Source of the DNA: a virus
Direction: 5' to 3' (one strand)
IMG/VR virus record: IMGVR_UViG_3300020045_020105
Coordinates: 29,247 to 93,246 of that record
Length of the DNA stretch: 64,000 nucleotides
Shown one piece after another: positions 1 to 64,000 of the stretch (positions are counted from its first letter, which is position 1; each line of letters opens with the position of its first letter). A program made the translations under genes and the position numbers. Under the pieces are notes generated by a model. The model saw only the letters and a program-made list of their open reading frames with translations. It made no database searches and had not been told where the DNA came from.

Positions 1-2
1 CT

Positions 3-452
3 CAAAATTTTAGTGTTTTAAGTGCTGAGTTAGTAGCTGCTAAGAGTGAACTCAAAGCAATGAGCGAACAATTCAATACTGTTTTAGATCGCAAACCATC
101 TGAAAAAACAAATTGGCGCAAGGACGAAGTTTTGATTAAAACATTAGCTACTCCCTTAGCAGCTCAAAGAGCTAAAGTAGAGAAGCTTATTGACTTAGTT
201 GAATTACACCCAGAAAACCCAGAAAACATCAGATTGGCTAAGGAAGCACAAGCAGAACTTGAAGCTAAGAGACGTGTTGAGGCAGCTAAACGTGCAGCAG
301 AAAGACCTACCTATAAAATAGGTGCTTTTAATAAATTCAAAGATGGTTACTATGAAGTTATTAAATTAAATAATGAAGGTCAACCATCTTGGAGGAAAGT
401 TAAAGATGTAGATGTTCTAGCTCAACTTGAATTATTGAACTCAAATAAATAA
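3..452 (+). CDS. hypothetical protein, probably 5'-partial (frame open to the window edge)
   Basis: ORF 60..452 has no in-frame stop back to position 3 (QNFSVLSAELVAAKSELKAM...). Confidence 0.7.
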   Translation, partial: QNFSVLSAELVAAKSELKAMSEQFNTVLDRKPSEKTNWRKDEVLIKTLATPLAAQRAKVEKLIDLVELHPENPENIRLAKEAQAELEAKRRVEAAKRAAERPTYKIGAFNKFKDGYYEVIKLNNEGQPSWRKVKDVDVLAQLELLNSNK

Positions 453-457
453 AAATC

Positions 458-544
458 ATGAAATCAGCACAAGTAAGATTAGCAATTGCCATTATTGGAT
501 TCTTCGTATGTGTAGCTATTCTAGTATATTACGGCATTAAATAA
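458..544 (+). CDS. small membrane peptide (28 aa, not in ORF track)
   Basis: MKSAQVRLAIAIIGFFVCVAILVYYGIK fills the gap between genes; A-rich start context. Confidence 0.6.
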   Translation: MKSAQVRLAIAIIGFFVCVAILVYYGIK

Positions 545-550
545 GATAAG

Positions 551-1024
551 ATGGAAAACACAAATACTATTACCGTCATTAGTGAGTTAAATGACAAGAT
601 TGTAAAAGATCAAACTCGTATTAAAGAAGTAGAAGCAGTTCTTAAAACTCCGGTTGATTTGGATAAAAAAATGAGCTGTATGAATGAGTTAACTTGGCTC
701 AAAGAGAGAATCAAGATCTACAAAAGAATCATTTCCTATTGCTTAGAGCAACCTCTTCAAGGTCCTACTTCCATCCTTAAAAAGTTATCTGATTTTAAAG
801 CTACTACTAAGGAATCCCTTCAAGCTACAATTGAACAGATTGAAAACTTTGAAGTAACTTTTGGAGTAACATCTGACTCAGATGAGGATACAGAAATTCC
901 ACAAATGACTGATCTTCAAGCCAAGGTAGTGGAGAGCTTTATGATTAAGCGTACTCAATATGAAGCAACTTTAAATGCTTTAACCAATTCAACACCTTTA
1001 TTCGGACATTTCGCAATAAGATAG
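551..1024 (+). CDS. hypothetical coiled-coil protein
   Basis: ORF track, tight packing. Confidence 0.7.
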   Translation: MENTNTITVISELNDKIVKDQTRIKEVEAVLKTPVDLDKKMSCMNELTWLKERIKIYKRIISYCLEQPLQGPTSILKKLSDFKATTKESLQATIEQIENFEVTFGVTSDSDEDTEIPQMTDLQAKVVESFMIKRTQYEATLNALTNSTPLFGHFAIR

Positions 1025-1026
1025 TT

Positions 1027-1212
1027 ATGATTATAAAAACATTAAAAGAAGAACATTATCTTGAGTTAGTTAATAGTGGACTTCATTGTCCTTCTTATGG
1101 TAATTTTAAAGTTGGTGCAACCTATTCAATACAAGATGCTAAATTAAAGTTTCCGGTGATTAAAGCAAGATGCTCGCAAAATTGTCCTTATACATTAGTT
1201 TTAGAAAAATAA
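1027..1212 (+). CDS. hypothetical protein
   Basis: ORF track; AAGATAGTTATG start motif. Confidence 0.65.
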   Translation: MIIKTLKEEHYLELVNSGLHCPSYGNFKVGATYSIQDAKLKFPVIKARCSQNCPYTLVLEK

Positions 1213-1213
1213 A

Positions 1214-1816
1214 ATGGAAAATATTAAGATTGTTTTTAACAAGATCATTTCTGCTATAAGATCTGATTCTGTATCTGAAATAAGATACTTGTACTCTATT
1301 TTAAGTGATGAAAAACTTGGTAAAGGTAAAAGAGAAAAAACTTTTGAGCAATTCATTAGATTTATAGAGCATAATTCAGATAAAGGTCCGGTATTTCTTT
1401 ATGCTGAATGTTTCCACCTTAAAAATAAGGATCTTGATCTATTAGCTATTTTTGATCGTCTCCCAATGACTGAAAAGTTTGAATATAGGGAGTTCATCGA
1501 AAAAGCTTGGAAGCAAGATTTTAACTTTGAAGAAATCTATGGTAATCTGGCTCAACAAGATCATATGGATAAAGAACAAATTCTCGATTCTTTAGCCACC
1601 CATATACCAGAAGGTAAAAAAATGATTATCAGTAAAATTCTATTTAACGATAGAGAGTATCCTTGTAAATCAGATAAAATCAAAGGCCTTATTTATGAAG
1701 GATTAAAAGTAGATACTGTCACTGCAATTTTGAGCAAAAGAGAGGAATCTATTTGCACAAGATCTTATGTACTAACAACAGCAAAAAGACAATTTCCAGA
1801 CCAATACTTTGTTTAA
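1214..1816 (+). CDS. hypothetical protein
   Basis: ORF track. Confidence 0.7.
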   Translation: MENIKIVFNKIISAIRSDSVSEIRYLYSILSDEKLGKGKREKTFEQFIRFIEHNSDKGPVFLYAECFHLKNKDLDLLAIFDRLPMTEKFEYREFIEKAWKQDFNFEEIYGNLAQQDHMDKEQILDSLATHIPEGKKMIISKILFNDREYPCKSDKIKGLIYEGLKVDTVTAILSKREESICTRSYVLTTAKRQFPDQYFV

Positions 1817-1834
1817 ACTATAAAAATTAAAATC

Positions 1835-2185
1835 ATGTCAAAAGAAAAAAAAGAAATTATGATCGGTGATGAATTTACAGTAGAGTTCATCAAATCTGAA
1901 AAACCTGGTTTACCAATCTGCCGCTGTGATGGAATGGTTGGTTTTATTGATAAAGCAGAAAAGGGCATCTTTATCCCTGGGCAAACTTGGGTAGTATCAA
2001 TAGTAAAAGTATTTGATAAATTTTTGATTGTTAAGCCTCTTCTTAAGATGACATCTCGGAAAGACAATCAAAAGGATTTCCAAGCCAAATTGGATTTTTT
2101 CAAAAAAGATAAACGAGAGAGAGTTAAAGTTAAAAGAAATTATGCTTACCAAAGTAAACAAGAACTTCTTCAAGGAGAAATTTAA
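1835..2185 (+). CDS. TRAM-domain-like small nucleic-acid-binding protein
   Basis: GDEFTVEF...GLPICRCDGMVGFI...PGQTWVVSIVKVFDKF resembles the TRAM beta-barrel pattern; basic tail. Confidence 0.55.
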   Translation: MSKEKKEIMIGDEFTVEFIKSEKPGLPICRCDGMVGFIDKAEKGIFIPGQTWVVSIVKVFDKFLIVKPLLKMTSRKDNQKDFQAKLDFFKKDKRERVKVKRNYAYQSKQELLQGEI

Positions 2186-2189
2186 TCTT

Positions 2190-2244
2190 TTAAGGATTTT
2201 TAACATCCTTTAACATCTTTTAACCGAAATTTTTCGTACCTTTG
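2190..2244 (+). promoter_or_regulatory. class I promoter: 10-bp-phased TTAAC repeats plus Bacteroidota -7 box TACCTTTG
   Basis: TTAAG/TTAAC at 2190, 2200, 2210, 2220; TACCTTTG at 2237-2244. Confidence 0.8.
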
Positions 2245-2267
2245 AGAATAAATTAAAAAAACATACC

Positions 2268-3074
2268 ATGAATTTAGAAGACTTGTTATTTCCAGTAAAA
2301 ATCGTCCCATCAGTTACCTTCCTTGAGGGATATGACTTTGTAAATAAACATGAAGGTATGGTGATTGTTGAACCTGTAGGAGAAAAACCTAAAGTAGTAA
2401 ATGTACCTTCATTGGGCTATGGATTGCTTCCATTAGCAGATATTTTAATCCCACTTGAGGAAAAACTTCGTGAGTCATTCACCATCACTCCAACTTATTC
2501 ACACAGAGATCATGCTAGATTTAGTATTACTTATGTGATTGAAGGAGTAGAAGTTTTGGTTGGTAAAAAGGATAAGTTAAATCCCTTCATCAAAATCATT
2601 CACTCTTACGACTCCTCAACCATCTTTCAGGTTAAACTTGGCTTTTCAAGACAATTAACCAAGACAGGTATCATGGGAGCTACATTCCAAGACGTAATTA
2701 CATCCCATACTGTTGATATGATTGACGAAGTTATCGAAGATACAATCAATGCAGTGACTGAATTTATTGAGAACTGTGAAGATTACAAAGTTGAAGCTTA
2801 CGATTTAATCAATAAAAAGGTAACTAATGTTGAGACTCGTGTTGATCAAATTCTTGAAGAAACCGGTGAAATGCGTGGTTATAAAGACCTAATCATGCAA
2901 AGAATCGCTTTTGAAATAGCGGAAAATAAATTACCGCAAACCGATTGGCTCATTTATAATGCCATCAATTACCAATTGAATTTCAGCTCGGAAGCGCAGG
3001 AAAATATGAAAATGAAGAAAGATCAAAAGATCTACTCTTACATTGCTTCGAGCTATGCCGCGAAAATCGCCTGA
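2268..3074 (+). CDS. DUF932-family protein
   Basis: VSxxYGLLP-type and IIHSYDSS..FQVKLGFSRQL..TG motifs typical of DUF932/DUF945. Confidence 0.7.
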   Translation: MNLEDLLFPVKIVPSVTFLEGYDFVNKHEGMVIVEPVGEKPKVVNVPSLGYGLLPLADILIPLEEKLRESFTITPTYSHRDHARFSITYVIEGVEVLVGKKDKLNPFIKIIHSYDSSTIFQVKLGFSRQLTKTGIMGATFQDVITSHTVDMIDEVIEDTINAVTEFIENCEDYKVEAYDLINKKVTNVETRVDQILEETGEMRGYKDLIMQRIAFEIAENKLPQTDWLIYNAINYQLNFSSEAQENMKMKKDQKIYSYIASSYAAKIA

Positions 3075-3082
3075 TTATTAAC

Positions 3083-3126
3083 TGGTGGGGGAGGATAAGC
3101 GAACGAACGCACCCCTCCCCCTTCCA
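3083..3126 (+). other. GC-rich stem-loop in the SSB leader
   Basis: GGGGGAGG (3087-3094) pairs with CCTCCCCC (3114-3121); inner GCG/CGC; outer TGG/CCA; no U-tract. Confidence 0.6.
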
Positions 3127-3248
3127 TTAAAAACTGAGAAGATGCACTCCATTAGATCCCCAGGTTTATCGATCCCATAGAAAATCGAATTTGTGTTTAG
3201 TATTAATTATAAATTAGTCTGGTGAGAATCCAGATACAAAAATCATTT

Positions 3249-4328
3249 ATGGCAATAGATAGAAAATTATTTAAAGCAACCTCTACAGAGGTATTGAAGG
3301 AACAAAAAGACAGAGTTGAGTCTCAAGTTCACGGCTCTAACAGGGCTAAATTCCACAAAATTGAAAAGGGTGCAAATAAATTCAGGTTTTACCCTGCTCA
3401 CCCAGGTACATCGAATTTCATTTATGAAAAAGTGATCGCTTGGCTTCCTCAGGAAATTCCTGCTAAGGACGGTGCCGAAGCAAAAATCGAAAGACGTCCT
3501 ATTTTTAACTCTCGCACTCATGGTGGTACCAAGAAGGATATCGTCGAAGAGTATATTAAATTTGTAGTTCGTCAATTGACGGAAGAAATTCAGGACGAAA
3601 AAGAACTATCCAAAAGACTTGATCCAATCTTAAATTGGAAAACAGGTATTAAAGCTGGTGTGTCCTGGGTTGCTTATGCAGATAAAATCAATTCTCTGGG
3701 AGAAGCATTCTTTGGAATGGTAAATGTAACCGATGGAACTAAAAACAAGCTGAACGAATTGGCTATTGTTGAAGATCCAAATGAACCAATTTCTGTGGAT
3801 CCCTTCACCAATCCGGATACTGGTAAAGCTGTGGTTATTACATATACTCCAGATGCAAAAGCAAAAGGAGATGTGTATAAAGTAACTTTGCTCTGGCAGA
3901 AAAATTCCCCTCTATCTGAGTCTCAACTTGAGGCTTTCTCAGAAGTAGAAACCCTTCAATCTATGTTCCGTAATTCATACACCAGAAAAGATTTCGAGAG
4001 AGCTCTTGATGGTTTGCAGATTATTGATGCCGAACATGGGTATGATGCTTTTCAAAACGATAATTGGTTAGAAATCGTTGAGGAAATTGACAGGTACTAT
4101 CCTGAAGAAGGTGAAACTGCTGCCGAAGAAGTTGCAGAAGAAATTGCCGAAGAAGCTACTGAATCTATTGAGGAGGTGGAAGCTGAAGAGGTGGAAGAAG
4201 TAAAAGAAGAAAAACCAGTTTTCAAAACTCCAGCTGCAACAGCAGCAAAAGAAACTGCTCCTCCAACTTCAACCTCTGCAAGAGCTACCGGTACAAGTTC
4301 TTTGAGAGACAAATACAAGAAGAAATAA
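3249..4328 (+). CDS. T4 gp32-like single-stranded DNA-binding protein
   Basis: FHKIEKGANKFRFYPA and DPFTNPDTGKAVVITY motifs, acidic C-terminal region, position ahead of recombination genes; ATG 3249 preferred over GTG 3222. Confidence 0.75.
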   Translation: MAIDRKLFKATSTEVLKEQKDRVESQVHGSNRAKFHKIEKGANKFRFYPAHPGTSNFIYEKVIAWLPQEIPAKDGAEAKIERRPIFNSRTHGGTKKDIVEEYIKFVVRQLTEEIQDEKELSKRLDPILNWKTGIKAGVSWVAYADKINSLGEAFFGMVNVTDGTKNKLNELAIVEDPNEPISVDPFTNPDTGKAVVITYTPDAKAKGDVYKVTLLWQKNSPLSESQLEAFSEVETLQSMFRNSYTRKDFERALDGLQIIDAEHGYDAFQNDNWLEIVEEIDRYYPEEGETAAEEVAEEIAEEATESIEEVEAEEVEEVKEEKPVFKTPAATAAKETAPPTSTSARATGTSSLRDKYKKK

Positions 4329-4354
4329 GCAAGTAAGTTTAAAAATTTCAACAC

Positions 4355-4382
4355 AAATATCCCCCTTTATTGGGGGATATTT
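4355..4382 (+). terminator. intrinsic terminator-like hairpin
   Basis: AAATATCCCCC-TTTATT-GGGGGATATTT. Confidence 0.7.
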
Positions 4383-4393
4383 AAATATTTTCC

Positions 4394-5419
4394 ATGAATA
4401 AACCACTATTCGCCCAAATTACAGATACTCATTTAAGAGTAGGAAATCAAGATTTTATTGAGAAATTATTTGATGAATTTCTAGAAGCTTGTATAAAAGC
4501 AGGAATAAAGACAGTTTATCACTTAGGTGATTTTTTTGATACAAGAAAGGAACAACCTGAAGAAGTACTTGTTACGGCAGGACGAATCTTTAGCAAATTT
4601 GATAGGTGCAATATTAATTTAATTATAATTCCAGGGAATCATGATAAAGTGAATCCCCTAGGAACTTCAAGCTATTTATTGGAATTCCAATTCCACCCAA
4701 ATGTGACAGTAATTTCAACCCCAACATATTTTCAAGAAGACCTTTATGGTATTATCTTACTCCCCTATTTTGAAGACAGCAGAAACGAAATATTTTTAGA
4801 ACAAAATAAGCATTTAGCTCAAACATCAACAAATCCAGTTTATGTAGGTGCTCATTGTGAAGTAGAGGGAATTATCCCTGAGGGAAAAACAATTCGATTC
4901 CCCCTTCCCATAAAATTACTTAAAAACTTCACTAAAGTATTTGTAGGACATTATCACAATTTATCTAAAATTGGAACAAATATTTTTTATATAGGTAGCT
5001 CTCACCAAGATTACTTTTCTGAGGATGAAGAAAAGGGCTATACTGTTGTCTACCAAAGTGGTGCTCATAAACAATACTCTCTCACATTCCCAATCTGGAA
5101 AGAGGAGATTATCAATCTGTCAGAGGGTACTTTTACTGAGGACTACGTAGTAGATAAATATGGTGCTGAAATGTATCACAATGCTACTAGAGTAAGACTT
5201 CACTTTAAAGGTGATCGCTCTTTAATGTCAGTAGTTAATATTCAAAGACTCAAATCACTTGGGTTTAAAATTAAAACTACAATTGAAGGGGAAGGAATTA
5301 TTATTTCAGAAACACCAAAAGAAGAAACGATAAAGTTTGATTTACAAAACTCACTCAAAGAATTTTGTGAGATAAATCAACTTGAATTCGATATACTTGA
5401 ACCTTATTTAAACGATTAA
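4394..5419 (+). CDS. Mre11/SbcD-like recombination nuclease (gp47-like)
   Basis: metallophosphoesterase motifs DTH, GDFFD, GNHD, GHYH, YIGS. Confidence 0.9.
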   Translation: MNKPLFAQITDTHLRVGNQDFIEKLFDEFLEACIKAGIKTVYHLGDFFDTRKEQPEEVLVTAGRIFSKFDRCNINLIIIPGNHDKVNPLGTSSYLLEFQFHPNVTVISTPTYFQEDLYGIILLPYFEDSRNEIFLEQNKHLAQTSTNPVYVGAHCEVEGIIPEGKTIRFPLPIKLLKNFTKVFVGHYHNLSKIGTNIFYIGSSHQDYFSEDEEKGYTVVYQSGAHKQYSLTFPIWKEEIINLSEGTFTEDYVVDKYGAEMYHNATRVRLHFKGDRSLMSVVNIQRLKSLGFKIKTTIEGEGIIISETPKEETIKFDLQNSLKEFCEINQLEFDILEPYLND

Positions 5420-5420
5420 T

Positions 5421-5558
5421 ATGAAACCAGAAGAAAAAATATTTATTGCAAATTGTCCTTTAACTGCTTGTGCAATTAATGAAAAGGGAGTTTGTTGTAG
5501 TACAAATGAAGTTCAGTGTGAAAATATCCCTGATTGTTTTAATGAAGACAAAGAGTAA
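5421..5558 (+). CDS. small Cys-rich protein (45 aa, not in ORF track)
   Basis: MKPEEKIFIANCPLTACAINEKGVCCSTNEVQCENIPDCFNEDKE. Confidence 0.6.
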   Translation: MKPEEKIFIANCPLTACAINEKGVCCSTNEVQCENIPDCFNEDKE

Positions 5559-5561
5559 CTC

Positions 5562-5786
5562 ATGTATAAAAAATACTATGATTTTTATAGGGGAGTGGTT
5601 TGGTTAAATATATCTCCTATGACAATAGGAATGTTTGAAGCTAACGTATTTAAGAAAATATGGCTTGTGCTTAATCCTAAAAAAGATATTACAGAAAAGG
5701 GATACCATATAATTTGTGATGATGGTTTTACATGGTGGATTAGAGAAAAAGATATAAATCAATTTGAATTAGTGAAAAATCAATAA
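5562..5786 (+). CDS. hypothetical protein
   Basis: ORF track. Confidence 0.6.
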   Translation: MYKKYYDFYRGVVWLNISPMTIGMFEANVFKKIWLVLNPKKDITEKGYHIICDDGFTWWIREKDINQFELVKNQ

Positions 5787-5797
5787 AAATAGGAATT

Positions 5798-6037
5798 ATG
5801 ATTGTTAAGAAATTTAGAGTAACTAGAAATGATTTCCCATCACATAGAGTTGATGTTAAAGAAGGAGATCTTGTTTATTGGAAAGATGGTAAAAATAATA
5901 TTAATCTATTTAGAGCATCTGACAATATTTGCATTTTGTCTTTATCACCAAAACAATTTAAGGTAGAAGTAGGTATAGTTTACTCTGCCGAGTACCTATA
6001 TTCTTGGCCTAGGATAAAACAATTAATTCTACAATAA
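5798..6037 (+). CDS. hypothetical protein
   Basis: ORF track. Confidence 0.6.
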   Translation: MIVKKFRVTRNDFPSHRVDVKEGDLVYWKDGKNNINLFRASDNICILSLSPKQFKVEVGIVYSAEYLYSWPRIKQLILQ

Positions 6038-6041
6038 TATT

Positions 6042-6140
6042 GGGGGTGTGGTGAAGTTGAGACACACAGGGCTGCAGCTATATTTAGAATGTTAGATATA
6101 TGAACCTGAGAAACTAGTTTGACTCTAGTAACCCCCACAA
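6042..6140 (+). tRNA. tRNA-like element or pseudo-tRNA with a 25-nt hairpin insert in the anticodon loop (GCA/Cys if the insert lies at 37/38)
   Basis: acceptor GGGGGTG/AACCCCC, D arm GTG..CAC, anticodon stem CAGG/CCTG, T arm ACTAG-TTTGACT-CTAGT, ends A-CAA. Confidence 0.6.
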
Positions 6141-6160
6141 TATAATATTAAATAAAATAT

Positions 6161-7525
6161 ATGGAATATTCTGACAAATTAAAAGGAGTACTTAAACAGA
6201 TCAATAAGAGCTACGGAAATAATTCTGTAGTTAGTTTAAATGATGTAGGTATAGTACCTCCACTCTGTTCAACAGGTAGTTTAGGATTGGATTTAGCAAT
6301 AGGAATTGGTGGAATGCCAAAGGGGAGAATTATTGAAATATTTGGGCCTGAATCTTCGGGTAAAACAACTTTATGTTTACATTGTATTGCAGAAGCACAA
6401 AAAACAACAAGTAAACCGGCAGCTTTTGTTGATGCAGAACACGCATTTGACCCAACTTATTTTGAGGCTATTGGAGGAGATTTAGATGCTCTTATTTTCT
6501 CTCAACCAGATAATGGTGAACACGCTTTAAATATTGTTGAATCTCTTGTAAATTCTGGGGAAGTATCAATAATTATTGTGGATAGTGTTGCTGCTTTGGT
6601 TCCTAAAGCAGAACTTGATGGAGAAATGGGAGATCATTCCGTTGGAGTTCATGCTCGTTTAATGTCAAGAGCAATGAGAAAACTTACAGCAGTATGTTCA
6701 AAAACAGAAACTACAATTATTTTTATAAATCAACTTCGTGAGAAAATTGGGATAATGTATGGTTCACCAGAAACCACTACAGGAGGAAATGCATTAAAAT
6801 TCTATGCTTCTGTACGTTTGGATATTCGTCGTAAATCAGTAAATAAACACACAGAAAACGGAGAAGAGATCAAGGATTCGAATGCTACTCTTGTAAAAGT
6901 AATTAAAAACAAAGTAGCTCCACCATTCAAGGAATGCAAATTCGATATTGTTTACGGTAAAGGTATAGATTCAGTTTCAGAATATGCTTATGTCGCTGAT
7001 AAACTTGGTTTATTTAAAACAAAAGCCGGTAAAATTCACCCAAATTACACCCCAACCATTTGGGGAGATGAAGAAATTGAATCTACAATAAACTTTGTTT
7101 CTGATGTAATCAAAGATCCTGAATTTTGGGTGTTAAAAGAAGAAATTTACCTTCATATTCAACTTAAAATGAACCAAATTACTCAAGAAAAATTCAATGA
7201 TGAATTTAATATTCTTGAGTTCAAGTTTGAGCAAGAAGAAGAGCATTTTAAGAAGTTCAAAGCTTTTGGTGATGATGCTTCTGGTAAATCAAAATATGCA
7301 GAAGCTATTTATTACCTTGGACTTGCTGCAGAAGTAAAACCATTTGATAAACCAACCAAAACCAAGTTGATTGCTGTTCAAAAACGCACAGAAGGCAAGA
7401 AGGATATCGATTGGTGGGTAATGGTGTGGAATGACGATACAAAAAGACTAAATGTTCAAACAGGAGATATAGAAGAAATTAAAACTGAACCTGTACAATC
7501 AGATGTGGAAACTAAAACAAATTAA
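6161..7525 (+). CDS. recA: RecA recombinase with C-terminal extension
   Basis: GPESSGKTT Walker [44 protein letters not shown]. Confidence 0.97.
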
Positions 7526-9476
7526 AGCAAAAAATCTTGGTTCGTTCAAGGATGTTGAGATATCACTGGTTGAAGGGGTTTGCACCTTAATTACCGGAGA
7601 AAATCTTGATGATGAAGGACAGGAAAGCAATGGCTCGGGGAAATCATTAATCCTCGAGACCATTTCTTTAGTTACTACAGGCGAAGTATTCCGGAAGGAT
7701 GCTCGCCCTGTAGATCTAATTAGAGACGGGGAGGATGAATCTCCTCTATCTCTATTGTTTGTAGATACTCTGAATGAAGAAAAAACACTTTATATCGAGA
7801 GAACTATTTACAGAACTAAAACAGCAATTGTTAAGATAAAAGAAAGCCATAAACAAGGAAACACTACTAAAAGTGGTATTTCTGAGTATAATGAAGAAAT
7901 TTTACACTTAATAGGATTATCTAAACAAGATCTTCTTAGTTACTTTATTATTCATAAGGAAAAAACAACCCCTTTCCTTATGTGTACTGATACAAAGAAA
8001 AAGGAAGTTATTGTTCGCTTTGCCAACTTAGGTATTTTAGAAGGAATTAATGCAAAAGTAGATAAGGAAATAGCTACTTTGGTAACATCAATTTCCTCCA
8101 TAGATACTCAAGTTGTTTCTGAGGAGAGTTCTCTTGCTACTTATGAAGTTGAAAAGAAGAACCATCTCAAAAATAGGGAATCTCTTTACCAAGAACAGAA
8201 GAATCAGATTCAAGCAGAAATAAATGATCTAATTAAGGATAAAGAACAACTTCAATCAGATAAGGAACTTGAACTTATTTTGGATAAAAAGAGAAAGCAA
8301 AAGCTCTTTATATACCAAATGAGATATTCTAAATTTGTGGATCTCTATACTCCTCTTCTTGACGAATGTAAAGAGGACCATGCTTTTACTAAGAAGCAAA
8401 TTAAGGACCTAGAAGACGAAAATAGTAAAGAAGTAAAATTCTTTTCACTTGAAAAACAAGAAGAATCAAAATTAAAAATTAAAATTGCCGGTGAAATTGC
8501 TTGTCCAAAATGCGATCATAAATTTATTTTAGGAGATAAAAATAATACTCTCGAAGAATATAAGATTCAATTGATTAACCTTCAAATAGCTATTAAAGCT
8601 ACAGAAGGTAGAATTTTAACTATCGCAAATGACTTAACAGAATGCAAGGAAGTACTTGAAGAAATTGAACTCATTATTAATGGAGCTAAAAAGGATCTTG
8701 ATCGTTACAATACTTTACTCTTTAAATGTGATTGGACTATTACCAATTTAACAGGTGATATTGAGAGTCTTAAAAATACACTTGAGAGATATGATCGAGA
8801 TATAAAGAAAGTATCTGATAAAATTACTACTCTGAAAACTAAAAAATTAGAAGTAGATAAGGGATTAGATAGCGTATTAATTCGATACGATAAACAAATC
8901 GAATCGATCAAAACCAAAATACTTACAATCAAACAAAGCAAAGAAGACCTTCAATCATCTATTGTAAATAAAGAAGATATTAAAACTGCTTTTAGTAAGT
9001 TTAAGGTCTATTTGGTAAATAAAACACTAAATACTATTTCATCCTTTACCAACCACTATCTCAATAAAATGGGATCGGGAATGTCTATCAACTTAAATGG
9101 CTATCGCTATTTGGCTGATGGTAAAACATTACGAGAGGAAATAGAAACAGAGATATTTAGAGATGGGATGCCTTGTGGACTATTTGGCAGATTTAGTTCT
9201 GGTGAAAAGGTCCGATTAATAGTAGCCAATATCCTAGCACTGCAGAAAATCATCAATATAACATCTCCAACAGGAGGACTTGATTTATTATTTCTAGATG
9301 AGATCGTAGAGAGTGTAGATTCGCAGGGAATCAAGGGATTGGTTAAAGCGATTAATCTCACTCAACAAACAGTTGAAATTATTACATTTTCTCAACACAA
9401 TATCTTAGGAGTTCCTAATTTAATTGTGCGTAAAAAGGACGGTGAAGCAATACCTTACTACAAAGAAAATTCTTAA
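7503..9476 (+). CDS. Rad50/SbcC-like ATPase (gp46-like)
   Basis: SNGSGKS Walker A, coiled coils with CPKC zinc hook, FSSGE signature, LFLDE Walker B. Confidence 0.93.
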
Positions 9477-9484
9477 AATCCTTC

Positions 9485-9515
9485 TTGGAGAATTTAGAAA
9501 TTTTACTTATATTTG
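9485..9515 (+). promoter_or_regulatory. class II promoter (GAGAAT dyad plus TATATTTG -7 box)
   Basis: TTGGAGAATTTAGAAATTTTACTTATATTTG. Confidence 0.75.
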
Positions 9516-9519
9516 AAAT

Positions 9520-10074
9520 ATGGAAAAGAAAATAATATTAGCCATTGACCCTGGAAATATTGAATCAGCATATGTACTCTGGGATGGAGAAAAAATGCTA
9601 GATAAAAATTACCTACCAAATAAGGAATGTTTATCTAAGTTTGAGCAACAAAGATTTCAAAATATTGATTGTGTTGTGATTGAAATGGTATCCTCCTATG
9701 GTATGCCTATTGGTCAGAATACAATAGATACTTGTGTATGGATTGGTATTTTCAAACAATTTTTCCATAATAAAGAGGTCCATTTAAGATTTCGCCAAAC
9801 AGTAAAAATGCACCACTGTCATGCTCTGAATGGAGTTAATGATGGAGCAATAAATAATGTTTTAAAAGGTAAATATGGAGATGATAAGACTCAAAAAAGA
9901 CCAAATGAGGTTATCTGGAATGATTGTGTAAAACACAATGGCGGTAGAGAGTACATGAATGGAGATATTTGGGCAGCTTTTGCTCTTGCAACTTCATGGA
10001 CAGAACCACCAAGCTCTATTATTCAAAATCCATTAGAACGTGAAAACAATAAATTAACCAAAAACTTACTATAA
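9520..10074 (+). CDS. RuvC-like Holliday junction resolvase
   Basis: ILAIDPG, VVIE and DIWAAFALA acidic catalytic pattern. Confidence 0.75.
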   Translation: MEKKIILAIDPGNIESAYVLWDGEKMLDKNYLPNKECLSKFEQQRFQNIDCVVIEMVSSYGMPIGQNTIDTCVWIGIFKQFFHNKEVHLRFRQTVKMHHCHALNGVNDGAINNVLKGKYGDDKTQKRPNEVIWNDCVKHNGGREYMNGDIWAAFALATSWTEPPSSIIQNPLERENNKLTKNLL

Positions 10075-10075
10075 A

Positions 10076-10690
10076 ATGAGAGTTACAAGTAGTGAAGTTG
10101 AATTAAAAAAATTGGTATATTCCATTATTAATGGGGGAATGGAAGAAATACCAGAAAATCTTGTTTTACTTATTAGTGAAAAAGAAATGGAAATATTGAT
10201 ATCTAATACCCCCCACCCTTCTTCCATCCCTCCAAATATCTCTGAAGGAAAATATAGGGGATTATCTATTCTTAACTATGAGAGACTTAACCACGTCATT
10301 GGACCTGTAGTTATAGAGAGTAGATTTCTAAAAAAAGAACATAATCACCCAAATGATCCTTTTAAAGGATTAATTCCACCACAACAAGAAAAAGGAGAAT
10401 ACGACGAAAAGGGAGCAGCAGTACACTATCAAGATTCATTTATGGAATCAATCTATAAGATCGAATCTATAATGGGAACTTATGGGGCTCTTTGCTTTTG
10501 TGAAGGAAATATTTTAAAGTACAGAGATCGTCTTGGTAAGAAAAAGGGTGAAGATATCCAAAAAGAACTTCTCAAAATATCTTGGTATGAAAACAAGAGT
10601 AAAGAACTTATAGATAAAATGGTTACTGCACAAGAATTATCCAATCCTATTTGGAATGAACAAATTTCAAAAATAAGAAATGGCGAATAG
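10076..10690 (+). CDS. DUF3310-domain protein (T7 gp1.7/SaV-like C-terminal domain)
   Basis: HYQ..MESI...FCEGNILKYRDRLGKK...KEL.KI.WY. Confidence 0.7.
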   Translation: MRVTSSEVELKKLVYSIINGGMEEIPENLVLLISEKEMEILISNTPHPSSIPPNISEGKYRGLSILNYERLNHVIGPVVIESRFLKKEHNHPNDPFKGLIPPQQEKGEYDEKGAAVHYQDSFMESIYKIESIMGTYGALCFCEGNILKYRDRLGKKKGEDIQKELLKISWYENKSKELIDKMVTAQELSNPIWNEQISKIRNGE

Positions 10691-10976
10691 CAGATACTCA
10701 AAAGTTAATTTTATATGTCCAAAATGCCATGTAAAATACCCTGTTTATGTGTGGAGCGACAGAAAAGAAAACCCACTCTGCCCAGAATGTACTACAATCT
10801 ATAAAACTCCAGTACAATTAGAGGAAATTGTTGAGGATAAACCAGAAGTAAATTATCCATCAATTGGTGGTTTCTCCAACTTATCTCTACAAGATAAACA
10901 AAAATCTCTTAAAGCAAGAGCTACGGCTCACTATAAAAAAGAAATTTTACCAGAAATTAAAGACGACAAACTATGA
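10680..10976 (+). CDS. zinc-ribbon (FmdB-like) protein
   Basis: CPKC...CPEC. Confidence 0.6.
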   Translation: MANSRYSKVNFICPKCHVKYPVYVWSDRKENPLCPECTTIYKTPVQLEEIVEDKPEVNYPSIGGFSNLSLQDKQKSLKARATAHYKKEILPEIKDDKL

Positions 10977-11311
10977 TTATTTTATTAATTCTATTAATCC
11001 TTATTACTATGAATGAATTCTGGAACAATATTGCATACTTAACATCTCTAGGATATTTGATCTTCCAAATTGAAGGAGAGTATTTTGTTACAAATCAAGG
11101 CGGTGGAAAATACTCCATTACAAATGAAAGTACTAAAGTTAGAGGGGCAAATATTACTAATCTTTTACTTGAAAATAAAGGACACTGGTTAGAAGGGATT
11201 GGAGATAGTGCAAAAGTAATTCAAGCTATAAATCGAATTCCTATTCGAGATATTAAGTTTAACGGCATTTGGAGATCTATAGAATACTTACCTTACTCAA
11301 TGAGTTCTTGA
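10973..11311 (+). CDS. hypothetical protein
   Basis: ORF track; start may be the internal MNEFW. Confidence 0.6.
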   Translation: MIILLILLILITMNEFWNNIAYLTSLGYLIFQIEGEYFVTNQGGGKYSITNESTKVRGANITNLLLENKGHWLEGIGDSAKVIQAINRIPIRDIKFNGIWRSIEYLPYSMSS

Positions 11312-11364
11312 TTAAATCATAATCATTTATTTTAAATTAACGGAAGAACTCTAATATATAAATA

Positions 11365-11967
11365 ATGAAAGTAGAACCAATTTTAGAAAAATATCAAATT
11401 TGTACAAAATGTGGGGAGAGTAAGCCCCTATCATTAGAATTTTATAATAGTAATAGTAGTTGTGTTGATGGTTTTACTAGACAATGTAAAATTTGTCTAA
11501 ATGAACAACAAATGCTTCGCTACAGAAGACAAAACCCAGATTACTATCTCCATATTGAGGAAAGAGAAAAACTTTCCCTTGAAGGAAAACAAAGGTGTAC
11601 AGGTTGTCTAAAAATCAAGGATTTTAGTGAATTTAACCCAGATATCAAGGCAACAAAGAAAATTGCAACGAGGTGTTTTAAATGTCAAATAAATACCAAA
11701 TACCTCCAATTATATGGAATAACGAGATTAGAATTTATTAAGGTTGTTGAAGAACAAAATTTTATTTGTCCAATTTGTAAGAAAGAAATTAAAATTGGCG
11801 CTTATCAAGAAAAAGGAGATAGATTTGCTGTTTTAGATCATTGCCATAAAACTAAACAAAATAGAGGGGCTTTGTGCAATAAATGTAATGCAGGATTGGG
11901 ATTTTTTGATGATAATTTAGAGATACTTAAATCAGCAACTAATTATCTTAAGAAATGGATAAAATAG
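11365..11967 (+). CDS. endonuclease VII-family (His-Me) nuclease, possibly a homing endonuclease
   Basis: CPIC...DHCH...RGALCNKCNAGLG.FDDN...L..A.NYL, preceded by two CxxC...CxxC zinc-finger units. Confidence 0.85.
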   Translation: MKVEPILEKYQICTKCGESKPLSLEFYNSNSSCVDGFTRQCKICLNEQQMLRYRRQNPDYYLHIEEREKLSLEGKQRCTGCLKIKDFSEFNPDIKATKKIATRCFKCQINTKYLQLYGITRLEFIKVVEEQNFICPICKKEIKIGAYQEKGDRFAVLDHCHKTKQNRGALCNKCNAGLGFFDDNLEILKSATNYLKKWIK

Positions 11968-12443
11968 ATAACTTAAAAAATTCAAAAATAGTTATTTTTA
12001 CTGATGGCTCTTGTAATAGAAAAATAAAATTGGGCGGAATTGGAATTATTCTCTTATATAAAAATGAAAAAATTACTATTTCTAAAGGATTCTCTAATAC
12101 AACTAGTCCAAGAATGGAATTAATTGCTGTAATTGAAGCTCTATCCAATGTAAATATTACTCATCTTCCAATTGAAATTTTTTGTGATAATCAATATAGT
12201 TGTTATATTTGGCAAAAACAATGGTATAGATCCTGGGAAGAACAAGATTTTCTAGGAACAGCAAATAAGGACTTAATTGTGAGGTACTTAGAACAATTTA
12301 GAAGATTTACTAATATAAAAATAAATTGGATAAGAGGACATGGGAGAAATAATGAAGAAGATATTAATATTCTCAACGAAGAAGCAGATCAATTAGCTAA
12401 TTATAAACAATTTACAATGTATCTCGAAGATACAAGAACTTAA
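11955..12443 (+). CDS. rnhA: ribonuclease HI
   Basis: FTDGSC, TTSPRMELIAVIEAL, DNQY, NKDL, WIRGH, NEEADQLA. Confidence 0.92.
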   Translation: MDKIDNLKNSKIVIFTDGSCNRKIKLGGIGIILLYKNEKITISKGFSNTTSPRMELIAVIEALSNVNITHLPIEIFCDNQYSCYIWQKQWYRSWEEQDFLGTANKDLIVRYLEQFRRFTNIKINWIRGHGRNNEEDINILNEEADQLANYKQFTMYLEDTRT

Positions 12444-12453
12444 TAAGAAACAA

Positions 12454-13512
12454 ATGTATATAAATCAAAATAATTATATCTATACAAATAAGGGAATACT
12501 TCAACTAAAAAATGCGCCTGAACAAGGTTTCCTATTAAATAGAGATAAGCAATTTATCCCCTACACTAAACTCTCAAGAGTTGAAGAGAAATCAATAAGC
12601 ATTATCTCCAACATAGACAATGTAAACCTACACCCAACCAATTTTTTATATTTCTTCAATCAAACTCCAGAAACCGAGAAAACTGCTTTAAAAGATGCAA
12701 AAGTACTCGATTATCTATTATCTCCAGTATTTGAATTTGATCCTTTAAGTGCCGATAAGAAACTACCAATTATTTCACACAAATTTGAAAACACGTTTCT
12801 TTATTTACAAGGTGCTTTATTTATGCAGGGATTAATATCAATTAAAGATGATCAGATTTATATTCAACGATCTGAATTAAGAGCTAAAACCATAACTACA
12901 TTAATTCAATTCCTATTAAATACAAAATTGGCTGATTCTAAGATTGAAACTAAAAAGAACTATAAATCTAAAAATTGTTTCGTACTAAAGTTAACCAGAT
13001 TAGGAGTTGAAGTTGTTGTGGATTATTTTATGCAACTTAATCCAAAAATATTTAACCTCAACCTAGAAAAACGCAGACTATTTTTATCTGGAGTACTCGA
13101 TATAATGAATTATCACGAAAGTAAATCTGTAATTTCATTAAGAACTAGAGCAGATCATATTGCAGCAGAATATAAACAAATTCAAATATTATTCAATTCA
13201 ATTGGTGTTAAATTTTATCATGTTCCAAACTTAGAAGGACTTGATTTTAGACTTAAAGAAACACATTTACGTAAATTTAAACATCACTTTATTACTACAA
13301 TTAAATCCTACAACAACTACAACCTATTCAAAGATAAAGCGTTCTTTGAGTTTTATTATACAATGGATGAAAGAATAGTAGATGCTTATGGTTATGATTT
13401 TCACAATTACCTTCCAATCTATTTAAATTCAATTAAAGAAGGTCCAGTTGATGTATTTCATGAGCTTGATATTACTGAACCTATACTAACAAATAACATC
13501 ATACTTAGTTAA
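12454..13512 (+). CDS. free-standing degenerate intein-like (Hint + LAGLIDADG) protein
   Basis: IYTNKGILQLKN (block A-like), YLQGALFMQG and RRLFLSGVLD (LAGLIDADG-like), IQILFNSIGV (block H-like), FHELDITEPILTNNIILS (blocks F/G-like); Cys1 and terminal His-Asn absent. Confidence 0.6.
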   Translation: MYINQNNYIYTNKGILQLKNAPEQGFLLNRDKQFIPYTKLSRVEEKSISIISNIDNVNLHPTNFLYFFNQTPETEKTALKDAKVLDYLLSPVFEFDPLSADKKLPIISHKFENTFLYLQGALFMQGLISIKDDQIYIQRSELRAKTITTLIQFLLNTKLADSKIETKKNYKSKNCFVLKLTRLGVEVVVDYFMQLNPKIFNLNLEKRRLFLSGVLDIMNYHESKSVISLRTRADHIAAEYKQIQILFNSIGVKFYHVPNLEGLDFRLKETHLRKFKHHFITTIKSYNNYNLFKDKAFFEFYYTMDERIVDAYGYDFHNYLPIYLNSIKEGPVDVFHELDITEPILTNNIILS

Positions 13513-13520
13513 AGAAAATT

Positions 13521-13585
13521 TTAACATTCTTTAACATCTTTTAACAAATTTTAACATCTTTTAACAAAAATCCTTCGTACCTTTG
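13521..13585 (+). promoter_or_regulatory. class I promoter: five TTAAC repeats plus TACCTTTG
   Basis: TTAAC at 13521, 13531, 13541, 13551, 13561; -7 box at 13578-13585. Confidence 0.85.
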
Positions 13586-13646
13586 GGAATTAAGATTAAG
13601 TTCTATGATCGAGTCAATTAATAACAACCAAGTAAATAAGATAGTT

Positions 13647-15374
13647 ATGGCAACAATTACACCAAGTGAAAAACAAGTAGCGATTTATAATTTTATCGCC
13701 CAGGGCACAGGAAATGCAGTTATTTCCGCAGTAGCGGGAAGCGGCAAGACCTATACCATTGTATCTTCAATCAAGTATTTGCCAATTAATCATTCAGCTT
13801 TATTTTTAGCTTTCAACAAAGCAATAGTTGAAGAGCTTAAGAGCAGAATACCTTCAAGTGTAACAACTCAGACCTGCCATAGTTTAGGTTGGAATGCAAT
13901 TATTCGCAAATTTGGCCGAGTTAAATTGGATAATTGGAAAACATGGAATGCAATGAAGGCAGTTTCTAAGGCCCAGAATTGGGGTGAAGAGTGCCTTGAG
14001 TACACATATATGAAGAGAGTAGAGCAATTGGTTGGCTTAATCAAAGTTAATTTAGCTGAAACATTTGCAGAAGTATCTGAATTGGCAGAAAAACACGAAG
14101 TTGAAATCTTAAATGGCGAAATTGAAAAAGCACTTGCCATTCTTGAAGTGTGTAATAAAGATACTCGCAATTTTGACTATGCAGATATGCTTTACATTCC
14201 AATTAAAATGAATATCACATTAATTAAATATGATTTCGTTTATATTGATGAGTGCCAGGATTTAAACAAAGCTCAACAACAATTAATGCTTCGTTCTTTA
14301 TCACCAAGAGGCAGATTTATTGCTGTAGGTGATCCTCAACAAGCAATTTATGGTTTTGCCGGTGCTGATGTAAATTCATTCAACAATTTACTTTCAATTC
14401 CAAATACAACTACTTTCCCACTTTCAGTGAATTATCGTTGTGGAAGACAAATTATTAACTTGGCAAAGAAAATAGTACCTCAATTAGAGCATTTTGAAGG
14501 AACAGGCGAAGGATTAGTAGATAGAGATGCTTCTTACAAAACCATTAAAGATGGAGATATGGTACTTTGTAGAAATACAGCTCCACTTGTTAAAATGTGT
14601 CTTCAATTCCTTGCTCAACAACAGAAAGCTTATGTAAAGGGTGGTGATATAGGTATAAATTTAATTAACCTGATCAAGAAACAAAAACAACGTTCTTTGA
14701 GTATGTTAATTAAAGTATCATTACCTAATGAACTTTTAGAAGTAAAATCAAAACTTGCTCAAAAATACCCATATTTACTAGACGAAGACAGAGAAGAATT
14801 ACCTGCTTATCGTATCTTAGTAGATAAAATTCAAGTACTTGAAGCAATCGTTGATAATTGTGACGATATTCTTACTGTGGATAATTTGATCTCTAAAATT
14901 GAGTTCATTTTCTCAGATGGTAAAGCAGGGATTTGTTTCTCAACTATTCACAAAGCAAAGGGCTTAGAAAGTGAAAACGTTCACATTATTGAAGAGTTTT
15001 TAATGCCAAGTAAATATGCTAAGAAAGATTGGCAGAAAGTACAGGAATCTAATTTAGAATATGTTGCTTACACAAGAGCAAAGAAAACATTAAACTTTAT
15101 TAGTGACTGGAGCTTCAAACACACAAGCTTTCTTGATCTTGGGCTGGATTTCAAACGTGAGAGCAGAGTAGCAAAACTTGAGTTCACTTTTATTACAGTA
15201 TCTTCAAGAGATAAATTCTCAATTTCAAAAGGAGATATTGTACGTTTAAAAGGTGGAGAACAAGGAATGATTTCAAGAAATGCTTCTTTAAAGGATATGG
15301 AACTTGTTTATGAAGGTAAAGTAATTAAATTTACAAAAGAAGATATTACAGGTGTAGTTTCAAACGATATTTAA
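13647..15374 (+). CDS. UvrD/Rep superfamily I helicase
   Basis: AVAGSGKT, LAFNK, IDECQD, VGDPQQAIYGFAGA, NYRC, STIHKAKGLE, YVAYTRAK; ATG 13647 follows the conserved start motif. Confidence 0.93.
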   Translation: MATITPSEKQVAIYNFIAQGTGNAVISAVAGSGKTYTIVSSIKYLPINHSALFLAFNKAIVEELKSRIPSSVTTQTCHSLGWNAIIRKFGRVKLDNWKTWNAMKAVSKAQNWGEECLEYTYMKRVEQLVGLIKVNLAETFAEVSELAEKHEVEILNGEIEKALAILEVCNKDTRNFDYADMLYIPIKMNITLIKYDFVYIDECQDLNKAQQQLMLRSLSPRGRFIAVGDPQQAIYGFAGADVNSFNNLLSIPNTTTFPLSVNYRCGRQIINLAKKIVPQLEHFEGTGEGLVDRDASYKTIKDGDMVLCRNTAPLVKMCLQFLAQQQKAYVKGGDIGINLINLIKKQKQRSLSMLIKVSLPNELLEVKSKLAQKYPYLLDEDREELPAYRILVDKIQVLEAIVDNCDDILTVDNLISKIEFIFSDGKAGICFSTIHKAKGLESENVHIIEEFLMPSKYAKKDWQKVQESNLEYVAYTRAKKTLNFISDWSFKHTSFLDLGLDFKRESRVAKLEFTFITVSSRDKFSISKGDIVRLKGGEQGMISRNASLKDMELVYEGKVIKFTKEDITGVVSNDI

Positions 15375-15385
15375 AAAAGATAGTT

Positions 15386-15778
15386 ATGAAAAAACAAATT
15401 AAATTATTAAAATCAAAGTTCTTCAATTGGTTGTTTAAAGATCAAATTTTGGAATTAAAAAAGTTAACAGAAGATACTGCTTTTAGAATAGCTAAATATG
15501 CTGATAATGCAGAAATATCTAAAAATGAGTGTTATAAACAAGAAAAAGTCCTTAGGAATACTGTAGGTAGCATTCAGGTAGCGACAGATATTCACTTAAG
15601 ATCTCCTAGTTGGGCTGTGATTTGTATTCAAGGGAAGAAGGCGGACTTTGTTAAATTTATTGATTTAGATCAAAGATCAATAAATGATATTGCCCAGTAT
15701 CTTCGCAGATTTGAAAGACAAAATGTAGTAGCAGATATGCCTTATTGTGTACCTAAAGATCAATTTTTTAGAATATAA
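15386..15778 (+). CDS. hypothetical protein
   Basis: ORF track. Confidence 0.65.
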   Translation: MKKQIKLLKSKFFNWLFKDQILELKKLTEDTAFRIAKYADNAEISKNECYKQEKVLRNTVGSIQVATDIHLRSPSWAVICIQGKKADFVKFIDLDQRSINDIAQYLRRFERQNVVADMPYCVPKDQFFRI

Positions 15779-15790
15779 ATTTAAACCGTC

Positions 15791-16237
15791 ATGATTGCAG
15801 AAGAAAAACCTATCTTACAATTAAAAGGTACCTTCAATGATGAAGGTATCATCTGGGAAGAGATAAAAGAGTGGAAATCTATTGTTGAAATCAAAGATGC
15901 CCTCTTACTCCCTCACTCTCTAATTAATCAAGCCCTTAAAAAGGGTTATAAAGGAGCAGGATTTTGGTGGATTTATAAGGATAAATACGAAAAAGGAGAA
16001 AGACCGGCAGAAGGTATCCAAGTAAGAAACCAAATTATCTATGCCTATACTCTTGAAGATACTTGCTTAGGTAAATTTGAAAATGCTATTTTAGCAGGTC
16101 GTCATCTTGGGGTATCTGTCTCAAATGTAAGGAAATGTGCAAAAGGAGAAATTCCTAAATTAAGGGAGTTTAAATTTACTCATATTCCAAAACGCAAAGA
16201 AGAATCACAATTGAAATTTACAAAAGTTCTTATTTAA
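15791..16237 (+). CDS. NUMOD1 (IENR1) tandem DNA-binding protein without a nuclease domain
   Basis: IKEWKSIVEI...GAGFWW.Y and LGKFENAILAGRHLGVSVSNVRKCAKG. Confidence 0.7.
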   Translation: MIAEEKPILQLKGTFNDEGIIWEEIKEWKSIVEIKDALLLPHSLINQALKKGYKGAGFWWIYKDKYEKGERPAEGIQVRNQIIYAYTLEDTCLGKFENAILAGRHLGVSVSNVRKCAKGEIPKLREFKFTHIPKRKEESQLKFTKVLI

Positions 16238-16260
16238 TCATAAATTTAAAAATTAAAACC

Positions 16261-16425
16261 ATGTACGAAGATTACAAAATTATCTCAGAAAAATCAACAG
16301 CAGCAGTAACAAAAGCAGTAGTGAAAGCAATGGAAGAATTTTGGGAACCAGTAGGCGGAATTTGTTTCGACGGAGCCAATTATCACCAGGCTATCGCTTT
16401 ACCGGCTGAGGAAGAAGAAGAGTAA
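16261..16425 (+). CDS. DUF1737-like small protein (54 aa, not in ORF track)
   Basis: MYEDYKIISEKSTAAVTKAVVKAMEEFWEPVGGICFDGANYHQAIALPAEEEEE matches the V..A...W.P.GG....YHQA pattern. Confidence 0.65.
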   Translation: MYEDYKIISEKSTAAVTKAVVKAMEEFWEPVGGICFDGANYHQAIALPAEEEEE

Positions 16426-16427
16426 TC

Positions 16428-16874
16428 ATGTCTGAAACTTCTCAGAACTTAAATCAGTACAAGGAGCAATTTGATGCTCTTTGTACTGAAGTTAGGGAAC
16501 TTAAGAAAATATTCCCTAAAGAATACACTATGGGCCAACTTATGAAGAATTATCAACATTCAAAAGGTGGTTTAGCTCAATATGTTTATTATTTAGTTTC
16601 GATTGGATTTGCCAAAAAGGTAGATAAAAATGGAACTTATTTTTACTCATTTGTTCCTAATTTATCTGAAGTAGTTGTCGGGTTAGAGGCAACAATTGAA
16701 GAAATTAAAAAAGCTCTTAGTGATGGTAATATTAAACTAACTCAAATGCAGATTTTAAGATTTGCTATTGAGAAAGAATTAAAGCCATCTATACCGGAAC
16801 CCATTGCAGAAGAATCTAAACCCATTCAACGTAAAAGAAAAAATGCAAAAACAGTTAGTGAAGATAATCAATAA
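16428..16874 (+). CDS. hypothetical protein (possible winged-helix)
   Basis: ORF track; YYLVSIGFAKKV...YFY. Confidence 0.6.
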   Translation: MSETSQNLNQYKEQFDALCTEVRELKKIFPKEYTMGQLMKNYQHSKGGLAQYVYYLVSIGFAKKVDKNGTYFYSFVPNLSEVVVGLEATIEEIKKALSDGNIKLTQMQILRFAIEKELKPSIPEPIAEESKPIQRKRKNAKTVSEDNQ

Positions 16875-17325
16875 ATCACCCTTTCCACTTCCAACTTATG
16901 CTACTGCAATGTCTGCAGGGTTGGATTTGAGAGCAGATCTAACAGTTGACTATTCAATAGAAGAAGGAACTGTCAATAAGTTATCGAGAACAAAGATATG
17001 TTTATCTCCAGGGGCCAGAATAACCTTTCAAACAGGTTTATATGTTGAATTACCTCCTGGAGGAGAATTTCAAATAAGACCAAAATCAGGACAATCAAAA
17101 AGAAAAGGAATTACTTGTTTTTTAGGAACTATTGATTCTGATTATAGAGGAAATATCGCAATTATTTTGCACAACACAAGTTCTTATGATCAGATTATAG
17201 AGCATGGTGAAAAAATCGCTCAAATGGTCTATGCAAAATTTGATCAGGTTAAATGGGAAGAAGTAGAAGTTTTATCAGAAACAGAAAGAGGAGAAGGCGG
17301 ATTCGGACATACAGGAAAATTTTAA
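16843..17325 (+). CDS. dut: trimeric dUTPase
   Basis: SAGLDL, PKSG, GTIDSDYRG, KIAQ, RGEGGFGHTG. Confidence 0.95.
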   Translation: MQKQLVKIINKSPFPLPTYATAMSAGLDLRADLTVDYSIEEGTVNKLSRTKICLSPGARITFQTGLYVELPPGGEFQIRPKSGQSKRKGITCFLGTIDSDYRGNIAIILHNTSSYDQIIEHGEKIAQMVYAKFDQVKWEEVEVLSETERGEGGFGHTGKF

Positions 17326-17326
17326 C

Positions 17327-17349
17327 AAAGGGGAGAGAAATCTCCCTTT
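17327..17349 (+). terminator. intrinsic terminator
   Basis: AAAGGGGAGA-GAAA-TCTCCCTTT followed by a T-rich tract. Confidence 0.7.
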
Positions 17350-17362
17350 AATTTTATTTAAA

Positions 17363-17662
17363 ATGGAACAAATAGCAAAACGATTACCATTTGTCTCTAC
17401 AGCACTTATTTGTGGTGTAGATCTAGCTAATGATGTTGAGGATTCTCAGTCAGTAACTATATTAATTGTTCTAACTGATGAATTTAATAAAAAACAAATA
17501 AAAATAGTAGCAAAAAATGAAGCAGATTTGCTTACTAAGTATGGAATTGAATTTGAGAAAGAGGTTGAGCATAAACGATTATTGTTTGAAAGTAAGCTCA
17601 AATCATATAATATTATATTAAAAAGACTGTTGGAAGATGGAAAAATATTACTCGCTAAGTAA
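17363..17662 (+). CDS. hypothetical protein
   Basis: ORF track. Confidence 0.6.
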   Translation: MEQIAKRLPFVSTALICGVDLANDVEDSQSVTILIVLTDEFNKKQIKIVAKNEADLLTKYGIEFEKEVEHKRLLFESKLKSYNIILKRLLEDGKILLAK

Positions 17663-18047
17663 ACAATCAACTATCCCTTATCAAGCTGGAGTAGGTTGTA
17701 TTTTAACTAAGGAAATAATTGACACCCAAATAGATACCTATTGGGGGGTAATAGATAAGAAAACAGCAAAAAGGGTACGAAATAGGAGAGGGGGATCTAA
17801 AGTTTACTCTGAAATAATGATTATAAGAGTATGGTGCTACTCAGTTTTATTAAAAGGTAATTTAAGAGAAATTGGGGAATTAATAGGAAGGGATCATAGT
17901 AGTATAATTTTTTCAAAGAAAAAGATATATAATTTTTATATATCTGATCCTATTTTCAGAAAGAAATTTTTAGACTTTATTATTTTATTGAGTCCAGAGC
18001 TAGAAGTATTTTTAGATGAACAAAATAGATCAATAGAAATAAAATGA
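17637..18047 (+). CDS. stand-alone DnaA domain IV-like helix-turn-helix protein
   Basis: LREIGELIGRDHSSIIFSKKKI resembles the DnaA signature L..IG..FG.RDHSTV.HA..KI. Confidence 0.7.
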   Translation: MEKYYSLSKQSTIPYQAGVGCILTKEIIDTQIDTYWGVIDKKTAKRVRNRRGGSKVYSEIMIIRVWCYSVLLKGNLREIGELIGRDHSSIIFSKKKIYNFYISDPIFRKKFLDFIILLSPELEVFLDEQNRSIEIK

Positions 18048-18241
18048 TTACAAGATATTTAGTAGATAATAAATCCCAAATTTTCACTGTAATGGTAGAA
18101 AATGGATATGTTATATCTAGTACTTATAGAAAAAAGAAAATTAATTCTCAAATAATAGGGGATACGGAAGAATTCTTCTTGAATTGGCTTGAGGAAGTAG
18201 AATTGGACAAACACTTTACTAAAACAATTGAAGATGAGTAA
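18044..18241 (+). CDS. hypothetical protein
   Basis: ORF track. Confidence 0.55.
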   Translation: MITRYLVDNKSQIFTVMVENGYVISSTYRKKKINSQIIGDTEEFFLNWLEEVELDKHFTKTIEDE

Positions 18242-19280
18242 CAAACTAATTATTCCAGAAAATAACCAGGAAGATATCTCTCCAGAAAAACAAGAGTTTC
18301 TAGCTTTAAAGGTAGAGGTATTTGAATCTGAGGATAGATTTATAAAGACTTCAGATGCAAAAATTACAATAGATTGCATCGACAGTATTTCTAAAATTAA
18401 ATCTCAGGTCACTCACTTAGGGTTTACTGAAAGAGAAAGAGTTATGGAACAAGTTAAGAGCTTTAAGCTCAAGATGGAAAAGTTCCGTAAAATGCGTCAT
18501 CAGTACTTAGATACTTCAATACCAGAAATTTCACGTCAGTGGTTAGATGAGAAATCATCAAAAATAATAGATATGTTTGGGAGATTCTATACTCCAGAAG
18601 ATATTTATAAGGTAATTAGAGTAGATTGGGGTGTAGAAGAAGTCGATCTAGTTTCTCTCCAATGCTTTTATGAACAACATATTGAAACAATTCAGGAATT
18701 AAGAACTCAATACAAAGAAAGTATAGATGATTTAAGACTTACTCATAAAAAGGTAAGGCTTGAAGAGTTAACCAATATGTATGGAGTAAGAAAAGATATT
18801 TATTCTACAACTTCCTCTAAACTTGACGAAAAAGCATTGCTAGATTTATTAGCAGCAATTCGTAAAGAAACAGAAGGAGATGTAATAAATATTAATGGAA
18901 AACTAGATATTACTGCCGAAATTTCTATAAAACATCAACTTCAACAAGAGATACTTAAGGACTTCAATCTATCATTTTTAATTGTAAGTCATGTTGCAGC
19001 TCGATTGGGGATCAATCCTCTGCATATAGTAAATAGATTAGCCAATTCTTACTATGCTAAATTTTCAGGGTTTGCAAGATCAGCAAATATTTTAGAGGAA
19101 GAAATAGTTTATCCGACAAATTTAATTTATGATTTCAACGAAATAGCAAAAAAACAAGAACAATTTGCAATTGAGGACGTAATAAGTCAAGAACCACACA
19201 ATCTTCCTTTTACAGAAGCTCAAGAAATACTATCAATTAAACAGCAACTACTTGCTAAAATAAGCGCAATGAAACGATGA
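18234..19280 (+). CDS. hypothetical protein, DUF2280-like (possible terminase small subunit)
   Basis: LRLTHKKVRLEEL...LLAAIRKETEG resembles DUF2280. Confidence 0.4.
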   Translation: MSNKLIIPENNQEDISPEKQEFLALKVEVFESEDRFIKTSDAKITIDCIDSISKIKSQVTHLGFTERERVMEQVKSFKLKMEKFRKMRHQYLDTSIPEISRQWLDEKSSKIIDMFGRFYTPEDIYKVIRVDWGVEEVDLVSLQCFYEQHIETIQELRTQYKESIDDLRLTHKKVRLEELTNMYGVRKDIYSTTSSKLDEKALLDLLAAIRKETEGDVININGKLDITAEISIKHQLQQEILKDFNLSFLIVSHVAARLGINPLHIVNRLANSYYAKFSGFARSANILEEEIVYPTNLIYDFNEIAKKQEQFAIEDVISQEPHNLPFTEAQEILSIKQQLLAKISAMKR

Positions 19281-19522
19281 AAAGTACAAAAACACTTAGA
19301 GATTTAACACTTGAACAGTTAAAAGAAGAGATAACTATAGTTCAAGATAAAAATTCAATTAGTTTAACTGATAAATTCAATACAAAAGTAACTATAACAT
19401 TCCCAACAAGTCTTGAAAATATTTTACAGACTATAATTAAAGATGAAATTTGTTTATCAATAATTAAACGTAGATTATTTACTACTACTGAATTTCAAAC
19501 TAAGCATAGGCTTAGTTATTAA
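19277..19522 (+). CDS. hypothetical protein
   Basis: ORF track. Confidence 0.55.
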   Translation: MKSTKTLRDLTLEQLKEEITIVQDKNSISLTDKFNTKVTITFPTSLENILQTIIKDEICLSIIKRRLFTTTEFQTKHRLSY

Positions 19523-19525
19523 ACT

Positions 19526-19600
19526 TTAACATCCTTTAACATCTTTTAACATCTTTTAACAAATTTTAACATCTTTTAACAAAAATCCTTCGTACCTTCG
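19526..19600 (+). promoter_or_regulatory. class I promoter: six TTAAC repeats plus TACCTTCG
   Basis: TTAAC every 10 bp from 19526 to 19576; -7-like box at 19593-19600. Confidence 0.85.
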
Positions 19601-19645
19601 GATATTATTAAGGATTTAGAATATTTAACCATTAAATTAGATTGT

Positions 19646-19996
19646 ATGTCAGCTCAAGATTACATTATCCCAACAAAACAATATCCAGTATTTAAGGCTA
19701 CTTGTACAGCATTTGGTTATATTGAAACTGGAATGTATAAACAATGGAATATTAAGAATGAAACAACTAATTTAGTTGGTGATACTTTTGCTCTTAATTT
19801 TATGGATGCTGTGAGAATGCTTCATGAATGGATTAAGGAAAACGAAGAGTATGTCGTTAATTATAACCATAAATGTAGGTTCTTAATTGAAATCATGGAT
19901 GGAAATGTAGATAAATTTGGGGATCCAATAGAGAGAGAAGTCTATTCAATAGATTGGTATAAAGTTAAAAAATATATTATTGATCAATATAAATAA
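19646..19996 (+). CDS. hypothetical early protein
   Basis: ORF track, first gene after a class I promoter. Confidence 0.65.
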   Translation: MSAQDYIIPTKQYPVFKATCTAFGYIETGMYKQWNIKNETTNLVGDTFALNFMDAVRMLHEWIKENEEYVVNYNHKCRFLIEIMDGNVDKFGDPIEREVYSIDWYKVKKYIIDQYK

Positions 19997-20004
19997 AGAT
20001 CGTT

Positions 20005-20187
20005 ATGAAAAAAGGTATGATATTTGATTTAAGTGTAGGAAGCGATAAAGTAAGAGTAGTTGCTATTTCAGATGTTGCTGTTCGTGGATTGTTGAGTGGT
20101 GAAGTGGTAGTAGGTAGTAGTAGCGATTTTGAAGAAGATATTACCAGTTCGTTAGTAGTAGAAGATATTTATTCGTTAACCAAATAA
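20005..20187 (+). CDS. hypothetical protein
   Basis: ORF track; AAGATCGTTATG start motif. Confidence 0.6.
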   Translation: MKKGMIFDLSVGSDKVRVVAISDVAVRGLLSGEVVVGSSSDFEEDITSSLVVEDIYSLTK

Positions 20188-20198
20188 AAAAGATTGTA

Positions 20199-21185
20199 AT
20201 GAAGACTGTAGCAGAAAAAATAGCTAAATTGCTTGCCAAAGCAGATAGCTCAAAAAAGAATGGTGAAATTGAAGAAGCAGAAATATTTGCAGCTCATGCA
20301 AATCGTTTAATGACAATTAATCAAATCACTGTTGAAGATATTGCAAACATTGGTGGAGATAGGGAAAAACCAAGATTTGAAGAACCAATCCAAGAAACCT
20401 CAATCTTCAACTCACTTTATAAAAACAAAACAGAGGGAACTTGGGAAAGTTCGCTAATAAATACCATTGCAAGAAACAACTTCTGCAGTGCTTTATTTTT
20501 AGGCAATACTTCATTCCATTTAATTGGAACAGCTTCGAATGTTGAATGTTGCTTATTTTTATTTGATGTGATTAAGGAGAAATTCAGAGCAGCAGCAAAC
20601 AATACTTACTCACAACTTGTTGTAAATACAAGAAATAAATATTCAAAAAGTTGTTCTAGTTTATTAGAAGCATCAAATTGGTTTAATTACACCTATCCAG
20701 AGTTCATCTCTACAATGAATGATTTTATGCCTTCTGATTATAGTGATTCTATGAAAGGTAAATATCAGATTTATAAACTTAAAAATCTGAAAGTAGTGGA
20801 TATTCCAGAAAGAAGTGTTTATATTCGTAGTTTCTTATTGGGAGCAGTTTCTGGTTTAAATCAAAAATATAAAAAGGAAAAAGAACAATTTATGGCTGAT
20901 CTTCAGTCAGAGAATCAAGCTATACTGAATCAAATAACTGAAGAAGGTAATTTGGGTTTAGTAAAAACATCAAAAGAACTTGTAAAATTGATTCAAGATA
21001 TAGCTCTAAAAAATGAGTCTAAAATAAAGGACTTTATGAAAGTAAAACACCCTAATACTACAACTACAAGAGGAGAGAGTGCAGGAGATTGGGGTGCACA
21101 TAGTGCAGGTACCAAATTTGGTCAAAATATCGGAATAAATAAAGGTGTATCTTATTCAGGAACTTCAACCAAACAACTTAATTAA
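20199..21185 (+). CDS. DUF2786-domain protein
   Basis: EKIAKLLAKA....EEAEIFAAHANRLM N-terminus; W...L...IARNNFC; RSFLLGAV.GL. Confidence 0.8.
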   Translation: MKTVAEKIAKLLAKADSSKKNGEIEEAEIFAAHANRLMTINQITVEDIANIGGDREKPRFEEPIQETSIFNSLYKNKTEGTWESSLINTIARNNFCSALFLGNTSFHLIGTASNVECCLFLFDVIKEKFRAAANNTYSQLVVNTRNKYSKSCSSLLEASNWFNYTYPEFISTMNDFMPSDYSDSMKGKYQIYKLKNLKVVDIPERSVYIRSFLLGAVSGLNQKYKKEKEQFMADLQSENQAILNQITEEGNLGLVKTSKELVKLIQDIALKNESKIKDFMKVKHPNTTTTRGESAGDWGAHSAGTKFGQNIGINKGVSYSGTSTKQLN

Positions 21186-21187
21186 CT

Positions 21188-21406
21188 ATGGGACAGACTA
21201 CCAAAGTAAAACCAACCAAATTAAAACCAGATTTAGGTTACTACGGTTGTAGTGGATCGTATTTAGCCAAAAGAGCTAAAAAACAACTCAAGAGCAAGAA
21301 AATTGTAAGTCCTGACCTAAGTAAATTGGTTAGGGTTCAAGTTGAAAAAGGTTTGTGGAAATATTTAACACCTGAAAAAGCATTAAATTATGATATCGTT
21401 TACTAA
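21188..21406 (+). CDS. small basic hypothetical protein
   Basis: ORF track. Confidence 0.6.
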   Translation: MGQTTKVKPTKLKPDLGYYGCSGSYLAKRAKKQLKSKKIVSPDLSKLVRVQVEKGLWKYLTPEKALNYDIVY

Positions 21407-21725
21407 TGACGATCATCCCAATTTCCATATAAATATAGAAAAGGGAGCGTTTCAGATTGTAGTATCACTTAATATTGAACCAAAAATGATCCCTTTCCTA
21501 CCAAAGGAATATGTATTTAAGAGTGATAAATTTTATACCTTAGTTTATAAATCAAAAGTAGAAGGATTTATTTCAGAAGAAACAATACTTTCACTTGCAA
21601 ATACAATGATGAAAGCTTTACAAATAAAATGTAGAGAAGCAAAAGCAGAAGCACTTAGAGCAGAAATTAAATCAGTAGCAAATAAAACAACATTTAAACC
21701 AAAACAAACTCAATTTACATTTTAA
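21390..21725 (+). CDS. hypothetical protein
   Basis: ORF track. Confidence 0.6.
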   Translation: MISFTNDDHPNFHINIEKGAFQIVVSLNIEPKMIPFLPKEYVFKSDKFYTLVYKSKVEGFISEETILSLANTMMKALQIKCREAKAEALRAEIKSVANKTTFKPKQTQFTF

Positions 21726-21736
21726 ATAAGATCGTT

Positions 21737-21904
21737 ATGAAAAAGAATCAAGTTAATATCAACGGAACACTTAAGAAACTTCCTACATTTTGGGATGGTT
21801 GGACTTTTTTATTCTTATTTTGTACAGGATTTTGGACACTCTGGTTATTTGGAGATATTCCCTTAAGATGGTGTTGGGGTGTATTAACTAATCTCTTAAA
21901 TTAA
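21737..21904 (+). CDS. small Trp-rich membrane protein (55 aa, not in ORF track)
   Basis: ...FWDGWTFLFLFCTGFWTLWLFGDIPLRWCWGVL; AAGATCGTTATG start motif. Confidence 0.6.
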   Translation: MKKNQVNINGTLKKLPTFWDGWTFLFLFCTGFWTLWLFGDIPLRWCWGVLTNLLN

Positions 21905-21909
21905 GTAAT

Positions 21910-22077
21910 ATGCCAAAATCTATTGCAGAATGGGTTGCAATAATATTTTTACTCTTATGCCTTTATAACGTAGGTAAAAAATCATATAAATCACACCTAG
22001 ATAAAAAGGAACTTAAGAAGTATAATAAATATAGAGAAAAATTTGATAAAAATTTAAAAGATGATCCAAACACCTAA
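21910..22077 (+). CDS. small membrane-anchored basic protein (not in ORF track)
   Basis: MPKSIAEWVAIIFLLLCLYNVGKKSYK... Confidence 0.55.
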   Translation: MPKSIAEWVAIIFLLLCLYNVGKKSYKSHLDKKELKKYNKYREKFDKNLKDDPNT

Positions 22078-22318
22078 AGAAATCCTTGAGCAAATGATTA
22101 AAAATCATGGGTATAAAGGGATAAAAATTGAAGGTGGTAACGAACATTATAAAATCTGGACTATCATTGATGAAATAAGTATTCCAGAAGTAATTTATAA
22201 TTATATAATGAAAAACTATAATGTAGTATTAGGTAGCTCAAACTATTTAGTATTTCATGAGTACCCCCATATTTCACAAGAAATGTTTAAATTACAAAAT
22301 CAAACTATAACAATATGA
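22061..22318 (+). CDS. hypothetical protein
   Basis: ORF track. Confidence 0.6.
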   Translation: MIQTPKEILEQMIKNHGYKGIKIEGGNEHYKIWTIIDEISIPEVIYNYIMKNYNVVLGSSNYLVFHEYPHISQEMFKLQNQTITI

Positions 22319-22617
22319 AAACTAAGAAATACCCATTTATTATGGTAATAAAGTACAAAGAAGGTACTTCTACTTGGGAAGAAAACTTATCTATTGATGA
22401 AGTTAAAGGTCAAAAACTTAAGGCTAAGGAAAGACTTGAAATAGCTCAATCTAAAGCAAAAGAAATTATTGAATTCTTCAATAAAACCTTAAAGGAAAGT
22501 GAAAAAGAAAGGGAAGTAGTTGAAGTAAAAACAGTAAAAGCAGTAAAAACAGTAAAAGCAAAAGGTAAAGATATTAACTGGATGATTATGAATGATTTTA
22601 TTAATAGGAGATTTTAA
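22315..22617 (+). CDS. hypothetical protein with VKTVKA duplication
   Basis: ORF track; GTAAAAACAGTAAAAGCA x2 at 22525-22560. Confidence 0.6.
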   Translation: MKTKKYPFIMVIKYKEGTSTWEENLSIDEVKGQKLKAKERLEIAQSKAKEIIEFFNKTLKESEKEREVVEVKTVKAVKTVKAKGKDINWMIMNDFINRRF

Positions 22618-22619
22618 TC

Positions 22620-22958
22620 ATGAATAAGCCAATTTTAATTATCCGATGTCCCAATATGTTTCCTAATGAAGCTCTAGATGGGATTGTAGAAAATGTTAAA
22701 CAATCAAAATTAGCAGAAACTCATCATCCTATAGTAATAAGAGGAACTGGTAAGGAATTTGAATTCTCTCTTTTAACTTCTAAAGAAGAAGATTTTTTAA
22801 TGTTAAATGTAGAACTATTTGAGCAAATGGTTCATATGGGAGGTGAGTCTATCGAAGGACTTATGGATTTAAAAACCAAGATTGATGCGATTAATGCTTG
22901 GGCAGACAATAATAAACCAAACGGAGACGAGTTCTTAAAAACACTATTATCAAAGTAA
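22620..22958 (+). CDS. hypothetical protein
   Basis: ORF track. Confidence 0.6.
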   Translation: MNKPILIIRCPNMFPNEALDGIVENVKQSKLAETHHPIVIRGTGKEFEFSLLTSKEEDFLMLNVELFEQMVHMGGESIEGLMDLKTKIDAINAWADNNKPNGDEFLKTLLSK

Positions 22959-22962
22959 AATA

Positions 22963-23433
22963 ATGAGTGACTTTCAAATGATGGTTTTTGCAAAAAGACC
23001 AGTCTTACTTAAAAATGCCATGATTCTACTTCAAAATAAAGAAGAAGCAGAGGATTTGGTAGGCGATTCATTATTAAGAGCATTAGAGAAAGAACACTTA
23101 TTTAAAAAGGGTACTAATTTAAATGCTTGGTTATTTACAATTCAAAGAAATACTTTTATAAATAAATATCGCAAAGAGAAAAAATCGATAAAAACAAACG
23201 AAATCACAGATAAGCAGCATCCATTTTCAATAGATTCCATAGAAAATACAATGCTCTTAAAGCAAGTAGTTAATCTAATCAATAATCACTCCAATTCAAA
23301 CTGGAGAGAAGCAATAATGCTAGTATCAAGTGGTTATGAATATCACGAAATAGCAGAAAAACTAGATATACCAATCGGAACAGTAAAGAGTAGAGTACAT
23401 TTAATGCGTAAATATTTAAATAAAAATATATGA
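22963..23433 (+). CDS. ECF-type sigma-70 factor
   Basis: EEAEDLVGD, F..GTNLNAWLFTI.RN.FIN.YR (region 2); GYEYHEIAEKLDIPIGTVKSRVH (region 4). Confidence 0.93.
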   Translation: MSDFQMMVFAKRPVLLKNAMILLQNKEEAEDLVGDSLLRALEKEHLFKKGTNLNAWLFTIQRNTFINKYRKEKKSIKTNEITDKQHPFSIDSIENTMLLKQVVNLINNHSNSNWREAIMLVSSGYEYHEIAEKLDIPIGTVKSRVHLMRKYLNKNI

Positions 23434-23558
23434 AAAACAAATACTATTTAATATTGCTAATCGCAATCCTCTTTATATCTTGTAAAACAACCTTACAACA
23501 AACGAAGGAGTACAAGAATTACCCACAAAACACAGATTGGAAAATACGTAAATTATAA
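23430..23558 (+). CDS. small lipoprotein (42 aa, not in ORF track)
   Basis: MKNKYYLILLIAILFIS-C-KTT lipobox; ATGA overlap with the sigma factor stop. Confidence 0.65.
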   Translation: MKNKYYLILLIAILFISCKTTLQQTKEYKNYPQNTDWKIRKL

Positions 23559-23562
23559 TATA

Positions 23563-24057
23563 ATGAGAAAGTTTAAATTACTTAAGAAATATCCTGCTTT
23601 ACCAATCAATTGGGAAAGTGGTTTAGAAATAGTATTTAAGGGGAATAATTGGTATATGCCAGAGGATAAATCTATCACCCAGAAATCTATTCATTCTGAG
23701 GAAGTCGAAAACTATCCTGAATTTTGGGAAGAAGTAACACCACCAACTTACGAAATACTTGAATTTCAAGACATTCCAGGAAATAGGTATTATAAGCAAT
23801 CAAATGGTAGATTTACAATCAACACTACTTATGAGTATGATTTAGAAGAAATGATTGCAAATAATTACTCAATTACCAGAATAAAGAGATTGAGTGATGG
23901 AGAGATTGTTCAGCAAGGGGATATTATCGGAAAAGAGGGAGTAGCTCAAAGATGTAAAATACACAAGATAACCCCAATGAATATTATCTTGACTACAGAA
24001 ATTATTGCGAATATTGAAGATTTAAAACCTTATTGCGTAAGAAATGATAAGGAATAA
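23563..24057 (+). CDS. hypothetical protein
   Basis: ORF track. Confidence 0.65.
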   Translation: MRKFKLLKKYPALPINWESGLEIVFKGNNWYMPEDKSITQKSIHSEEVENYPEFWEEVTPPTYEILEFQDIPGNRYYKQSNGRFTINTTYEYDLEEMIANNYSITRIKRLSDGEIVQQGDIIGKEGVAQRCKIHKITPMNIILTTEIIANIEDLKPYCVRNDKE

Positions 24058-24352
24058 ACAACATATTGGAGTATTAGGATGTGGACCTAGTTGCATAGGA
24101 TCCGCAGTCTTACACGCTCTAGAAGCTAGAGGACACTCCGTGGAATTCATTACAAAGGATGATCTAATCGAAAATGTAGAATCCATAAAACAAAAATTAA
24201 TTATCATTGGACAACCTGAAGAAGCAATAGTTGCAAATCACTTAAAATTAGCCAACGAAAGAAGCATCCTAATAAATCGCTTACAAATACCTTTCCACTA
24301 TGAAAATAGGAGAGAACGCAGAGCAAAAGAACGTAAAAACAAAAAACGATAA
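24044..24352 (+). CDS. hypothetical protein with a Rossmann-like first strand-helix
   Basis: HIGVLGCG...IGSAV..AL..RGHSV; basic tail. Confidence 0.55.
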   Translation: MIRNKQHIGVLGCGPSCIGSAVLHALEARGHSVEFITKDDLIENVESIKQKLIIIGQPEEAIVANHLKLANERSILINRLQIPFHYENRRERRAKERKNKKR

Positions 24353-24354
24353 TT

Positions 24355-24642
24355 ATGCCAATTTATAAAGCAGAAGCTAGAATAACCAAAGTGTTGCTTA
24401 AGGCAGCACCAGAGCACTTAACAGAAGAACGTATTTGCAGGGACTTTGCCAAAATGATTGTAAAGGATATGCCTATCGAAGATCTTAAGCAATTGTTCAA
24501 CTTCAAAGTAATCGACCCAGAAAACAAAGAAACTAAGAAGGAACCGATGAACCCAGAAACTCCCGAATGGAGAACATCTCAAATACTCCAACTATGGCAC
24601 GATAAAGTAGTATTATACGAAGCAAATATTTTAATACCGTAA
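24355..24642 (+). CDS. hypothetical protein
   Basis: ORF track. Confidence 0.6.
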   Translation: MPIYKAEARITKVLLKAAPEHLTEERICRDFAKMIVKDMPIEDLKQLFNFKVIDPENKETKKEPMNPETPEWRTSQILQLWHDKVVLYEANILIP

Positions 24643-24818
24643 TGGAGAGGATTAATCAAAAAGTCAAAGAATTAAAAGCACAATTCGGAGACAATGCAAA
24701 ATATGTAGTATTAGAAATAATGGACGAAATAAAGAAGTTTGATTATGGACATCCAATTTTACTCAGTACTCGATTAGATTTTTGGAAGATAGTAAAAGAA
24801 AAATTATAAAACAATATT

Positions 24819-24953
24819 ATGAAAATAGATTACACAACACTCCGAATTAATATCCAAGTAGTAAAAGATATGGTTGGTAGTCTATATACTTGTCACAGGT
24901 GTTTGGGTGGAAATTGTCACCCACAAACTTGCAATTGTTGGTGCCATAATTAA
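24819..24953 (+). CDS. small Cys/His-rich protein (44 aa, not in ORF track)
   Basis: ends YTCHRCLGGNCHPQTCNCWCHN. Confidence 0.6.
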   Translation: MKIDYTTLRINIQVVKDMVGSLYTCHRCLGGNCHPQTCNCWCHN

Positions 24954-24963
24954 AAAACTAGTG

Positions 24964-25581
24964 ATGAAAATAATACATTACATCAGTCCAAGAGCTTGCG
25001 GTAAAACAACTGCAGCCAAAGAAATGCAAATGGAAGACCCTGAGGGAGTATTGCTATTTACACATTCGAAACGTGATGGATGGAATTGGGGAGAAAATGA
25101 GAGGGTCCCTAGTAGATTACGTAAGAAATGGAATAAAATAATTCTCGATGAGTATATTTTACAATACAACTCATTAGGTTCTCCTAGTGAGAAAGATCGA
25201 TTTATTTCGTGGCTTTATCAAGTTATAATACCGTCGATTAAAGACGATGGTGAATTAGTATTGATTTCTACACCGGATAAAATATATTCGCAGGAACTGA
25301 TGTTATTGGCTTTAATTCAACAAGAAAACCCTGCAATATTACGATTAGCTAATCGTGAAGATATTGATGTAAAAGGAATAAATAATCAAATTCAAGAGTT
25401 ATATCGTAAGTTTTTGATTCCATCGAGAGAGGATGCTAAAAATAAGATTGAGGTTGTGAAGAAGGATTTTGGGTATAATCTAAATTTGAGAGAACGATCT
25501 AAATTTCAATTTTGTTATGAACTTGGGAAACAAAGATATCACATTGATTGTTTAGGTGAGTATATACTTAAAATTGAGTAG
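24964..25581 (+). CDS. small P-loop NTPase-like protein
   Basis: SPRACGKTT Walker A, IILDE Walker B, LISTP (terminase/helicase-like motif III). Confidence 0.6.
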   Translation: MKIIHYISPRACGKTTAAKEMQMEDPEGVLLFTHSKRDGWNWGENERVPSRLRKKWNKIILDEYILQYNSLGSPSEKDRFISWLYQVIIPSIKDDGELVLISTPDKIYSQELMLLALIQQENPAILRLANREDIDVKGINNQIQELYRKFLIPSREDAKNKIEVVKKDFGYNLNLRERSKFQFCYELGKQRYHIDCLGEYILKIE

Positions 25582-25636
25582 ATACCTGTGGCCTATGGGT
25601 ACGTACTTGATTATATACCAATCAAGTAATGCTCAA
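25574..25636 (+). ncRNA. candidate three-way-junction RNA structure
   Basis: TTGAGTA/TGCTCAA encloses TACCTGTG/TATGGGTA and TACTTGATT/AATCAAGTA hairpins. Confidence 0.4.
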
Positions 25637-25703
25637 GCTATTAATCAAATAACTATACTGATTAAATATTAATCAAAATACTGATTATAAAATAAACAAA
25701 ACT

Positions 25704-26219
25704 ATGAGCTCAAAACTATTTATTTGTGGAATGATTTGTAAAGCCGAAGCAATGACTTTAGGTGATTACAATAAAGAACTTGGTGATTATTTCCCAGTAG
25801 AAGAGGAAAGTATTGATGGTTATAAAATATCGGAACCAGGTAAAGAAACTCGTTGGATTGAAAAACAAACATTTGACGAAATTTATTTTCCAATGGATGA
25901 AGCAACTAAGCAAATGGTTGTTGAAGAATTTTTGGATGGTGAATGGCAACCAATTCTTAAAATAAACCCAATTTCAGAAGAAGATATCAAACAATTTAAA
26001 CTTGATTGGATGGAAATATCTGGTAAAGTTATGTCTGCTCTTGAAGAACAAATTATTGAAGGAATTCCTAAAGTAGTTTGTGATTGTGGGAAGGATGAAG
26101 TTTGTGGAAATTGTGAATGTATTTATGAACCAGATCAAGAAGCTCTTGATTTACACTTTCAATCACTTCAAGACGAAGCAATAGATAATCAACATTATGG
26201 AAACTTTGATCCTATATAA
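25704..26219 (+). CDS. hypothetical protein with a phage 'AEPMT..Y...GY.V...W..K..F...Y' domain and Cys-rich tail
   Basis: KAEAMTLGDYN...DGYKI...WIEKQTFDEIY; CDCG...CGNCEC. Confidence 0.6.
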   Translation: MSSKLFICGMICKAEAMTLGDYNKELGDYFPVEEESIDGYKISEPGKETRWIEKQTFDEIYFPMDEATKQMVVEEFLDGEWQPILKINPISEEDIKQFKLDWMEISGKVMSALEEQIIEGIPKVVCDCGKDEVCGNCECIYEPDQEALDLHFQSLQDEAIDNQHYGNFDPI

Positions 26220-26250
26220 TACTAAGAAGTAACTGCTCATTACTTATATT

Positions 26251-26303
26251 AGAAAAATCTCCGAATTCTCGTATTGAAAATTCGGAGATTTTCTTTATCT
26301 TTG
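26251..26303 (+). promoter_or_regulatory. class II promoter within a long inverted repeat
   Basis: AAATCTCCGAATT...AATTCGGAGATTT followed by TATCTTTG (26296-26303). Confidence 0.7.
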
Positions 26304-26344
26304 TATTTGAAAGAAGGATTGTAAATAACGAATAAATTAAAATA

Positions 26345-26659
26345 ATGGAAACACCAGAAATCAAACTTGTACCTTCTGCTCCTTTTCTAAAATACTCAGG
26401 TAAATTAGTAAATGCACTACTTAAACAAAAACAATCATCATACAAGAACTTATACGAAAGTGATTGTAAAATTCACATTATTGTGGAAGATGGTGTTTTA
26501 TTCTGTGACGAATTTAAGGATTTTTTAATTGGTGGAACTTATGAGGTAACTCGTATCAATACCAAGTATCTATCACTTAGATTTAAAAAACGTAATTATA
26601 CGAGAGTACTTGTGAACAAACACATTACTTATACAATCGAACCAATTATCGAAGCTTAG
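26345..26659 (+). CDS. hypothetical protein
   Basis: ORF track. Confidence 0.6.
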   Translation: METPEIKLVPSAPFLKYSGKLVNALLKQKQSSYKNLYESDCKIHIIVEDGVLFCDEFKDFLIGGTYEVTRINTKYLSLRFKKRNYTRVLVNKHITYTIEPIIEA

Positions 26660-26661
26660 TT

Positions 26662-26862
26662 ATGGAAAGACCAATAGGAGATAAGTTTGAAGTGGAAAAT
26701 GGAAAGATACTTCAAGTTGTAGAAAAGATTGGATGTGACTTATGTTTCTTTAATGATACTGATGATTGTTCTCAAGATTCTATCTTTAAAAACAGAGGAC
26801 AGTGTTATTTTGTAGGCAGAAAAGATTTAAAATCAGTTCAATTTCAACTTGTAAAAGAATAA
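26662..26862 (+). CDS. small Cys-containing hypothetical protein
   Basis: GCDLCFF...C...C....RKD.KSV.F. Confidence 0.65.
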   Translation: MERPIGDKFEVENGKILQVVEKIGCDLCFFNDTDDCSQDSIFKNRGQCYFVGRKDLKSVQFQLVKE

Positions 26863-26864
26863 CC

Positions 26865-27071
26865 ATGTCACAAGAAGACAAAATTAAGTTTATGAAGATG
26901 GCTCTCGGTATAATGGGAGTATCTTTAGAAGAGAAAAAACTCGACTATATTATATCTATTTATGATTTAATATTGATTAAGAAGGGTGAGACTGATTTAA
27001 TGGATATTTGTAAGGTAAAATCAGAAGTAGATATAAAACATAAAATAACCATTCCAATTGTAGAAGTATGA
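26865..27071 (+). CDS. hypothetical protein
   Basis: ORF track; ATG start at 26865. Confidence 0.6.
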   Translation: MSQEDKIKFMKMALGIMGVSLEEKKLDYIISIYDLILIKKGETDLMDICKVKSEVDIKHKITIPIVEV

Positions 27072-28108
27072 GACTAATTCCAGACTGGGAAACACCAAAG
27101 AGTACAGTACTCGTATACCCAAGATCAATTAAATCTAACGAAAGTAGTAATGAGGTATCTCGAGAGGTACTACTTCCATTTTACCATCAATTTATTAAAA
27201 CAATATTACGAAGTAATCGTAAGATTCAAATTGATTTATTAATTCAACGTTGTGATGATGATATTATAAATAACGTAGATCCTTTAACTGATTTAATCCA
27301 AACACTTGGAGTACTATCAAATCGTCTCAATCTTCACGTTATGGAATGTGAGGATATTTGGGTACGTGATTTCGGACCATTCTCTTGTACTATGGGGACT
27401 AATTACAATTTTGGTTTCAAGTTTAAATACAATCCAAGCTATCACAAAGGACAAGAACCAACTATAGATAATAGTGCAGGGTGGTGTATGAATTTTAAAT
27501 TTTATCCTAATTCTCCACTTGTTCAATCAAAGAATGAACCAATTACTTGGGATGGAGGAAACTACACATACAATGGAAACGGTACCTTAATTATTCTTGA
27601 CTCAATATTTAGAGAGAACCCAAAATGGTCAAAACGTTTATTAATTGAAACCATTAAAAATCAGTTTGAACTAGAAGAAGTAATTGTACTACCAACTCAA
27701 GTAGACGATGAAATAGGACATATTGATGGAATACTTCGTTTTATCTCACCAACTGAAATTGCAATCGGTACTTATACACGTAGAGTTGAACCAGAAGGAC
27801 AGCAATACATAGATAATCTTATCAATCTACTCAAAGATAAGTTCTCAATTCTTGAAGTACCTTCATATATTGTACCAGATAAACTTGGAAAATCAAGTAT
27901 CGAATCTGCAGAAGGCTGCTATATTAATTTTTTACGTATTGGAGATACAATTATTGTGCCTCAATTCGGTAATTATAGAGACAGAGCGGTAGTAGATATT
28001 TTAAAATCAACAGGGCTAAATATTATTCCAACTACTTACACAGAAGATGTAGTTAAATTAGCTCGATTTGGTGGAGTATTCAATTGTATAACTAACTATA
28101 TTTATTAG
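27068..28108 (+). CDS. agmatine deiminase / peptidylarginine deiminase family protein
   Basis: PDWE, DIWVRDFGP, DGGN, GHIDG, YINF, GGVFNCIT (catalytic Cys). Confidence 0.88.
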   Translation: MRLIPDWETPKSTVLVYPRSIKSNESSNEVSREVLLPFYHQFIKTILRSNRKIQIDLLIQRCDDDIINNVDPLTDLIQTLGVLSNRLNLHVMECEDIWVRDFGPFSCTMGTNYNFGFKFKYNPSYHKGQEPTIDNSAGWCMNFKFYPNSPLVQSKNEPITWDGGNYTYNGNGTLIILDSIFRENPKWSKRLLIETIKNQFELEEVIVLPTQVDDEIGHIDGILRFISPTEIAIGTYTRRVEPEGQQYIDNLINLLKDKFSILEVPSYIVPDKLGKSSIESAEGCYINFLRIGDTIIVPQFGNYRDRAVVDILKSTGLNIIPTTYTEDVVKLARFGGVFNCITNYIY

Positions 28109-28111
28109 TCC

Positions 28112-28411
28112 ATGAATCGTCAAGAAATGCTTTTAATTATACTTCAAGAGGAACTTGCAGAGGTAAGTAAAGAAGTAAGTAAAGTGCTTAGATTTGGTAA
28201 AGATGAAATTTGTTCAATTCCAAGTATTAACCCAGATAAGTTAACTAATTCACAAAGAGTAACCCTTGAAGTAGCCGATTTATTTGGTGTTTTAGAAATG
28301 TTGAGAGATGAAGGAGTAATAGAATATCCTATGTTATATGATATAAGAAATAAAAAAAGTAAAGTAGAAATGTATTTAAAAGTTTCGAAAGAACTAAATA
28401 TTTTAAACTAA
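28112..28411 (+). CDS. MazG-like NTP pyrophosphohydrolase
   Basis: LQEELAEV...K..RFG...EVADL. Confidence 0.75.
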   Translation: MNRQEMLLIILQEELAEVSKEVSKVLRFGKDEICSIPSINPDKLTNSQRVTLEVADLFGVLEMLRDEGVIEYPMLYDIRNKKSKVEMYLKVSKELNILN

Positions 28412-28416
28412 AAACC

Positions 28417-28713
28417 ATGTCACAAAATTACAAACATCGAAAATCAGGTGAAATCTACACTGTGATAGATATCAGTGTAATGAATGCTACGAATAAGCAA
28501 GCAGGACAACCAATGGTACTCTATCAAAATCAAGACGGAGAGAAATTTGTACGTGAACATAAAGAGTTCTATAATAAGTTTGAATTGGTACCTATAACTT
28601 CAACTAAAGCAATTAATTATTGTGATATTGAAGGAGTTAATGACTGTGATTATTTAAGATCAGGTAATTTGTGTTCTAATAAAGATTACTGTAAAAACAA
28701 AACATCTTTTTAA
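28417..28713 (+). CDS. DUF1653-domain protein with Cys-rich tail
   Basis: YKHRKSGEIYTVI...MVLYQ....FVREHKEF..KF. Confidence 0.75.
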   Translation: MSQNYKHRKSGEIYTVIDISVMNATNKQAGQPMVLYQNQDGEKFVREHKEFYNKFELVPITSTKAINYCDIEGVNDCDYLRSGNLCSNKDYCKNKTSF

Positions 28714-28715
28714 TT

Positions 28716-29216
28716 ATGAAAACACTACTATTTTTATTTACATTATTATCAATTAACTGTTTCTCTCAAGGTTTAATGGGACTTTCTGAAAAAGAGTATA
28801 AAGAAATATTTCGTTTAAACTTAGATTCAACTGTAATTACATTTGATAATAATAAATTCACAAAATTATTTGATGAAGCAGACGAAGCATTCTTAAAAGA
28901 AGCCGAATTAGCATCAATTAAAGCAGCAGAAGAAGCTGATTCTATTTTTGGTATTAAAGAACAACCTTATTTCTATAAGAGTATATGGCTTAGTTGTATT
29001 TCTTCATCTAAAAAACAAAATATATTATTGTCTGAGGATGAAGCACTAAACCTATATTTAGATGGTTATATGGGTGGACAATTATCTTATTATTACAAAA
29101 AAGATTTTAATTATAATCATGCTTTTTCAACTCTAAAGAAGATTAAACGTAACCTTAGAAAAACAAGGTCACGGAATCAAACATTTAAGAAGAAAGAGAA
29201 ATTTAACACTTTTTAA
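28716..29216 (+). CDS. secreted hypothetical protein
   Basis: signal peptide MKTLLFLFTLLSINCFS|Q. Confidence 0.65.
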   Translation: MKTLLFLFTLLSINCFSQGLMGLSEKEYKEIFRLNLDSTVITFDNNKFTKLFDEADEAFLKEAELASIKAAEEADSIFGIKEQPYFYKSIWLSCISSSKKQNILLSEDEALNLYLDGYMGGQLSYYYKKDFNYNHAFSTLKKIKRNLRKTRSRNQTFKKKEKFNTF

Positions 29217-29267
29217 CATCCTTTAACAAATCTTTACATCTTTTAACGGAATTCTTTCGTACATTTG
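29203..29267 (+). promoter_or_regulatory. class I promoter: TTAAC repeats plus TACATTTG
   Basis: TTAAC at 29203, 29213, 29223, (TTTAC 29233), 29243; -7 box at 29260-29267. Confidence 0.8.
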
Positions 29268-29297
29268 TATAGAAATTAAAAATTAAAACAGATTGTT

Positions 29298-29750
29298 ATG
29301 GAGTGTAAAGATTTTAAACTATACCAAGGAGACTTAAAATTAAATATTGGACAAGAATTAATTCCTGTTTTTGTTTTAAACTCTTCTGATCCTTCTTATC
29401 ATGTTAGAGTAAAATTAGAGAACGATGTAATTTTATTTTCAGGAGAAATACCACTTCACGAATTTTTCTTATCACCAATCCCTATTTTTACTACAGGGAA
29501 TGTTTTAGTAGGAATTAATTTATCTCATATTCCCAATGGAATAAAAGAATATAGATTAGTTAGACAGCACGAAGAAAATAATAAAACACTCAAAAATAAC
29601 TTTACAAGAGAAGAAATAGCAGGGATACTAAATACTTTTACTTATTATGTAAAAGATCATTGTATTGCAAATCAACTTGATGAAGAAACTACTGAAATCA
29701 TTTTAGATAATGATTTTAATCAAGAACAGTGGATAAACCAAAATTTATAA
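29298..29750 (+). CDS. hypothetical early protein
   Basis: ORF track. Confidence 0.6.
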   Translation: MECKDFKLYQGDLKLNIGQELIPVFVLNSSDPSYHVRVKLENDVILFSGEIPLHEFFLSPIPIFTTGNVLVGINLSHIPNGIKEYRLVRQHEENNKTLKNNFTREEIAGILNTFTYYVKDHCIANQLDEETTEIILDNDFNQEQWINQNL

Positions 29751-29761
29751 ATATAAAAATT

Positions 29762-30028
29762 ATGCCAAGCGAAAAAGAAAAATCGACGAAAGTAGAAGAA
29801 ATTATTTTTTCTTTAGAGCAACAAGCTCAAGTATCTAACGTCAACTTAATGAAAGTTGAGAGTATTATAAGAAAGTTATTAGGACCTCAACCAGAAGCAC
29901 TTCTTGATGCTGAAAAGAAAGCATTACCTTGCGGATATATTGAAGAGATCAAAGACAAACTTCTCTCAATCTCTACCACAAACAACATGATCACTAATTT
30001 ATTGGTACATATTGAGGAGATTATCTAA
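29762..30028 (+). CDS. hypothetical protein
   Basis: ORF track; ATG at 29762. Confidence 0.6.
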   Translation: MPSEKEKSTKVEEIIFSLEQQAQVSNVNLMKVESIIRKLLGPQPEALLDAEKKALPCGYIEEIKDKLLSISTTNNMITNLLVHIEEII

Positions 30029-31137
30029 TGAAACAATATTTACAATTACTCCAAGACATTAAAGATAAAGGTACTTGGAAAGCACCTGCACGTGAAAATT
30101 TACCTCGTACCTTATCATTATTCGGTACTTATATGGAGTTCGATATGAAAGACGGATTCCCATTACTTACAACTAAAGAAGTATACTTCAAGGGAATTGT
30201 GGTTGAATTACTGTGGTTCCTTAAAGGTGATACCAATATTAAGTATTTGGTAGATAATGGTTGCAATGTGTGGAACAAAGATGCTTACAGGTGGTATTTA
30301 AAAACTTGGAACAATTTTGCAGATGAGTTTTGTATGAGTGCTGAGGACGTAGAAGAACCTTACACATTAGAGGAATTCATTGATAAAATTAAACAAACAG
30401 ACCCAGATAATCTTGACAATACTTCAATTCCAACGGGATATAAACTTGGAGATCTTGGTAAAGTATATGGTCACCAATGGAGAGATCAGAACGGTATTGA
30501 TCAAATTCAAACAGTACTTGATCGTCTTCAATCAGAACCAGAAGGACGTTATGCTATTCTTGATGCTTGGAACCCTGCAGATTTTGACGAAATGGCGCTT
30601 CCGCCTTGCCATTTGCTTTATCAATTCAATTGTAGGGCATTAAATATTAAGGATAGAGTAATTGAATACTTCAATCTCTATCCTGATTTTAGAAGTGGAG
30701 AAGTAATAGAATTCTTGGGTGAATCAAGTGAAGAAGATATATTAAAAATGTTGGATGATACCCAAATTCCAAAATACTACCTTGATCTTCAACTCTATCA
30801 ACGCTCTTGCGATACACTCTTAGGAGTACCTTTCAATATTGCTTCTGGTGCATTACTTCTTCATATTATTGCAAAAATAGTAGGGATGGAGCCAGGGAAA
30901 TTTATTTGGGTTGGTGGAGATACTCACATTTACGAAAATCATCTTGAAGCAGTTGAAGAGCAATTAAGTAGAACCCCAACTCGTTTGCCTAAATTGCATA
31001 TAGTTGACCATAATCATTATAAAGAAGCTATTTTAAACGGCAACTTGGTTTATGATGATTTTAGAATGCTTTGCTATGAACCCCAATCAAAAATTAAAGG
31101 AGAGCTTAATGTAGGTCTCAAAAAAGATATCAAGTAG
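30028..31137 (+). CDS. thyA: thymidylate synthase
   Basis: GFPLLTTK, ELLWFL.GDTN, LGKVYGHQWR, ALPPCH, YQRSCD...GVPFNIAS, GDTHIYENH. Confidence 0.97.
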   Translation: MKQYLQLLQDIKDKGTWKAPARENLPRTLSLFGTYMEFDMKDGFPLLTTKEVYFKGIVVELLWFLKGDTNIKYLVDNGCNVWNKDAYRWYLKTWNNFADEFCMSAEDVEEPYTLEEFIDKIKQTDPDNLDNTSIPTGYKLGDLGKVYGHQWRDQNGIDQIQTVLDRLQSEPEGRYAILDAWNPADFDEMALPPCHLLYQFNCRALNIKDRVIEYFNLYPDFRSGEVIEFLGESSEEDILKMLDDTQIPKYYLDLQLYQRSCDTLLGVPFNIASGALLLHIIAKIVGMEPGKFIWVGGDTHIYENHLEAVEEQLSRTPTRLPKLHIVDHNHYKEAILNGNLVYDDFRMLCYEPQSKIKGELNVGLKKDIK

Positions 31138-31190
31138 TTTTTCGTGATTGATTGGACTGCTTGATTGGTTGTTTTTATAATTCAAAGTCG

Positions 31191-31222
31191 AAAAATCAGC
31201 GAGCTTATGACTCGCTGATTTT
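31191..31222 (+). terminator. intrinsic terminator
   Basis: AAAATCAGCGAG-CTTATGA-CTCGCTGATTTT. Confidence 0.8.
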
Positions 31223-31240
31223 AGAAAATTCAAGGCTTCT

Positions 31241-31271
31241 TTTGGGAATTTGGAAATTTTATTTATATTTA
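31241..31271 (+). promoter_or_regulatory. class II promoter
   Basis: TTTGGGAATTTGGAAATTTTATTTATATTTA. Confidence 0.65.
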
Positions 31272-31309
31272 CTTTTTATTATTACTAGTTTAAATCAAAT
31301 TTAAAAACA

Positions 31310-31714
31310 ATGAGAAAAATTATTGCTTTTATGTCGTTAATCTTCGGATTATTGCTTGTTTTGCCCCCACCCCTCTATAGTACTCCTATAGTGAATAAAG
31401 TACATGTAGCGAGTGAATTGCCTTCGTCGTTTGTAGTAAATGTTGTTGCACCAGTGAATCTGGAGATTGGAGGTGTTGAGTTAACTCAATACAGTAATAC
31501 CAATACAATTTGTTTGAATAATATTCAAACAAAAGAAATTAAAGTACCAATAATCTCAATAAAACCGGTTAAAAACTCGAATTATGATACGCGATTAGCT
31601 CGAGAGAATTACCATAAGATAACTAATGGTGCACATAAATTTCAAGCAACTAATAAGCATCTTCCAACGAATAAAATTAGAGAAGTAACTATTGAACCTT
31701 CAACCCTTTCATAA
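31310..31714 (+). CDS. secreted or membrane-anchored hypothetical protein
   Basis: MRKIIAFMSLIFGLLLVLPPP signal-like N-terminus. Confidence 0.6.
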   Translation: MRKIIAFMSLIFGLLLVLPPPLYSTPIVNKVHVASELPSSFVVNVVAPVNLEIGGVELTQYSNTNTICLNNIQTKEIKVPIISIKPVKNSNYDTRLARENYHKITNGAHKFQATNKHLPTNKIREVTIEPSTLS

Positions 31715-31731
31715 TTTACCGGCCAATATTT

Positions 31732-31760
31732 AAAACGAGCACTCAAAAGGTGCTCGTTTT
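31732..31760 (+). terminator. intrinsic terminator
   Basis: AAAACGAGCAC-TCAAAAG-GTGCTCGTTTT. Confidence 0.85.
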
Positions 31761-31805
31761 TATTTTATAAAGCTCTAAATTCTTCTATGAGATTTTCGAA
31801 TTTCC

Positions 31806-31836
31806 TTTGAGAATTTAGAGATTCTTTCTATATTTG
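31806..31836 (+). promoter_or_regulatory. class II promoter
   Basis: TTTGAGAATTTAGAGATTCTTTCTATATTTG. Confidence 0.8.
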
Positions 31837-31876
31837 AGTCTTAAGGAATGTAAGAAACAATTTAAAACATATTCCC

Positions 31877-32707
31877 ATGAAATTTGAAAAAAGAATTAAA
31901 AGCAAAGACAAAGAAAACAATCTTAACTCATTGATTTCTCCTGCAGCAACAGACGATATTTCTCGCGGTTACGGAATCGGTAGTGAATGGATCAACACAG
32001 TAACCAAAAAATATTTCGTTTGTATTGACGCTACAAAAGGCGCAGCAGTATGGATTGGAAACGAAGAAGGTATTTGTGGTGAGCTGAAACTTACAGCAAA
32101 TCAAACAACTACAGCAATCGAAGTAGCAAGTGTTAAACAAGCACTTCATTTACTTGTAACTGGATTGAAAAATGGATTCAGTGTTACAAACGGAATCACA
32201 GGTGCCGGTGATATTACAACCAATGTACCAGTAGTTGCAGGAACTGTTAAATTAACAGATGCAGCTCATGGTTTAGTAACAGGTGATATTGTTACGATTA
32301 CCAAATCAACCAATTACAATGGTATTTTTACAGTTACAAGAGTAAGTGCAGATATATTTACAATTGTTGCCGCTTATGTAGCTGATGCTGTAGGTGCTGT
32401 TTGGACTCGTGGTACAAAAATCAAATGTGATTATATTGTTGCTGCAAAATACCAATTGAATCTTCGTATCGATGCTCTTGTAGAAACTATCAATACAGTA
32501 TTCAACTTCAACGTTATTAAAAACGTAACTCCAGAAGCATCTCTGATTCTTGAACACAAATATTTGGATTTAAGTCAACAGAACGTTTCAACTTGTGGAA
32601 TCGTTTCACTTAATCCTGGCGATATTATTTGGGTAACTACAGAAAATACAAGTGGTGCCGGTGATATTACCATTAAGAATTTGAATTTAACATTGACTCA
32701 GATTTAG
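31877..32707 (+). CDS. virion fibre/decoration-like protein
   Basis: DD...GY.IGSEWIN......FVCIDAT.GAAVW fibre motif, AHGLVTGDIVTI...YNG.FTV beta domain, C1q/TNF-like tail (LNPGDIIWV). Confidence 0.6.
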   Translation: MKFEKRIKSKDKENNLNSLISPAATDDISRGYGIGSEWINTVTKKYFVCIDATKGAAVWIGNEEGICGELKLTANQTTTAIEVASVKQALHLLVTGLKNGFSVTNGITGAGDITTNVPVVAGTVKLTDAAHGLVTGDIVTITKSTNYNGIFTVTRVSADIFTIVAAYVADAVGAVWTRGTKIKCDYIVAAKYQLNLRIDALVETINTVFNFNVIKNVTPEASLILEHKYLDLSQQNVSTCGIVSLNPGDIIWVTTENTSGAGDITIKNLNLTLTQI

Positions 32708-32725
32708 GAACTTTCTCATTAAAAT

Positions 32726-32754
32726 AACCTCCATCATTCGAAGTGATGGAGGTT
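32726..32754 (+). terminator. hairpin, probable terminator
   Basis: AACCTCCATCATT-CGA-AGTGATGGAGGTT. Confidence 0.7.
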
Positions 32755-32768
32755 TAAACTTTTAAATC

Positions 32769-33263
32769 ATGGCAAAAATAATCAAAGAAAATATCATAAA
32801 ACTGCTTAACGAGCGCATTTATCGTGAAGAAATGTCTTCACGTATTTATAAAGCTATGGCAGTATGGCTCGAATTCAATGGTTTCGTAGGTGCTGCAAAA
32901 TTATGGAACACTTATTCACAAGAAGAATTAAAACACGCAGAATGGGCTTATTCTTATCTTCTTGATTTAGATATTATGCCAGAAGTACCTGAACTCAACC
33001 AACCAGATCAAATTATATTCAAGGGCTTACCTCAAATCATCAATTTAAGCTATAAACACGAAATTGAAATCACAAATCAATGTCAAACACTTGCTAAAGC
33101 TGCTTTTGAAGCTTCCGACTTTATGACACTTGAATTGGCTCACAGATATTTAAAAGAACAAGTAGAAGAGCTTGCCAAAACAAATAATTGGCTTAATCAG
33201 CTCAATTCATTCGGTGATTCAAAAGAATCTCTTCGTTTACTCGATTCAATTATGGGAGCATAA
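32769..33263 (+). CDS. non-haem ferritin
   Basis: LLNERI..E..SS..Y.AMA.W....GF.G.A, EE.KHA, HE..IT, EQVEE ferroxidase ligands. Confidence 0.9.
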   Translation: MAKIIKENIIKLLNERIYREEMSSRIYKAMAVWLEFNGFVGAAKLWNTYSQEELKHAEWAYSYLLDLDIMPEVPELNQPDQIIFKGLPQIINLSYKHEIEITNQCQTLAKAAFEASDFMTLELAHRYLKEQVEELAKTNNWLNQLNSFGDSKESLRLLDSIMGA

Positions 33264-33266
33264 GAT

Positions 33267-33554
33267 ATGTGGAACGAATTAAAGCCATTAGTTATTGGAT
33301 TACTACTATTTATTGTCTTAGTTTCTTCAACTTTATTCTCAATATCTTGTTCAAATAAGAGGATAGAGAGATCAAGAAAGCAACAAGTACCTCAAATTAC
33401 ATTTGATCAAATCTACAAATTAGAAATATTAGATGGGCACGAAGTACTAATGACATTTAAAAAAGACAGTATCCACATTTATTACGAAAATGCTTATAAG
33501 TTAAGTGGAGAAGTAGAAAAAGGAGTTTATATTTATAGTAACTTTAAAAAATAA
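33267..33554 (+). CDS. putative lipoprotein or membrane protein
   Basis: hydrophobic N-terminus ending FSIS-C. Confidence 0.6.
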   Translation: MWNELKPLVIGLLLFIVLVSSTLFSISCSNKRIERSRKQQVPQITFDQIYKLEILDGHEVLMTFKKDSIHIYYENAYKLSGEVEKGVYIYSNFKK

Positions 33555-33558
33555 CAAT

Positions 33559-34320
33559 ATGATCTTAGGTAAATTAAATTTCGGTAGAATGAGAGCTGCT
33601 TTAATGAATGCTTTCGATTCAAATAAAGAAGAGCTTAAAAAAGCAGAAGAAGGTTCTGGAGAACATTGGATTACAGTACGAGGAAGACATATTCTTCTCG
33701 ATTCTGCCGGTGAAGTAAAAGCTGGAGGTAAAGGAATGGCAGGAGGTAAGGATTTGGAGAGTATTGGGAAAACTAACTCTGGTAAAAATATTTCCAATCA
33801 AAGTGCTAAAAAATATCAAGATTTTACTAAGGAAGATCATTATGATGCTATGAGGGCTCATGCAGAAAAAGCTACTATAGGAAGCGGAAAAAAAGCTGAT
33901 TCTCATTCTAAATATTCTGAATCTCATAGAAAGAATCTATCTCTAGAAGAAAGCACAGCAATCGCTAAATGGGTTAAAAACAAAGAGAAAGAAAAATCAG
34001 GCCCATCCGACAAAGATTTAGCAGCAACAGAATTTGAAAATACTTATTCTAAAAAGCAAGCTAAAATTTATGCTGAGGGTGGGGAGCCGAAGACTAAAGA
34101 GGAAGAAGGTAAAAATGGAAGAATCATTCAACATTATAAAGATTTAATAGGGAAAGAGGATGTCAAAATCACTATTAAAAACAGTAATGATGGAGACCCA
34201 ATTGTTTTTGTTAATGGGCAAACAGCTTTTAATAGGAATGATAAGGGAATGAATGACACAGAAAATAAAAAACGAGCTCTCTTAAGAGCTTATAAAGCTA
34301 GTAAAGAAACAAATAAGTAA
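33559..34320 (+). CDS. putative internal head protein
   Basis: ELKKA followed by HWITVRGRHILL; IGKTNSGK..FTKEDH.DA..AH motifs familiar from large-phage head-region proteins. Confidence 0.5.
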   Translation: MILGKLNFGRMRAALMNAFDSNKEELKKAEEGSGEHWITVRGRHILLDSAGEVKAGGKGMAGGKDLESIGKTNSGKNISNQSAKKYQDFTKEDHYDAMRAHAEKATIGSGKKADSHSKYSESHRKNLSLEESTAIAKWVKNKEKEKSGPSDKDLAATEFENTYSKKQAKIYAEGGEPKTKEEEGKNGRIIQHYKDLIGKEDVKITIKNSNDGDPIVFVNGQTAFNRNDKGMNDTENKKRALLRAYKASKETNK

Positions 34321-34325
34321 TTATA

Positions 34326-34511
34326 ATGGAAAATCCATTCTTACCTTTAAATAAAGCAAATAAGACAGATAATAAAGTTCAAAAAGTAATGGAAGAATTT
34401 GCTGCCGGTAAATTACATGATGCTGGAGGTAAAGTAGTAACAAAACATGATCAAGCAATAGCAATAGCAATATCTGAAGCAGGTAAACCAAAACAACCGA
34501 AAAATATTTAA
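34326..34511 (+). CDS. DUF6496-like small protein
   Basis: KVQKVMEEF.AGKLH..GGKVV....QAIAIAISEA. Confidence 0.75.
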   Translation: MENPFLPLNKANKTDNKVQKVMEEFAAGKLHDAGGKVVTKHDQAIAIAISEAGKPKQPKNI

Positions 34512-34522
34512 AAATAAATACA

Positions 34523-35800
34523 ATGGAAAAATTAGAATTTACATCAATCAGAAGAGGAAACTCAATCCTACAGGGATTTGGAGTAACTACTCCAAATCAA
34601 GAACTTGTAAAAGGTAAGAAATCAGACGATAAAGAAGACGACTTCAAAGAAGACGAAACTAAGGACGAAGAATCAGAAGACGATGCTTCAAGCGAAGAAG
34701 AAACTGATAATGAAGACGAAAACGAAGAATCTGAGGACGAAACTAACGAAGACGAATCAGAAGACGAAGACGACAATTCTCCAACCGATGAAGAGTTAGA
34801 ATTACTTCAAATCATTGCCAAACATCTTGCCGGTGGTGATGAAGAAATCACAGAAAAAGAACTCAAAGAAGGTGATCCACCACATGATGGAGCAACTGCC
34901 GAACTTATCGCTTCACTCGAAAAGAAAGGTTTAATTACTTGTGAAAACGGTGATGTAACTGAAATTACAGAAGAAGGTCAGGGATTTATTTCTAACGAAG
35001 ACGACAATGACGAAACTAATGGTAATGAATCAGATAAGAATGAAGAAACTGATGAAGAGACTTCTACCGAAAATTCTAGCGACCATGACGAAGAATCAGG
35101 AGATGCTCCTGAAATGAATGATGAAGAGGAAAATAACGAAGCTCCAGACGATGAAAATAATTCTGGTGAAGATAATTCAGATAAAACTGAGGACGGTAAT
35201 CCAGTAATGGACGAACAAGAACTTCGTGCTCATGCAAAGAATACCTCAACTGAGGATTTAAAACAATTCTTAGGTTCATCTAAGGATGAATTGCAGACCA
35301 AAATTGCTACAGAAGAACTTGCAACAAGAGAAGCTGGGGGAGGCCAGAACAACGCTCAACCGGTTCCAGGTTCTCCAGAATCTCAAGCAACTCCACCTGT
35401 GCCAGGTGAAGAAGGTAAAGTAGATCCTCTTGATTTTAAAAATCCTGTAGCAGGTGAGGAAAACAAGAAAAAATTCGATGAGTGGGTTCAGAATTATTTA
35501 GAAGATCATGACAGAGAAGATTTCGAAGCCATGATTACCAAATTGATTCTCAACGACCCAAAAGAAACAAAAGTACTCAAACAACATTACAGAGAAGATT
35601 TTTCTGCCAGTTCAAGAGTTGGAAATAAAGTTGAAAGAGTAGATAATAAAGAATTTCAAAAATGGCTGGGTGATTATTTAGCTCACCAACCTTACGACCA
35701 TTTGAAACTTTATGCTATTCGTTTGCTTAAAGCTGACCCAGGAGCAATGAATGATATTAAAAATAAATACAAATCGAAATTAAGTTTGGACGACGAATAG
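34523..35800 (+). CDS. highly acidic low-complexity protein (putative head or scaffold-associated)
   Basis: long D/E/N tracts; immediately upstream of the portal. Confidence 0.7.
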   Translation: MEKLEFTSIRRGNSILQGFGVTTPNQELVKGKKSDDKEDDFKEDETKDEESEDDASSEEETDNEDENEESEDETNEDESEDEDDNSPTDEELELLQIIAKHLAGGDEEITEKELKEGDPPHDGATAELIASLEKKGLITCENGDVTEITEEGQGFISNEDDNDETNGNESDKNEETDEETSTENSSDHDEESGDAPEMNDEEENNEAPDDENNSGEDNSDKTEDGNPVMDEQELRAHAKNTSTEDLKQFLGSSKDELQTKIATEELATREAGGGQNNAQPVPGSPESQATPPVPGEEGKVDPLDFKNPVAGEENKKKFDEWVQNYLEDHDREDFEAMITKLILNDPKETKVLKQHYREDFSASSRVGNKVERVDNKEFQKWLGDYLAHQPYDHLKLYAIRLLKADPGAMNDIKNKYKSKLSLDDE

Positions 35801-35850
35801 TTTTTGTTTACATGGTTAGTTAGTTTAGGTTAGTTAGTTTTTTGGTTTTG

Positions 35851-35884
35851 AGAGCTCCCTCCGACGGAATGTGAGGGAGCTTTT
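35851..35884 (+). terminator. hairpin, probable terminator
   Basis: AGAGCTCCCTC...GAGGGAGCTTTT, preceded by GTTA repeats. Confidence 0.65.
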
Positions 35885-35903
35885 AAATAATTTGAGATTT
35901 ATT

Positions 35904-37628
35904 ATGACAAGAAGAAAAGATATACAGCAGAAAAAATTGATTAGTTACAAGGATGAAATGAAAACCATGAAACTAAGCGATATTTCTACTCACATAGAAG
36001 AACTTAACATTAAGAAAATGCTCTTAATGGATGAAGCCCTTCAATCTGGAGATCCTGCCAGAATAATCAAAGCAAGAAACTTGTGGAGTGAAGAACAACA
36101 GAAATTCCAATCACAAGGAAAATCCTATATATTTGACCCCTTCCAGTTAAACGACTCACTTGGATATAGAGGTACAGCTTCTCAGCTTACATTTGATACA
36201 TTACGTCAAATGTGCTCTACTCCAATTATTAGAGCAGTAGTTAGTACAAGAGTTGAACAAGTAGCAGGATTTACAACTGCTCAAGAAACAAGCTCACAAA
36301 AAGCAGGATGGTCTATTCGTCGTAAACGCAAAGTATTTGCTTCTGCAAAAGATGGAAATAAAGAAGAAACAACAGACGAAGACAAACGAATTATAGAGCA
36401 GCTTATTACTTTCATTATGGAAGGTGGTACAAGTGCTCAAGAATGGGATGCAGACGATTTTGAGGGGTTCATGCGTAAAATCACCAAAGATTCGCTTGAA
36501 CTTGACCAATCAACTTTTGAAATAGTTGATAATTACAAAGGTATTCCAACCGAGTTTTTTGCTACAGATGGAGCAACTTATCGTTTATCTCGTATTCACA
36601 AAGAAAATGATTTAGATTCACCACTTCCAATCAAAGGATACTATCCAAAATATGTTCAATTATATCAAGGACTTGTAAGAAGCGAGTTTTATCCTTGGGA
36701 GTTAAATTTTGGAATAAGAAATCAATCAACAGATATCCGTAGAAACGGTTACGGTTCAGCAGAAGCAGAAGAATTAATTCGTATTATAACTTGGTTGTTA
36801 AATACAGATACTTATAACGGTAACTTTTTCAGTGTAGGTTCTTCTCCAAAAGGCTTACTTAAAGTAAAAGCAGGAGTAAACGGAGATAAGTTAGACGAAT
36901 TTAGACAATCTTGGATTCAGCAGGTAGCAGGAGTTAAGAACTCTTGGAAAACACCTGTATTAAATGCAGACGAAGTTGATTGGATTGATTTACAGAAGTC
37001 TAACAATGATATGGAATTCACAGCATTCCAAGAATATCTTATCAAGGTAGCTTGTGCTATTTTTAAAATTGATCCAAGTGAAATCGGTTTCTATTTGAGT
37101 GGAAATACAGGACAAGCTCCAACTTACGAAGGAAACAACGAATATAAACTTGATTTCTCTCGTGATAAAGGTTTAAAACCATTAATGAGAGCTCAACAAA
37201 AATGGATAAATAAACATATCGTTAATCGTATCAACGACCAATTCGAGTTCTATTGGACAGGATTAGAAAATGAAGACGAAAACGGAATGCTTGATATGGA
37301 TATCAAGAAATTAGCCAACGGTGGTATGTCTATGGAAGATTTCTTCTATAAATACTCAGGCAGAAAATTCGACCCAAAATATGATACAATTCTTAATGCT
37401 ATTTATGTTTCTATCAAACAAATGCAAATGGCTGGAAACCCCCAAAGTAATGATGCGATTGATCAAGTTACAGAGGACGACTCAGACAATCCATTTAAAA
37501 TGCAAAATCAAGTAGATAAAGATAATAACCCATTCAATAATTTAATTAAACAAGGTGTAAGTGAAGATAATCCATTTGCAAAAGAATTAGCTTTACATAC
37601 TCAAAATTCATTCTTAAATAAAAACTAA
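35904..37628 (+). CDS. portal protein (SPO1/Twort-like)
   Basis: TRVEQVA.F, F..FMRKI..DSL.LDQ, GYG....E, YN.NFFS.G..PKG.L, N.WKTPV, DMEF....EYLI..ACA.F.IDP.EIGF, S.DKGL.PL. Confidence 0.93.
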   Translation: MTRRKDIQQKKLISYKDEMKTMKLSDISTHIEELNIKKMLLMDEALQSGDPARIIKARNLWSEEQQKFQSQGKSYIFDPFQLNDSLGYRGTASQLTFDTLRQMCSTPIIRAVVSTRVEQVAGFTTAQETSSQKAGWSIRRKRKVFASAKDGNKEETTDEDKRIIEQLITFIMEGGTSAQEWDADDFEGFMRKITKDSLELDQSTFEIVDNYKGIPTEFFATDGATYRLSRIHKENDLDSPLPIKGYYPKYVQLYQGLVRSEFYPWELNFGIRNQSTDIRRNGYGSAEAEELIRIITWLLNTDTYNGNFFSVGSSPKGLLKVKAGVNGDKLDEFRQSWIQQVAGVKNSWKTPVLNADEVDWIDLQKSNNDMEFTAFQEYLIKVACAIFKIDPSEIGFYLSGNTGQAPTYEGNNEYKLDFSRDKGLKPLMRAQQKWINKHIVNRINDQFEFYWTGLENEDENGMLDMDIKKLANGGMSMEDFFYKYSGRKFDPKYDTILNAIYVSIKQMQMAGNPQSNDAIDQVTEDDSDNPFKMQNQVDKDNNPFNNLIKQGVSEDNPFAKELALHTQNSFLNKN

Positions 37629-37792
37629 TGCCATTTATTCCAGTAAAAGTCAATTATTTAGATAGGACAAGATATCCTAAACTTGTTGATCCAATCGAGC
37701 AACAATTTAAGGAAAATCATAATCATGTAACTAAAGAAATGCTTAAGGCTTTAGCAGAAAAAATGGTTTCATTTACAAAACCTTTAGACTAA
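37628..37792 (+). CDS. small hypothetical protein (54 aa, not in ORF track)
   Basis: TAATG overlap with the portal stop; MPFIPVKVNYLDRTRYPKLVDP... Confidence 0.6.
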   Translation: MPFIPVKVNYLDRTRYPKLVDPIEQQFKENHNHVTKEMLKALAEKMVSFTKPLD

Positions 37793-37799
37793 ACCTATT

Positions 37800-38036
37800 A
37801 TGCAAGATGGCGGGATTTTAAGTTCGAAATTATCTGAAAAGATAAAAATAGCGTTAAACTTATCTCCCACAGAGGAGGTAGAATATTTAATTTATCTTAT
37901 TACAAAACTCAATAAGTGTAGATTAAATAGAGTACTTAATGAAGTAAGCTCTGAATATATAGTAAAACATTATGCAGATTTTCAAGAATATCAAATAGAA
38001 CAGAAAGAAGAAGATTATGGATTTGTTAGTCAATAG
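37800..38036 (+). CDS. hypothetical protein
   Basis: ORF track. Confidence 0.55.
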   Translation: MQDGGILSSKLSEKIKIALNLSPTEEVEYLIYLITKLNKCRLNRVLNEVSSEYIVKHYADFQEYQIEQKEEDYGFVSQ

Positions 38037-38547
38037 AGAAGATATATTAAAAAAGAATCTGGAGAAAAGTTTAACGACTACTTCAGGAGCTGCCCTTAAA
38101 AGAGAAGATCTTGAAGGAGCACCAAAATTGTGTAAAGGTGGAGATGAAGATGATACAGATAAAAGTGTTGTTTGTGTTATTTTTAAAGGAAATGAAGTAC
38201 TTGTAGGTAAATCTTTACATGAAGACGACAGAAAAGGTTTATGGGTATTTGTCGGTGGAAGTGTTAAAGAAGAAGAAACTTTGACAGATGCTTTTAATAG
38301 AGAATTACTTGAAGAAGCAGGAATACAAGCTACTCCAACAGGCAGAGTAATTTCAAATGAAGATATGCCCAATTTATTCTTTATTGAAGGGGATTTAAAG
38401 GGTACCGATTCAGAAATGAAACCAAATCCAGAATTTGAAGAGTTACAATGGATGGAGCCTTACGATTTATTTGGTAAAACATTGAAGAGTAATGAAAAAA
38501 TATTAACTCGTTTAAGTAGAACAAGACGAAATTTAAATAAAAAATAA
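38017..38547 (+). CDS. Nudix hydrolase with a capsid-like N-terminal leader
   Basis: Nudix box GGSVKEEETLTDAFNRELLEEAGI. Confidence 0.88.
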   Translation: MDLLVNREDILKKNLEKSLTTTSGAALKREDLEGAPKLCKGGDEDDTDKSVVCVIFKGNEVLVGKSLHEDDRKGLWVFVGGSVKEEETLTDAFNRELLEEAGIQATPTGRVISNEDMPNLFFIEGDLKGTDSEMKPNPEFEELQWMEPYDLFGKTLKSNEKILTRLSRTRRNLNKK

Positions 38548-38549
38548 AT

Positions 38550-38828
38550 ATGAAAATGAGCGAAACATTTGCTGGATTAAGCTATGATAATCTAGCAGCT
38601 TTAGTTCCTTCTGGAAGTGGAGCAGGAATAAATATTATAAGACTTGTCGGAAATGATGGAGTAGATTATCCTGCTCCTGCTGATTTAGATATTTCTGGTC
38701 CTTTAGCAGCTTGGAATCCATTAGATTCAGAAGTTTCTGCTTTGAATGTAGCAGGAGTAGATACTATAAGATTTGTAGTAGCTCCTCTTGTAGGAGATTT
38801 CCCATTAATAATCTATACTAAGAAATAA
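38550..38828 (+). CDS. hypothetical structural or adaptor protein
   Basis: ORF track; beta-rich composition. Confidence 0.55.
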   Translation: MKMSETFAGLSYDNLAALVPSGSGAGINIIRLVGNDGVDYPAPADLDISGPLAAWNPLDSEVSALNVAGVDTIRFVVAPLVGDFPLIIYTKK

Positions 38829-38832
38829 AAAT

Positions 38833-39726
38833 ATGAAAAAATCAATTTTGATAACTTGCTCATTAGGAATTATCTTAATATCAGCAGTTACTAGTTTAAA
38901 GTGGAGACAGATTTCAGATGCAACTCCAACGGTAACAGAAATTAACTTTGTAGACGGAGTAACCTCCCCAATTCAAGCGCAATTAAATTCAAAAGTTGCT
39001 ACTATTGATTTGGTTAATCCTTGGCCTGCCATTAGAGATACTATTACAGCAAGGTTTGATAACACATCATTGACAGGCATTCCAACCGCACCAACAGCAG
39101 TAGCAGGAACAAATAACGCTCAGGTTGCTAATACAGAAAGTGTTATTTCTAACTTAAAAGCAAGATTTGATCTATTAAAAAAATTAGGAAGTGATATAGT
39201 TGGCATCCCAGTTGCTCCAGAATTTACAAATACATCTTCATCTGCGTTAATTGATAATGTTAGAATGGAAGTTTTAGTGTATGTTCCTAATGCATGTACC
39301 ATTCACGGAATTAGATTCGTTATGGCTGTTGCTGGAAATTATACGCCAGACAATTATAACGGAATAGGACTAAGTACTCTAAGTGGAATTAATATACATT
39401 TGGTGGCGAGTACTACCAATGATACTGCCGATCCTAATATGTTTGAGGCTACTGCGAATACTATTGTTACATCAACATTTTCTTCGTCTTATTCTGCCGC
39501 TGCTGGATTCTATATTGTTACTTTTTTATACAATAGTTCAGCCCAGACAACAGCACCATCAATTATAGGAGCCAATACACCACAAAGCGCAATGTACTCA
39601 AAGACTTTTTTTGGAACCAGTGTTAATATGGCCGCTTCAAAAACAGCATCAAGCACTATTCCGTCTGACACGGATACAAATACGTCTGTTACTAATGGGT
39701 CGTGTCCTTACTTACTAATTTTTTAA
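38833..39726 (+). CDS. fibre-like protein with signal peptide
   Basis: MKKSILITCSLGIILISA leader; EINFVDGVTSPIQAQLN and LTGIPTAPTAVAGTNNAQVANT phage fibre motifs. Confidence 0.7.
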   Translation: MKKSILITCSLGIILISAVTSLKWRQISDATPTVTEINFVDGVTSPIQAQLNSKVATIDLVNPWPAIRDTITARFDNTSLTGIPTAPTAVAGTNNAQVANTESVISNLKARFDLLKKLGSDIVGIPVAPEFTNTSSSALIDNVRMEVLVYVPNACTIHGIRFVMAVAGNYTPDNYNGIGLSTLSGINIHLVASTTNDTADPNMFEATANTIVTSTFSSSYSAAAGFYIVTFLYNSSAQTTAPSIIGANTPQSAMYSKTFFGTSVNMAASKTASSTIPSDTDTNTSVTNGSCPYLLIF

Positions 39727-39729
39727 ACC

Positions 39730-42700
39730 ATGAAAAGGATATTATTCTTTATTGCCTTACTTATTTCAATCTCAGTAAATGCAACGGTTTATCACGTCGG
39801 AATGGGTGGGGATTTTACAACATTGGCTCAGGTAAACGCTCATGCTTTTGTTGCAGGAGACCAAATATTATTTCAACGTGGTAGCACCTTTTATGGCTCA
39901 TTAACTGTTAAAAACTCCGGAACATATGGGAACCCTATTGCTTTTGGTGCTTATGGCACAGGAGATAACCCGGTAATAACTGGCTTTACCACTATCACAG
40001 AATGGGCAAACGAAGGCGGTGGTATTTATTCTAAAGTCATTACTTCAGAATCAGCAACGAATATGGTTACCGTGGATGGAGTACAATATGCAATGGGTCG
40101 TTATCCTAGTACTGGATTCTTGTCCTATGAAGATTGTAATGCTAATATTTCAATAACAGACAATCAATTAGGTGATGCGATAAACTGGACTGGAGCAGAA
40201 GCTGTCATAAAAAAGAACGGTTATAATATTGATAGGTGTTTGATAACTAATCACACTGGAAATGTTTTAACCTATACAAATTTAGGCGGTACAGGAAATG
40301 GGACGGCAGGATATGGTTATTTTATCCAAAATGATTTAAGGACTTTAGATCAATTTGGTGAGTGGTATCACGACACTGCAACCGGAAAGTTTTATATGTA
40401 TTTTGGTGTTGTTAATCCTGCAACTAAAATTATTAAGGCGGCAACTTTAAATAGAGTAGTCGCAAATACAGCTGGGTATGACTATATAATAGTTGACGGT
40501 ATAACTGCAACAGGTTCAATTTTTTCAACCATTGATTTTCTATCAAGTACTGACAATTGCTCAATTATAAACTGTTCGGTTTATTTTTCTGGACTTGATG
40601 GTATTCGAATAACGGGATCATCTGGATTAATTGATTCTAATGTTGTAAATAACTGTAATGTTGGTGGTATTGCCATTGGTGCGTCTGGTGCTACTAATAA
40701 TACAGTGACTAATAATTTGATCAGTAATTGCAATCTTCTTGATGGTCAAAAAAATAAAAATACGGTTGGGTTTTCGTTTCCTTGCGGTATTTTAGCTGCT
40801 TATGGAGGAACTAACATTCAATATAATAGAATTGAGAATGTTGGGTACAATGGAATGCATGTAGGAGGAAATAACTCAACAATAAAAAATAATTACATAT
40901 ACAATTCAGTCTCAAGACTTGATGATGGTGGGGCAATATATACAAATTCCAACCATACTAATTTTGTTATCGATGGTAATATTATTATCAATACAGTTGG
41001 ATATATAGGTGGTACTCCATTGACTTCAGTAAATGCAGAGGGTATATATTTAGATGAATTATGTAATGGGGTTACCGTACAAAACAATTCTATTGTGAGT
41101 TGTTCGGGTGCTGGAATAAAACTACATAAAGCTCATAACAACATCATACTAAATAACACCTGTTTTGATAATGGGATGGGATTGTATTTACTAAATTTTA
41201 CTACTAATTCAGAGTTATATGGAAATACTATTAGTGGAAATAAATTTATTGCTAAAACTGCTTTGCAGATACCGCTAAAATACAGGAGTTCGACTGACGA
41301 AATCGCAACATTCGGAACTACCGACAATAATATATACGCACGACCAATTGATGATACAGCTCCTATATACGCATATCAACCATCGCTTAGTTCTGCTCAA
41401 AACTATTCAGTGTCACAATGGAAAACATTTAGTTCCCTTGATGCAAGTTCATTGGGTTCTCCAAGGACTATATCTAATGTCGATGAGCTTCAATTTGAGT
41501 ATAACGATACCAAATCAGCCAAATCAGTCACTTTAAGTCAGCCAATGGTTGACATGGCAGGTGTAAAGTGTTCAGTAACAGTAACGCTACAACCATTTAC
41601 GTCCTTGGTTCTCATTCCGGCAGCAGCTTACTACGTGAGTTCAGTAGGCAATGATTCAAACGACGGATTAACGCCTGAAACGGCGTGGGAAACGATAGAT
41701 AAAGTTAATTCCACAACATTTTCAGCAGGTGATAATGTTTTATTCAAACGTGGCGATTCGTTTTACGGAACGATTACGGTAAATAGTGCTGGTTCGGAAT
41801 CAAATCCAATTACTTACGGAGCTTATGGCAGTGGAAATAAGCCAATCATAACGGGTTTTACTTCTATAACAGGATGGACTAACGAAGAAAACGGTATTTA
41901 TTCAAAAGTAATAACATCTTCTTCAAATACAAATATGGTTACCGTTGATGGTGTAAATATGCTTATGGGTCGGTATCCAAATACCGGATATTTGAGTTTT
42001 GAAACAGCATCTACCAACGTTTCAATTACAGATAATCAATTGATAGGTACACCAAATTGGACGGGAGCTGAGGTTGTAATTAGAAAGAACGACTGGACAC
42101 TTGACAGGTGTACAATTACCAATCACTCTACAACAACAATAATATATACTAGTCAAGGCTCAACTCAGAACGCAACCGCTGGATATGGTTATTTTATTCA
42201 GAATGATTTAAGGACTTTAGATCAGCTTGGAGAATGGTATCACGACACAACAACTGGAAAATTTTACATGTATTTTGGCGCAGTTAATCCTACAACAAAA
42301 ACGGTTAAAGTTGCCTCAATTGATAACCTATTTTATAATTCGTCTTGGATGGCAGAATACATTATTGTAGATGGATTAAATTTTCAGGGAAGCATTAAGA
42401 GTGCTTTTAATTTTCCTCAATGGTATACAGCGCATAATACTATTCAGAATTGTGATATTTTATTTGCAGGAGTAGATGGTATTAGTTGCGAATCTCCTTA
42501 TCTAAGTGTTCTGAATAATACTATTTCGGACTGTGCTAATAAAGGAATTTATACTAACCAAACTAATGAGATAATTACTGGAAATACTATATCAAAGATA
42601 GGATTAGTAGTTGGTCAGAGTATGACAGGCATAACCTCAGGGATTAGTTGTGGAAATGGAAATACTATTTTAATCCAAAACAACAATGTTCAAAATACGG

Positions 42701-43548
42701 GTTATAATGGTATATCGATAGGTTCATATAGCTCAAATTCTAGTACGATTAAAAACAATTACATAAACAACTTCGGGTTAAACCTTAATGATGGTGGTGG
42801 TATTTACACAACAGGATCGCACACATCTCTATTGATTGATGGCAATATTATTTTAAATGCGACAGGAAATTATCAGGGAACAATCGGAACCTCACTAACA
42901 TTTGAAGGTATTTATCTAGACGAATTTGCAAGTGGGATAACTGTTTCGAATAATACAATTGCAAATTGCAGCCATGATGGTATCAAATTGCACAAGTCAA
43001 GCAACTGTACATTGACAGGAAATACCATTTATAACAATGCAAATGGTATTGATTATCTAAATTCGGCAAACACATCTGTAATTACAGGGCATATATTATC
43101 TAATAATACAATTATTGCTAAAACAACCACTCAGATATGTTTGTCCCTGCAATGCTATTTTATTAATGATATTTTAAATTTTGACATTACGGCCAATAAT
43201 AATTACTATGCACGACCAATTTTAGATACAAATACATTTTTAGCGGCTCAACCTTCAAATTGGGGCAATTATATGACTTTAGAACAATGGAAAGTTTATA
43301 AGTCTCAGGATGCAAACTCTAAAAAATCGCCTCAGACCATTACATCTGAATCTGATTTGCAGTTCGAATATAATGCCACTTCGACGCCAAGAACTATCGT
43401 TCCTAATTGGGCTTCAATAGATGTTACTGGAAGAGATTATCGTGCGCCATTTATTTTACAACCTTATGAGTCATTGATTTTAATCAAAGACTATACGCCA
43501 TCTATTTATGTCCCTTATGGTGTAAATGGTAAATTATGGAAATTTTAA
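39730..43548 (+). CDS. signal-peptide-bearing, internally duplicated right-handed beta-helix (pectin lyase-like / depolymerase-like) protein
   Basis: MKRILFFIALLISISVNA|T; two ~620-aa units, each with GD..LF.RG..FYG, PI.FGAYG.G..P.I.G, DGG.IYT, GIYLDE. Confidence 0.85.
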   Translation: MKRILFFIALLISISVNATVYHVGMGGDFTTLAQVNAHAFVAGDQILFQRGSTFYGSLTVKNSGTYGNPIAFGAYGTGDNPVITGFTTITEWANEGGGIYSKVITSESATNMVTVDGVQYAMGRYPSTGFLSYEDCNANISITDNQLGDAINWTGAEAVIKKNGYNIDRCLITNHTGNVLTYTNLGGTGNGTAGYGYFIQNDLRTLDQFGEWYHDTATGKFYMYFGVVNPATKIIKAATLNRVVANTAGYDYIIVDGITATGSIFSTIDFLSSTDNCSIINCSVYFSGLDGIRITGSSGLIDSNVVNNCNVGGIAIGASGATNNTVTNNLISNCNLLDGQKNKNTVGFSFPCGILAAYGGTNIQYNRIENVGYNGMHVGGNNSTIKNNYIYNSVSRLDDGGAIYTNSNHTNFVIDGNIIINTVGYIGGTPLTSVNAEGIYLDELCNGVTVQNNSIVSCSGAGIKLHKAHNNIILNNTCFDNGMGLYLLNFTTNSELYGNTISGNKFIAKTALQIPLKYRSSTDEIATFGTTDNNIYARPIDDTAPIYAYQPSLSSAQNYSVSQWKTFSSLDASSLGSPRTISNVDELQFEYNDTKSAKSVTLSQPMVDMAGVKCSVTVTLQPFTSLVLIPAAAYYVSSVGNDSNDGLTPETAWETIDKVNSTTFSAGDNVLFKRGDSFYGTITVNSAGSESNPITYGAYGSGNKPIITGFTSITGWTNEENGIYSKVITSSSNTNMVTVDGVNMLMGRYPNTGYLSFETASTNVSITDNQLIGTPNWTGAEVVIRKNDWTLDRCTITNHSTTTIIYTSQGSTQNATAGYGYFIQNDLRTLDQLGEWYHDTTTGKFYMYFGAVNPTTKTVKVASIDNLFYNSSWMAEYIIVDGLNFQGSIKSAFNFPQWYTAHNTIQNCDILFAGVDGISCESPYLSVLNNTISDCANKGIYTNQTNEIITGNTISKIGLVVGQSMTGITSGISCGNGNTILIQNNNVQNTGYNGISIGSYSSNSSTIKNNYINNFGLNLNDGGGIYTTGSHTSLLIDGNIILNATGNYQGTIGTSLTFEGIYLDEFASGITVSNNTIANCSHDGIKLHKSSNCTLTGNTIYNNANGIDYLNSANTSVITGHILSNNTIIAKTTTQICLSLQCYFINDILNFDITANNNYYARPILDTNTFLAAQPSNWGNYMTLEQWKVYKSQDANSKKSPQTITSESDLQFEYNATSTPRTIVPNWASIDVTGRDYRAPFILQPYESLILIKDYTPSIYVPYGVNGKLWKF

Positions 43549-43566
43549 TTCAATATCTATTATAAA

Positions 43567-44502
43567 ATGATATTTACCCCAAATCAAATAAATGAACTTC
43601 TTACTATAATAGATAGATTTACTTTATATTTCATAGTATCAAATATAGGGGTAGAATCCCTTACAACTGAAGATAAAGTAGAACTCACTAATTTTGGAGT
43701 AGATTGGAAATTATTCTTAGGTAAAGAATCCCAACTTAAACAAATGTTTAGAATGGGGATTCTTTCAGGTATTTTAGGACATGAAGCAACAAAGCAACTT
43801 GAGTTTAGTGATTTTAAAAAATATATAGAAAGAGGTCAGTTTCTTCCAATGACAAATGCAGAGGAAGAAGCATTTAAATTAATAGAACACCAAGCTTATT
43901 TTGACACAAAAAAACAAGGAAATCGAGTAAAAGAAGTCCTTACCAATACACATTTAGGAGTCTCAAATAAATATCGAGTAGAATTTGAATCTCAAGTACT
44001 TACGGCTGCTCAAAAGAATCTAAAACAAAGAGAATCTATTACTGAAATGGTTTTAGATTTAGGCAATAAGACAGGAGATTGGTCTCGAGACTTTCTAAGA
44101 ATTTCTGATTATGTAATGCATACTGCTTTTGAAGAAGGTAAAGCTGCTTCTTTTAAAAGCTTAGAAAACCCAGATCCTCTTGTTTATAAAGATGTTTTTG
44201 GGGGTGCTTGTAGGCATTGCATCAAAGCTTATTTGAGCGGTGGATTAGGAAGCAAACCAAGAGTATTTCGCTTATCTGAGTTACTTGCAAACGGCACAAA
44301 TATAGGAAGAAAACAAGCAGAGTGGAAGCCAGTAGTAGGTAGTCAACATCCTTACTGTCGTTGTTCACTCAGAACTCTTCCTTTAAACTATGATTGGAGT
44401 GAAGAAACAAGATCTTTTTCACTGGTGACTCACTATCAACGTAAAGTAGAAAGACAAAGTAAGGTTAAGATAGTAATTGGAGATAAAGTTTTCGAACGCT
44501 AA
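43567..44502 (+). CDS. head morphogenesis protein (Mu gpF/SPP1 gp7-like)
   Basis: W.RD..RI, AC.HC, HPYCRC. Confidence 0.8.
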   Translation: MIFTPNQINELLTIIDRFTLYFIVSNIGVESLTTEDKVELTNFGVDWKLFLGKESQLKQMFRMGILSGILGHEATKQLEFSDFKKYIERGQFLPMTNAEEEAFKLIEHQAYFDTKKQGNRVKEVLTNTHLGVSNKYRVEFESQVLTAAQKNLKQRESITEMVLDLGNKTGDWSRDFLRISDYVMHTAFEEGKAASFKSLENPDPLVYKDVFGGACRHCIKAYLSGGLGSKPRVFRLSELLANGTNIGRKQAEWKPVVGSQHPYCRCSLRTLPLNYDWSEETRSFSLVTHYQRKVERQSKVKIVIGDKVFER

Positions 44503-44513
44503 TATATAGAGAT

Positions 44514-45233
44514 ATGATAACAATTAAAAATAATAAATTTGGCTATTTTATGCCAATGACCCTGGAAAAAGCTCAAAAGGGAGCAGCTAAAAGTGAGTTC
44601 AAAATGATTGTTGGCGGTTGTATGTCAACAAATGAAGAAGATACAGATGGACAATTTCTTGAACCAAGTGGAGCTGATTTTGGTCCTCTCTTAAAGAGTG
44701 GTTTTATAAATTGGCATCACTTAGCAAAACAAGACCCAGATGCTATTATTGGTTTACCTTTAGAGGCTTATGTAAAGGGAAATAAGGCATTTATTAAAGC
44801 ACTTCTTCACAGTGACTCTGAACTCGCCAAAAAAGTATATAATCTCCAAATGAGATTGATGAAAGCAGGTGGACAAAGAACTCTAGGATGGAGTTTAGAA
44901 GGTGATGTACTGGAAAAAGACCCATTAAACCCAAAAAGAATCACCAAGTATACTGTAACTCATGTAGCAATCACTCCAATCCCTAAAAACGGTGGTACTT
45001 ATATGGAGATTCTGCAAAAAGGGGGAGATTCAAATGAACTACTACAACTTTCAGATTCATTATATTGTGAAATATCTAATAAAGATATAGTTTATAAAGA
45101 TACCAATACAATGTCTTTTGAAAAGGCAGTTGTAACTCTACACCAAGCAGCTATTCAAGGTTTATTGAGTGAAGCTCAAATATTAATTATAGAAGCACAA
45201 TTGCGTGAGGGAAAATTTAAGAATTTCAAATAA
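44514..45233 (+). CDS. prohead protease
   Basis: ST.EED.DGQ, GFINWHH, IIG.P, LGWSLEG, VAIT..PKN. Confidence 0.88.
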   Translation: MITIKNNKFGYFMPMTLEKAQKGAAKSEFKMIVGGCMSTNEEDTDGQFLEPSGADFGPLLKSGFINWHHLAKQDPDAIIGLPLEAYVKGNKAFIKALLHSDSELAKKVYNLQMRLMKAGGQRTLGWSLEGDVLEKDPLNPKRITKYTVTHVAITPIPKNGGTYMEILQKGGDSNELLQLSDSLYCEISNKDIVYKDTNTMSFEKAVVTLHQAAIQGLLSEAQILIIEAQLREGKFKNFK

Positions 45234-45249
45234 AGATTTTTGAAATTTC

Positions 45250-45280
45250 TTGGAGAATCCTAGGATTCACAATATATTTG
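45250..45280 (+). promoter_or_regulatory. class II promoter with perfect palindrome GAATCCTAGGATTC
   Basis: TTGGAGAATCCTAGGATTCACAATATATTTG upstream of the scaffold and capsid genes. Confidence 0.85.
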
Positions 45281-45327
45281 CTGAGTAATTCAAAACAGGT
45301 ATTTATCACACTGTTAAAACAATAATT

Positions 45328-45960
45328 ATGAGTGTTATTCCAACAAAAGAACAAGTTAATAGTGCCCTAGCCTTTTTCCACCTAGGACAAAGAAAAACAG
45401 AGAATCCATTTTCTACTTCAAATAAGTCTTCTTTTGAGAAATCCAAGGATAGTAATATCCTTGGTACTCTCAATGAAGAAAAAGCACTGGAACATTTTGA
45501 AAAAGCACAAGAATTGTTTGAAAAAGCAGAAGAAATTCTAACTTTATTTGGTTCATTAAAAGATCAAGGAGTTGCCTTTAAAGAACAAATTGAGTCTTTT
45601 AATGCTGAAAAAGAATCATTTGCAAAAGCAATGGGTAATCTTGGTGAACTTCAAGCTTCTTTTGAACATTTAACCAAAGATGTAGAAAAAATCAGCAATA
45701 CCCCAAAACCTCGCAAATCATTCACCAATATTGAAGAAGTAGAGCGTTTTGAAAAATCAAAAGGTGGAGAAGGTACCACATTATCTATTTCACAACACAA
45801 AGCACAAATTAGCGATATCTTATTCGCTGGTTCTTTAGAGAAAGGTGGTAAAGGTGATCCTATTCTTATGAATGCCGTTATGCAACTTGAAGGAGCAAAT
45901 TCACTTCCTATCGAAGCTCTAAAATTCTTGAGTACAAAGAAAATAAACATAGTTCAGTAA
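45328..45960 (+). CDS. putative scaffold protein
   Basis: between protease and capsid; repeated FEKS/FEKA and P..RKS motifs. Confidence 0.65.
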   Translation: MSVIPTKEQVNSALAFFHLGQRKTENPFSTSNKSSFEKSKDSNILGTLNEEKALEHFEKAQELFEKAEEILTLFGSLKDQGVAFKEQIESFNAEKESFAKAMGNLGELQASFEHLTKDVEKISNTPKPRKSFTNIEEVERFEKSKGGEGTTLSISQHKAQISDILFAGSLEKGGKGDPILMNAVMQLEGANSLPIEALKFLSTKKINIVQ

Positions 45961-45981
45961 AAACACATAAATTCGATAACA

Positions 45982-47487
45982 ATGAACAATCTAAGCATCA
46001 GCCTTGCCGATTACGGTGTAAATGGACCTGGTCAAATGTCTGTTGGCGATCTGGAGACTTTACAAAAATCTTTGGAAGCTACCCATTTAACTGGTAGAGA
46101 CACCACGAACCTCACGAACGCTTCCGGAGCTCCTCTTAAAGTAGAATCATTAGAAAATACCCTAAAGATCCTTACCTTCAAAGAACAGGATATCCAATTC
46201 TGGAAAAGAATCCCTAAATTACCTGCCTACAATACCGTAGAAGAATTCAACGAATTATCTGAATACGGCCAAACAGGTGGTGGTTTTACCGATGAAGGTG
46301 AATTACCAGCAGAAGATAGCTCGGTTTACACAAGACGTGCGCAATACGTGAAATACATGGGTAAAACCCGCAGTGTTTCTCATCCAATGCAGCTCGTTAC
46401 TACCATGATCGGTAATATTATTCAGCAGGAAATTAACAACGGTACCTTGGCTCTGTTGCGCGATGCTGATGAAGCTTTATTCTTTGCAGACGAATTGATC
46501 GTTCCTCAGGAATGGAATGGTTTAATGACTCAGCACAAAAATGCCTTTACTTCTTTGGATTTATGGCAAGGGTCAGAACAAGTTATCGATGCAAGAGGTC
46601 AGTCTCTTTCAGAAGGTATGGTAGAGCAAGCTGCTCTTACTTGTGTTGACAATTTCGCTGCTCCGGATTTCTTGATGGCTCCACCTCAGGTTTTATCTAC
46701 CTTTGCAACTTCGTTCCACGAAAGCAAATTGATTCAACCAGGTATCGGTAATATCGATGCTGTTGTAGGTCAGAGAAACAAATCATTTATGTCTCAGTTT
46801 GGACCTCTTGAAATGACTTACGACAAGTTCTACAAGAAATCACGTCCAAAAATGATGGCTGCCGCTGCTTCAAATCAGAACGCTCCGACTGCTCCAACCG
46901 CTGATGCTGCTATTCCAAAAGTAGCTGCTGCTGAAGCTGGCGCTTATAAATTTGTAGGTGCTGAAGCTGGAGATTATTTCTACGCTGTTTCTGCTATCAA
47001 CAAATATGGCGAATCTGTTTTGGTTGACCTTTCAACTGCCGGTTTACCTGCTGCTTTAGTTACTGTTGCTATTGGCGATTCTGTTTCTTTGAAATGGGCT
47101 GCCGGTGCTGGTGGTACTACTGTTACAGGTTACAAAATCTACCGTAGTCGCAAAAACCCAACTACTGCACTTGCCGATACTCCAATGTATCCAATTGCTC
47201 GTATCTCGGTTGCTGAAAAAGCTGCAGGTTTTGACGGTGCTGCTGCCGGTCTTGCAAAAGATAAAAACAGAGTTCTCCCAGGTTGTGATGAAGCTTTCGT
47301 ATGTCAGAATGATATCGAAGTTTACAGTTTCAAACAGCTTGCTCCTCTTATGAAAATGGACCTTGCCACATTGGCTCCTGCAACTCGTTTTATGCTGTTG
47401 TTATACGGTACTCCAATGCTGTATGCTCGCAAGAAAATGGTTCGCATCATCAATGTTGGGCCAGTTTATGGTCAAGCATATTTGTAG
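45982..47487 (+). CDS. major capsid protein (Herelleviridae-like)
   Basis: KSL...SGAPLKVESLE..LK.LT, F..EG.LP....S...R, QLAPLMKMDLA......F..LLYG. Confidence 0.93.
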   Translation: MNNLSISLADYGVNGPGQMSVGDLETLQKSLEATHLTGRDTTNLTNASGAPLKVESLENTLKILTFKEQDIQFWKRIPKLPAYNTVEEFNELSEYGQTGGGFTDEGELPAEDSSVYTRRAQYVKYMGKTRSVSHPMQLVTTMIGNIIQQEINNGTLALLRDADEALFFADELIVPQEWNGLMTQHKNAFTSLDLWQGSEQVIDARGQSLSEGMVEQAALTCVDNFAAPDFLMAPPQVLSTFATSFHESKLIQPGIGNIDAVVGQRNKSFMSQFGPLEMTYDKFYKKSRPKMMAAAASNQNAPTAPTADAAIPKVAAAEAGAYKFVGAEAGDYFYAVSAINKYGESVLVDLSTAGLPAALVTVAIGDSVSLKWAAGAGGTTVTGYKIYRSRKNPTTALADTPMYPIARISVAEKAAGFDGAAAGLAKDKNRVLPGCDEAFVCQNDIEVYSFKQLAPLMKMDLATLAPATRFMLLLYGTPMLYARKKMVRIINVGPVYGQAYL

Positions 47488-47506
47488 AAATACCTCTATA
47501 TCTATT

Positions 47507-47536
47507 AAAAGGCCCGCCCTCAAGGGTGGGCCTTTT
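47507..47536 (+). terminator. intrinsic terminator after the capsid gene
   Basis: AAAAGGCCCGCCC-TCAA-GGGTGGGCCTTTT. Confidence 0.9.
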
Positions 47537-47571
47537 CTATTATACTGTGTTTAATTCTCCAATTATACAAT

Positions 47572-48060
47572 ATGCTACAACCTAAAAAAATTTCTGCTCA
47601 ATCAGATGATTTTAGACTTTATTTAGAAGAGAAATTTCGGAACCTACACGAAAAACTTGAAGATATATCTGTAAAACAAGAAAATACGGATTTGAGTCTT
47701 AAAGAATTAACCCACTTTATGGACACAAGTAAAATCCAAAATTCTCTTAAATGTTTTACTTGTGATAATTCTGGTAGAATAAAAGGTTTAGAAGATAAAC
47801 TTCAAGAAATATCTTTTTTTAAGGCTCACTGGAAAACATTTGCTATTTCAGGTGCAGTAAGCATAGTAGGATTATTTGTTGGGGTAACAGAGACTAAAAA
47901 AGTAGCAGAAAATTTTCTCCAACAATTTATTTCTGCTCAAAAAACAGAAATTCAAAAGGAAATACAACCAGTCAAAAAAATGGGACTTGAAAATAGAGCG
48001 AAGATTTATGAAAATAAGTCTGAGTACTATAGAGATAAAACAGAAGAAGAAATTAAGTAG
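47572..48060 (+). CDS. single-TM coiled-coil protein (holin-like candidate)
   Basis: TFAISGAVSIVGLFVGV transmembrane segment. Confidence 0.45.
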   Translation: MLQPKKISAQSDDFRLYLEEKFRNLHEKLEDISVKQENTDLSLKELTHFMDTSKIQNSLKCFTCDNSGRIKGLEDKLQEISFFKAHWKTFAISGAVSIVGLFVGVTETKKVAENFLQQFISAQKTEIQKEIQPVKKMGLENRAKIYENKSEYYRDKTEEEIK

Positions 48061-48078
48061 AAATTTAAATTATTTATT

Positions 48079-48555
48079 ATGAAAATCAAAACACTATTAC
48101 CACATCGTTTCGGGAAGAATTTATTAACTCCAGTAGGAACTATTTCAATTGGAGAAAATGGGGAATTTGAACTTTCAACCGAAAAAGCAAGAGAATTGTT
48201 ACTTATCGATCCTATTAGTTATGTTGCAGTATCTGAAAAAACACCAGAAAAACCAAAAGTAGAAAAAACTAAGGTTATTGTAGGAGAAACTAAAGATGAA
48301 GAAACAGACGAAATAGAAGACGAAACTCCTGCTGCTTCTAACGAAGATTCAGAAGAAGAAACTACTAATGAAACTCCAGAACAAAAGAAAGCCAAAGAAG
48401 AAGCTCTAGAAATTCAAATGATTGAAGTACTTAAAAGCTCATCAATGGTAGACTTAAGAGGAATGTGCGAAAAAGCCAATCTTCCAAAAGATGAATGGCC
48501 TAAATTGTTGAAAGAACCACTTGTACTTTACGTTGCTCGCAACATTAAAGATTAA
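48079..48555 (+). CDS. hypothetical virion-module protein
   Basis: ORF track; acidic linker. Confidence 0.6.
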   Translation: MKIKTLLPHRFGKNLLTPVGTISIGENGEFELSTEKARELLLIDPISYVAVSEKTPEKPKVEKTKVIVGETKDEETDEIEDETPAASNEDSEEETTNETPEQKKAKEEALEIQMIEVLKSSSMVDLRGMCEKANLPKDEWPKLLKEPLVLYVARNIKD

Positions 48556-48557
48556 TT

Positions 48558-49355
48558 ATGCCATCATTTACCCTAAAATCATCATATTCTTCAACCCCCT
48601 ATCTAGTTATAGGGGTTGAAGAATTAATCAAAAAATATCTTCACGGTGTTACTGCTTTTGATGCCAATGGGGTAAATCTATTATCCAATACAGCAGTAAT
48701 CGAGTCCTTTATTGCTGCCGCCCAATTAGAAGTAGAAAATCGCTTAGGGATAAAACTTATTCCTCAAGAAATAGAGGAAACAAAAGATTTTAACAGAGAT
48801 GATTTTTCTCAGTGGGGGTATTTAAGGTTGACATATCCAGTTGTAGCTCCAATTTTCTTAAAAGGAAATTTAGGAAATCAACAAGTTATAGATTATCCAC
48901 TCCAATGGCTTCAATCAAAAAGAACATCAGATGGATTAAGCTATAGGAGAATTATTAACTTAGTACCTAATGGTGCTAGAGGAGTAGGAGTTCCTATTAC
49001 GACAAATTATGCAGGGTATTTTCCCTCATTAGGATTATTGGGGAATACGATTATCCCCAATTACTGGAATGCAAAATACAAAACTGGTTTCTCTAAAGTT
49101 CCAATGGATCTTGTCGAGTTTATCGGAAAATTAGCTTCAATTAATGTTTTCCATATCGCAGGAGATTTAATCTTAGGTGCCGGTATTGCTTCATCTTCTT
49201 TGGGAATAGATGGATTAAGCCAAAGTATAAGTACAACAAGTTCAGCTACAAACTCAGGTTACGGTGCTCGTATTTTAATGTATATTCAAGATATGAAATC
49301 ATCCTTACCTGTTTTAGAGGGAACTTATAAAGGAATTTTAATGACAGCTTGCTAA
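48558..49355 (+). CDS. head-tail adaptor/neck protein
   Basis: synteny; GAGIAS.SLGIDGLSQSI.TT.SA...GYGARI motif of Herelleviridae-type neck proteins. Confidence 0.75.
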   Translation: MPSFTLKSSYSSTPYLVIGVEELIKKYLHGVTAFDANGVNLLSNTAVIESFIAAAQLEVENRLGIKLIPQEIEETKDFNRDDFSQWGYLRLTYPVVAPIFLKGNLGNQQVIDYPLQWLQSKRTSDGLSYRRIINLVPNGARGVGVPITTNYAGYFPSLGLLGNTIIPNYWNAKYKTGFSKVPMDLVEFIGKLASINVFHIAGDLILGAGIASSSLGIDGLSQSISTTSSATNSGYGARILMYIQDMKSSLPVLEGTYKGILMTAC

Positions 49356-49358
49356 GCC

Positions 49359-50138
49359 ATGGATAGAAAAGTTGAATTACAATCTGCTCCAGTACTATCT
49401 AATAGTACTGTTCGACTGAGAAAACCAGATTTTGAAGAAGCAATCTGGCAAATGGGGGTTGACGTTCATCATGATATTTTAGCAAAATGTCCCTGTACCC
49501 CTAAAAATTCATCTGCTTCACTTACAACTTGTCAAAATTGCAAAGGATATGGTTGGGTGGTTTTAGAAAGAGTTAAAACAAAAATGATGCTCACAGGAAT
49601 GAATAGGGATACCAAATTCAAAGACTGGGGAGAAGAAAATATTGGAACTGTAAACGTATCAACTTTAAATAAAGACAGATTGGCTTATATGGATAGAATT
49701 ACTTTACTTAATGGGGAAGCTATCCATAAAGAATTAATTTATCCTAAAGCAATAGGAGCTGTCGGTGAAGAAGAGTGGTTTGATTTTACAGTATATCCTG
49801 CTTTAACAGTAAAACATATTGCCGTATTTATTTCGGGAACAACAAAACTGCGTAAATTAATAGAGGGAGAATATAATATGGGGGATGGGAAAATATCTTT
49901 TCCAGACCCATCTATTTTTCCTATTAATGTCGATCCATCTGTCTCAATAATATATACCTATAGGCCTGAGTTTTTAGTAATTGATTTAAGTCGAGATATA
50001 ATGAACTCAGGAAGTTTCAACTTAAATAAGGTTGAAGAAAAGGTAGACTTTCCAATTGCAGGAGTAGCAAGAAGAAGCCATTTTGTTTTAGATAAACTTA
50101 AATTTGACGGAACTGGAATATTAGATAACACTCAATAG
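49359..50138 (+). CDS. neck/head-closure protein
   Basis: CPC...C..C.G.G and DRITL motifs; synteny. Confidence 0.65.
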   Translation: MDRKVELQSAPVLSNSTVRLRKPDFEEAIWQMGVDVHHDILAKCPCTPKNSSASLTTCQNCKGYGWVVLERVKTKMMLTGMNRDTKFKDWGEENIGTVNVSTLNKDRLAYMDRITLLNGEAIHKELIYPKAIGAVGEEEWFDFTVYPALTVKHIAVFISGTTKLRKLIEGEYNMGDGKISFPDPSIFPINVDPSVSIIYTYRPEFLVIDLSRDIMNSGSFNLNKVEEKVDFPIAGVARRSHFVLDKLKFDGTGILDNTQ

Positions 50139-50140
50139 CT

Positions 50141-50944
50141 GTGGTAGAAAGTACTATATTTATCGATTTACAAGATGTAATTAATGAGTTCAACCTTCCA
50201 AAAGGAATGGCTATGGACATGATCGATAATGTTATCAAGGGAATTACTGCGAGATTTGCAAGAGAATGGGAGGATCAAGCAAAAAATAAACTAAAATCCT
50301 CAAGAGCTCAATACATTAAGAGTCTCTATATAGGTACTTCTGGGATGTTTGAAGGACACGTAGCTTTATTAGGTACCCTTCCAAATATGATTGAGCAAGG
50401 TGCTGATCCTTTTGATATGAAATTGGGGTTTGCTCAAAGCTCAAAACGTAAAGAGGGGAAAAACGGCTGGTATTTAACTATTCCTTTTAGGCATGGAACC
50501 CCAGGTATTTTAGGAGAGAGTGCAGGATTTTCAAATGTAATGCCAGCCGAAATTTACAAAGTAGCCAAAGGATTACAAGTAAGAAAGACTTACTTATTTG
50601 GTGCCTCAGGTCAAAGTGGTGAATCTTTAAAGAACTCTCAAATACCAGCAGCGTTAAATATCCCAGCAACTCGCCCTGAGATTATAACCAAAAATCAAAC
50701 TTTTGAGGCTTATGTTCATAAGAGTTCAATTTATCAGGGAATGCAGAGAAATGCAAAACAATATGGTGAAAGAGAAACAGGCCAATATATTACTTTTAGG
50801 AGAGTAAGTCAAAACTCTGATAGAAATGCTTTTATCCACAAAGGGATCAAGGCATTTAATTTTGCAGAAGCTGCTCTTAGAAATATAGATATCCCTTACG
50901 AAACAGATATTTTAGTAGATAATTACTTAGATCAAAATTTATAA
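50141..50944 (+). CDS. neck/tail completion protein
   Basis: FDMK.GF, WYLTIPFR, Y.TFRRVS..S....FIH.G; synteny. Confidence 0.65.
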   Translation: MVESTIFIDLQDVINEFNLPKGMAMDMIDNVIKGITARFAREWEDQAKNKLKSSRAQYIKSLYIGTSGMFEGHVALLGTLPNMIEQGADPFDMKLGFAQSSKRKEGKNGWYLTIPFRHGTPGILGESAGFSNVMPAEIYKVAKGLQVRKTYLFGASGQSGESLKNSQIPAALNIPATRPEIITKNQTFEAYVHKSSIYQGMQRNAKQYGERETGQYITFRRVSQNSDRNAFIHKGIKAFNFAEAALRNIDIPYETDILVDNYLDQNL

Positions 50945-50946
50945 TC

Positions 50947-51639
50947 ATGGCAGATCCACTACCAATTTTATCTGGGGAGTTAAAAGGAAATTTAGTTTCT
51001 CCAGACTTAGTTTTACATAGTTTCTTTGAGGAAGCCTTAGTAAATATTGCTGCCGATTTTAATAAACCAATAACAAGCAGTGTATTTTACTATATACTTA
51101 ATTTAATTGCATACAAGAGATTTAATTATTATGAACAAGCAAAAAATCTCTTTACCAAATTAAACGGAGATCCAGATAAAATTGAAATCAGACGATTTTA
51201 CGATTTTAGTAGGGCTACAGTTCCAACTATTCATATTTTGGCTCCAACAGAAACAGAAGCTCAAAAGGATGGGATTGGTTTAGGTGAAGGATACGAAACT
51301 CCACAAATGGATGAAACTGGTATTGTTTATTCTTTTATAACCAAAACCTACAATAGTCAATTTACAATTGTCATTAGTTCAGGTTCATCAGAAGCAACGA
51401 TTTTACTTATCTTAGTACTTAAACTCTATATGATTTCAGCACTTGAAAAATTATCTGAGTTAGGTTTCTTAGACCCAACTATCCAAATTATGGATATAGT
51501 TCCAACTCAAGATATGATTCCTGCAGTATTTCAGAGATCAATAGAATTCTCGTTTTGGTATGAAATTTCTATGCCAAATATATTTACTTTTGAATACCAA
51601 GATATCTTTATTGATAAGGGAATACCCAAAATAGAATAA
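50947..51639 (+). CDS. tail terminator-like protein
   Basis: synteny upstream of the sheath. Confidence 0.5.
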   Translation: MADPLPILSGELKGNLVSPDLVLHSFFEEALVNIAADFNKPITSSVFYYILNLIAYKRFNYYEQAKNLFTKLNGDPDKIEIRRFYDFSRATVPTIHILAPTETEAQKDGIGLGEGYETPQMDETGIVYSFITKTYNSQFTIVISSGSSEATILLILVLKLYMISALEKLSELGFLDPTIQIMDIVPTQDMIPAVFQRSIEFSFWYEISMPNIFTFEYQDIFIDKGIPKIE

Positions 51640-51657
51640 AAAGATTTCAAGAATCTC

Positions 51658-51688
51658 TTTGAGAATTTTAGGATTTTTTATAAATTTA
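51658..51688 (+). promoter_or_regulatory. class II promoter
   Basis: TTTGAGAATTTTAGGATTTTTTATAAATTTA, preceded by the dyad AGATTTCAAGAATCT. Confidence 0.75.
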
Positions 51689-51704
51689 TAAAATAAATAA
51701 CGTT

Positions 51705-51878
51705 ATGGCACCCATAAAAGAAAATTTAGGAGATACTATCACAAAATTAACAGTTACCGAGTGGGCAGCTGTTGAGGGAAATATCTCAAAAAGGTTAGTA
51801 TATCACCTTGAAAAGAAATACGCAGGAGAATCTAACTCCCAGAAAGATTGGAATAAAAAACTTAAAATACAATCATAA
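51705..51878 (+). CDS. small hypothetical protein (57 aa, not in ORF track)
   Basis: TAATG overlap with the sheath start. Confidence 0.6.
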   Translation: MAPIKENLGDTITKLTVTEWAAVEGNISKRLVYHLEKKYAGESNSQKDWNKKLKIQS

Positions 51879-53512
51879 TGGCTACAAAACAAATCTTCAA
51901 TGGAAAAAAGATTTTTGAACCTGGTATTTACAATTCTACCAAATCAGGTGCAAATAATCCTCCTCTAGAACTTTCTTACGGAAACGTCTTAATTATAGAC
52001 GACGGAGCAGGTGCAGGATGGGGGAGCGGTGGAAGCATTCAGGGTGAATTAACGAACAATGATCTTGCTATTCAGATGTTCTCAACAATGAAAGAAATGA
52101 AAGAAGCTGTAAAAGGCGGTATTTTGTGGAAACTTGCAGAGAAATTATTTCAACCAGATGGATTTGCTATTCAGGGAGTTAGCAAGGTCATATATGTAAG
52201 AGCTGCTTCTACTGTAGGAGCTACTATTACTATGACTCCAACAGGAGGTGGTGCTGCCGGAGGTAGCATTGTTTTTAAAGCAAAAAACGAAGGACTTGTA
52301 GGAAATGCAGTCCATACTACCCCAGCAACTGGTTTAAATCAGGGATACGGTGCAAAATGGAGGACAGTAGGAGCTAAGTTTGTAATTGATATTTTTATCG
52401 GTACATTCAAAGGAACAGATGCTGTAAACGGTATTCCTTGGGATGCTGCAATTGAAGTATCTCAACCTCAGTTGCTTCTCACAACTACTCCTTTCGATAC
52501 ACTTGCAGAACTTAAAACATTTTGCGATACAAACGCAGTTTTCAAATCTCTGTTTAAATCGACAATTACCCCAACAGGAACCGGAGCTGTAAATGCTGCC
52601 GATGCTTTAACCTATGCTCCTTTTACCTATGCACTAGGTGGAACTGAAAGTTATGCTGCTGCAAATGCTTTTGAAGATGTACTTGATTATATCGGAGAAC
52701 TTGATTATTCTTTTGCGCTTTGTTTAAAAACAGGTGCTGCTGCTTATCAAGATGCAAATTTGGATGCTCTTATCTATCACTTTATTAACGAAGCTACCGA
52801 TAAAAAGGCAGTTTTTGTAGGTGGTGGAGACGATTCAGCTTCTTTTGCTAACTCAATTTCACTTGCTGCAGATTTAAATACCGAAAGAGCTATTGTAGTT
52901 CATGGTGGTTATAAGCTTTTCACTAATCAAGGTGAAAATTTATATAGCTCACTATTTAAAACAGCTGCCGTATTAGGACGTATTTGTGGATTGGAACCAC
53001 AGGTTCCAGGTACATTTAAATCTATCAAATTTGATGCCGATCGCCATACTTTAACAGCAGCTGAAAGAGAATCTGCTCTGGATGGTGGTGTTTTACATAC
53101 CAAATTTGACGCTCAATTTGGTGGATTTATCATCAATCAATCAATCAATACTTTGCAGGTAAATGACTTTACAATTGGCGATACCGGTACTTCTTTTGAA
53201 ATTTCTGTTGAAAGGATTGATGCTCAACTAAATAAAGAAATTCGATTCAATGCTAAAACCAAATTATTTGGTCAACCTCAAGGAGTAAATAGAAATACTT
53301 TATCTGCACAAGATGTAAAGGTTTGGTTAGAAGGTTTCCTTCAGACCAAAGTATCTTCAGATACAGACGACAATTTACTTATTAAACCTGGATATGAAAA
53401 TGTTGTGGTAGAAACTCAGCAAGATGGTTATCACATCAATTTTGCTTACTATCCAAATTTCCCAGTGAATAAGTTGTTCTTTACTGGTTTTATTTCAGAT
53501 TCAACCCTTTAA
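51878..53512 (+). CDS. tail sheath protein
   Basis: EPGIY N-terminus, GRICGL....P.TFK, NQ.INTL, EISV.RI; followed by the tube gene. Confidence 0.9.
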   Translation: MATKQIFNGKKIFEPGIYNSTKSGANNPPLELSYGNVLIIDDGAGAGWGSGGSIQGELTNNDLAIQMFSTMKEMKEAVKGGILWKLAEKLFQPDGFAIQGVSKVIYVRAASTVGATITMTPTGGGAAGGSIVFKAKNEGLVGNAVHTTPATGLNQGYGAKWRTVGAKFVIDIFIGTFKGTDAVNGIPWDAAIEVSQPQLLLTTTPFDTLAELKTFCDTNAVFKSLFKSTITPTGTGAVNAADALTYAPFTYALGGTESYAAANAFEDVLDYIGELDYSFALCLKTGAAAYQDANLDALIYHFINEATDKKAVFVGGGDDSASFANSISLAADLNTERAIVVHGGYKLFTNQGENLYSSLFKTAAVLGRICGLEPQVPGTFKSIKFDADRHTLTAAERESALDGGVLHTKFDAQFGGFIINQSINTLQVNDFTIGDTGTSFEISVERIDAQLNKEIRFNAKTKLFGQPQGVNRNTLSAQDVKVWLEGFLQTKVSSDTDDNLLIKPGYENVVVETQQDGYHINFAYYPNFPVNKLFFTGFISDSTL

Positions 53513-53524
53513 TAAGTTTAAATC

Positions 53525-53992
53525 ATGGCTAGCCCAAAAGTAATAACAGCACCTCTTGCCGTAATTAAGGTAAATGGGGTTGCAATAGGAAAAATGAAAG
53601 ACATTCGAGTACAAGAATCCTTTCAGAGAGGCAGAGTACAGGGAATCGGAAGAATAAATGCTTCTGATAAACCTATCACAGGTTGGGACGGTACTCTTAG
53701 CTGTAGCTTCTACAATGTAAACTTGAAAGAATCATCTTTGCCAGGTGCATTAAATCGTTCTTTCAACACTCTACAGGACTTTGTAGATAATCTTCTGTTA
53801 AACGAAGATGGTGTACAAGTTGTTCTTTATAAAAAAGTAAAAGGCCCAAATGGAGTTGGTTCTGCACTCGAGGTCGTTGCAACAGTAAACAAACTTTTAA
53901 TTGAATCCGATGCTTTCGATTTATCTGAGGGAGCAACAAGTGGAAAAAATCAGTCGTTTAGCTATTTAGACCCCATAATTGAACCAGTATAG
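53525..53992 (+). CDS. tail tube protein
   Basis: 155 aa after the sheath; IG.M......E......V.GIG, FSYL.P end. Confidence 0.85.
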   Translation: MASPKVITAPLAVIKVNGVAIGKMKDIRVQESFQRGRVQGIGRINASDKPITGWDGTLSCSFYNVNLKESSLPGALNRSFNTLQDFVDNLLLNEDGVQVVLYKKVKGPNGVGSALEVVATVNKLLIESDAFDLSEGATSGKNQSFSYLDPIIEPV

Positions 53993-54015
53993 TTGTCTGT
54001 TTTAAAATCAAAAAC

Positions 54016-54044
54016 AAAAATGGGAGTTAATAGCTCCCATTTTT
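54016..54044 (+). terminator. intrinsic terminator
   Basis: AAAAATGGGAGTT-AAT-AGCTCCCATTTTT. Confidence 0.85.
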
Positions 54045-54058
54045 AAAACTTAAAGTGA

Positions 54059-54478
54059 ATGGATTTACAGAAGACATTAGAAGTAGAAATTCAAGGAGTA
54101 AAATTTACCTTAACATTCCCCAATTGGGGAGAAATTATCGATATCGAAACCAAAAAAGCAAGTTTAGCCAACAATATGTATTCTGCTTTAAGTAGAGCAA
54201 ATACTTTGGTCGGAAATTATGCTTTAGATTATATCGATGCTGTTGCTACATTTTCAATCTTAATTCCTGATTTAATAAAGAAAATGAGAATAGACTCATT
54301 ACTATTACTTAAAATGGATGAAGGAGTTGAATTAATTACTGTTTACAAAGAATCATTTTTCCCTTGGTATATGGAATGGGTTACCTTATCCTTTGATAAA
54401 ACTAAAGAATATAAGGAAAAAGTATTAACCCCTCAACCAGTTGAGAAAGACGACGAAAATGACGATGGAGAAGAATAA
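54059..54478 (+). CDS. tail assembly chaperone
   Basis: position between tube and tape measure. Confidence 0.65.
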   Translation: MDLQKTLEVEIQGVKFTLTFPNWGEIIDIETKKASLANNMYSALSRANTLVGNYALDYIDAVATFSILIPDLIKKMRIDSLLLLKMDEGVELITVYKESFFPWYMEWVTLSFDKTKEYKEKVLTPQPVEKDDENDDGEE

Positions 54479-54782
54479 TGAGGATTTAGGGTTAAGGGCA
54501 TTTGTTATTTCTTGGAATAATAAATTCCCTTTTGATTTTTATATGAGAACTAGACTACAAATAAAGTTTAATTCTAAAAAACATAGAAAGATGAACCTGA
54601 TTGATTCTTTAATTCAAATGGAAGAAGAGATAATTACAGTTGAATTGAGAAGAGAAAGTGAACAAAGAGCAAAGAGAGCTATCAAATATATGAAAACAGG
54701 TATTTGGCTTGAACAAGAAAAAGAAGAGTCTCTCAAAGTAACCGATGAAGAATTTGATAATTTAGATATTTCTAAACTATAA
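54465..54782 (+). CDS. second tail assembly chaperone ORF
   Basis: overlaps the previous ORF in the +1 frame; precedes the tape measure. Confidence 0.55.
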   Translation: MEKNNEDLGLRAFVISWNNKFPFDFYMRTRLQIKFNSKKHRKMNLIDSLIQMEEEIITVELRRESEQRAKRAIKYMKTGIWLEQEKEESLKVTDEEFDNLDISKL

Positions 54783-54787
54783 TAATT

Positions 54788-56644
54788 ATGCCAGAAACAA
54801 TAATATCGTTTAGAGGAGTAGATGCAGGGGTTTCTGATATTATGCAGAAACTAAGACAAGACTCTTTAGAGTACGGAAGAGAAATGGTTTCTGAGGCACA
54901 GAGCAGAGCTCAATCCAGTAAAGAAGTTATAGATTATCTTAATAAAGAAATAAGTGCTCTTGAAAGAAAAAACCAACTCAATAAAGAAATACGTGAAGCA
55001 GATTTAAAAGCTCAGAGGCGAGAGGAACTAGGAGGAGTAAGAGGAGATTTAGATGCTCAAAAAGAGATAAAATCTGGTTACGAAGATAAATTTCAACAAT
55101 TAAACGAAGAATCAAACCTTGAAGCTCTTCAAGTAAAATTACTCAGGGAATTAATTGATGTAATTAAGGAAGACCCTACAAGATATTCTCCAACTGCAGC
55201 AGGAACTGCTATAGACGAAAATGGAAACCCTATTTTAATCCCTGCAGGAGGAGGTGGAGCTGGCGGCGGTGGAAGGAATGGGAGAGGACGAGCTGGAGGT
55301 GCCGGTGCTGACGGCAAACAAGATCAAGAAACCAAACCTAGAGAAGGTGAAAGTATGATCTCTATGTTTGGTAAAACATTGGGATTTGCTGCTGTAGTTG
55401 CTATTTTAGGAAGTACTATAAAAGCACTTGATTCCATTACTTCTTCAAGTAGAAATTCATCAGAAGCTGAAGCCAAATTATGGGGGATGATACCTATATT
55501 TGGTGGTGGAATGGAAGCAAGACAATTGCGCCATCTTCAAGAATGGGAAGCTCAGGGAGTAGGGGCCGGTGCTTTAAGAGGAGTAACAGGACGTTCTGCT
55601 ATTGGAGGAGGTTCTCCATTTGGGTTAGCCGAATCAGAAATGACTCCTATAGGTGCTCAAATCGCAAGATCAAGAGGTTTTACAGGTAATATCGCTGCAG
55701 AAACCCAATTAATGGTTGGAGCCGGCAAAGCATATGGGATTGATCAGAGTGCTATGATGGGAATTATGGCAACAGGTGGTATAGGTGTAGGAGGATTTGC
55801 AAAGGCTTTAGCTGAATTTACAAGAGGACTTGAAAAAGAAGGTGGAGATAGAGCAAGAGCAGGTTTAGGAGTTTCTCAAATGGGAACAATTGCTCAAGTT
55901 TTATCACAAAGCATAAATCAAATTACTCCTGAATTATTAGCTCAAATTGTCTCTACCTTTCAAGGGGTAGGTGGGCCTTGGGGAGATGTTCGGGGAGCAG
56001 GATTAATTTCTGGTTTACACGGAGGACTTCAGGGAGGAGCAAACGAGTTTCAGAAAGCTATGGAGTATCGGGTTTTAAGTAAATTGAATCCAGGAGCAAG
56101 TTGGAATACAATAGCTGATTTAAGAGAAGGTGGAATTTCTACTCCAGGATATTTAGAGGGTATGTTTAATCAATTTAGGGAAACTGGTGGGGATCAACAG
56201 GGACTAGAACAAGCTAAAACTTTTTTCGAAGGTAAAATATCTAGAAATCAAATGAATACCTTATGGGCAGCTTTTAAGAAGAATCCTAACTTATTTAAGG
56301 GAATAGGCGCTAAAGGGATGTCTGAAGGAGATCGAATGGATCAACTTAATAAGATCATGGGGATGGGTGCAGAAAATGTGCCAAGTACCATGAAGGAAGC
56401 TGCAGAAGTTAAGAATGCTTTTGCAGTTAGCGGAGAAGCAGGACAGGCTCTAATTACTGCCAAAATTCGTGAAGATATGAAGGCAGGAGTTGCAGAATGG
56501 GTTGACAATATGAAGGCCCTCAACAAAACAACCAATGAGCTTGTAGATTCCTTAGTAAAAAATGGTAGTTATTTAGAAGCTGCTATGTTTAAAATAGATC
56601 AGGTTGTTCATTTAGGATTACCTCATGTACCTTTTATGCCTTAA
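54788..56644 (+). CDS. tape measure protein
   Basis: helical, Gly/Ala-rich, follows the chaperones. Confidence 0.7.
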   Translation: MPETIISFRGVDAGVSDIMQKLRQDSLEYGREMVSEAQSRAQSSKEVIDYLNKEISALERKNQLNKEIREADLKAQRREELGGVRGDLDAQKEIKSGYEDKFQQLNEESNLEALQVKLLRELIDVIKEDPTRYSPTAAGTAIDENGNPILIPAGGGGAGGGGRNGRGRAGGAGADGKQDQETKPREGESMISMFGKTLGFAAVVAILGSTIKALDSITSSSRNSSEAEAKLWGMIPIFGGGMEARQLRHLQEWEAQGVGAGALRGVTGRSAIGGGSPFGLAESEMTPIGAQIARSRGFTGNIAAETQLMVGAGKAYGIDQSAMMGIMATGGIGVGGFAKALAEFTRGLEKEGGDRARAGLGVSQMGTIAQVLSQSINQITPELLAQIVSTFQGVGGPWGDVRGAGLISGLHGGLQGGANEFQKAMEYRVLSKLNPGASWNTIADLREGGISTPGYLEGMFNQFRETGGDQQGLEQAKTFFEGKISRNQMNTLWAAFKKNPNLFKGIGAKGMSEGDRMDQLNKIMGMGAENVPSTMKEAAEVKNAFAVSGEAGQALITAKIREDMKAGVAEWVDNMKALNKTTNELVDSLVKNGSYLEAAMFKIDQVVHLGLPHVPFMP

Positions 56645-56646
56645 AA

Positions 56647-58824
56647 ATGAGTAACTATCTTCCATTTCCAATATCAACTAAGACAACCTTAAAGAACTTT
56701 GTTACAAATCCACTCTCCATCGTAAATGGGTGGGTTGTACAAGGAATTAGTATTTACTCAGATATTTTAGAAATCTCACTTAATGGGATTTCTAATTTTG
56801 ATCGTATTTGGGCAGCCTATATTGAGGAGAGAGAGGAATTTGCGTCTTATATTCCTTATAATGTTACAAATGATAATGAGAATTTAATTATTTTACAAGG
56901 TACCATTCTTTATCTTCCTAAAGATCAATTAAATAAAGCAATCTCTTTAATCTCAGGGAGCAACCAAGTTATTATACAACCCGCCAGGACCTATTATTTA
57001 TCAAGTGTCCTTGAGGGATTAATGAAGAACACAAAATATGTACCTAAATTTTTAAATACTAAAGACAAGTTAAAATTCGATTATCCTCAAATATCTGTTT
57101 ATTTATGGTCTAAAACATTATGGAAAGGTGCAGGATTGGTAAATAGTCTTGTTAATCTTACTCCTTTTATATCTCAATTAAGTACAACTAAGGGACTAAA
57201 CTCAGGGGGATGGCAAGTTAACTTAGCTCCTATTGAAGGAAAATTTATTGAGGGAGTTTGGCAAATAGATAAAAATAGGGTAAATTTAGAAGGATCCTCT
57301 TATATTGCAAGTTCAGAAATGAATAGCGATTCTAAGGAATCACTATACTTCCCAAATATTATTTCTGAAAATGATCTTATCTTTATTAGCTATGAACCAT
57401 TACAAATAGAAGAGATATTTGAAAAAACCAGATATGATATGTTTAACCCTATTTGGGTCGATAATATCGCAAAGGGTTACTATGATATGATAGGAATGGT
57501 AGGAAGTTGTGAGATAAATAGGGGATATGCAAATGCAGATATTCAAATCTCTGTTAGAGGTAAAGACCTCACAAAATTACTTTCGGATGATTCTATTTAC
57601 TTTTACCCAGAAAGCTTTATTCAAACAGGATTATTTGCAAATGGATTAGATTCACACGGATTAGCAAGAATAGAGAATCGTTTAATTGGGTTTATCTCAG
57701 ATTATTATAAAACAATCGACGTCTCTATAAAATTTATAATTAATGCACTCTCATCAATGGAGGTGTGTCCAGATGAATTATTTTCAAGCTACGCAAGTAG
57801 TGGTGAAAACGGAGCAGATGAAAGAAGCACTCACTTTAATATTTTACCAGGGGATAAAGACACAGTTCAATCTAAGGGAATTTGGCAGATTGTAAAATTT
57901 ATAATGGATGAAACTATTAAAGATAGACATATTATAGATTCTTCAATAGGAAATCAAAATGGAAGTATCTTGAATCATTTGAGTAAATTGATTCAAGAAC
58001 CTTTTATTGAGATGATTACAGATACTTATAAAAATCAATTTTTCATAACTGTAAGACCAAAACCATTTAATAAGGATGCTTTTTTATCTCTAGCTAAATT
58101 TGGAGAAGAGCATTTTACCATATCAAAAGATCTAGTCTACTCAGACTTTTTAACTTTTAATGAAGATGATATTTATTCTTGGTATAGATTAGAGCCAACA
58201 GGACTTATTGCAGGAGCAGGTTCTACTGTTGCTTGGGCTTACTTAAAAGCTGTGAGATTCGATCATTATACTAAGATCTGGGGGGAAAGACCTTTGGAAA
58301 TAAGCTCAAATTATTTTAGATTTGATTCAGAAGAGTCTACCGATTTACAAACAAATAAATTTATAGAACAAGCTCTATATGATCTCCAATTTCTAGTAGA
58401 TATTTATCAATACTCTCCATTCACAAGAAAAGGAACACTCAATATCGTTGGAGATAGAAGGTACAAGGTGGGAACTATTGTTTATTACGAAAAAACAGAT
58501 GAATATTTCTATATCGAAGGAGTGAATCAAAGGTACATTAAAGGAAGAGATACTATCGACAGAGTTACTACTTTAACAGTATCTCATGGAATGGTAAAAT
58601 CTTACATCAACAAATACTTTGAAATTATAGATACGTCTCTAAAAGAAGAAGATTTTAGAAGGGTAAAGCAAGAAGGAAATTTTGATTGGGTTGTAAAATT
58701 ACTAAGTACTTGGAGGGTAAACGAAGATGTTTTTAATTTCTTTTTAAAAAGATTACAATTTAGAAATAAACCTCAACCAACTATAGAAATAGGTCCCTTA
58801 ACGACAAATGCAATTACTATATGA
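56647..58824 (+). CDS. baseplate hub-like protein
   Basis: ISVRGKDLTKLL, G.LNI.GDRRYKVG...FYIEGV.Q......TTLTVSHG (gp27/gp44-like). Confidence 0.7.
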   Translation: MSNYLPFPISTKTTLKNFVTNPLSIVNGWVVQGISIYSDILEISLNGISNFDRIWAAYIEEREEFASYIPYNVTNDNENLIILQGTILYLPKDQLNKAISLISGSNQVIIQPARTYYLSSVLEGLMKNTKYVPKFLNTKDKLKFDYPQISVYLWSKTLWKGAGLVNSLVNLTPFISQLSTTKGLNSGGWQVNLAPIEGKFIEGVWQIDKNRVNLEGSSYIASSEMNSDSKESLYFPNIISENDLIFISYEPLQIEEIFEKTRYDMFNPIWVDNIAKGYYDMIGMVGSCEINRGYANADIQISVRGKDLTKLLSDDSIYFYPESFIQTGLFANGLDSHGLARIENRLIGFISDYYKTIDVSIKFIINALSSMEVCPDELFSSYASSGENGADERSTHFNILPGDKDTVQSKGIWQIVKFIMDETIKDRHIIDSSIGNQNGSILNHLSKLIQEPFIEMITDTYKNQFFITVRPKPFNKDAFLSLAKFGEEHFTISKDLVYSDFLTFNEDDIYSWYRLEPTGLIAGAGSTVAWAYLKAVRFDHYTKIWGERPLEISSNYFRFDSEESTDLQTNKFIEQALYDLQFLVDIYQYSPFTRKGTLNIVGDRRYKVGTIVYYEKTDEYFYIEGVNQRYIKGRDTIDRVTTLTVSHGMVKSYINKYFEIIDTSLKEEDFRRVKQEGNFDWVVKLLSTWRVNEDVFNFFLKRLQFRNKPQPTIEIGPLTTNAITI

Positions 58825-59708
58825 GAACTCGCACAACAGGGAGAACTATCCCAGGAATAAAGTATTCTGCCGGCATAGGTTACTTAATAATTCCTAAAGA
58901 TATCGATAGGGATACTTATATTTTGAATGCTTTTAGGACTGGAAGGGTCTTAATGTTAACTGATAACGGAGAGCAAAGCGAGAATGTTAAAGTATCAAAA
59001 TCAGCAATGAATGATCTCGAATTTCCTACAGAAGTAGATGGATTAGGTTCACTAGTTGTTTGGGTACTTCACCCTCTAAAGAAAATCCCTATTATTGCAG
59101 GGGTAATAAATGGGGGGGACGAGACTTCTTCTTTAGCTGAAGGAGGGTTTAATTTTACCAAAACATTAAATGATTGTTTAGTTTCAATTCAAGGAAATGC
59201 AAAAAATAAATCAATTTCAATAAATCTAGAGGGAGAAGGTGGGGTAATCTCTATTTTAAGCCTTGGAAAAGGGGGTACTTTACGTTTGTCCTCAGATAAT
59301 ATTAAAACCCAATCACTTGAAAAATATGAATTAGATGGTAAAAACACCAAGGTATTTAGTGAAAGCTCAGAACAAATAAAAACAAGTGAGGGAGATATCT
59401 TACTAGAGATTATTAAAAATAAGGATTTAGTAACAATTACCAAAGGAAAAACAAAATTAGATATTCGAGATAACTATATTCTCATTGAAAAAGAAGAAGG
59501 AAGTATAAAGGTATCTGAGAATATAGAGATTATATCTAAGGAAGGTATTTTATTTAAATCCGCTTCTGGAACATTACTTTCTGCAATAGATGACCTCCTA
59601 GATGAAATTTCCAAAATAACAACAGTAACTGCTTTAGGCACTCAGCCTATTTTAAATGCGATACAATTCCAAACATTGAAAACTAAATTCTCCAAAATCC
59701 TTAAATAA
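58821..59708 (+). CDS. baseplate spike/puncturing protein-like
   Basis: OB-like N-terminus, beta-repeat C-terminus, T..GTQPILN...F end. Confidence 0.6.
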   Translation: MRTRTTGRTIPGIKYSAGIGYLIIPKDIDRDTYILNAFRTGRVLMLTDNGEQSENVKVSKSAMNDLEFPTEVDGLGSLVVWVLHPLKKIPIIAGVINGGDETSSLAEGGFNFTKTLNDCLVSIQGNAKNKSISINLEGEGGVISILSLGKGGTLRLSSDNIKTQSLEKYELDGKNTKVFSESSEQIKTSEGDILLEIIKNKDLVTITKGKTKLDIRDNYILIEKEEGSIKVSENIEIISKEGILFKSASGTLLSAIDDLLDEISKITTVTALGTQPILNAIQFQTLKTKFSKILK

Positions 59709-59723
59709 GAATTTTGAGTTTTC

Positions 59724-59754
59724 TTGGAGAATTTAAGGATTTTTCTTAATATTG
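59724..59754 (+). promoter_or_regulatory. class II promoter
   Basis: TTGGAGAATTTAAGGATTTTTCTTAATATTG. Confidence 0.7.
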
Positions 59755-59760
59755 CATTAT

Positions 59761-60495
59761 ATGGAATCCGAATCAGCAAAATTTAAGAGATTATTTAATT
59801 CAATAGGAAAGGTAGGGTTAAATGCTCTATTTCCTAATGATTTTGAACTTTATATGTTCTCTTTGGAATTGGTGAATTCTGATGGTGATACTGAAGAATT
59901 TTTAACCTTTCCAGTAATGCCCTCATCCTTAAAATATAGTAAAAATTTCGTAAATAACAATATTATTACAGCGGGAGGGGTAGTTAGTTTAACATCTTCT
60001 ATCTTTATCCCAACCTTAACAACTCTTTCAGGTAATTTTGGGCGGAAATTGGCTCTATCTTTTGGTACAACAAGAATAAGTTCAGTAGCCTTTCACTTGT
60101 CTCTAAGAGCAGGAAATTTGGTCCATTATGGGGAAAAGGTTAAATTAAGAACATCTACATTTTCTCCAATTGTAAAAACAGGATTTGGAGCTGTAAAGAT
60201 ACTTGAAGGGATTTGTGATAAATCAGATACCTTAGACTCTAAAGGTAAACCATATACCCTGTATGCTTATAATCCAGCCTCAGGACATAATTACATTTGT
60301 AAAGTTAAAAGCTTCTCTATGAGACAAGGAGAAGAAACAAATATGATCTGGGATTATGATTTAACTCTTGAAAATATTGGAAGGATTGATTCTATAAAAG
60401 CAGCAAAAAATATTTTAAGAGCAGCTTCAATGAGTATAATATCAAATGAAGTTAATGCTCTTGCGGGAGATGTAAGGGAATTATTAACCTCTTAA
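59761..60495 (+). CDS. baseplate/tube initiator protein
   Basis: FPVMPSSL, LSGNFG, W.YDLTL; synteny. Confidence 0.6.
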   Translation: MESESAKFKRLFNSIGKVGLNALFPNDFELYMFSLELVNSDGDTEEFLTFPVMPSSLKYSKNFVNNNIITAGGVVSLTSSIFIPTLTTLSGNFGRKLALSFGTTRISSVAFHLSLRAGNLVHYGEKVKLRTSTFSPIVKTGFGAVKILEGICDKSDTLDSKGKPYTLYAYNPASGHNYICKVKSFSMRQGEETNMIWDYDLTLENIGRIDSIKAAKNILRAASMSIISNEVNALAGDVRELLTS

Positions 60496-60505
60496 TTCTA
60501 TAAGG

Positions 60506-61423
60506 ATGTTCGAATTGTATTTTGATATTATTTTACATACTTATAAGAAAGATCTTAGAATTTTCTTACAGGATTTCTATAATTTTACCCAAGCAGATTA
60601 CCCCCATATTGTTAATTATTATTTAGGAATAGAATCTTTGAAAGAGTCCTCATTCAAAGAATTGGAAAGGTTACTTCTTGAATGTAGTGAGATTAAACAA
60701 CTTTTAGTTCAAGGTAGAAATTTATTTTTAGGTTCAGCTTATTGGGAGTTGCTTGATAATATTGAGGACATTAACACAAAACTCATTATTATTTCTAAGA
60801 TATATATATATTTAAGAACCTCTAAAGAAAAATCTCTATATAAACAAAATTTAGGAGAATTGGTTTTAGTTCAAAATGCAACACTTGAAAGTACAATTCA
60901 AAATAAATTAGGAGATATAGATTCTCAAAACACCTGGGTTCAAACTGCTTTAAATAATCAACTATCTGAAGAAGATTACACAACAGAAGGAGGGGTTATT
61001 TTTAAAGTTGATTTAAATACTACTTCCACATCAACTCAAATTAATGATGTTGTCGGAGATTTAACTGGTGAATTATTGAAGGGATCAGATATAAATAAAA
61101 CAATTACTTTTACAAATGATGATCTAGAAGTATTAAGTAATAGAGATACCTCAACCCAAGCAGTAGAAATACTATCTTCCTTAAGACAAGGGGATAATCC
61201 AGAATACCCAACCAATGGAATAAAATCCAGCTTCATAGGTTCATCAATAAATAGCTTAGGTTATCCTATGTTATTTAAGCAAATTACTGCTACATTTTCT
61301 AATGATGATACTCTTTCAACTGTATCTATAAAAGACCTATATTTAGAAGGAGGAAATCTAATACTAAGTCTAGAAATAGAAACAAAGAATAAAGAAATTT
61401 TACAAACACAACTCTCACTATAA
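60506..61423 (+). CDS. baseplate wedge protein (gp25-like C-terminus)
   Basis: G.D....F...DL......Q....L.....G..PEYP..GI; synteny. Confidence 0.6.
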   Translation: MFELYFDIILHTYKKDLRIFLQDFYNFTQADYPHIVNYYLGIESLKESSFKELERLLLECSEIKQLLVQGRNLFLGSAYWELLDNIEDINTKLIIISKIYIYLRTSKEKSLYKQNLGELVLVQNATLESTIQNKLGDIDSQNTWVQTALNNQLSEEDYTTEGGVIFKVDLNTTSTSTQINDVVGDLTGELLKGSDINKTITFTNDDLEVLSNRDTSTQAVEILSSLRQGDNPEYPTNGIKSSFIGSSINSLGYPMLFKQITATFSNDDTLSTVSIKDLYLEGGNLILSLEIETKNKEILQTQLSL

Positions 61424-61427
61424 TACT

Positions 61428-62588
61428 ATGTTAATTACCCTAATAACATTAGAAGAGTTAAAAGAAGCTATTCTAGAAGAGTTTCTAAATAACACAAGTA
61501 AGGTAACTAAGGTATCTCAAGACTCAGTCTTAATGGGGATTATTTTTGGTACAGCAAAAGTAGCTCAAAAAGCTATGAAGGAACTTGCTATTGCAGAAAG
61601 TCATTTTTTACCAGATGAAGCATTTGGAGCTCATCTAGATCAAATTGCTGAAGATAGAGGCATAGCACCAAGACAGGGAGCCTCCAAAAGCTCTACTTCT
61701 ATCATAGTTAGTGGAGATGAAGGAACTACTTATACTCAAGGAGTAAATACAGTGGTAGGAAACAATGGAATTGTCTTTGATCTTGAAGAAACTGTCGTAC
61801 TAGGTCCTCTAAAATGGGCTTATGTAAAAATAAGAAGCCAAGTTGAAGGAGTTATTGCAAACATAGCACCAAATTCTCTAAAGAGAATATCCCCTATCCC
61901 AATAGGGCACATTGCCTTAACAAATGAGTTTGGAGCTTCTGGAGGAAGAGATATTGAACAAGATGATCACTTGAAGAAAAGAATAAAGGAGAGTATTAAT
62001 TTATTAGCTCAAGATACTCTAAGTAAAATAGAAAATGTCCTTCAATCACAAAACTCAGATATTTTAAAAGTATATCATCAAGGTAGAAATGCTCTAGGCG
62101 ATATTATTTTAGGAATAGCAACCCAAAATGGAGTTAACCTTACAGAAGAAGAACTAGGTACACTATTAATTTATCTTATTCCTTATTTAGGAATATCAAG
62201 CTTAAATTACAATTTTTACGGTGAACAGGGAATTATACTTCAAAATATTATCTACACTCCAATTGATTTAGATTTCAGAATAAGTATTGCACCAGGATAT
62301 TCACCAGATACAATTCGTCAAGAAATTCAAACCAAACTAAATAAATTAATTGATTATAGATATTGGGATGAAGCAGTAGGGTTAGTTGAGTGGGATGACA
62401 TTTTGGCTACAATAAAATCTATTGAAGGAGTTAAATATGTTCCAGACCAATATTTAACACCAAATTATGATATTAAAATCCCTGTAAATACCTTACCTAG
62501 GTTTAGAGGATTTTTAATGAGAGATTTAGATGGTGTCTTGATCCTTAGTTCAAATTCATTATTTCAAATATATTATCCTAGCATATAA
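61428..62588 (+). CDS. baseplate J-like protein
   Basis: A.G.HLD.IA..RGI.PR, G...NI, N.....GG.DIE.DD.LKKRI, I.SIEGV..V. Confidence 0.88.
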   Translation: MLITLITLEELKEAILEEFLNNTSKVTKVSQDSVLMGIIFGTAKVAQKAMKELAIAESHFLPDEAFGAHLDQIAEDRGIAPRQGASKSSTSIIVSGDEGTTYTQGVNTVVGNNGIVFDLEETVVLGPLKWAYVKIRSQVEGVIANIAPNSLKRISPIPIGHIALTNEFGASGGRDIEQDDHLKKRIKESINLLAQDTLSKIENVLQSQNSDILKVYHQGRNALGDIILGIATQNGVNLTEEELGTLLIYLIPYLGISSLNYNFYGEQGIILQNIIYTPIDLDFRISIAPGYSPDTIRQEIQTKLNKLIDYRYWDEAVGLVEWDDILATIKSIEGVKYVPDQYLTPNYDIKIPVNTLPRFRGFLMRDLDGVLILSSNSLFQIYYPSI

Positions 62589-63304
62589 TGTTAGTAAAAA
62601 ATTTAGACAATACTAAAATATTAGCTTTTTCAGACAAAGCACCGGCTGATATTTCCTTTATTTGGTATAATCTAAATAATGGTAAAAAGTACTTCTATAA
62701 CCTAAATACCAATTTATGGGAAGAAGTGCTTTTATCACAAAAAGGAGTATTTCTACCATTTTTAACAACAAAACAAAAAGTAAGTAATGGAAATGCTATA
62801 TTTTTTCCTTTTGATAATGAAGGAGAAGTAAAAGACCAAAAAGTTGCTCTATTATCTGTTGAAGGAGGTTCAAGTTCAATTCCTGGATTCTTACAAGAAG
62901 AATATTTTATAATCTCTATTTTAGAAGATGGAAGATATGTAATTAAAAATAAATATGCTACAGAAGATCAAGAGGGACTTGTAAAAAAAGCAACAGATGA
63001 GGAAGTTTTAATTGGTAAAGAAAATACTAAATATATAACCCCATTCCAATTATTTGAGTTTTATAAACCAGCAAAAATAGAATTCTCAAATACTTCAACC
63101 CCATTAATAGAAAATTATGAGGAGTTGTATTTAGAACTTTATTCTAATTATCCTAGCGTTCAACTATTAACCTATTCAGGAGATGATCAAGAATGGGAGC
63201 ATAAGCAAACAGAACCAACTTGGCATAGAGTAGATGGAATCTTACAAAGTATAACTTTTGATTTACCAGATTTATATAGTGGATATATATTACTAAAACG
63301 ATGA
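62588..63304 (+). CDS. tail fibre or fibre-adaptor protein
   Basis: ATEDQEGLVKKATDEEV..G....YITP.QL, a T4 gp34/gp12-type fibre repeat. Confidence 0.6.
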   Translation: MLVKNLDNTKILAFSDKAPADISFIWYNLNNGKKYFYNLNTNLWEEVLLSQKGVFLPFLTTKQKVSNGNAIFFPFDNEGEVKDQKVALLSVEGGSSSIPGFLQEEYFIISILEDGRYVIKNKYATEDQEGLVKKATDEEVLIGKENTKYITPFQLFEFYKPAKIEFSNTSTPLIENYEELYLELYSNYPSVQLLTYSGDDQEWEHKQTEPTWHRVDGILQSITFDLPDLYSGYILLKR

Positions 63305-64000
63305 AAAAAATACTCGCTTCTATATTATTACTCTTCTCTATTTTAACAAATGGACAAGATATAAAACCAATAGACCCTATTAATTTTAGAGCTATTCAGA
63401 GTGCTTCTTTTAGTGTATATGCAATTGATAGTTCTATCTGGCTTTATAAGGGAATGGCTTTTTCCCCTAATCAGTGGATTAAACTTGCAACAGATGCACA
63501 TTTAAGAAGATACTATGTTCCTTACGATAATGCTAATAGAGATGTTAACCTAAACACTCACTCAGTTGCTACTTCAGGAATAAAGTTAAATACCGTTAAC
63601 CCATTGGTAGTAATCAACTCAGGAGAGATTGGGTGGAATGCTCATGATATGACCGTGAATTTAAAAACACCAAATACTATAATACAATTAAGTCAAGAAC
63701 AAACCTTTCCAGTAAAGAATATTACTGGCTCAACTCTGCTAAATGGCAGATTAGTTAGGATGACTGGACATGATTCAGTAAATGATTACTATATAGTAGA
63801 ATATGCAGACAATTCAACAGAACAATCAGCACTTGCAGATTTTATGTTGTCGTCAGATATATTGAATGGAGAGATGGGTCTTGCAACGAAAACAGGTATA
63901 GTTCATGAACTAAATACTATTGGCGGAACATCTCAAAATCCAGTATATTTGGGGACTTCTGGACTATATACTTTTTTAAAACCAGAATATCCAGCAAAAG
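63301..64000 (+). CDS. fibre-like protein with signal peptide, 3'-partial (not in ORF track)
   Basis: MKKILASILLLFSILTNG|QDIKP...; YVPYDNANRDVNL and VKNITGSTLLNG...DI.NG..G.AT..GIV..LNT fibre motifs; open to the window end. Confidence 0.8.
   Translation, partial: MKKILASILLLFSILTNGQDIKPIDPINFRAIQSASFSVYAIDSSIWLYKGMAFSPNQWIKLATDAHLRRYYVPYDNANRDVNLNTHSVATSGIKLNTVNPLVVINSGEIGWNAHDMTVNLKTPNTIIQLSQEQTFPVKNITGSTLLNGRLVRMTGHDSVNDYYIVEYADNSTEQSALADFMLSSDILNGEMGLATKTGIVHELNTIGGTSQNPVYLGTSGLYTFLKPEYPAK

Follow-up and report, generated by a model that had tools for sequence, protein, structure and literature searches.

What does the 352-codon open reading frame (ORF) between the RNase H and helicase genes of this phage encode, and is its product kept for a purpose? 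A sequence-only reading had proposed an inactive intein in a gene of its own, composed of Hint and LAGLIDADG domains, devoid of flanking host sequence (exteins) and possibly domesticated as a DNA-binding regulator. The window analyzed here, a stretch of 64,000 nt, comprises bases 29247–93246 of a phage genome that is complete (93,246 bp), ends in direct terminal repeats and has a GC content of ~32%. Within it, the ORF occupies positions 12454..13512 of the plus strand (28% GC) and specifies 352 aa from an ATG start codon. An in-frame stop lies 19 codons before this ATG, giving an open frame of 371 aa in which 12454 is the earliest start codon; the TAA stop at 13510 is followed by a second in-frame stop four codons further on. 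At the composition of the ORF (stop-codon probability of 0.082 per codon), 352 open codons occur by chance with P ~8e-14, and 0 of 20,000 shuffles remained open. The frame is therefore not a product of chance: the ORF is real, and it is intact at exactly the boundaries from which the earlier proposal had started. Its synonymous codon usage (distance 0.0745) is fully native, on a par with the best of the phage's large genes, which span 0.074–0.188. The GC skew is odd (−0.14) because of low G at first codon positions, an amino-acid effect; this and the native codon usage ruled out a foreign origin that might have been read from the skew.

The ORF closes, as its last gene, a tightly packed recombination and repair block comprising an SbcC-like ATPase (7503–9476), a RuvC-like resolvase (9520–10074), a DUF3310 protein, an endonuclease VII-like protein with N-terminal zinc ribbons (11365–11967), which overlaps the start of the next gene by 13 nt, and RNase H (11955..12443, plus strand). 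Only 10 nt separate the RNase H stop from the ORF, which would be co-transcribed as the last gene of this block, together with the SbcC, RuvC-like, EndoVII-like and RNase H genes. Downstream, a 92-nt spacer leads to a UvrD-type helicase gene (13605–15374, plus strand), full length and without insertion in a Pfam profile search. RNase H is likewise complete (PF00075, E 5e-24, positions 2–137 of 141). Since both neighbors are complete, exteins are ruled out, as had been claimed; with the frame closed upstream and a stop after residue 352, the ORF is not an in-frame insertion in a host protein. Two genes resembling homing endonuclease genes (HEGs), that of the EndoVII-like protein and one for a 148-aa NUMOD1-domain protein without a nuclease domain (15791–16237), flank the RNase H/helicase pair, in a region that resembles a landing site of mobile nuclease genes.

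By sequence, the ORF is an orphan. Its product had no match in Pfam and PHROGs at E ≤ 1, among PDB chain sequences at E ≤ 10, by tblastn against 50,697 phage records, or in IMG/VR, JGI metagenome and GTDB genome contigs. The intein profiles PF14890, PF05203 and PF07591 and the Pfam LAGLIDADG_1/2/3 profiles left it unmatched. Beyond the ORF, the intein/LAGLIDADG models PF14890, PF14528 and PF05203 matched nowhere in the phage genome at E ≤ 10; the phage therefore lacks a recognizable intein that could have been a recent parent. Among ~15 billion proteins (word-indexed search of 5.8 billion clusters plus exhaustive phmmer of 1.84 billion representatives), the sole homolog is a 194-aa fragment, P0002. 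As judged by the helicase, the closest cultured relatives are Bacteroides phages (43% identity), whose neighborhood differs, and the ORF with its neighborhood was absent from Bacteroides phage DAC16, from an IMG/VR relative (L002) and from 13 RecA-anchored loci. In a distant faecal phage (MT835601.1; L003), by contrast, RNase H is again followed by a small ORF and then the helicase.

No sequence profile detects the ORF, and its recognition by structure prediction only is a caution for annotation. The ESM Atlas model of the exact ORF sequence (pTM 0.78, pLDDT 0.71) aligned over 313–342 of its 352 residues, spanning 1–352, with ten intein-bearing family sets (TM 0.68–0.81, query-normalized). All ten nearest structural family sets carry PF14890 and/or PF14528, and the sole element common to the matched host proteins (terminase, RecA, ribonucleotide reductase, MCM, AAA ATPase, XerC, UDP-glucose dehydrogenase) is the intein. 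Residues 1–105 alone aligned with intein-bearing proteins (97–105 residues aligned, TM 0.73–0.81), which supports the presence of the Hint N-lobe and not merely of the central LAGLIDADG domain. The accompanying Atlas feature scores were 0.88–0.94, a range that shuffled proteins sometimes reach.

As an independent method, AF2 was run on the single sequence without an alignment, and the models were compared by Foldseek/VIA against three libraries. The whole-protein model (pLDDT 40) did not resolve the Hint lobes and gave a meaningless Foldseek search, but showed residues 109–193 as an alpha-beta-beta-alpha-beta-beta-alpha unit. In the model of residues 105–300 (pLDDT 61), the second half-domain was mis-modeled as helices, so that helical bundles competed with LAGLIDADG matches; confidence was restricted to residues ~128–190. 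LAGLIDADG proteins ranked first or near first in the three libraries, with no single score being significant, and these rankings, consistent across libraries, agree with the Atlas model.

Taken from these models, the predicted architecture is that of an intein, with Hint wrapping a double LAGLIDADG domain. On the plus strand, it would begin with the Hint N-lobe (residues 1–105; 12454..12768), containing a block-A-like segment (Y8–N20), and continue with a first LAGLIDADG half-domain (residues ~106–195; 12769..13038) of the alpha-beta-beta-alpha-beta-beta-alpha type, whose motif L118..G126 lies at 12805–12831. A second such half-domain is placed by the Atlas model at residues ~196–300 (13039..13353; motif L211..N219 at 13084–13110), followed by the predicted Hint C-lobe (residues ~301–352; 13354..13509), where the Atlas alignment reaches residue 352 and the sequence VFHELDITEPILTNNIILS resembles block F/G. 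The N- and C-terminal lobes together would form the Hint fold. Derivation from an intein, as put forward from the sequence, fits both the whole-length and the N-lobe alignments: the Atlas model predicts the intein fold, and AF2 with Foldseek ranks LAGLIDADG proteins high.

Are the catalytic residues of such a protein preserved? The LAGLIDADG positions were set by the ends of the AF2 helices (helix 109–123 with strand 128–131; helix 204–218) in combination with the LAGLIDADG pattern. LAGLIDADG-1 then reads L118-QGALFMQ-G126, with Gln125 at the catalytic Asp/Glu position, and LAGLIDADG-2 reads L211-SGVLDIM-N219, with Met218 in the equivalent place; the acidic metal-binding residue is hence absent from both helix ends. 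Where an intein would start with Cys/Ser1, the protein has Met1-Tyr2, and a single Cys (C175) is found in its 352 residues. For the TxxH motif of block B, the candidates are T62-N-F-L65 (Leu for His) and V57-N-L-H60 (Val for Thr), neither of which is intact, in an alignment without statistical support. The C-terminus (...NNIILS-stop) stops 1–2 residues short of the His-Asn expected there, and no +1 Cys/Ser/Thr follows. Given Met1-Tyr2 at the position of Cys/Ser1 and an end near that of the canonical His-Asn, the ends of the ORF coincide with intein boundaries within 1–2 residues. Splicing is impossible because exteins, the position-1 nucleophile and the terminal His-Asn are all missing, and DNA cleavage is impossible because Gln125 and Met218 replace both metal-binding acids. 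The losses listed in the earlier proposal (Cys/Ser1, terminal His-Asn, LAGLIDADG acids) were thus confirmed, with Tyr2, Ser352-stop, Gln125 and Met218 read directly from the sequence and the fold around them predicted.

We therefore consider it highly probable that the ORF encodes an intein homolog without exteins that is dead for both activities. The product would be a full-length homolog, encoded by its own gene, in which two Hint lobes flank a two-fold LAGLIDADG endonuclease domain and all residues needed for splicing and DNA cleavage are lost. What would remain is binding to a specific DNA site of some length by way of the LAGLIDADG beta-saddle, with the Hint lobe possibly extending the contact as it does in PI-SceI. 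Most simply, the gene would descend from an intein-type homing element that left its host gene. DNA binding, retention by selection and this origin are inferred, and the combined statement, that of a dead, extein-less intein homolog retained as a non-cleaving, sequence-specific DNA-binding protein, stands at not quite an even chance. If a function is retained, non-cleaving DNA binding is the most plausible one; an inert relic is nearly as likely.

Precedents for an intein as an independent gene come from yeast. HO and the WHO elements are intein-derived stand-alone genes that have no exteins and miss motif G (PMC7282813). They share with the modeled phage protein an intein-like region (a splicing-domain relic plus LAGLIDADG) that forms an independent gene, does not splice and lacks the C-terminal motif G. 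WHO genes lie beside the gene they target, and degenerate copies of WHO are numerous (PMC7282813); the ORF, too, adjoins a family targeted by inteins and is degenerate as such copies are. In contrast to the ORF protein with both acids missing, HO/WHO proteins have active LAGLIDADG sites and cut DNA, and they possess a C-terminal zinc-finger domain with Cys-X-X-Cys repeats, whereas the phage protein has one Cys in total. WHO elements are also accompanied by duplicated target-gene fragments; around the ORF (11300–15500), we found no duplicated fragments of the flanking genes, only short chance repeats. Finally, HO/WHO are yeast genes and share no detectable sequence relationship with the phage ORF.

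Other relatives by architecture differ more. The PhoVMA intein has a degenerate homing endonuclease that lost both catalytic aspartates, kept its architecture and still splices in its host protein (PMC8966425). Full Hint and LAGLIDADG architecture despite lost catalytic aspartates is what the model predicts for the ORF protein as well; unlike PhoVMA, which is embedded in a host protein, the ORF also lacks splicing residues and exteins. From inteins of the PI-SceI, PI-PfuI and TliVMA type it is set apart by the absence of Cys1, terminal His-Asn, the +1 nucleophile, the catalytic Asp pair, any profile match and, probably, an intact TxxH. In WhiA, a dead LAGLIDADG scaffold has become a transcription factor, with a C-terminal helix-turn-helix (HTH) domain and no Hint lobes. 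By contrast, the C-terminus of the ORF protein is modeled as a Hint lobe, and Pfam yielded no match to WhiA families or an HTH in it. Free-standing phage homing endonuclease genes (seg, mob, F-type LAGLIDADG) resemble the ORF in their intergenic slot between replication and repair genes, beside a family targeted by mobile elements, but they encode active nucleases and have no Hint domain.

Inteins are defined by their residence inside host proteins. If the reading as a dead, extein-less intein holds, escape of inteins to independent genes happens in viruses of bacteria, too, and the ORF would allow one to ask, in a tractable system, to what end a dead intein is kept, be it DNA binding, anti-homing immunity or nothing. 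A full-text literature search for stand-alone or extein-less inteins returned the HO/WHO work only. The novelty is tempered by Atlas clusters of 300–460-aa viral proteins that carry PF14528 together with PF14890 or PF05203, which hint that similar genes exist undescribed and may be under-counted. By features, the nearest Atlas clusters are "hypothetical" ones of 316, 351 and 320 aa and others of 303–456 aa that carry PF14528/PF14890. The interest of the locus is also bounded by its fold being a prediction and its relatives being few.

Where might such an element have come from? In MT835601.1, the helicase gene (L003:2992–5541) contains a genuine intein at DE↓CQD of motif II (PF14890, 8e-16, plus LAGLIDADG_2). 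In same-family helicases retrieved with that intein, Walker A (GSGK↓C...THN↓T) and motif III (GDxxQ↓C...THN↓C/S) are occupied by inteins as well, which makes this phage UvrD-type helicase family a hot spot of intein insertion with three sites. The adjacent helicase is therefore a plausible former or current target, and it is uninterrupted at all three, i.e. at Walker A K48↓T49 (~13746), motif II E216↓C217 (~14253) and motif III Q246↓A247 (~14340). Direct descent of the ORF from the motif-II intein of MT835601.1 was considered and rejected: BLASTP shows no similarity between the two, so that direct derivation is not demonstrable. Stand-alone members of the motif-II intein family were found neither among shorter proteins nor in annotated phages, where all matches lie inside UvsX, DNA polymerase or helicase. 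Separately, among the proteins P0003–P0122, five (P0010, P0011, P0016, P0025, P0037) contain two inteins of different families.

The hot spot allows a more specific version of retention, which we regard as unlikely. Here, the whole intein, Hint lobes included, would have been domesticated as a non-cleaving, site-specific DNA-binding protein that either regulates the adjacent operon or shields homing sites in the helicase. In the shielding variant, the ORF protein would occupy the intein homing sites of the neighboring helicase gene and thereby block the inteins infesting this helicase family. A phage intein domesticated in this manner would parallel, in a virus of prokaryotes, the transition from intein to HO.

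Chief among the alternatives to retention is that the extein-less, dead intein is an inert relic: a selfish element that lost its activities, has not yet been disrupted or deleted, and serves no phage function. We judge this somewhat less likely than retention, and it is the most serious of the competing explanations. That every catalytic residue is gone agrees with what the homing-cycle model predicts after fixation (PMC8966425). The gene is also extremely rare, being carried by two lineages only among the ~15 billion proteins; in other phages, unrelated genes occupy the place between RNase H and helicase; and HEG-like genes cluster nearby (EndoVII-like at 11365, NUMOD1 at 15791). The sole relative tells a similar story in part. 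P0002, encoded on a 1449-nt ENA contig, is 86% identical to residues 159–352 of the ORF protein, has an identical ending (...NNIILS) and begins with Met at the position of the ORF's TTG codon 159 (L159). Its start would thus seem to have been called at an internal codon, and the frame upstream may be closed in that phage, i.e. the N-terminal half may be disrupted or truncated, consistent with a relic.

Other properties of the gene argue against inertness. Under neutrality, a 352-codon frame at 28% GC should close fast, and the loss of all key residues, together with the lack of detection by any profile, implies that the sequence has been diverging for a long time, over which a neutral, AT-rich frame would not have stayed open. 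The sequence has moved beyond the reach of all profiles, yet the fold is still predicted from it. Moreover, divergence from P0002 is uneven: 8 of 138 positions differ in residues 190–327 (5.8%), compared to 20 of 56 elsewhere (~36%; Fisher p 5e-7), making this segment ~six-fold better conserved than the remainder and the second LAGLIDADG half-domain the most conserved part. Conservative changes account for 21 of the 28 differences. The unevenness could stem from a recombination mosaic rather than selection, but along with the fully native codon usage it hints at a retained function.

Less probable still, and in our view quite improbable, is that the protein is not derived from an intein, i.e. 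that ESM, over-fitting weak motif cues, gave an intein fold to a free-standing protein, LAGLIDADG-like or other, whose beta-rich termini are unrelated. Sequence methods give this explanation its main footing, as none of them supports the Hint domain. The comparison set consisted of 108 true inteins (from motif II of UvrD-type helicases plus other proteins) and of 5 PI-SceI-type inteins. When the ORF and P0002 were aligned with these sets by hhalign, the results were not significant (P 0.61 and 0.27, respectively). In hmmsearch with filters off, the ORF reached 2.9 and 1.0 bits, and 9 of 477 and 39 of 496 shuffles scored as high. As sequence, the block-like motifs of the ORF are not above chance. 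Local hhalign pairs, not significant either, link ORF residues 6–18 with intein residues 5–17 and ORF residues 197–258 with the second LAGLIDADG region, and they run collinear with the proposed intein blocks.

How much weight should these negatives carry? In a control, two genuine intein families recognized each other by hhalign at a Prob of 6–46% only, and the HMM of one intein family barely finds the second inteins within the same proteins. Given this weak mutual recognition, a negative profile result is weak evidence against homology. An origin outside inteins would also be in keeping with AF2 confidence for residues ~128–190 only and with Atlas feature scores within the occasional reach of shuffled proteins. 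Against it stand a structural alignment across the entire length, intein carriage by ten out of ten independent family sets, the alignment of the N-lobe on its own, and ORF ends next to canonical intein ends.

That the gene encodes a homing endonuclease that is free-standing and active, or else a maturase of group I introns, is very improbable. The LAGLIDADG fold, as modeled, would allow either, free-standing HEGs are common between conserved phage genes, and dead LAGLIDADG proteins can be maturases; both metal-binding acids are missing, however, and the neighborhood is free of the duplicated flanking-gene fragments sought above. Furthermore, no group I intron was detected: Rfam gave no match in the window, and the best RF00028 match in the genome scored ~13 bits compared to a 50-bit cut-off, leaving a maturase role unsupported.

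The spacer before the helicase contains an array of TTTAACA units (13519–13568, plus strand), identified by pattern search, and the ORF had been proposed to activate promoters of this class. Such arrays repeat the 10-bp unit TTTAACAnnT 3–6 times, in phase with one turn of the helix, and further ones lie in intergenic regions at 2190–2225, 19525–19581 and 29202–29248 (plus strand). The 16-mer array pattern occurs 16 times vs. 4.1 expected by chance. These arrays look like markers of operon starts and probably constitute a phage-wide regulatory or promoter-associated element. The array directly downstream of the ORF is real, but with arrays at four intergenic sites in the window its adjacency is not specific to the ORF, and no result ties the arrays to the ORF protein. 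Nor did any test support the broader idea of a domesticated regulator. LAGLIDADG proteins recognize long, asymmetric sites of 14–40 bp (PMC8966425). A role of the ORF protein as transcription activator on TTTAACA-array promoters is hardly credible and the claim found no support, since the arrays recur across the window, the ORF lies upstream of its array and ends the block before it, the protein has no HTH domain of the WhiA kind in Pfam, and LAGLIDADG saddles do not read short phased direct repeats.

A few further observations were made in passing. In the window (1–64000), ARAGORN and Rfam at gathering thresholds reported no tRNA or other known RNA family, and a tRNA-Cys-like element at 6042–6137 was recognized by neither. 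A match outside the window (G000:C1:10941–11049; 13.3 bits vs. the 50-bit cut-off) weakly resembles a group I intron and is most likely due to chance. In four IMG/VR RecA loci (L012–L014 and L016), the RecA matches were split in two, 0.5–1 kb apart, near residue ~200; the RecA genes of these distantly related phages probably contain inteins.

Follow-up and report, generated by a model that had tools for sequence, protein, structure and literature searches.

A three-gene cassette of a Bacteroidota phage encoding a leader-bearing fibre, a leader-bearing beta-helix enzyme and a small signal-less partner

Three consecutive genes located between the portal and the head-assembly genes of a 93-kb Bacteroidota phage encode a small signal-less protein (92 aa), a fibre-like protein (297 aa) and a beta-helix enzyme (1272 aa). 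The trio is conserved, the fibre exchanges its tip, and the leaders of the fibre and of the enzyme are kept across distant homologues. As far as sequence comparison can tell, the three genes are a mobile cassette. It is read here as a host-recognition appendage whose fibre and enzyme would be exported and would meet the particle at lysis only, the 92-aa protein being the likely dock; this is the preferred reading, held with a little less than even confidence.

Layout and distribution of the cassette

The window is the whole stretch of DNA analysed (64,000 nt); its features are listed in Table 1. The two ORFs described in the earlier note (92 aa, 38550-38828; 297 aa, 38833-39726; + strand) are present, 2-4 nt separating them from the adjacent genes. 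The third member, a signal-peptide beta-helix enzyme at 39730-43548, was missing from that note. The pair had been placed between the portal and gpF: the portal stands (PF04860, PHROGs), whereas gpF is MuF-like by structure neighbours and by 33% identity (E 2e-61) to its counterpart in Chryseobacterium phage MA9V-3, the 311-aa gene having no match in Pfam at E <= 0.1. Its Atlas structure neighbours with PF04233 have TM 0.47-0.82, and its MuF identity, suggested by models, is a lead and not established. NUDIX genes are also contained in the head modules of MA9V-3 and L007. A scan of 35500-46000 gave fewer promoter-like sites than shuffled sequence and about as many terminator-like sites.

Table 1. 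Features of the cassette and of its flanking genes. Coordinates are those of the window; residues are those of the encoded protein.
Feature	Coordinates	Strand	Basis
Portal protein (upstream boundary of the region)	35871..37628	+	PF04860 at 1.3e-16; PHROG portal families
NUDIX hydrolase (immediately 5′ of the cassette)	38017..38547	+	PF00293 at 4.1e-15
92-aa signal-less protein	38550..38828	+	ORF; conserved next to the fibre gene
Leader of the 297-aa protein, residues 1-22	38833..38898	+	MKK, hydrophobic core, AVTS
Fibre-shaft motifs, residues 36-52 and 79-100	38938..39132	+	PHROG match; alignment of six cassette fibres
C-terminal beta-sandwich tip, residues ~118-297	39184..39723	+	AF2 model; fold of carbohydrate-binding module
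1272-aa beta-helix enzyme	39730..43548	+	PF13229, NosD, GH141_M; TIGR03804; signal peptide
MuF-like minor head protein, 311 aa (downstream boundary of the region)	43567..44502	+	Structure neighbours with PF04233

All three genes co-occur in uncultured phages behind two portal families that are unrelated (PHROG 12/15361 vs 6547). A portal gene lies directly upstream in 10 of 29 loci; in most of the others the module adjoins tail-fibre-like genes, and in several loci the cassette adjoins small holin- or spanin-like membrane proteins. The fibre-enzyme pair is also found in a Segetibacter genome. In one cassette (L035) both leaders are missing, and the leaderless enzyme starts where the leader ends in its relatives. 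Across the loci, the genes around the cassette show no conserved candidate for a docking partner. Viral scans for the context of P0049 and of P0060 gave no result, nor did a genome scan with P0010. Neither the 297-aa protein nor the 13-kb region has a relative in a cultured-phage collection; the 1272-aa protein and two proteins from the tail-fibre position gave only short matches to uncultured records.

The fibre, its partner and the enzyme

The 297-aa protein has no match in Pfam, NCBIfam or PDB sequence searches. Two fibre motifs had been claimed for it. The second lies inside residues 57-108, which match three PHROG tail-fibre families (2631, 454 and 7032; E 1.6e-6, 7.6e-6 and 1.6e-5), the match spanning the motif only and not the full family profile; the first is found again in every cassette homologue, within the conserved N-terminal module. 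In the AF2 model, residues 2-27 are a helix, 28-95 are poorly defined and 96-117 form a helix before the tip. The tip, previously described as beta-sandwich-like, is modelled as such with pLDDT above 90 at residues ~118-297 (26 homologues). Its best fold matches (VIA-align) are the Bxb1 tail tip (Z 16.9), the Douge central fibre (15.8) and a cyanophage A4 chain (14.9), with 165-169 aligned residues and scores clearly above the next rows; CBM-bearing esterases are matched at Z 9-10, and the BFVD matches are minor tail and collagen-fibre tips. The model thus has a lectin-like or CBM fold and the tip is a putative glycan binder, its identity to solved CBMs being 10-15%.

An alignment of the six cassette fibres, in which residues 1-55 are common to all and are followed by tips of at least three unrelated kinds, indicates that the fibre holds its first ~55 residues constant and exchanges its tip. 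A constant N-terminal module with swapped tips is a hallmark of particle-borne receptor-binding proteins. Among 42 sequence homologues of the tip domain, leaders are found in about half; several of the leader-bearing ones have Gln at +1, which fits the Q-rule (PMC5837995).

The 92-aa ORF is a genuine gene and is conserved: an exhaustive profile search gave 23 cluster representatives, and a 95-aa ORF of L002 is 42% identical to it (E 2e-18). Its synteny with the fibre gene is found in 9 non-redundant loci. It shows no hydrophobic leader, as had been stated. Residues ~26-92 are modelled as a small six-strand beta-sandwich (AF2, pLDDT 80). Searches of Pfam, PHROG, NCBIfam and PDB sequences gave no match, Foldseek none at E <= 0.001, and the Atlas search nothing usable. 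In the fold search its best matches are the necks of DT57C (Z 6.4) and of phage 812 (Z 5.8), with an rmsd of 6-8 A; all of its matches fall under the noise guide of that search (Z 7-8). Two leaderless proteins (P0060 and P0061) are fusions of a 92-aa-type domain with a fibre tip; this tip is 35% identical to that of the leader-bearing fibre of L004 (E 4e-15) and matches PHROG minor-tail and virion-structural families. The subtypes of the small protein do not track portal type. The adaptor-like role that had been proposed for this ORF is plausible: synteny with the fibre and fusion to its tip in leaderless relatives speak for it, but the fold has no clear match. The protein is likely cytoplasmic and a dock for the fibre. 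By sequence comparison it is unrelated to the 141-aa ORF that precedes the Segetibacter fibre gene and to the 238-aa ORF at 62588. The same layout had been claimed at 62588-64000: a signal-less ORF followed by a leader-bearing fibre gene is indeed found there, but the signal-less ORF is not a relative.

The leader claimed for the 297-aa protein is there: MKK is followed by ~12-15 hydrophobic residues and a small-residue stretch (AVTS). Signal peptides were recognized by a basic n-region, an h-region of ~7-15 hydrophobic residues and a c-region with small residues at -3/-1. By inspection the fibre leader has this Sec/signal peptidase I geometry, with small residues at -3 and -1, and ISA↓V, AVT↓S and VTS↓L are candidate cleavage sites. 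Five homologous cassette fibres show the same geometry; the leader core varies conservatively among them, and the AV(T/S)SLKWRQISD that follows is kept in 5 of the 6. A lipoprotein signal at Cys 9 was considered and rejected, this Cys being not conserved and too near the N-terminus. In Bacteroidota, most but not all Sec/signal peptidase I substrates expose Gln at +1 (PMC5837995, PMC10653852). Gln at +1 is absent from every candidate site of the fibre leader, the nearest Gln being residue 26; the divergent fibre of L012 could expose one (PPT↓Q). Export and cleavage are predicted. The leader could also be an uncleaved membrane anchor, because its uncharged stretch reaches 19 residues and is followed by K and R.

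The 1272-aa protein begins with a canonical signal peptide (residues 1-18, ...VNA↓T) whose predicted +1 residue is T and not Gln. It matches PF13229 in four stretches (2.3e-37), NosD and GH141_M, as well as TIGR03804 (3.6e-19), and consists of two tandem right-handed beta-helix units of ~630 aa each, 53% identical across their first 400 aa. It is predicted from these matches to be a polysaccharide-degrading enzyme. No N-terminal virion-anchor domain was found in it or in its homologues, the beta-helix cap (T-V-Y-H-V...) coming directly after the leader. At the C-terminus a conserved tail of ~20-30 residues follows the last beta-sandwich; a T9SS C-terminal domain was considered, and the conserved tail is only ~20-30 residues long. 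Leaders were found in 28 (26 by threshold, 2 by eye) of 29 homologues, which are complete, non-redundant, 27-53% identical and drawn from many different metagenomes; the gene immediately upstream has a leader in 22 of the 29 loci. The Segetibacter protein is 34% identical (E 1e-67) and aligns from residue 1, leader included. This pattern of conservation indicates that export of the cassette proteins is under selection.

The genes that follow the baseplate wedge gene of this phage, the usual tail-fibre position, carry Q-rule leaders, and no signal-less long-fibre candidate was found in the tail module or the genes following it. The exported-fibre arrangement proposed in the earlier note is borne out in its parts: a fibre-like protein with a conserved Sec-type leader, a conserved signal-less neighbour, and other fibre genes of the same phage with leaders. 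The four leader-bearing fibre-type proteins show no enrichment of the Bacteroidota O-glycosylation sequon, D-[ST]-[AILVMT] (7 sites vs 15.9 expected); the remaining genome has 73 vs 62.7 expected.

Appendage on the particle or enzyme on the envelope

The assembly of tailed-phage particles is regarded as an entirely cytoplasmic process, and we know of no mechanism or experiment in which a periplasmic protein joins such a particle. In the preferred reading, the host Sec system would export the fibre and the enzyme, which would fold in the periplasm and reach the cytoplasm-built particle only once holin and endolysin have breached the envelope. The 92-aa protein would be the particle-side dock for the constant N-terminal module of the fibre. 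On the particle, the lectin tip would bind a surface glycan and the enzyme would cut it. A sharper version, possible but rather doubtful, is one appendage made from two compartments: the dock would be mounted in the cytoplasm, and the lectin fibre and the depolymerase would snap on between holin firing and outer-membrane rupture. In this version the three genes would move between unrelated phages as a plug-in because the dock comes along.

Several observations stand against an appendage. The cassette is found behind two portal families that are not related to each other, as well as in other settings; Gln at +1 is lacking in the 297-aa leader, the 92-aa fold has no significant match and the sequon is not enriched. 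The leaders and the anchorless start of the enzyme at its beta-helix cap give the architecture of a free secreted enzyme, which counts against this reading.

The same architecture is what the main rival builds on. The fibre and the enzyme would be exported, would never join the particle and would act on the envelope of the infected cell itself. Capsule, EPS or O-antigen would be attacked by the enzyme, either from within the periplasm or once it is released, and the substrate would be held by the lectin-like fibre, which may stay in the membrane through an uncleaved leader. Receptors would be removed in this way (superinfection exclusion, fewer progeny lost on debris), or release would become easier. 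The nearly universal leaders of the enzyme homologues, the holin- or spanin-like neighbours in several loci and the movement of the cassette among unrelated structural-gene sets are consistent with it, and a survey of Porphyromonas phages reads Q-rule phage proteins in the same way, as envelope modifiers (PMC10367356). This rival is a possibility to be taken seriously, though an improbable one on balance. Tip swapping on a constant N-terminal module is what particle-borne receptor-binding proteins do. The leaderless 92-aa partner, the fusion of its domain to the fibre tip in relatives and the existence of the leaderless L035 cassette also argue for the particle, as do the leaders on the only tail-fibre candidates of this phage and the presence of leader-bearing proteins in particles of Cellulophaga phage phi18:3 by MS/MS. 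That the leaders are not export signals at all, but buried structural segments (e.g. a trimer core) or start-codon artefacts of ordinary cytoplasmic fibre and tailspike proteins, is very unlikely. AF2 does render fibre residues 2-27 as a single helix, and the leader is conserved as one block with the next ~30 residues; but the n/h/c geometry is canonical, hydrophobic cores vary freely while their flanks are kept, some homologues have the Bacteroidota-specific Gln at +1, the L035 enzyme begins just past the leader position of its relatives, and the Segetibacter homologue aligns from residue 1 with its leader.

The location of the appendage was assigned to the head in the earlier note; in this reading it would be a capsid or neck appendage, the 92-aa protein binding the capsid or portal region and carrying the fibre. 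The only argument then given was gene position, between the portal and the MuF-like gene, to which can be added the portal gene directly upstream in about a third of the loci, the capsid-surface trimer of cyanophage A4 gp25 with the same tip fold (Z 14.9; PMC12002296) and several weak fold matches of the 92-aa protein to neck or adaptor proteins. This location is unlikely: the upstream portal families are unrelated, the subtypes of the small protein are not tied to portal type, most other loci show tail-fibre-like neighbours, and the neck matches are at noise level. No consistent linkage to one capsid or portal type, as expected of a capsid decoration or head fibre, was found. The tip fold does not decide between head and tail, because it occurs on tail tips (Bxb1, Douge), which match at least as well, and on the A4 capsid trimer.

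Conserved secretion leaders on fibre and depolymerase genes challenge cytoplasm-only assembly for Bacteroidota phages. Should the exported parts join the particle, the last steps of assembly have to take place across a membrane barrier, and host range comes to depend in part on host secretion and on folding or modification in the periplasm. If they never join it, these phages have a widespread and undescribed class of secreted envelope-remodelling enzymes. The cassette lends itself well to testing: small and mobile, it includes a signal-less partner that is fused to a fibre tip in relatives, and a natural leaderless variant exists.

Comparison with known systems

Tailspike depolymerases (P22, CBA120 TSP type), like the 1272-aa enzyme, have a right-handed beta-helix, are encoded among structural genes and are paired with receptor-binding gear. 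Tailspikes bind the particle through an N-terminal domain and lack a signal peptide; the 1272-aa enzyme, unlike them, has a signal peptide and no N-terminal anchor, its catalytic-type unit is present twice in tandem, and a short tail at its C-terminus is conserved. MA9V-3 (PV245944) is a related phage (major capsid protein 38% and MuF-like gene 33% identical). At the equivalent position of its head module it encodes a beta-helix fibre protein of 1459 aa that has no leader; this gene, small ORFs and a NUDIX gene lie between the MuF-like gene and the protease, thus after the MuF-like gene, whereas the cassette is placed before it. Apart from a patch of 37 residues, its head-module proteins have no detectable homology to those of the cassette. 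Such gear seems to function with export or without it, because MA9V-3 has this signal-less protein and L035 a leaderless cassette.

The domains of Bxb1 (9d93) and Douge gp20 (8zdp) share the beta-sandwich of the tip (~168 aligned residues, rmsd ~3 A) at 9-12% sequence identity. In both, as in the 297-aa protein, it belongs to a fibre-like protein, and theirs is a virion protein. These mycobacteriophage fibre proteins are long, have no leader and are made in the cytoplasm of hosts of the Gram-positive type; the 297-aa protein, unlike them, is short, with the domain at its end and a secretion leader. Cyanophage A4 gp25 (9jwb chain Z) is a short auxiliary cement protein with an N-terminal anchor and a CBM that forms a trimer on the capsid surface and, as its authors suggest, may bind host glycans too (PMC12002296). 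Its match to the tip spans 165 residues with 14% identity. It has no leader, fibre motifs or partner genes and sits on the capsid threefold axes, for the cassette a candidate location at most.

The cultured precedent for leaders on particle proteins is phi18:3, a podovirus. Its gp085-087 start with Q-rule signal peptides, and its record (NC_021794) annotates them as virion or tail proteins from MS/MS. Like the cassette proteins, these are proteins of a phage of a Bacteroidota host with canonical Sec-type signal peptides, encoded by a run of consecutive genes. By analogy only, leader-bearing proteins may end up in particles; the precedent goes no further because gp085-087 are not homologous to cassette proteins, and gp083-087 have no detectable sequence similarity to any of them. 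All three phi18:3 leaders have Gln at +1, which the 297-aa and 1272-aa leaders do not, and no small signal-less partner family was identified in that phage. Q-rule substrates in general share the leader geometry of the cassette proteins; several tip homologues and the phage's own genes at the tail-fibre position expose Gln, whereas the 297-aa (V, S or L) and 1272-aa (T) proteins would not. What is new here is a variant of the leader-bearing fibre-like proteins of Bacteroidota phages, organized as a cassette of fibre, enzyme and partner.

The cassette and its recurrence

The phage genome (93,246 bp, IMG/VR; GC about 32%; nearly all genes on the + strand) has direct terminal repeats at its ends, and the window is its last 64 kb. 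Its major capsid protein shows 50% identity to Bacteroides phages DAC16-23, 38% to Chryseobacterium phage MA9V-3 and about 35% to SPO1-like phages; given these relatives and a baseplate wedge gene, the phage is most likely contractile-tailed, with a Bacteroidota host. The 92-aa and 297-aa ORFs that the earlier note had placed between the portal and gpF are present, between the portal gene and a MuF-like gene, as gene order and coordinates show. The 1272-aa gene is the third member of the same unit, and the intergenic gaps inside this trio are 3-4 nt.

Genes of the cassette region and of the tail-fibre position (window coordinates unless marked genome)
Feature	Coordinates	Remarks
Portal	35871-37628	
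Two small ORFs	37628-37792, 37800-38036	
NUDIX hydrolase	38017-38547	stand-alone gene
92-aa ORF	38550-38828	
297-aa ORF	38833-39726	
1272-aa ORF	39730-43548	
MuF-like gene	43567-44502	311 aa
Protease, scaffold, capsid		downstream of the MuF-like gene
Baseplate wedge gene	61428	
First tail-fibre-position gene	63301-64000; genome 70-3084	runs past the window end and resumes via the terminal repeats
Second tail-fibre-position gene	genome 3065-5920	951 aa
Small membrane protein, leader-bearing 158-aa ORF, endolysin-like gene	genome 5976-7384	follow the tail-fibre-position pair

The trio was also found in IMG/VR loci L002, L003, L004, L007 and L015 and in L012 (a 101-kb metagenome contig). Two unrelated portal families precede the cassette (585-aa type in this phage; 792-aa type, PHROG 6547) and the small-protein subtypes do not track the portal type, so the cassette travels as one block. 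Alignment of six cassette fibres gave residues 1-55 in common (leader, i.e. Sec-type N-terminal signal; near-invariant AV(T/S)SLKWRQISD; first fibre motif), beyond which at least three unrelated C-terminal domains are borne. Such a constant base with swappable tips is characteristic of receptor-binding proteins.

In Segetibacter aerophilus (Chitinophagia), a leader-fibre with the same tip and a Q-rule leader (Gln at +1 of the signal peptidase I site) lies beside a terminase-like gene. The enzyme of this locus, a leader-bearing beta-helix protein, is 34% identical to the 1272-aa enzyme over the full length, leader included (E 1e-67); the small upstream ORF differs from the 92-aa type. The locus (module at L014 6968-10533, NZ_BJYT01000004) is probably a prophage or prophage remnant and suggests that the module has hosts among the Chitinophagia.

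In the 792-aa-portal lineage, a conserved protein of about 140 aa is always encoded next after the cassette (L002 12751-13182; L004 5890-6309; equivalents in L015 and L026); it has one central membrane span with coiled-coil-like flanks and may act in lysis or as a partner, in the membrane, of the two exported proteins. The NUDIX hydrolase gene recurs in the head-gene region of this phage group (also L005 11619-12326 and L007 11019-13346): it is likewise stand-alone in MA9V-3 and lies inside a 775-aa fusion in L007.

Fibre, small protein and enzyme

The fibre anatomy proposed in the earlier note holds. The 297-aa protein starts with MKK, a hydrophobic core and AVTS, and its residues 57-108 match PHROG tail-fibre profiles (about E 1e-6). 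The AlphaFold2 model (26 homologues) comprises a helix (2-27), a poorly defined stretch (28-95), a helix (96-117) and a beta-sandwich tip (118-297, pLDDT above 90). Fold comparison gives the tip Z 16.9 with the tail tip of Bxb1, Z 15.8 with gp20, the central fibre of Douge, Z 14.9 with chain Z of the cyanophage A4 capsid and Z 11.7 with a baseplate protein of phi812; esterases that bear a CBM come next (Z 9-10), then CBM6 and CBM32 modules at about Z 6. Searched against a viral model library, it matched best the tips of minor tail proteins and of collagen-like fibre proteins. A4 chain Z corresponds to gp25, which forms trimers on the threefold axes of the capsid and consists of an N-terminal anchor and a CBM (PMC12002296). 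The fold is thus that of a particle-surface tip, probably one that binds glycans.

The N-terminus of the 92-aa protein is not hydrophobic, in line with the earlier note, and the protein falls into no Pfam, PHROG or NCBIfam family. Exhaustive profile search gave 23 cluster representatives, many of about 160 aa with an extra N-terminal domain. Its AlphaFold2 model is a small six-strand beta-sandwich (residues 26-92); fold searches gave noise-level matches alone, several of them neck/adaptor proteins (Z at most 6.4, rmsd 6-8 A). The result that says most about this protein is a fusion: in two leaderless relatives of 285-288 aa (P0060, P0061), a domain of the 92-aa type is joined to a C-terminal tip, which shares 35% identity (E 4e-15) with that of the L004 leader-fibre and matches PHROG minor-tail and virion-structural families. 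This fusion argues that small protein and fibre tip are parts of one assembly; it also fits the adaptor role suggested in the earlier note for the 92-aa protein, without proving that the two touch.

The 1272-aa enzyme has a canonical predicted signal peptide ending VNA|T, and the mature form begins with a beta-helix cap right at its N-terminus. It contains two beta-helix units in tandem, each of about 630 aa; over the first 400 residues they share 53% identity. Most beta-helix homologues (this enzyme and those of loci L002-L044) have a 20-30-residue tail after the last beta-sandwich, in which one or two short motifs of the form (N/S/A)-G-K-x-aromatic/hydrophobic occur (...GVNGKLWKF in this enzyme). 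The tail might serve as a docking peptide at the C-terminus or as a sorting signal; its length falls far short of a T9SS C-terminal domain.

Leader conservation

The N-terminal 400 residues of the enzyme, used as a profile, retrieved 31 viral loci from many metagenomes. A leader was found in 26 of the 29 non-redundant homologues complete at the 5' end (hydrophobicity threshold) and by eye in 2 more. The sole leaderless enzyme, that of L035, starts at the position following the leader of its relatives. This natural leaderless cassette (IMGVR_UViG_3300033562_000292, 5273-7802) consists, after a 792-aa portal, of a 112-aa small ORF, a 196-aa protein and a 642-aa beta-helix enzyme, the last two without leaders. 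The gene directly upstream of the enzyme encodes a leader in 22/29 loci. Of the tip-domain homologues, about half carry a leader, and several of these leaders show Gln at +1, a Bacteroidota-specific signal-peptide feature (PMC5837995). Both large genes in tail-fibre position after the baseplate wedge gene have predicted Q-rule leaders; no signal-less fibre gene follows them in this phage, the lysis genes coming next. The leaders are therefore to be seen as functional and selected for, not as chance hydrophobic starts. That of the 297-aa protein might be an uncleaved signal anchor: its uncharged stretch is 19 residues long, basic residues come after it, and Gln at +1 is lacking.

Several uncultured phages have four to six consecutive Sec-leader genes around the beta-helix enzyme (L020 4812-11483; L027 2555-8679; L038 3150-7710; L041 173-9941), so leader clusters can far exceed the pair of this phage.

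The four fibre-type proteins with leaders (window 38833-43548 and 63301-64000; genome 70-5920) contain fewer Bacteroidota O-glycosylation sequons, D-[ST]-[AILVMT], than shuffles predict: 7 observed, 15.9 expected (Poisson P about 0.01 for depletion). The rest of the proteome shows no depletion (73 observed, 62.7 expected).

Readings of the cassette and known systems

The reading ranked first, held tentatively, is a host-recognition appendage: the host would export fibre and enzyme, these would join the particle at lysis, and the 92-aa protein would be their dock. Against it, the enzyme lacks any anchor at its N-terminus and resembles a free secreted enzyme; to our knowledge, no mechanism for post-export assembly has been described, which also counts against it. 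Ranked second, and rather unlikely, is that fibre and enzyme, once exported, stay off the particle and target the envelope or matrix of the infected cell.

A host-recognition appendage assembled in the same way but carried on head or neck is improbable and ranks third. Of the head fibre inferred in the earlier note, an export-type fibre with a partner is retained; "head" is unproven. The tip fold is found on tails and heads alike and so cannot decide the question. Least probable is that the leaders are not export signals.

The strongest outside support for the host-recognition appendage is cultured Cellulophaga phage phi18:3, whose gp085, gp086 and gp087 have Q-rule signal peptides and are annotated in its record as virion/tail proteins from MS/MS; this case is an analogy, because these proteins are not homologous to those of the cassette. 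Also in its favour, a signal-less beta-helix fibre gene (1459 aa) occupies the equivalent head-module position in MA9V-3, a related phage; together with the leaderless L035 cassette, this suggests that either route can lead to the same destination. In the open literature that could be searched, no account of cassettes for exported fibres or depolymerases was found; what comes nearest is a remark that the Q-rule is obeyed by some genes of Porphyromonas phages whose function is unknown (PMC10367356). The present case contributes a mobile cassette of three defined genes, a signal-less partner with fusion evidence, a count of leader conservation among homologues and a natural leaderless variant.

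Follow-up and report, generated by a model that had tools for sequence, protein, structure and literature searches.

We describe a gene of an uncultured phage, in the tail-fibre position, whose product starts with a predicted Sec/SPase I signal peptide of the Bacteroidota type that is conserved among its homologues, and whose predicted mature N terminus is encoded next to a signal-less protein ending in a constant domain. We give an even chance to the reading that these two proteins are the halves of a split tail fibre, the distal half being exported, cleaved and then docked through its new N terminus onto the signal-less adaptor at lysis. The basis for the split lies in the features and conservation of the signal, the synteny of the adaptor with the N-terminal module of the fibre, a homologue in which the two parts are fused, and the homology of the leader-bearing protein to known fibres. 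Export, cleavage, pyroglutamate formation, contact between adaptor and fibre, and the timing of these events are what we infer from the sequences.

The window, which is the whole 64,000-nucleotide stretch of DNA that was analysed, covers bases 29,247–93,246 of a 93,246-bp IMG/VR contig and ends where the contig ends. This is a complete phage contig with a 121-bp direct terminal repeat and belongs, by gene content (portal, major head protein, tail protein with lysin activity and Baseplate J), to a contractile-tailed phage. The Baseplate J-like wedge protein (386 aa; 61428–62588, + strand; Pfam PF04865, E 3.9e-15; PHROG 6 baseplate wedge subunit, E 5e-31) identifies the nearest cultured relatives as Chryseobacterium phage MA9V-3 and the Bacteroides thetaiotaomicron phages DAC16 and relatives, to whose proteins it is 38–44% identical. 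These nearest relatives infect Bacteroidota, and the host is therefore also placed in the Bacteroidota.

The genes at the end of the tail module are, in order, those for Baseplate J, a 238-aa protein directly 3′ of it (gene start 62588), the fibre (start 63301), a 951-aa leader protein whose gene is the first one outside the window, two small ORFs, one of which has a leader, and an endolysin about 7 kb beyond the fibre gene. The fibre gene is placed at the end of the tail/baseplate module, and 12 other loci are alike in this respect. The genes that follow Baseplate J in MA9V-3 and DAC16 are without leaders, so the leader arrangement is optional within this phage lineage.

The fibre ORF starts with an ATG that overlaps the stop of the 62588 gene (ATGA) and runs off the end of the contig. 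When reading is continued across the terminal repeat, it encodes 1,220 aa, of which residues 194–1220 are readable as L003:1-3081. What the first-pass annotation had observed at 63301 is confirmed: the ORF with its ATGA overlap is real, and so are the fibre motifs it pointed out, as residues 106–231 match in tblastn the annotated tail fibre proteins of the cultured phages Pseudomonas phage Rollin and Roseobacter phage CRP-6. These residues belong to a widespread fibre domain (residues ~105–233; 63613–64000, + strand), from which the protein continues across the repeat to residue 1220 (G000:C1:122-3084 = L003:122-3084). Residues 70–233 gave 2,112 protein matches at E ≤ 0.001 in a representative library, mostly at internal positions in long proteins, and the Atlas neighbours of the fibre fall without exception in viral clusters.

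The body of the fibre (residues ~210–660) is common to 84 metagenomic proteins at 38–60% identity, which cover 36–52% of the query and then differ in length and C terminus; a conserved body with variable C termini is the usual pattern of receptor-binding fibres. In a monomer model of residues 1–233 (mean pLDDT 88), a helix at residues 2–17 is followed by an extended stretch (19–36), a sheet (37–62) and a β domain (105–233), the last modelled with pLDDT >90 and weakly similar in fold to the base of the phi29 head fibre and to capsid decoration proteins (Foldseek E 0.03). No paralogue of the fibre, leaderless or other, was found within the phage, and N-module patterns searched against 185,579 species genomes found no prophage copies. 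By position and homology the product looks like a tail fibre, and its presence in the virion is predicted.

Residues 1–18 (63301–63354, + strand) form a predicted Sec/SPase I signal peptide with its cut between G18 and Q19, as judged from the sequence, the modelled helix at residues 2–17 and 20 homologues. Leaders were assessed by von Heijne rules together with conservation, the signal being defined by a basic n-region, an uncharged hydrophobic core of 7–15 residues, a small or neutral residue in each of the positions −3 and −1, and Gln as the +1 residue. In the fibre the leader, MKKILASILLLFSILTNG followed by Q, has the basic n-region MKK, a 12-residue uncharged hydrophobic core and then T-N-G before the Gln at +1, with small or neutral residues at both −3 and −1. 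These are textbook Bacteroidota Sec/SPase I features and they are conserved in homologues, so that the cleavable Sec signal claimed for this ORF stands as a prediction.

The mature N-terminal module that follows (residues 19–62; 63355–63486, + strand) consists of a QDIKPIDP arm and a small three-stranded sheet, and is the proposed docking end of the protein. It is shared with 19 other proteins, always at the N terminus and always with a leader in front, and the survey of homologues for signal conservation that had been suggested as a check therefore found the leader in 20 of 20 N-module proteins. When these 20 proteins are aligned, every one has G, S or A at −1, 19 have Gln at +1 and 18 have Asp at +2, and Pro23 is invariant; Q19, D20 and P23 are thus the invariant or nearly invariant residues of the module. 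The leader has a mean pairwise identity of 0.29, mature residues 19–36 one of 0.54. Conservation sets in exactly at the predicted cut, as it should if cleavage does occur there and the new N terminus is important. A true start downstream of the hydrophobic segment is not indicated by the same alignment, in which no internal start is shared; Met52 of the fibre is not kept among the 19 homologues.

Across the wider set of 84 body homologues, 20 have the same kind of leader, placed before at least five unrelated mature N termini, and the remainder have ordinary fibre N termini without a leader. In 36 of 54 leader-like homologues, Gln is the polar residue that comes first behind the hydrophobic core. 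Cleavage by Bacteroidota SPase I exposes Gln (the Q-rule), which a glutaminyl cyclase at the periplasmic face turns into pyroglutamate (Bochtler et al. 2018, PMC5837995), and the −1/+1 pattern of Q-rule substrates is present in 19–20 of the 20 fibre homologues. Those substrates are host envelope proteins, whereas the protein described here is a phage tail-fibre protein and, unlike them, has residues after the Gln that are conserved far beyond the needs of a sorting signal. These comparisons support the prediction that a gene in the fibre position encodes a conserved Sec/SPase I signal of the Bacteroidota type.

The upstream protein (238 aa; 62588–63304, + strand) is without a hydrophobic leader. 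It contains one T4 gp12/gp34-type repeat (residues 120–155), which matches the repeats of T4 gp34 and gp12 in a PDB sequence search (E 0.003 and 0.04, respectively), and it matches PHROG 972 and 910 (tail fibre proximal subunit and tail collar fibre; E 5e-5 and 6e-4). From its position and this weak single repeat (E 0.003 to 5e-5), it looks like a baseplate protein. Searches starting from the adaptor returned only itself and three short proteins.

Its C-terminal domain of ~80 aa (residues ~160–238; 63065–63301, + strand), which we call the dock, was recognized through pairwise BLAST, alignments and an HMM. By pairwise BLAST it is similar to the C termini of ORFs from four other viral loci, in each of which the ORF lies directly 5′ of the N-module gene. 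An HMM built from the five loci and tested on seven further loci matched the ORF in that same place in L020, L021, L022 and L024 (E 1e-14 to 6e-23) and in L027, L028 and L029 (E 1e-22 to 2e-25). Dock and N-module thus occur as a pair in 12 of 13 distinct phage loci; the HMM did not detect a dock upstream of the N-module gene in L008. The paired genes overlap or lie 0–3 nt apart in 11 of the 12 loci, and in L024 one small leader-bearing ORF stands between them. The pair is found in the context of both contractile-tail (Baseplate J) and long-tail (tape measure) phages, and between these contexts the N-terminal parts of the adaptors vary while the dock is constant. A leader is missing from all adaptors of the compared loci. 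In L025, from which the N-module is absent, dock and leader are absent too.

The dock is the only confident part of the adaptor model (pLDDT 84–95), with a compact α/β fold of six strands and one helix. A fold search with residues 160–238 gave a best Z of 5.9, under the noise guide of 8, and its matches include several phage tail/baseplate chains. The first-pass annotation had placed signal-less adaptors upstream of both blocks of leader-bearing genes in the window. That proposal has gained real support for 62588, whose role as the adaptor of the leader-bearing fibre is suggested by the dock synteny and by the fused homologue described below, and failed for 38550: this small ORF was rejected as a second adaptor on finding no similarity to the 62588 dock with the HMM.

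P0085, a 1,030-aa fibre homologue without a leader, matches the N-terminal part of the L020 adaptor with its residues 3–131 (E 2e-8) and the fibre body with its residues 275–786 (42% identity, E 3e-63); dock, leader and N-module are all absent from it. An adaptor-type N-domain is here fused to the body, and the adaptor and leader-bearing fibre are therefore the apparent split version of such a protein. The arrangement at 63301 looks like a split fibre in which the dock/N-module joint and the leader have been inserted at the break of the single-chain form. Family members with other types of leader have a tightly coupled leaderless ORF upstream, which in one case has segments in common with leaderless members of the family. 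P0073 has a candidate adaptor-like N-domain behind a leader (E 2e-4), which blurs the division between cytoplasmic and exported parts.

We propose that the signal-less 238-aa protein encoded after Baseplate J, which ends in the dock, would be the proximal part of the fibre. The distal part of 1,220 aa would be made with its Sec signal, moved to the periplasm, cut by SPase I before Gln19 and folded there as a fibre, and its exposed conserved N terminus (QDIKPIDP...) together with the small sheet would bind the dock. Binding would be possible only once holin lesions merge cytoplasm and periplasm, and the distal fibres would thus be added last, at lysis. That particles are completed across two compartments in this way, with a lock formed between dock and N terminus and with signal-peptide cleavage acting as the licence for docking, we put somewhat below an even chance. 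The earlier interpretation of receptor-binding appendages that are exported, matured in the periplasm and docked on cytoplasmic adaptors at lysis is partly supported.

To our knowledge, no joining-at-lysis step has been described for tailed phages. A further point against docking at lysis is that the joining must compete with dilution.

No T9SS sorting domain (Por_Secre_tail or type B CTD; Pfam E ≤ 0.01, NCBIfam E ≤ 1) was found on the 1,027 C-terminal residues of the fibre or on the other three leader proteins, and no lipoprotein signal or box was found on the fibre; the expected destination is therefore the periplasm. Type IX secretion cargo was rejected as a description of the fibre for want of the sorting domain.

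We consider it unlikely that the protein is exported but never bound to the virion, and either acts in the infected cell's envelope or is released at lysis. It might then occupy or alter the receptor against the trapping of progeny on debris, exclude superinfecting phage, or bind or degrade glycans together with its neighbours. Such a role would fit the canonical leader and the position of the cassette just before the lysis genes and beside glycan-type leader proteins (the 951-aa protein and a β-helix protein), and exported 'moron' proteins are known in the tail-fibre regions of other phages (lambda lom). However, the fibre has neither the T9SS C-terminal domain nor the lipoprotein signal for reaching the cell surface, and no leaderless version of the binding part is encoded in the phage for a decoy to mimic. 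This reading also leaves unexplained the strict, tight pairing with a signal-less fibre-repeat protein and the single-chain fusion of an adaptor N-domain to the fibre body, and it would leave the phage with only the 238-aa protein as a fibre. The exclusion or decoy alternative offered by the first-pass annotation is weakened by these findings.

It is in our judgement distinctly improbable that the leader is unused or only partly used, with the fibre attaching in the cytoplasm and its N terminus being buried in the adaptor interface or a relic of a host gene. All tailed-phage tail assembly known to us is cytoplasmic, the adaptor is without a leader, so that the cytoplasm would be the simplest meeting place, and fast trimer folding could outrun translocation. 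However, a structural helix should keep its sequence, whereas in the leader only hydrophobicity is kept, and the cleavage-site rule and the residues that follow it are conserved. The occurrence of leaders on at least five unrelated N-terminal modules points to selection and argues against a relic, and SAR endolysins illustrate that Sec works late in infection. Very unlikely, finally, is the production of both forms, with an exported share serving in the envelope and a share that escapes export or starts downstream going into particles: some depolymerase phages are known to make one receptor-binding protein in both a free and a virion-bound form, and leaky export is compatible with the findings, but no internal start is conserved (Met52 included) and the dock pairs with a module that starts exactly at the cleavage site.

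The split-fibre reading has partial precedents. Three proteins of Cellulophaga phage phi18:3, gp085, gp086 and gp087 (GenBank KC821620), are annotated as 'structural protein' with experimental MS/MS, on the basis of the GenBank note, and would be a precedent for leader-bearing proteins in virions. Their leaders end in S or A before Gln and their genes lie just before the lysis genes. The phage described here likewise has a Bacteroidota host by prediction, large late leader-bearing proteins and a pre-lysis position for them, but phi18:3 is a podovirus for which adaptor pairing is not shown, whereas ours is a contractile-tailed phage with an adaptor/N-module pair. Comparison of phi18:3 gp083–092 with all ORFs of the phage by blastp gave no match at E ≤ 0.01, and no similarity to the fibre, the adaptor dock or the N-module was found in phi18:3. 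The structural proteins in the region read of Cellulophaga phage phi46:3 are without leaders.

For the folding of phage-fibre-like trimers after export, a possible precedent is provided by the MAT fibres of Bdellovibrio bacteriovorus (for example Bd3182), which are phage-tail-fibre-like trimers with a signal peptide, a conserved N-terminal β-rich domain (~130 aa) and variable tips (PMC10769870). Like the 63301 fibre, they combine a leader with fibre-like modules, and a ~95-residue β-helix segment of that fibre (residues ~1011–1107) matches the fibre part of Bd3182 (PDB 8OJN, E 1e-6). MAT fibres are, however, products of chromosomal genes of a predatory bacterium and are found in invasion-associated vesicle preparations (PMC10769870), whereas our gene is on a phage contig; they are not attached to a virus particle built in the cytoplasm, and a signal-less docking partner has not been described for them. 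Because its gene is on a complete phage contig, the 63301 fibre is not a MAT member by origin.

Separately encoded fibre parts that are joined non-covalently, as proposed here, are found in T4 (gp34 proximal, gp36/gp37 distal) and in P2-type phages (gpI/gpH). The T4/P2-type gene order of J, small connector and long fibre is also the order seen here, and the adaptor repeat is of the gp12/gp34 type. The fibre parts of T4 and P2 differ in being cytoplasmic and free of signal peptides, and they have no detectable counterpart of the dock or the N-module. Nowhere in the literature that we searched are tail fibres or virion proteins of tailed phages described as carrying secretion signals.

In the textbook view, the assembly of tailed phages is wholly cytoplasmic. 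If the proposed split fibre is correct, the final assembly step would take place at or after disruption of the inner membrane, and the timing of lysis would be linked with the maturation of the particle. It would also bear on the folding of host range proteins and the expression of engineered fibres, and on annotation, in which leaders are often counted against a role in the virion. What is new here is that the example comes from a contractile-tailed phage, that the dock of the adaptor is conserved and that a fused homologue exists. The adaptor/N-module pair is a compact and directly testable interaction, and the Cellulophaga phages offer a cultured place in which to study leader-bearing virion proteins, though one without an adaptor/N-module pair.

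Glycans and disulfides had also been suggested as products of periplasmic maturation. The sequon HDSV is present in the fibre as stated, but D-(S/T)-(A/I/L/V/M/T) sequons are fewer than expected by chance, with 2 observed versus 5.7 expected in the fibre and 8 versus 16.9 in the four leader-bearing proteins (shuffle P 0.01); elsewhere in the phage the numbers are 70 versus 58. Among homologues, whose sequences are related, the counts are 34 observed versus 92 expected (0.37) in those with leaders and 199 versus 298 (0.67) in those without, a difference that this relatedness leaves as no more than suggestive. Other orderings of the sequon residues are not as strongly depleted. Glycan maturation through Bacteroidota O-glycosylation was rejected, the sequons being depleted rather than enriched. 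The depletion might instead reflect avoidance of glycosylation by an exported protein, a reading that, given the relatedness of the sequences, is no more than a lead. Disulfide maturation did not hold up for the fibre either: it has only three Cys, which makes disulfides a weak argument, compared with 12 in the 951-aa protein and 20 in a 1,272-aa protein considered below.

Signal peptides had been assigned to two further genes of the window, and this holds for one of them. The 297-aa product of 38833–39726 (+ strand) has a hydrophobic leader that is missing a clear cleavage motif; it also carries a short fibre motif, matching PHROG tail fibre families over ~30–50 residues (E 2e-6 to 2e-5). The 951-aa protein encoded after the fibre has its own leader, ending in A before Gln, and contains repeats resembling the N-domain of a Bacteroides arabinanase. 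The 1,272-aa product of 39730–43548 (+ strand), a second leader-bearing late protein, has a canonical leader ending in VNA before T. It is predicted to be a tandem right-handed β-helix protein of enzyme-like character (Pfam Beta_helix, E 2e-37; NosD; GH141_M), and a leader-bearing homologue of it adjoins the fibre module in L020.

The fibre gene, the leader-bearing tail-fibre gene that starts at window position 63301, contains the 121-bp terminal repeat of the contig (window 63880-64000, equivalent to G000:C1:1-121). The sequence is therefore circular or circularly permuted, with the contig break introduced by assembly, and this cut is the only reason that the gene looks truncated. A CxxC pair, CQKC, lies at fibre residues 280-283 (L003:259-270 in the sequence continuing past the window end), where the conserved fibre body begins; some homologues retain it as C-Q-K/E-Q or a similar sequence.

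Just past the window end is a second leader-bearing protein of 951 aa (L003:3065-5920), whose leader ends A|Q, with the predicted cleavage site between these two residues. The 'DGINW'-type repeats at its N-terminus suggest a β-propeller and are followed by four copies of a domain of about 90 aa that resembles the one at the N-terminus of BT0360, a Bacteroides arabinanase (a below-cutoff NCBIfam match, E 3e-38). The protein contains 12 Cys residues and a single Bacteroidota-type O-glycosylation sequon, D-(S/T)-(A/I/L/V/M/T), against 4.9 expected. Downstream of the leader proteins is an endolysin (PHROG 894, E 3e-8), and the intervening stretch (L003:5976-7384) encodes candidate lysis accessory proteins of 154 aa and 158 aa, the latter with a leader ending VQA.

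In some phages the conserved mature N-terminal module of the fibre (the N-module) occurs in short proteins of 135-213 aa that have little beyond leader and N-module (viral loci L022:5971-6387 and L029:5001-5606, and metagenomic proteins P0121 and P0225). These are followed by more leader-bearing proteins, and other exported parts may also use the N-module as a connector.

A leader-bearing protein of 1272 aa (window 39730-43548) is encoded within the head module, with the portal on one side and the major head protein on the other. It has two similar halves, each containing a right-handed β-helix. In another phage, a leader-bearing homologue of its N-terminus (L020:548-2524) adjoins the fibre module. 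The hydrophobic N-terminus of a 297-aa protein (window 38833-39726) lacks the small-x-small/Gln cleavage motif and may be a signal anchor rather than a cleaved leader. Distant from the lysis genes, a 95-aa ORF (window 33267-33554) in which Cys follows a hydrophobic N-terminus (..SISC|SNK) encodes a possible lipoprotein.
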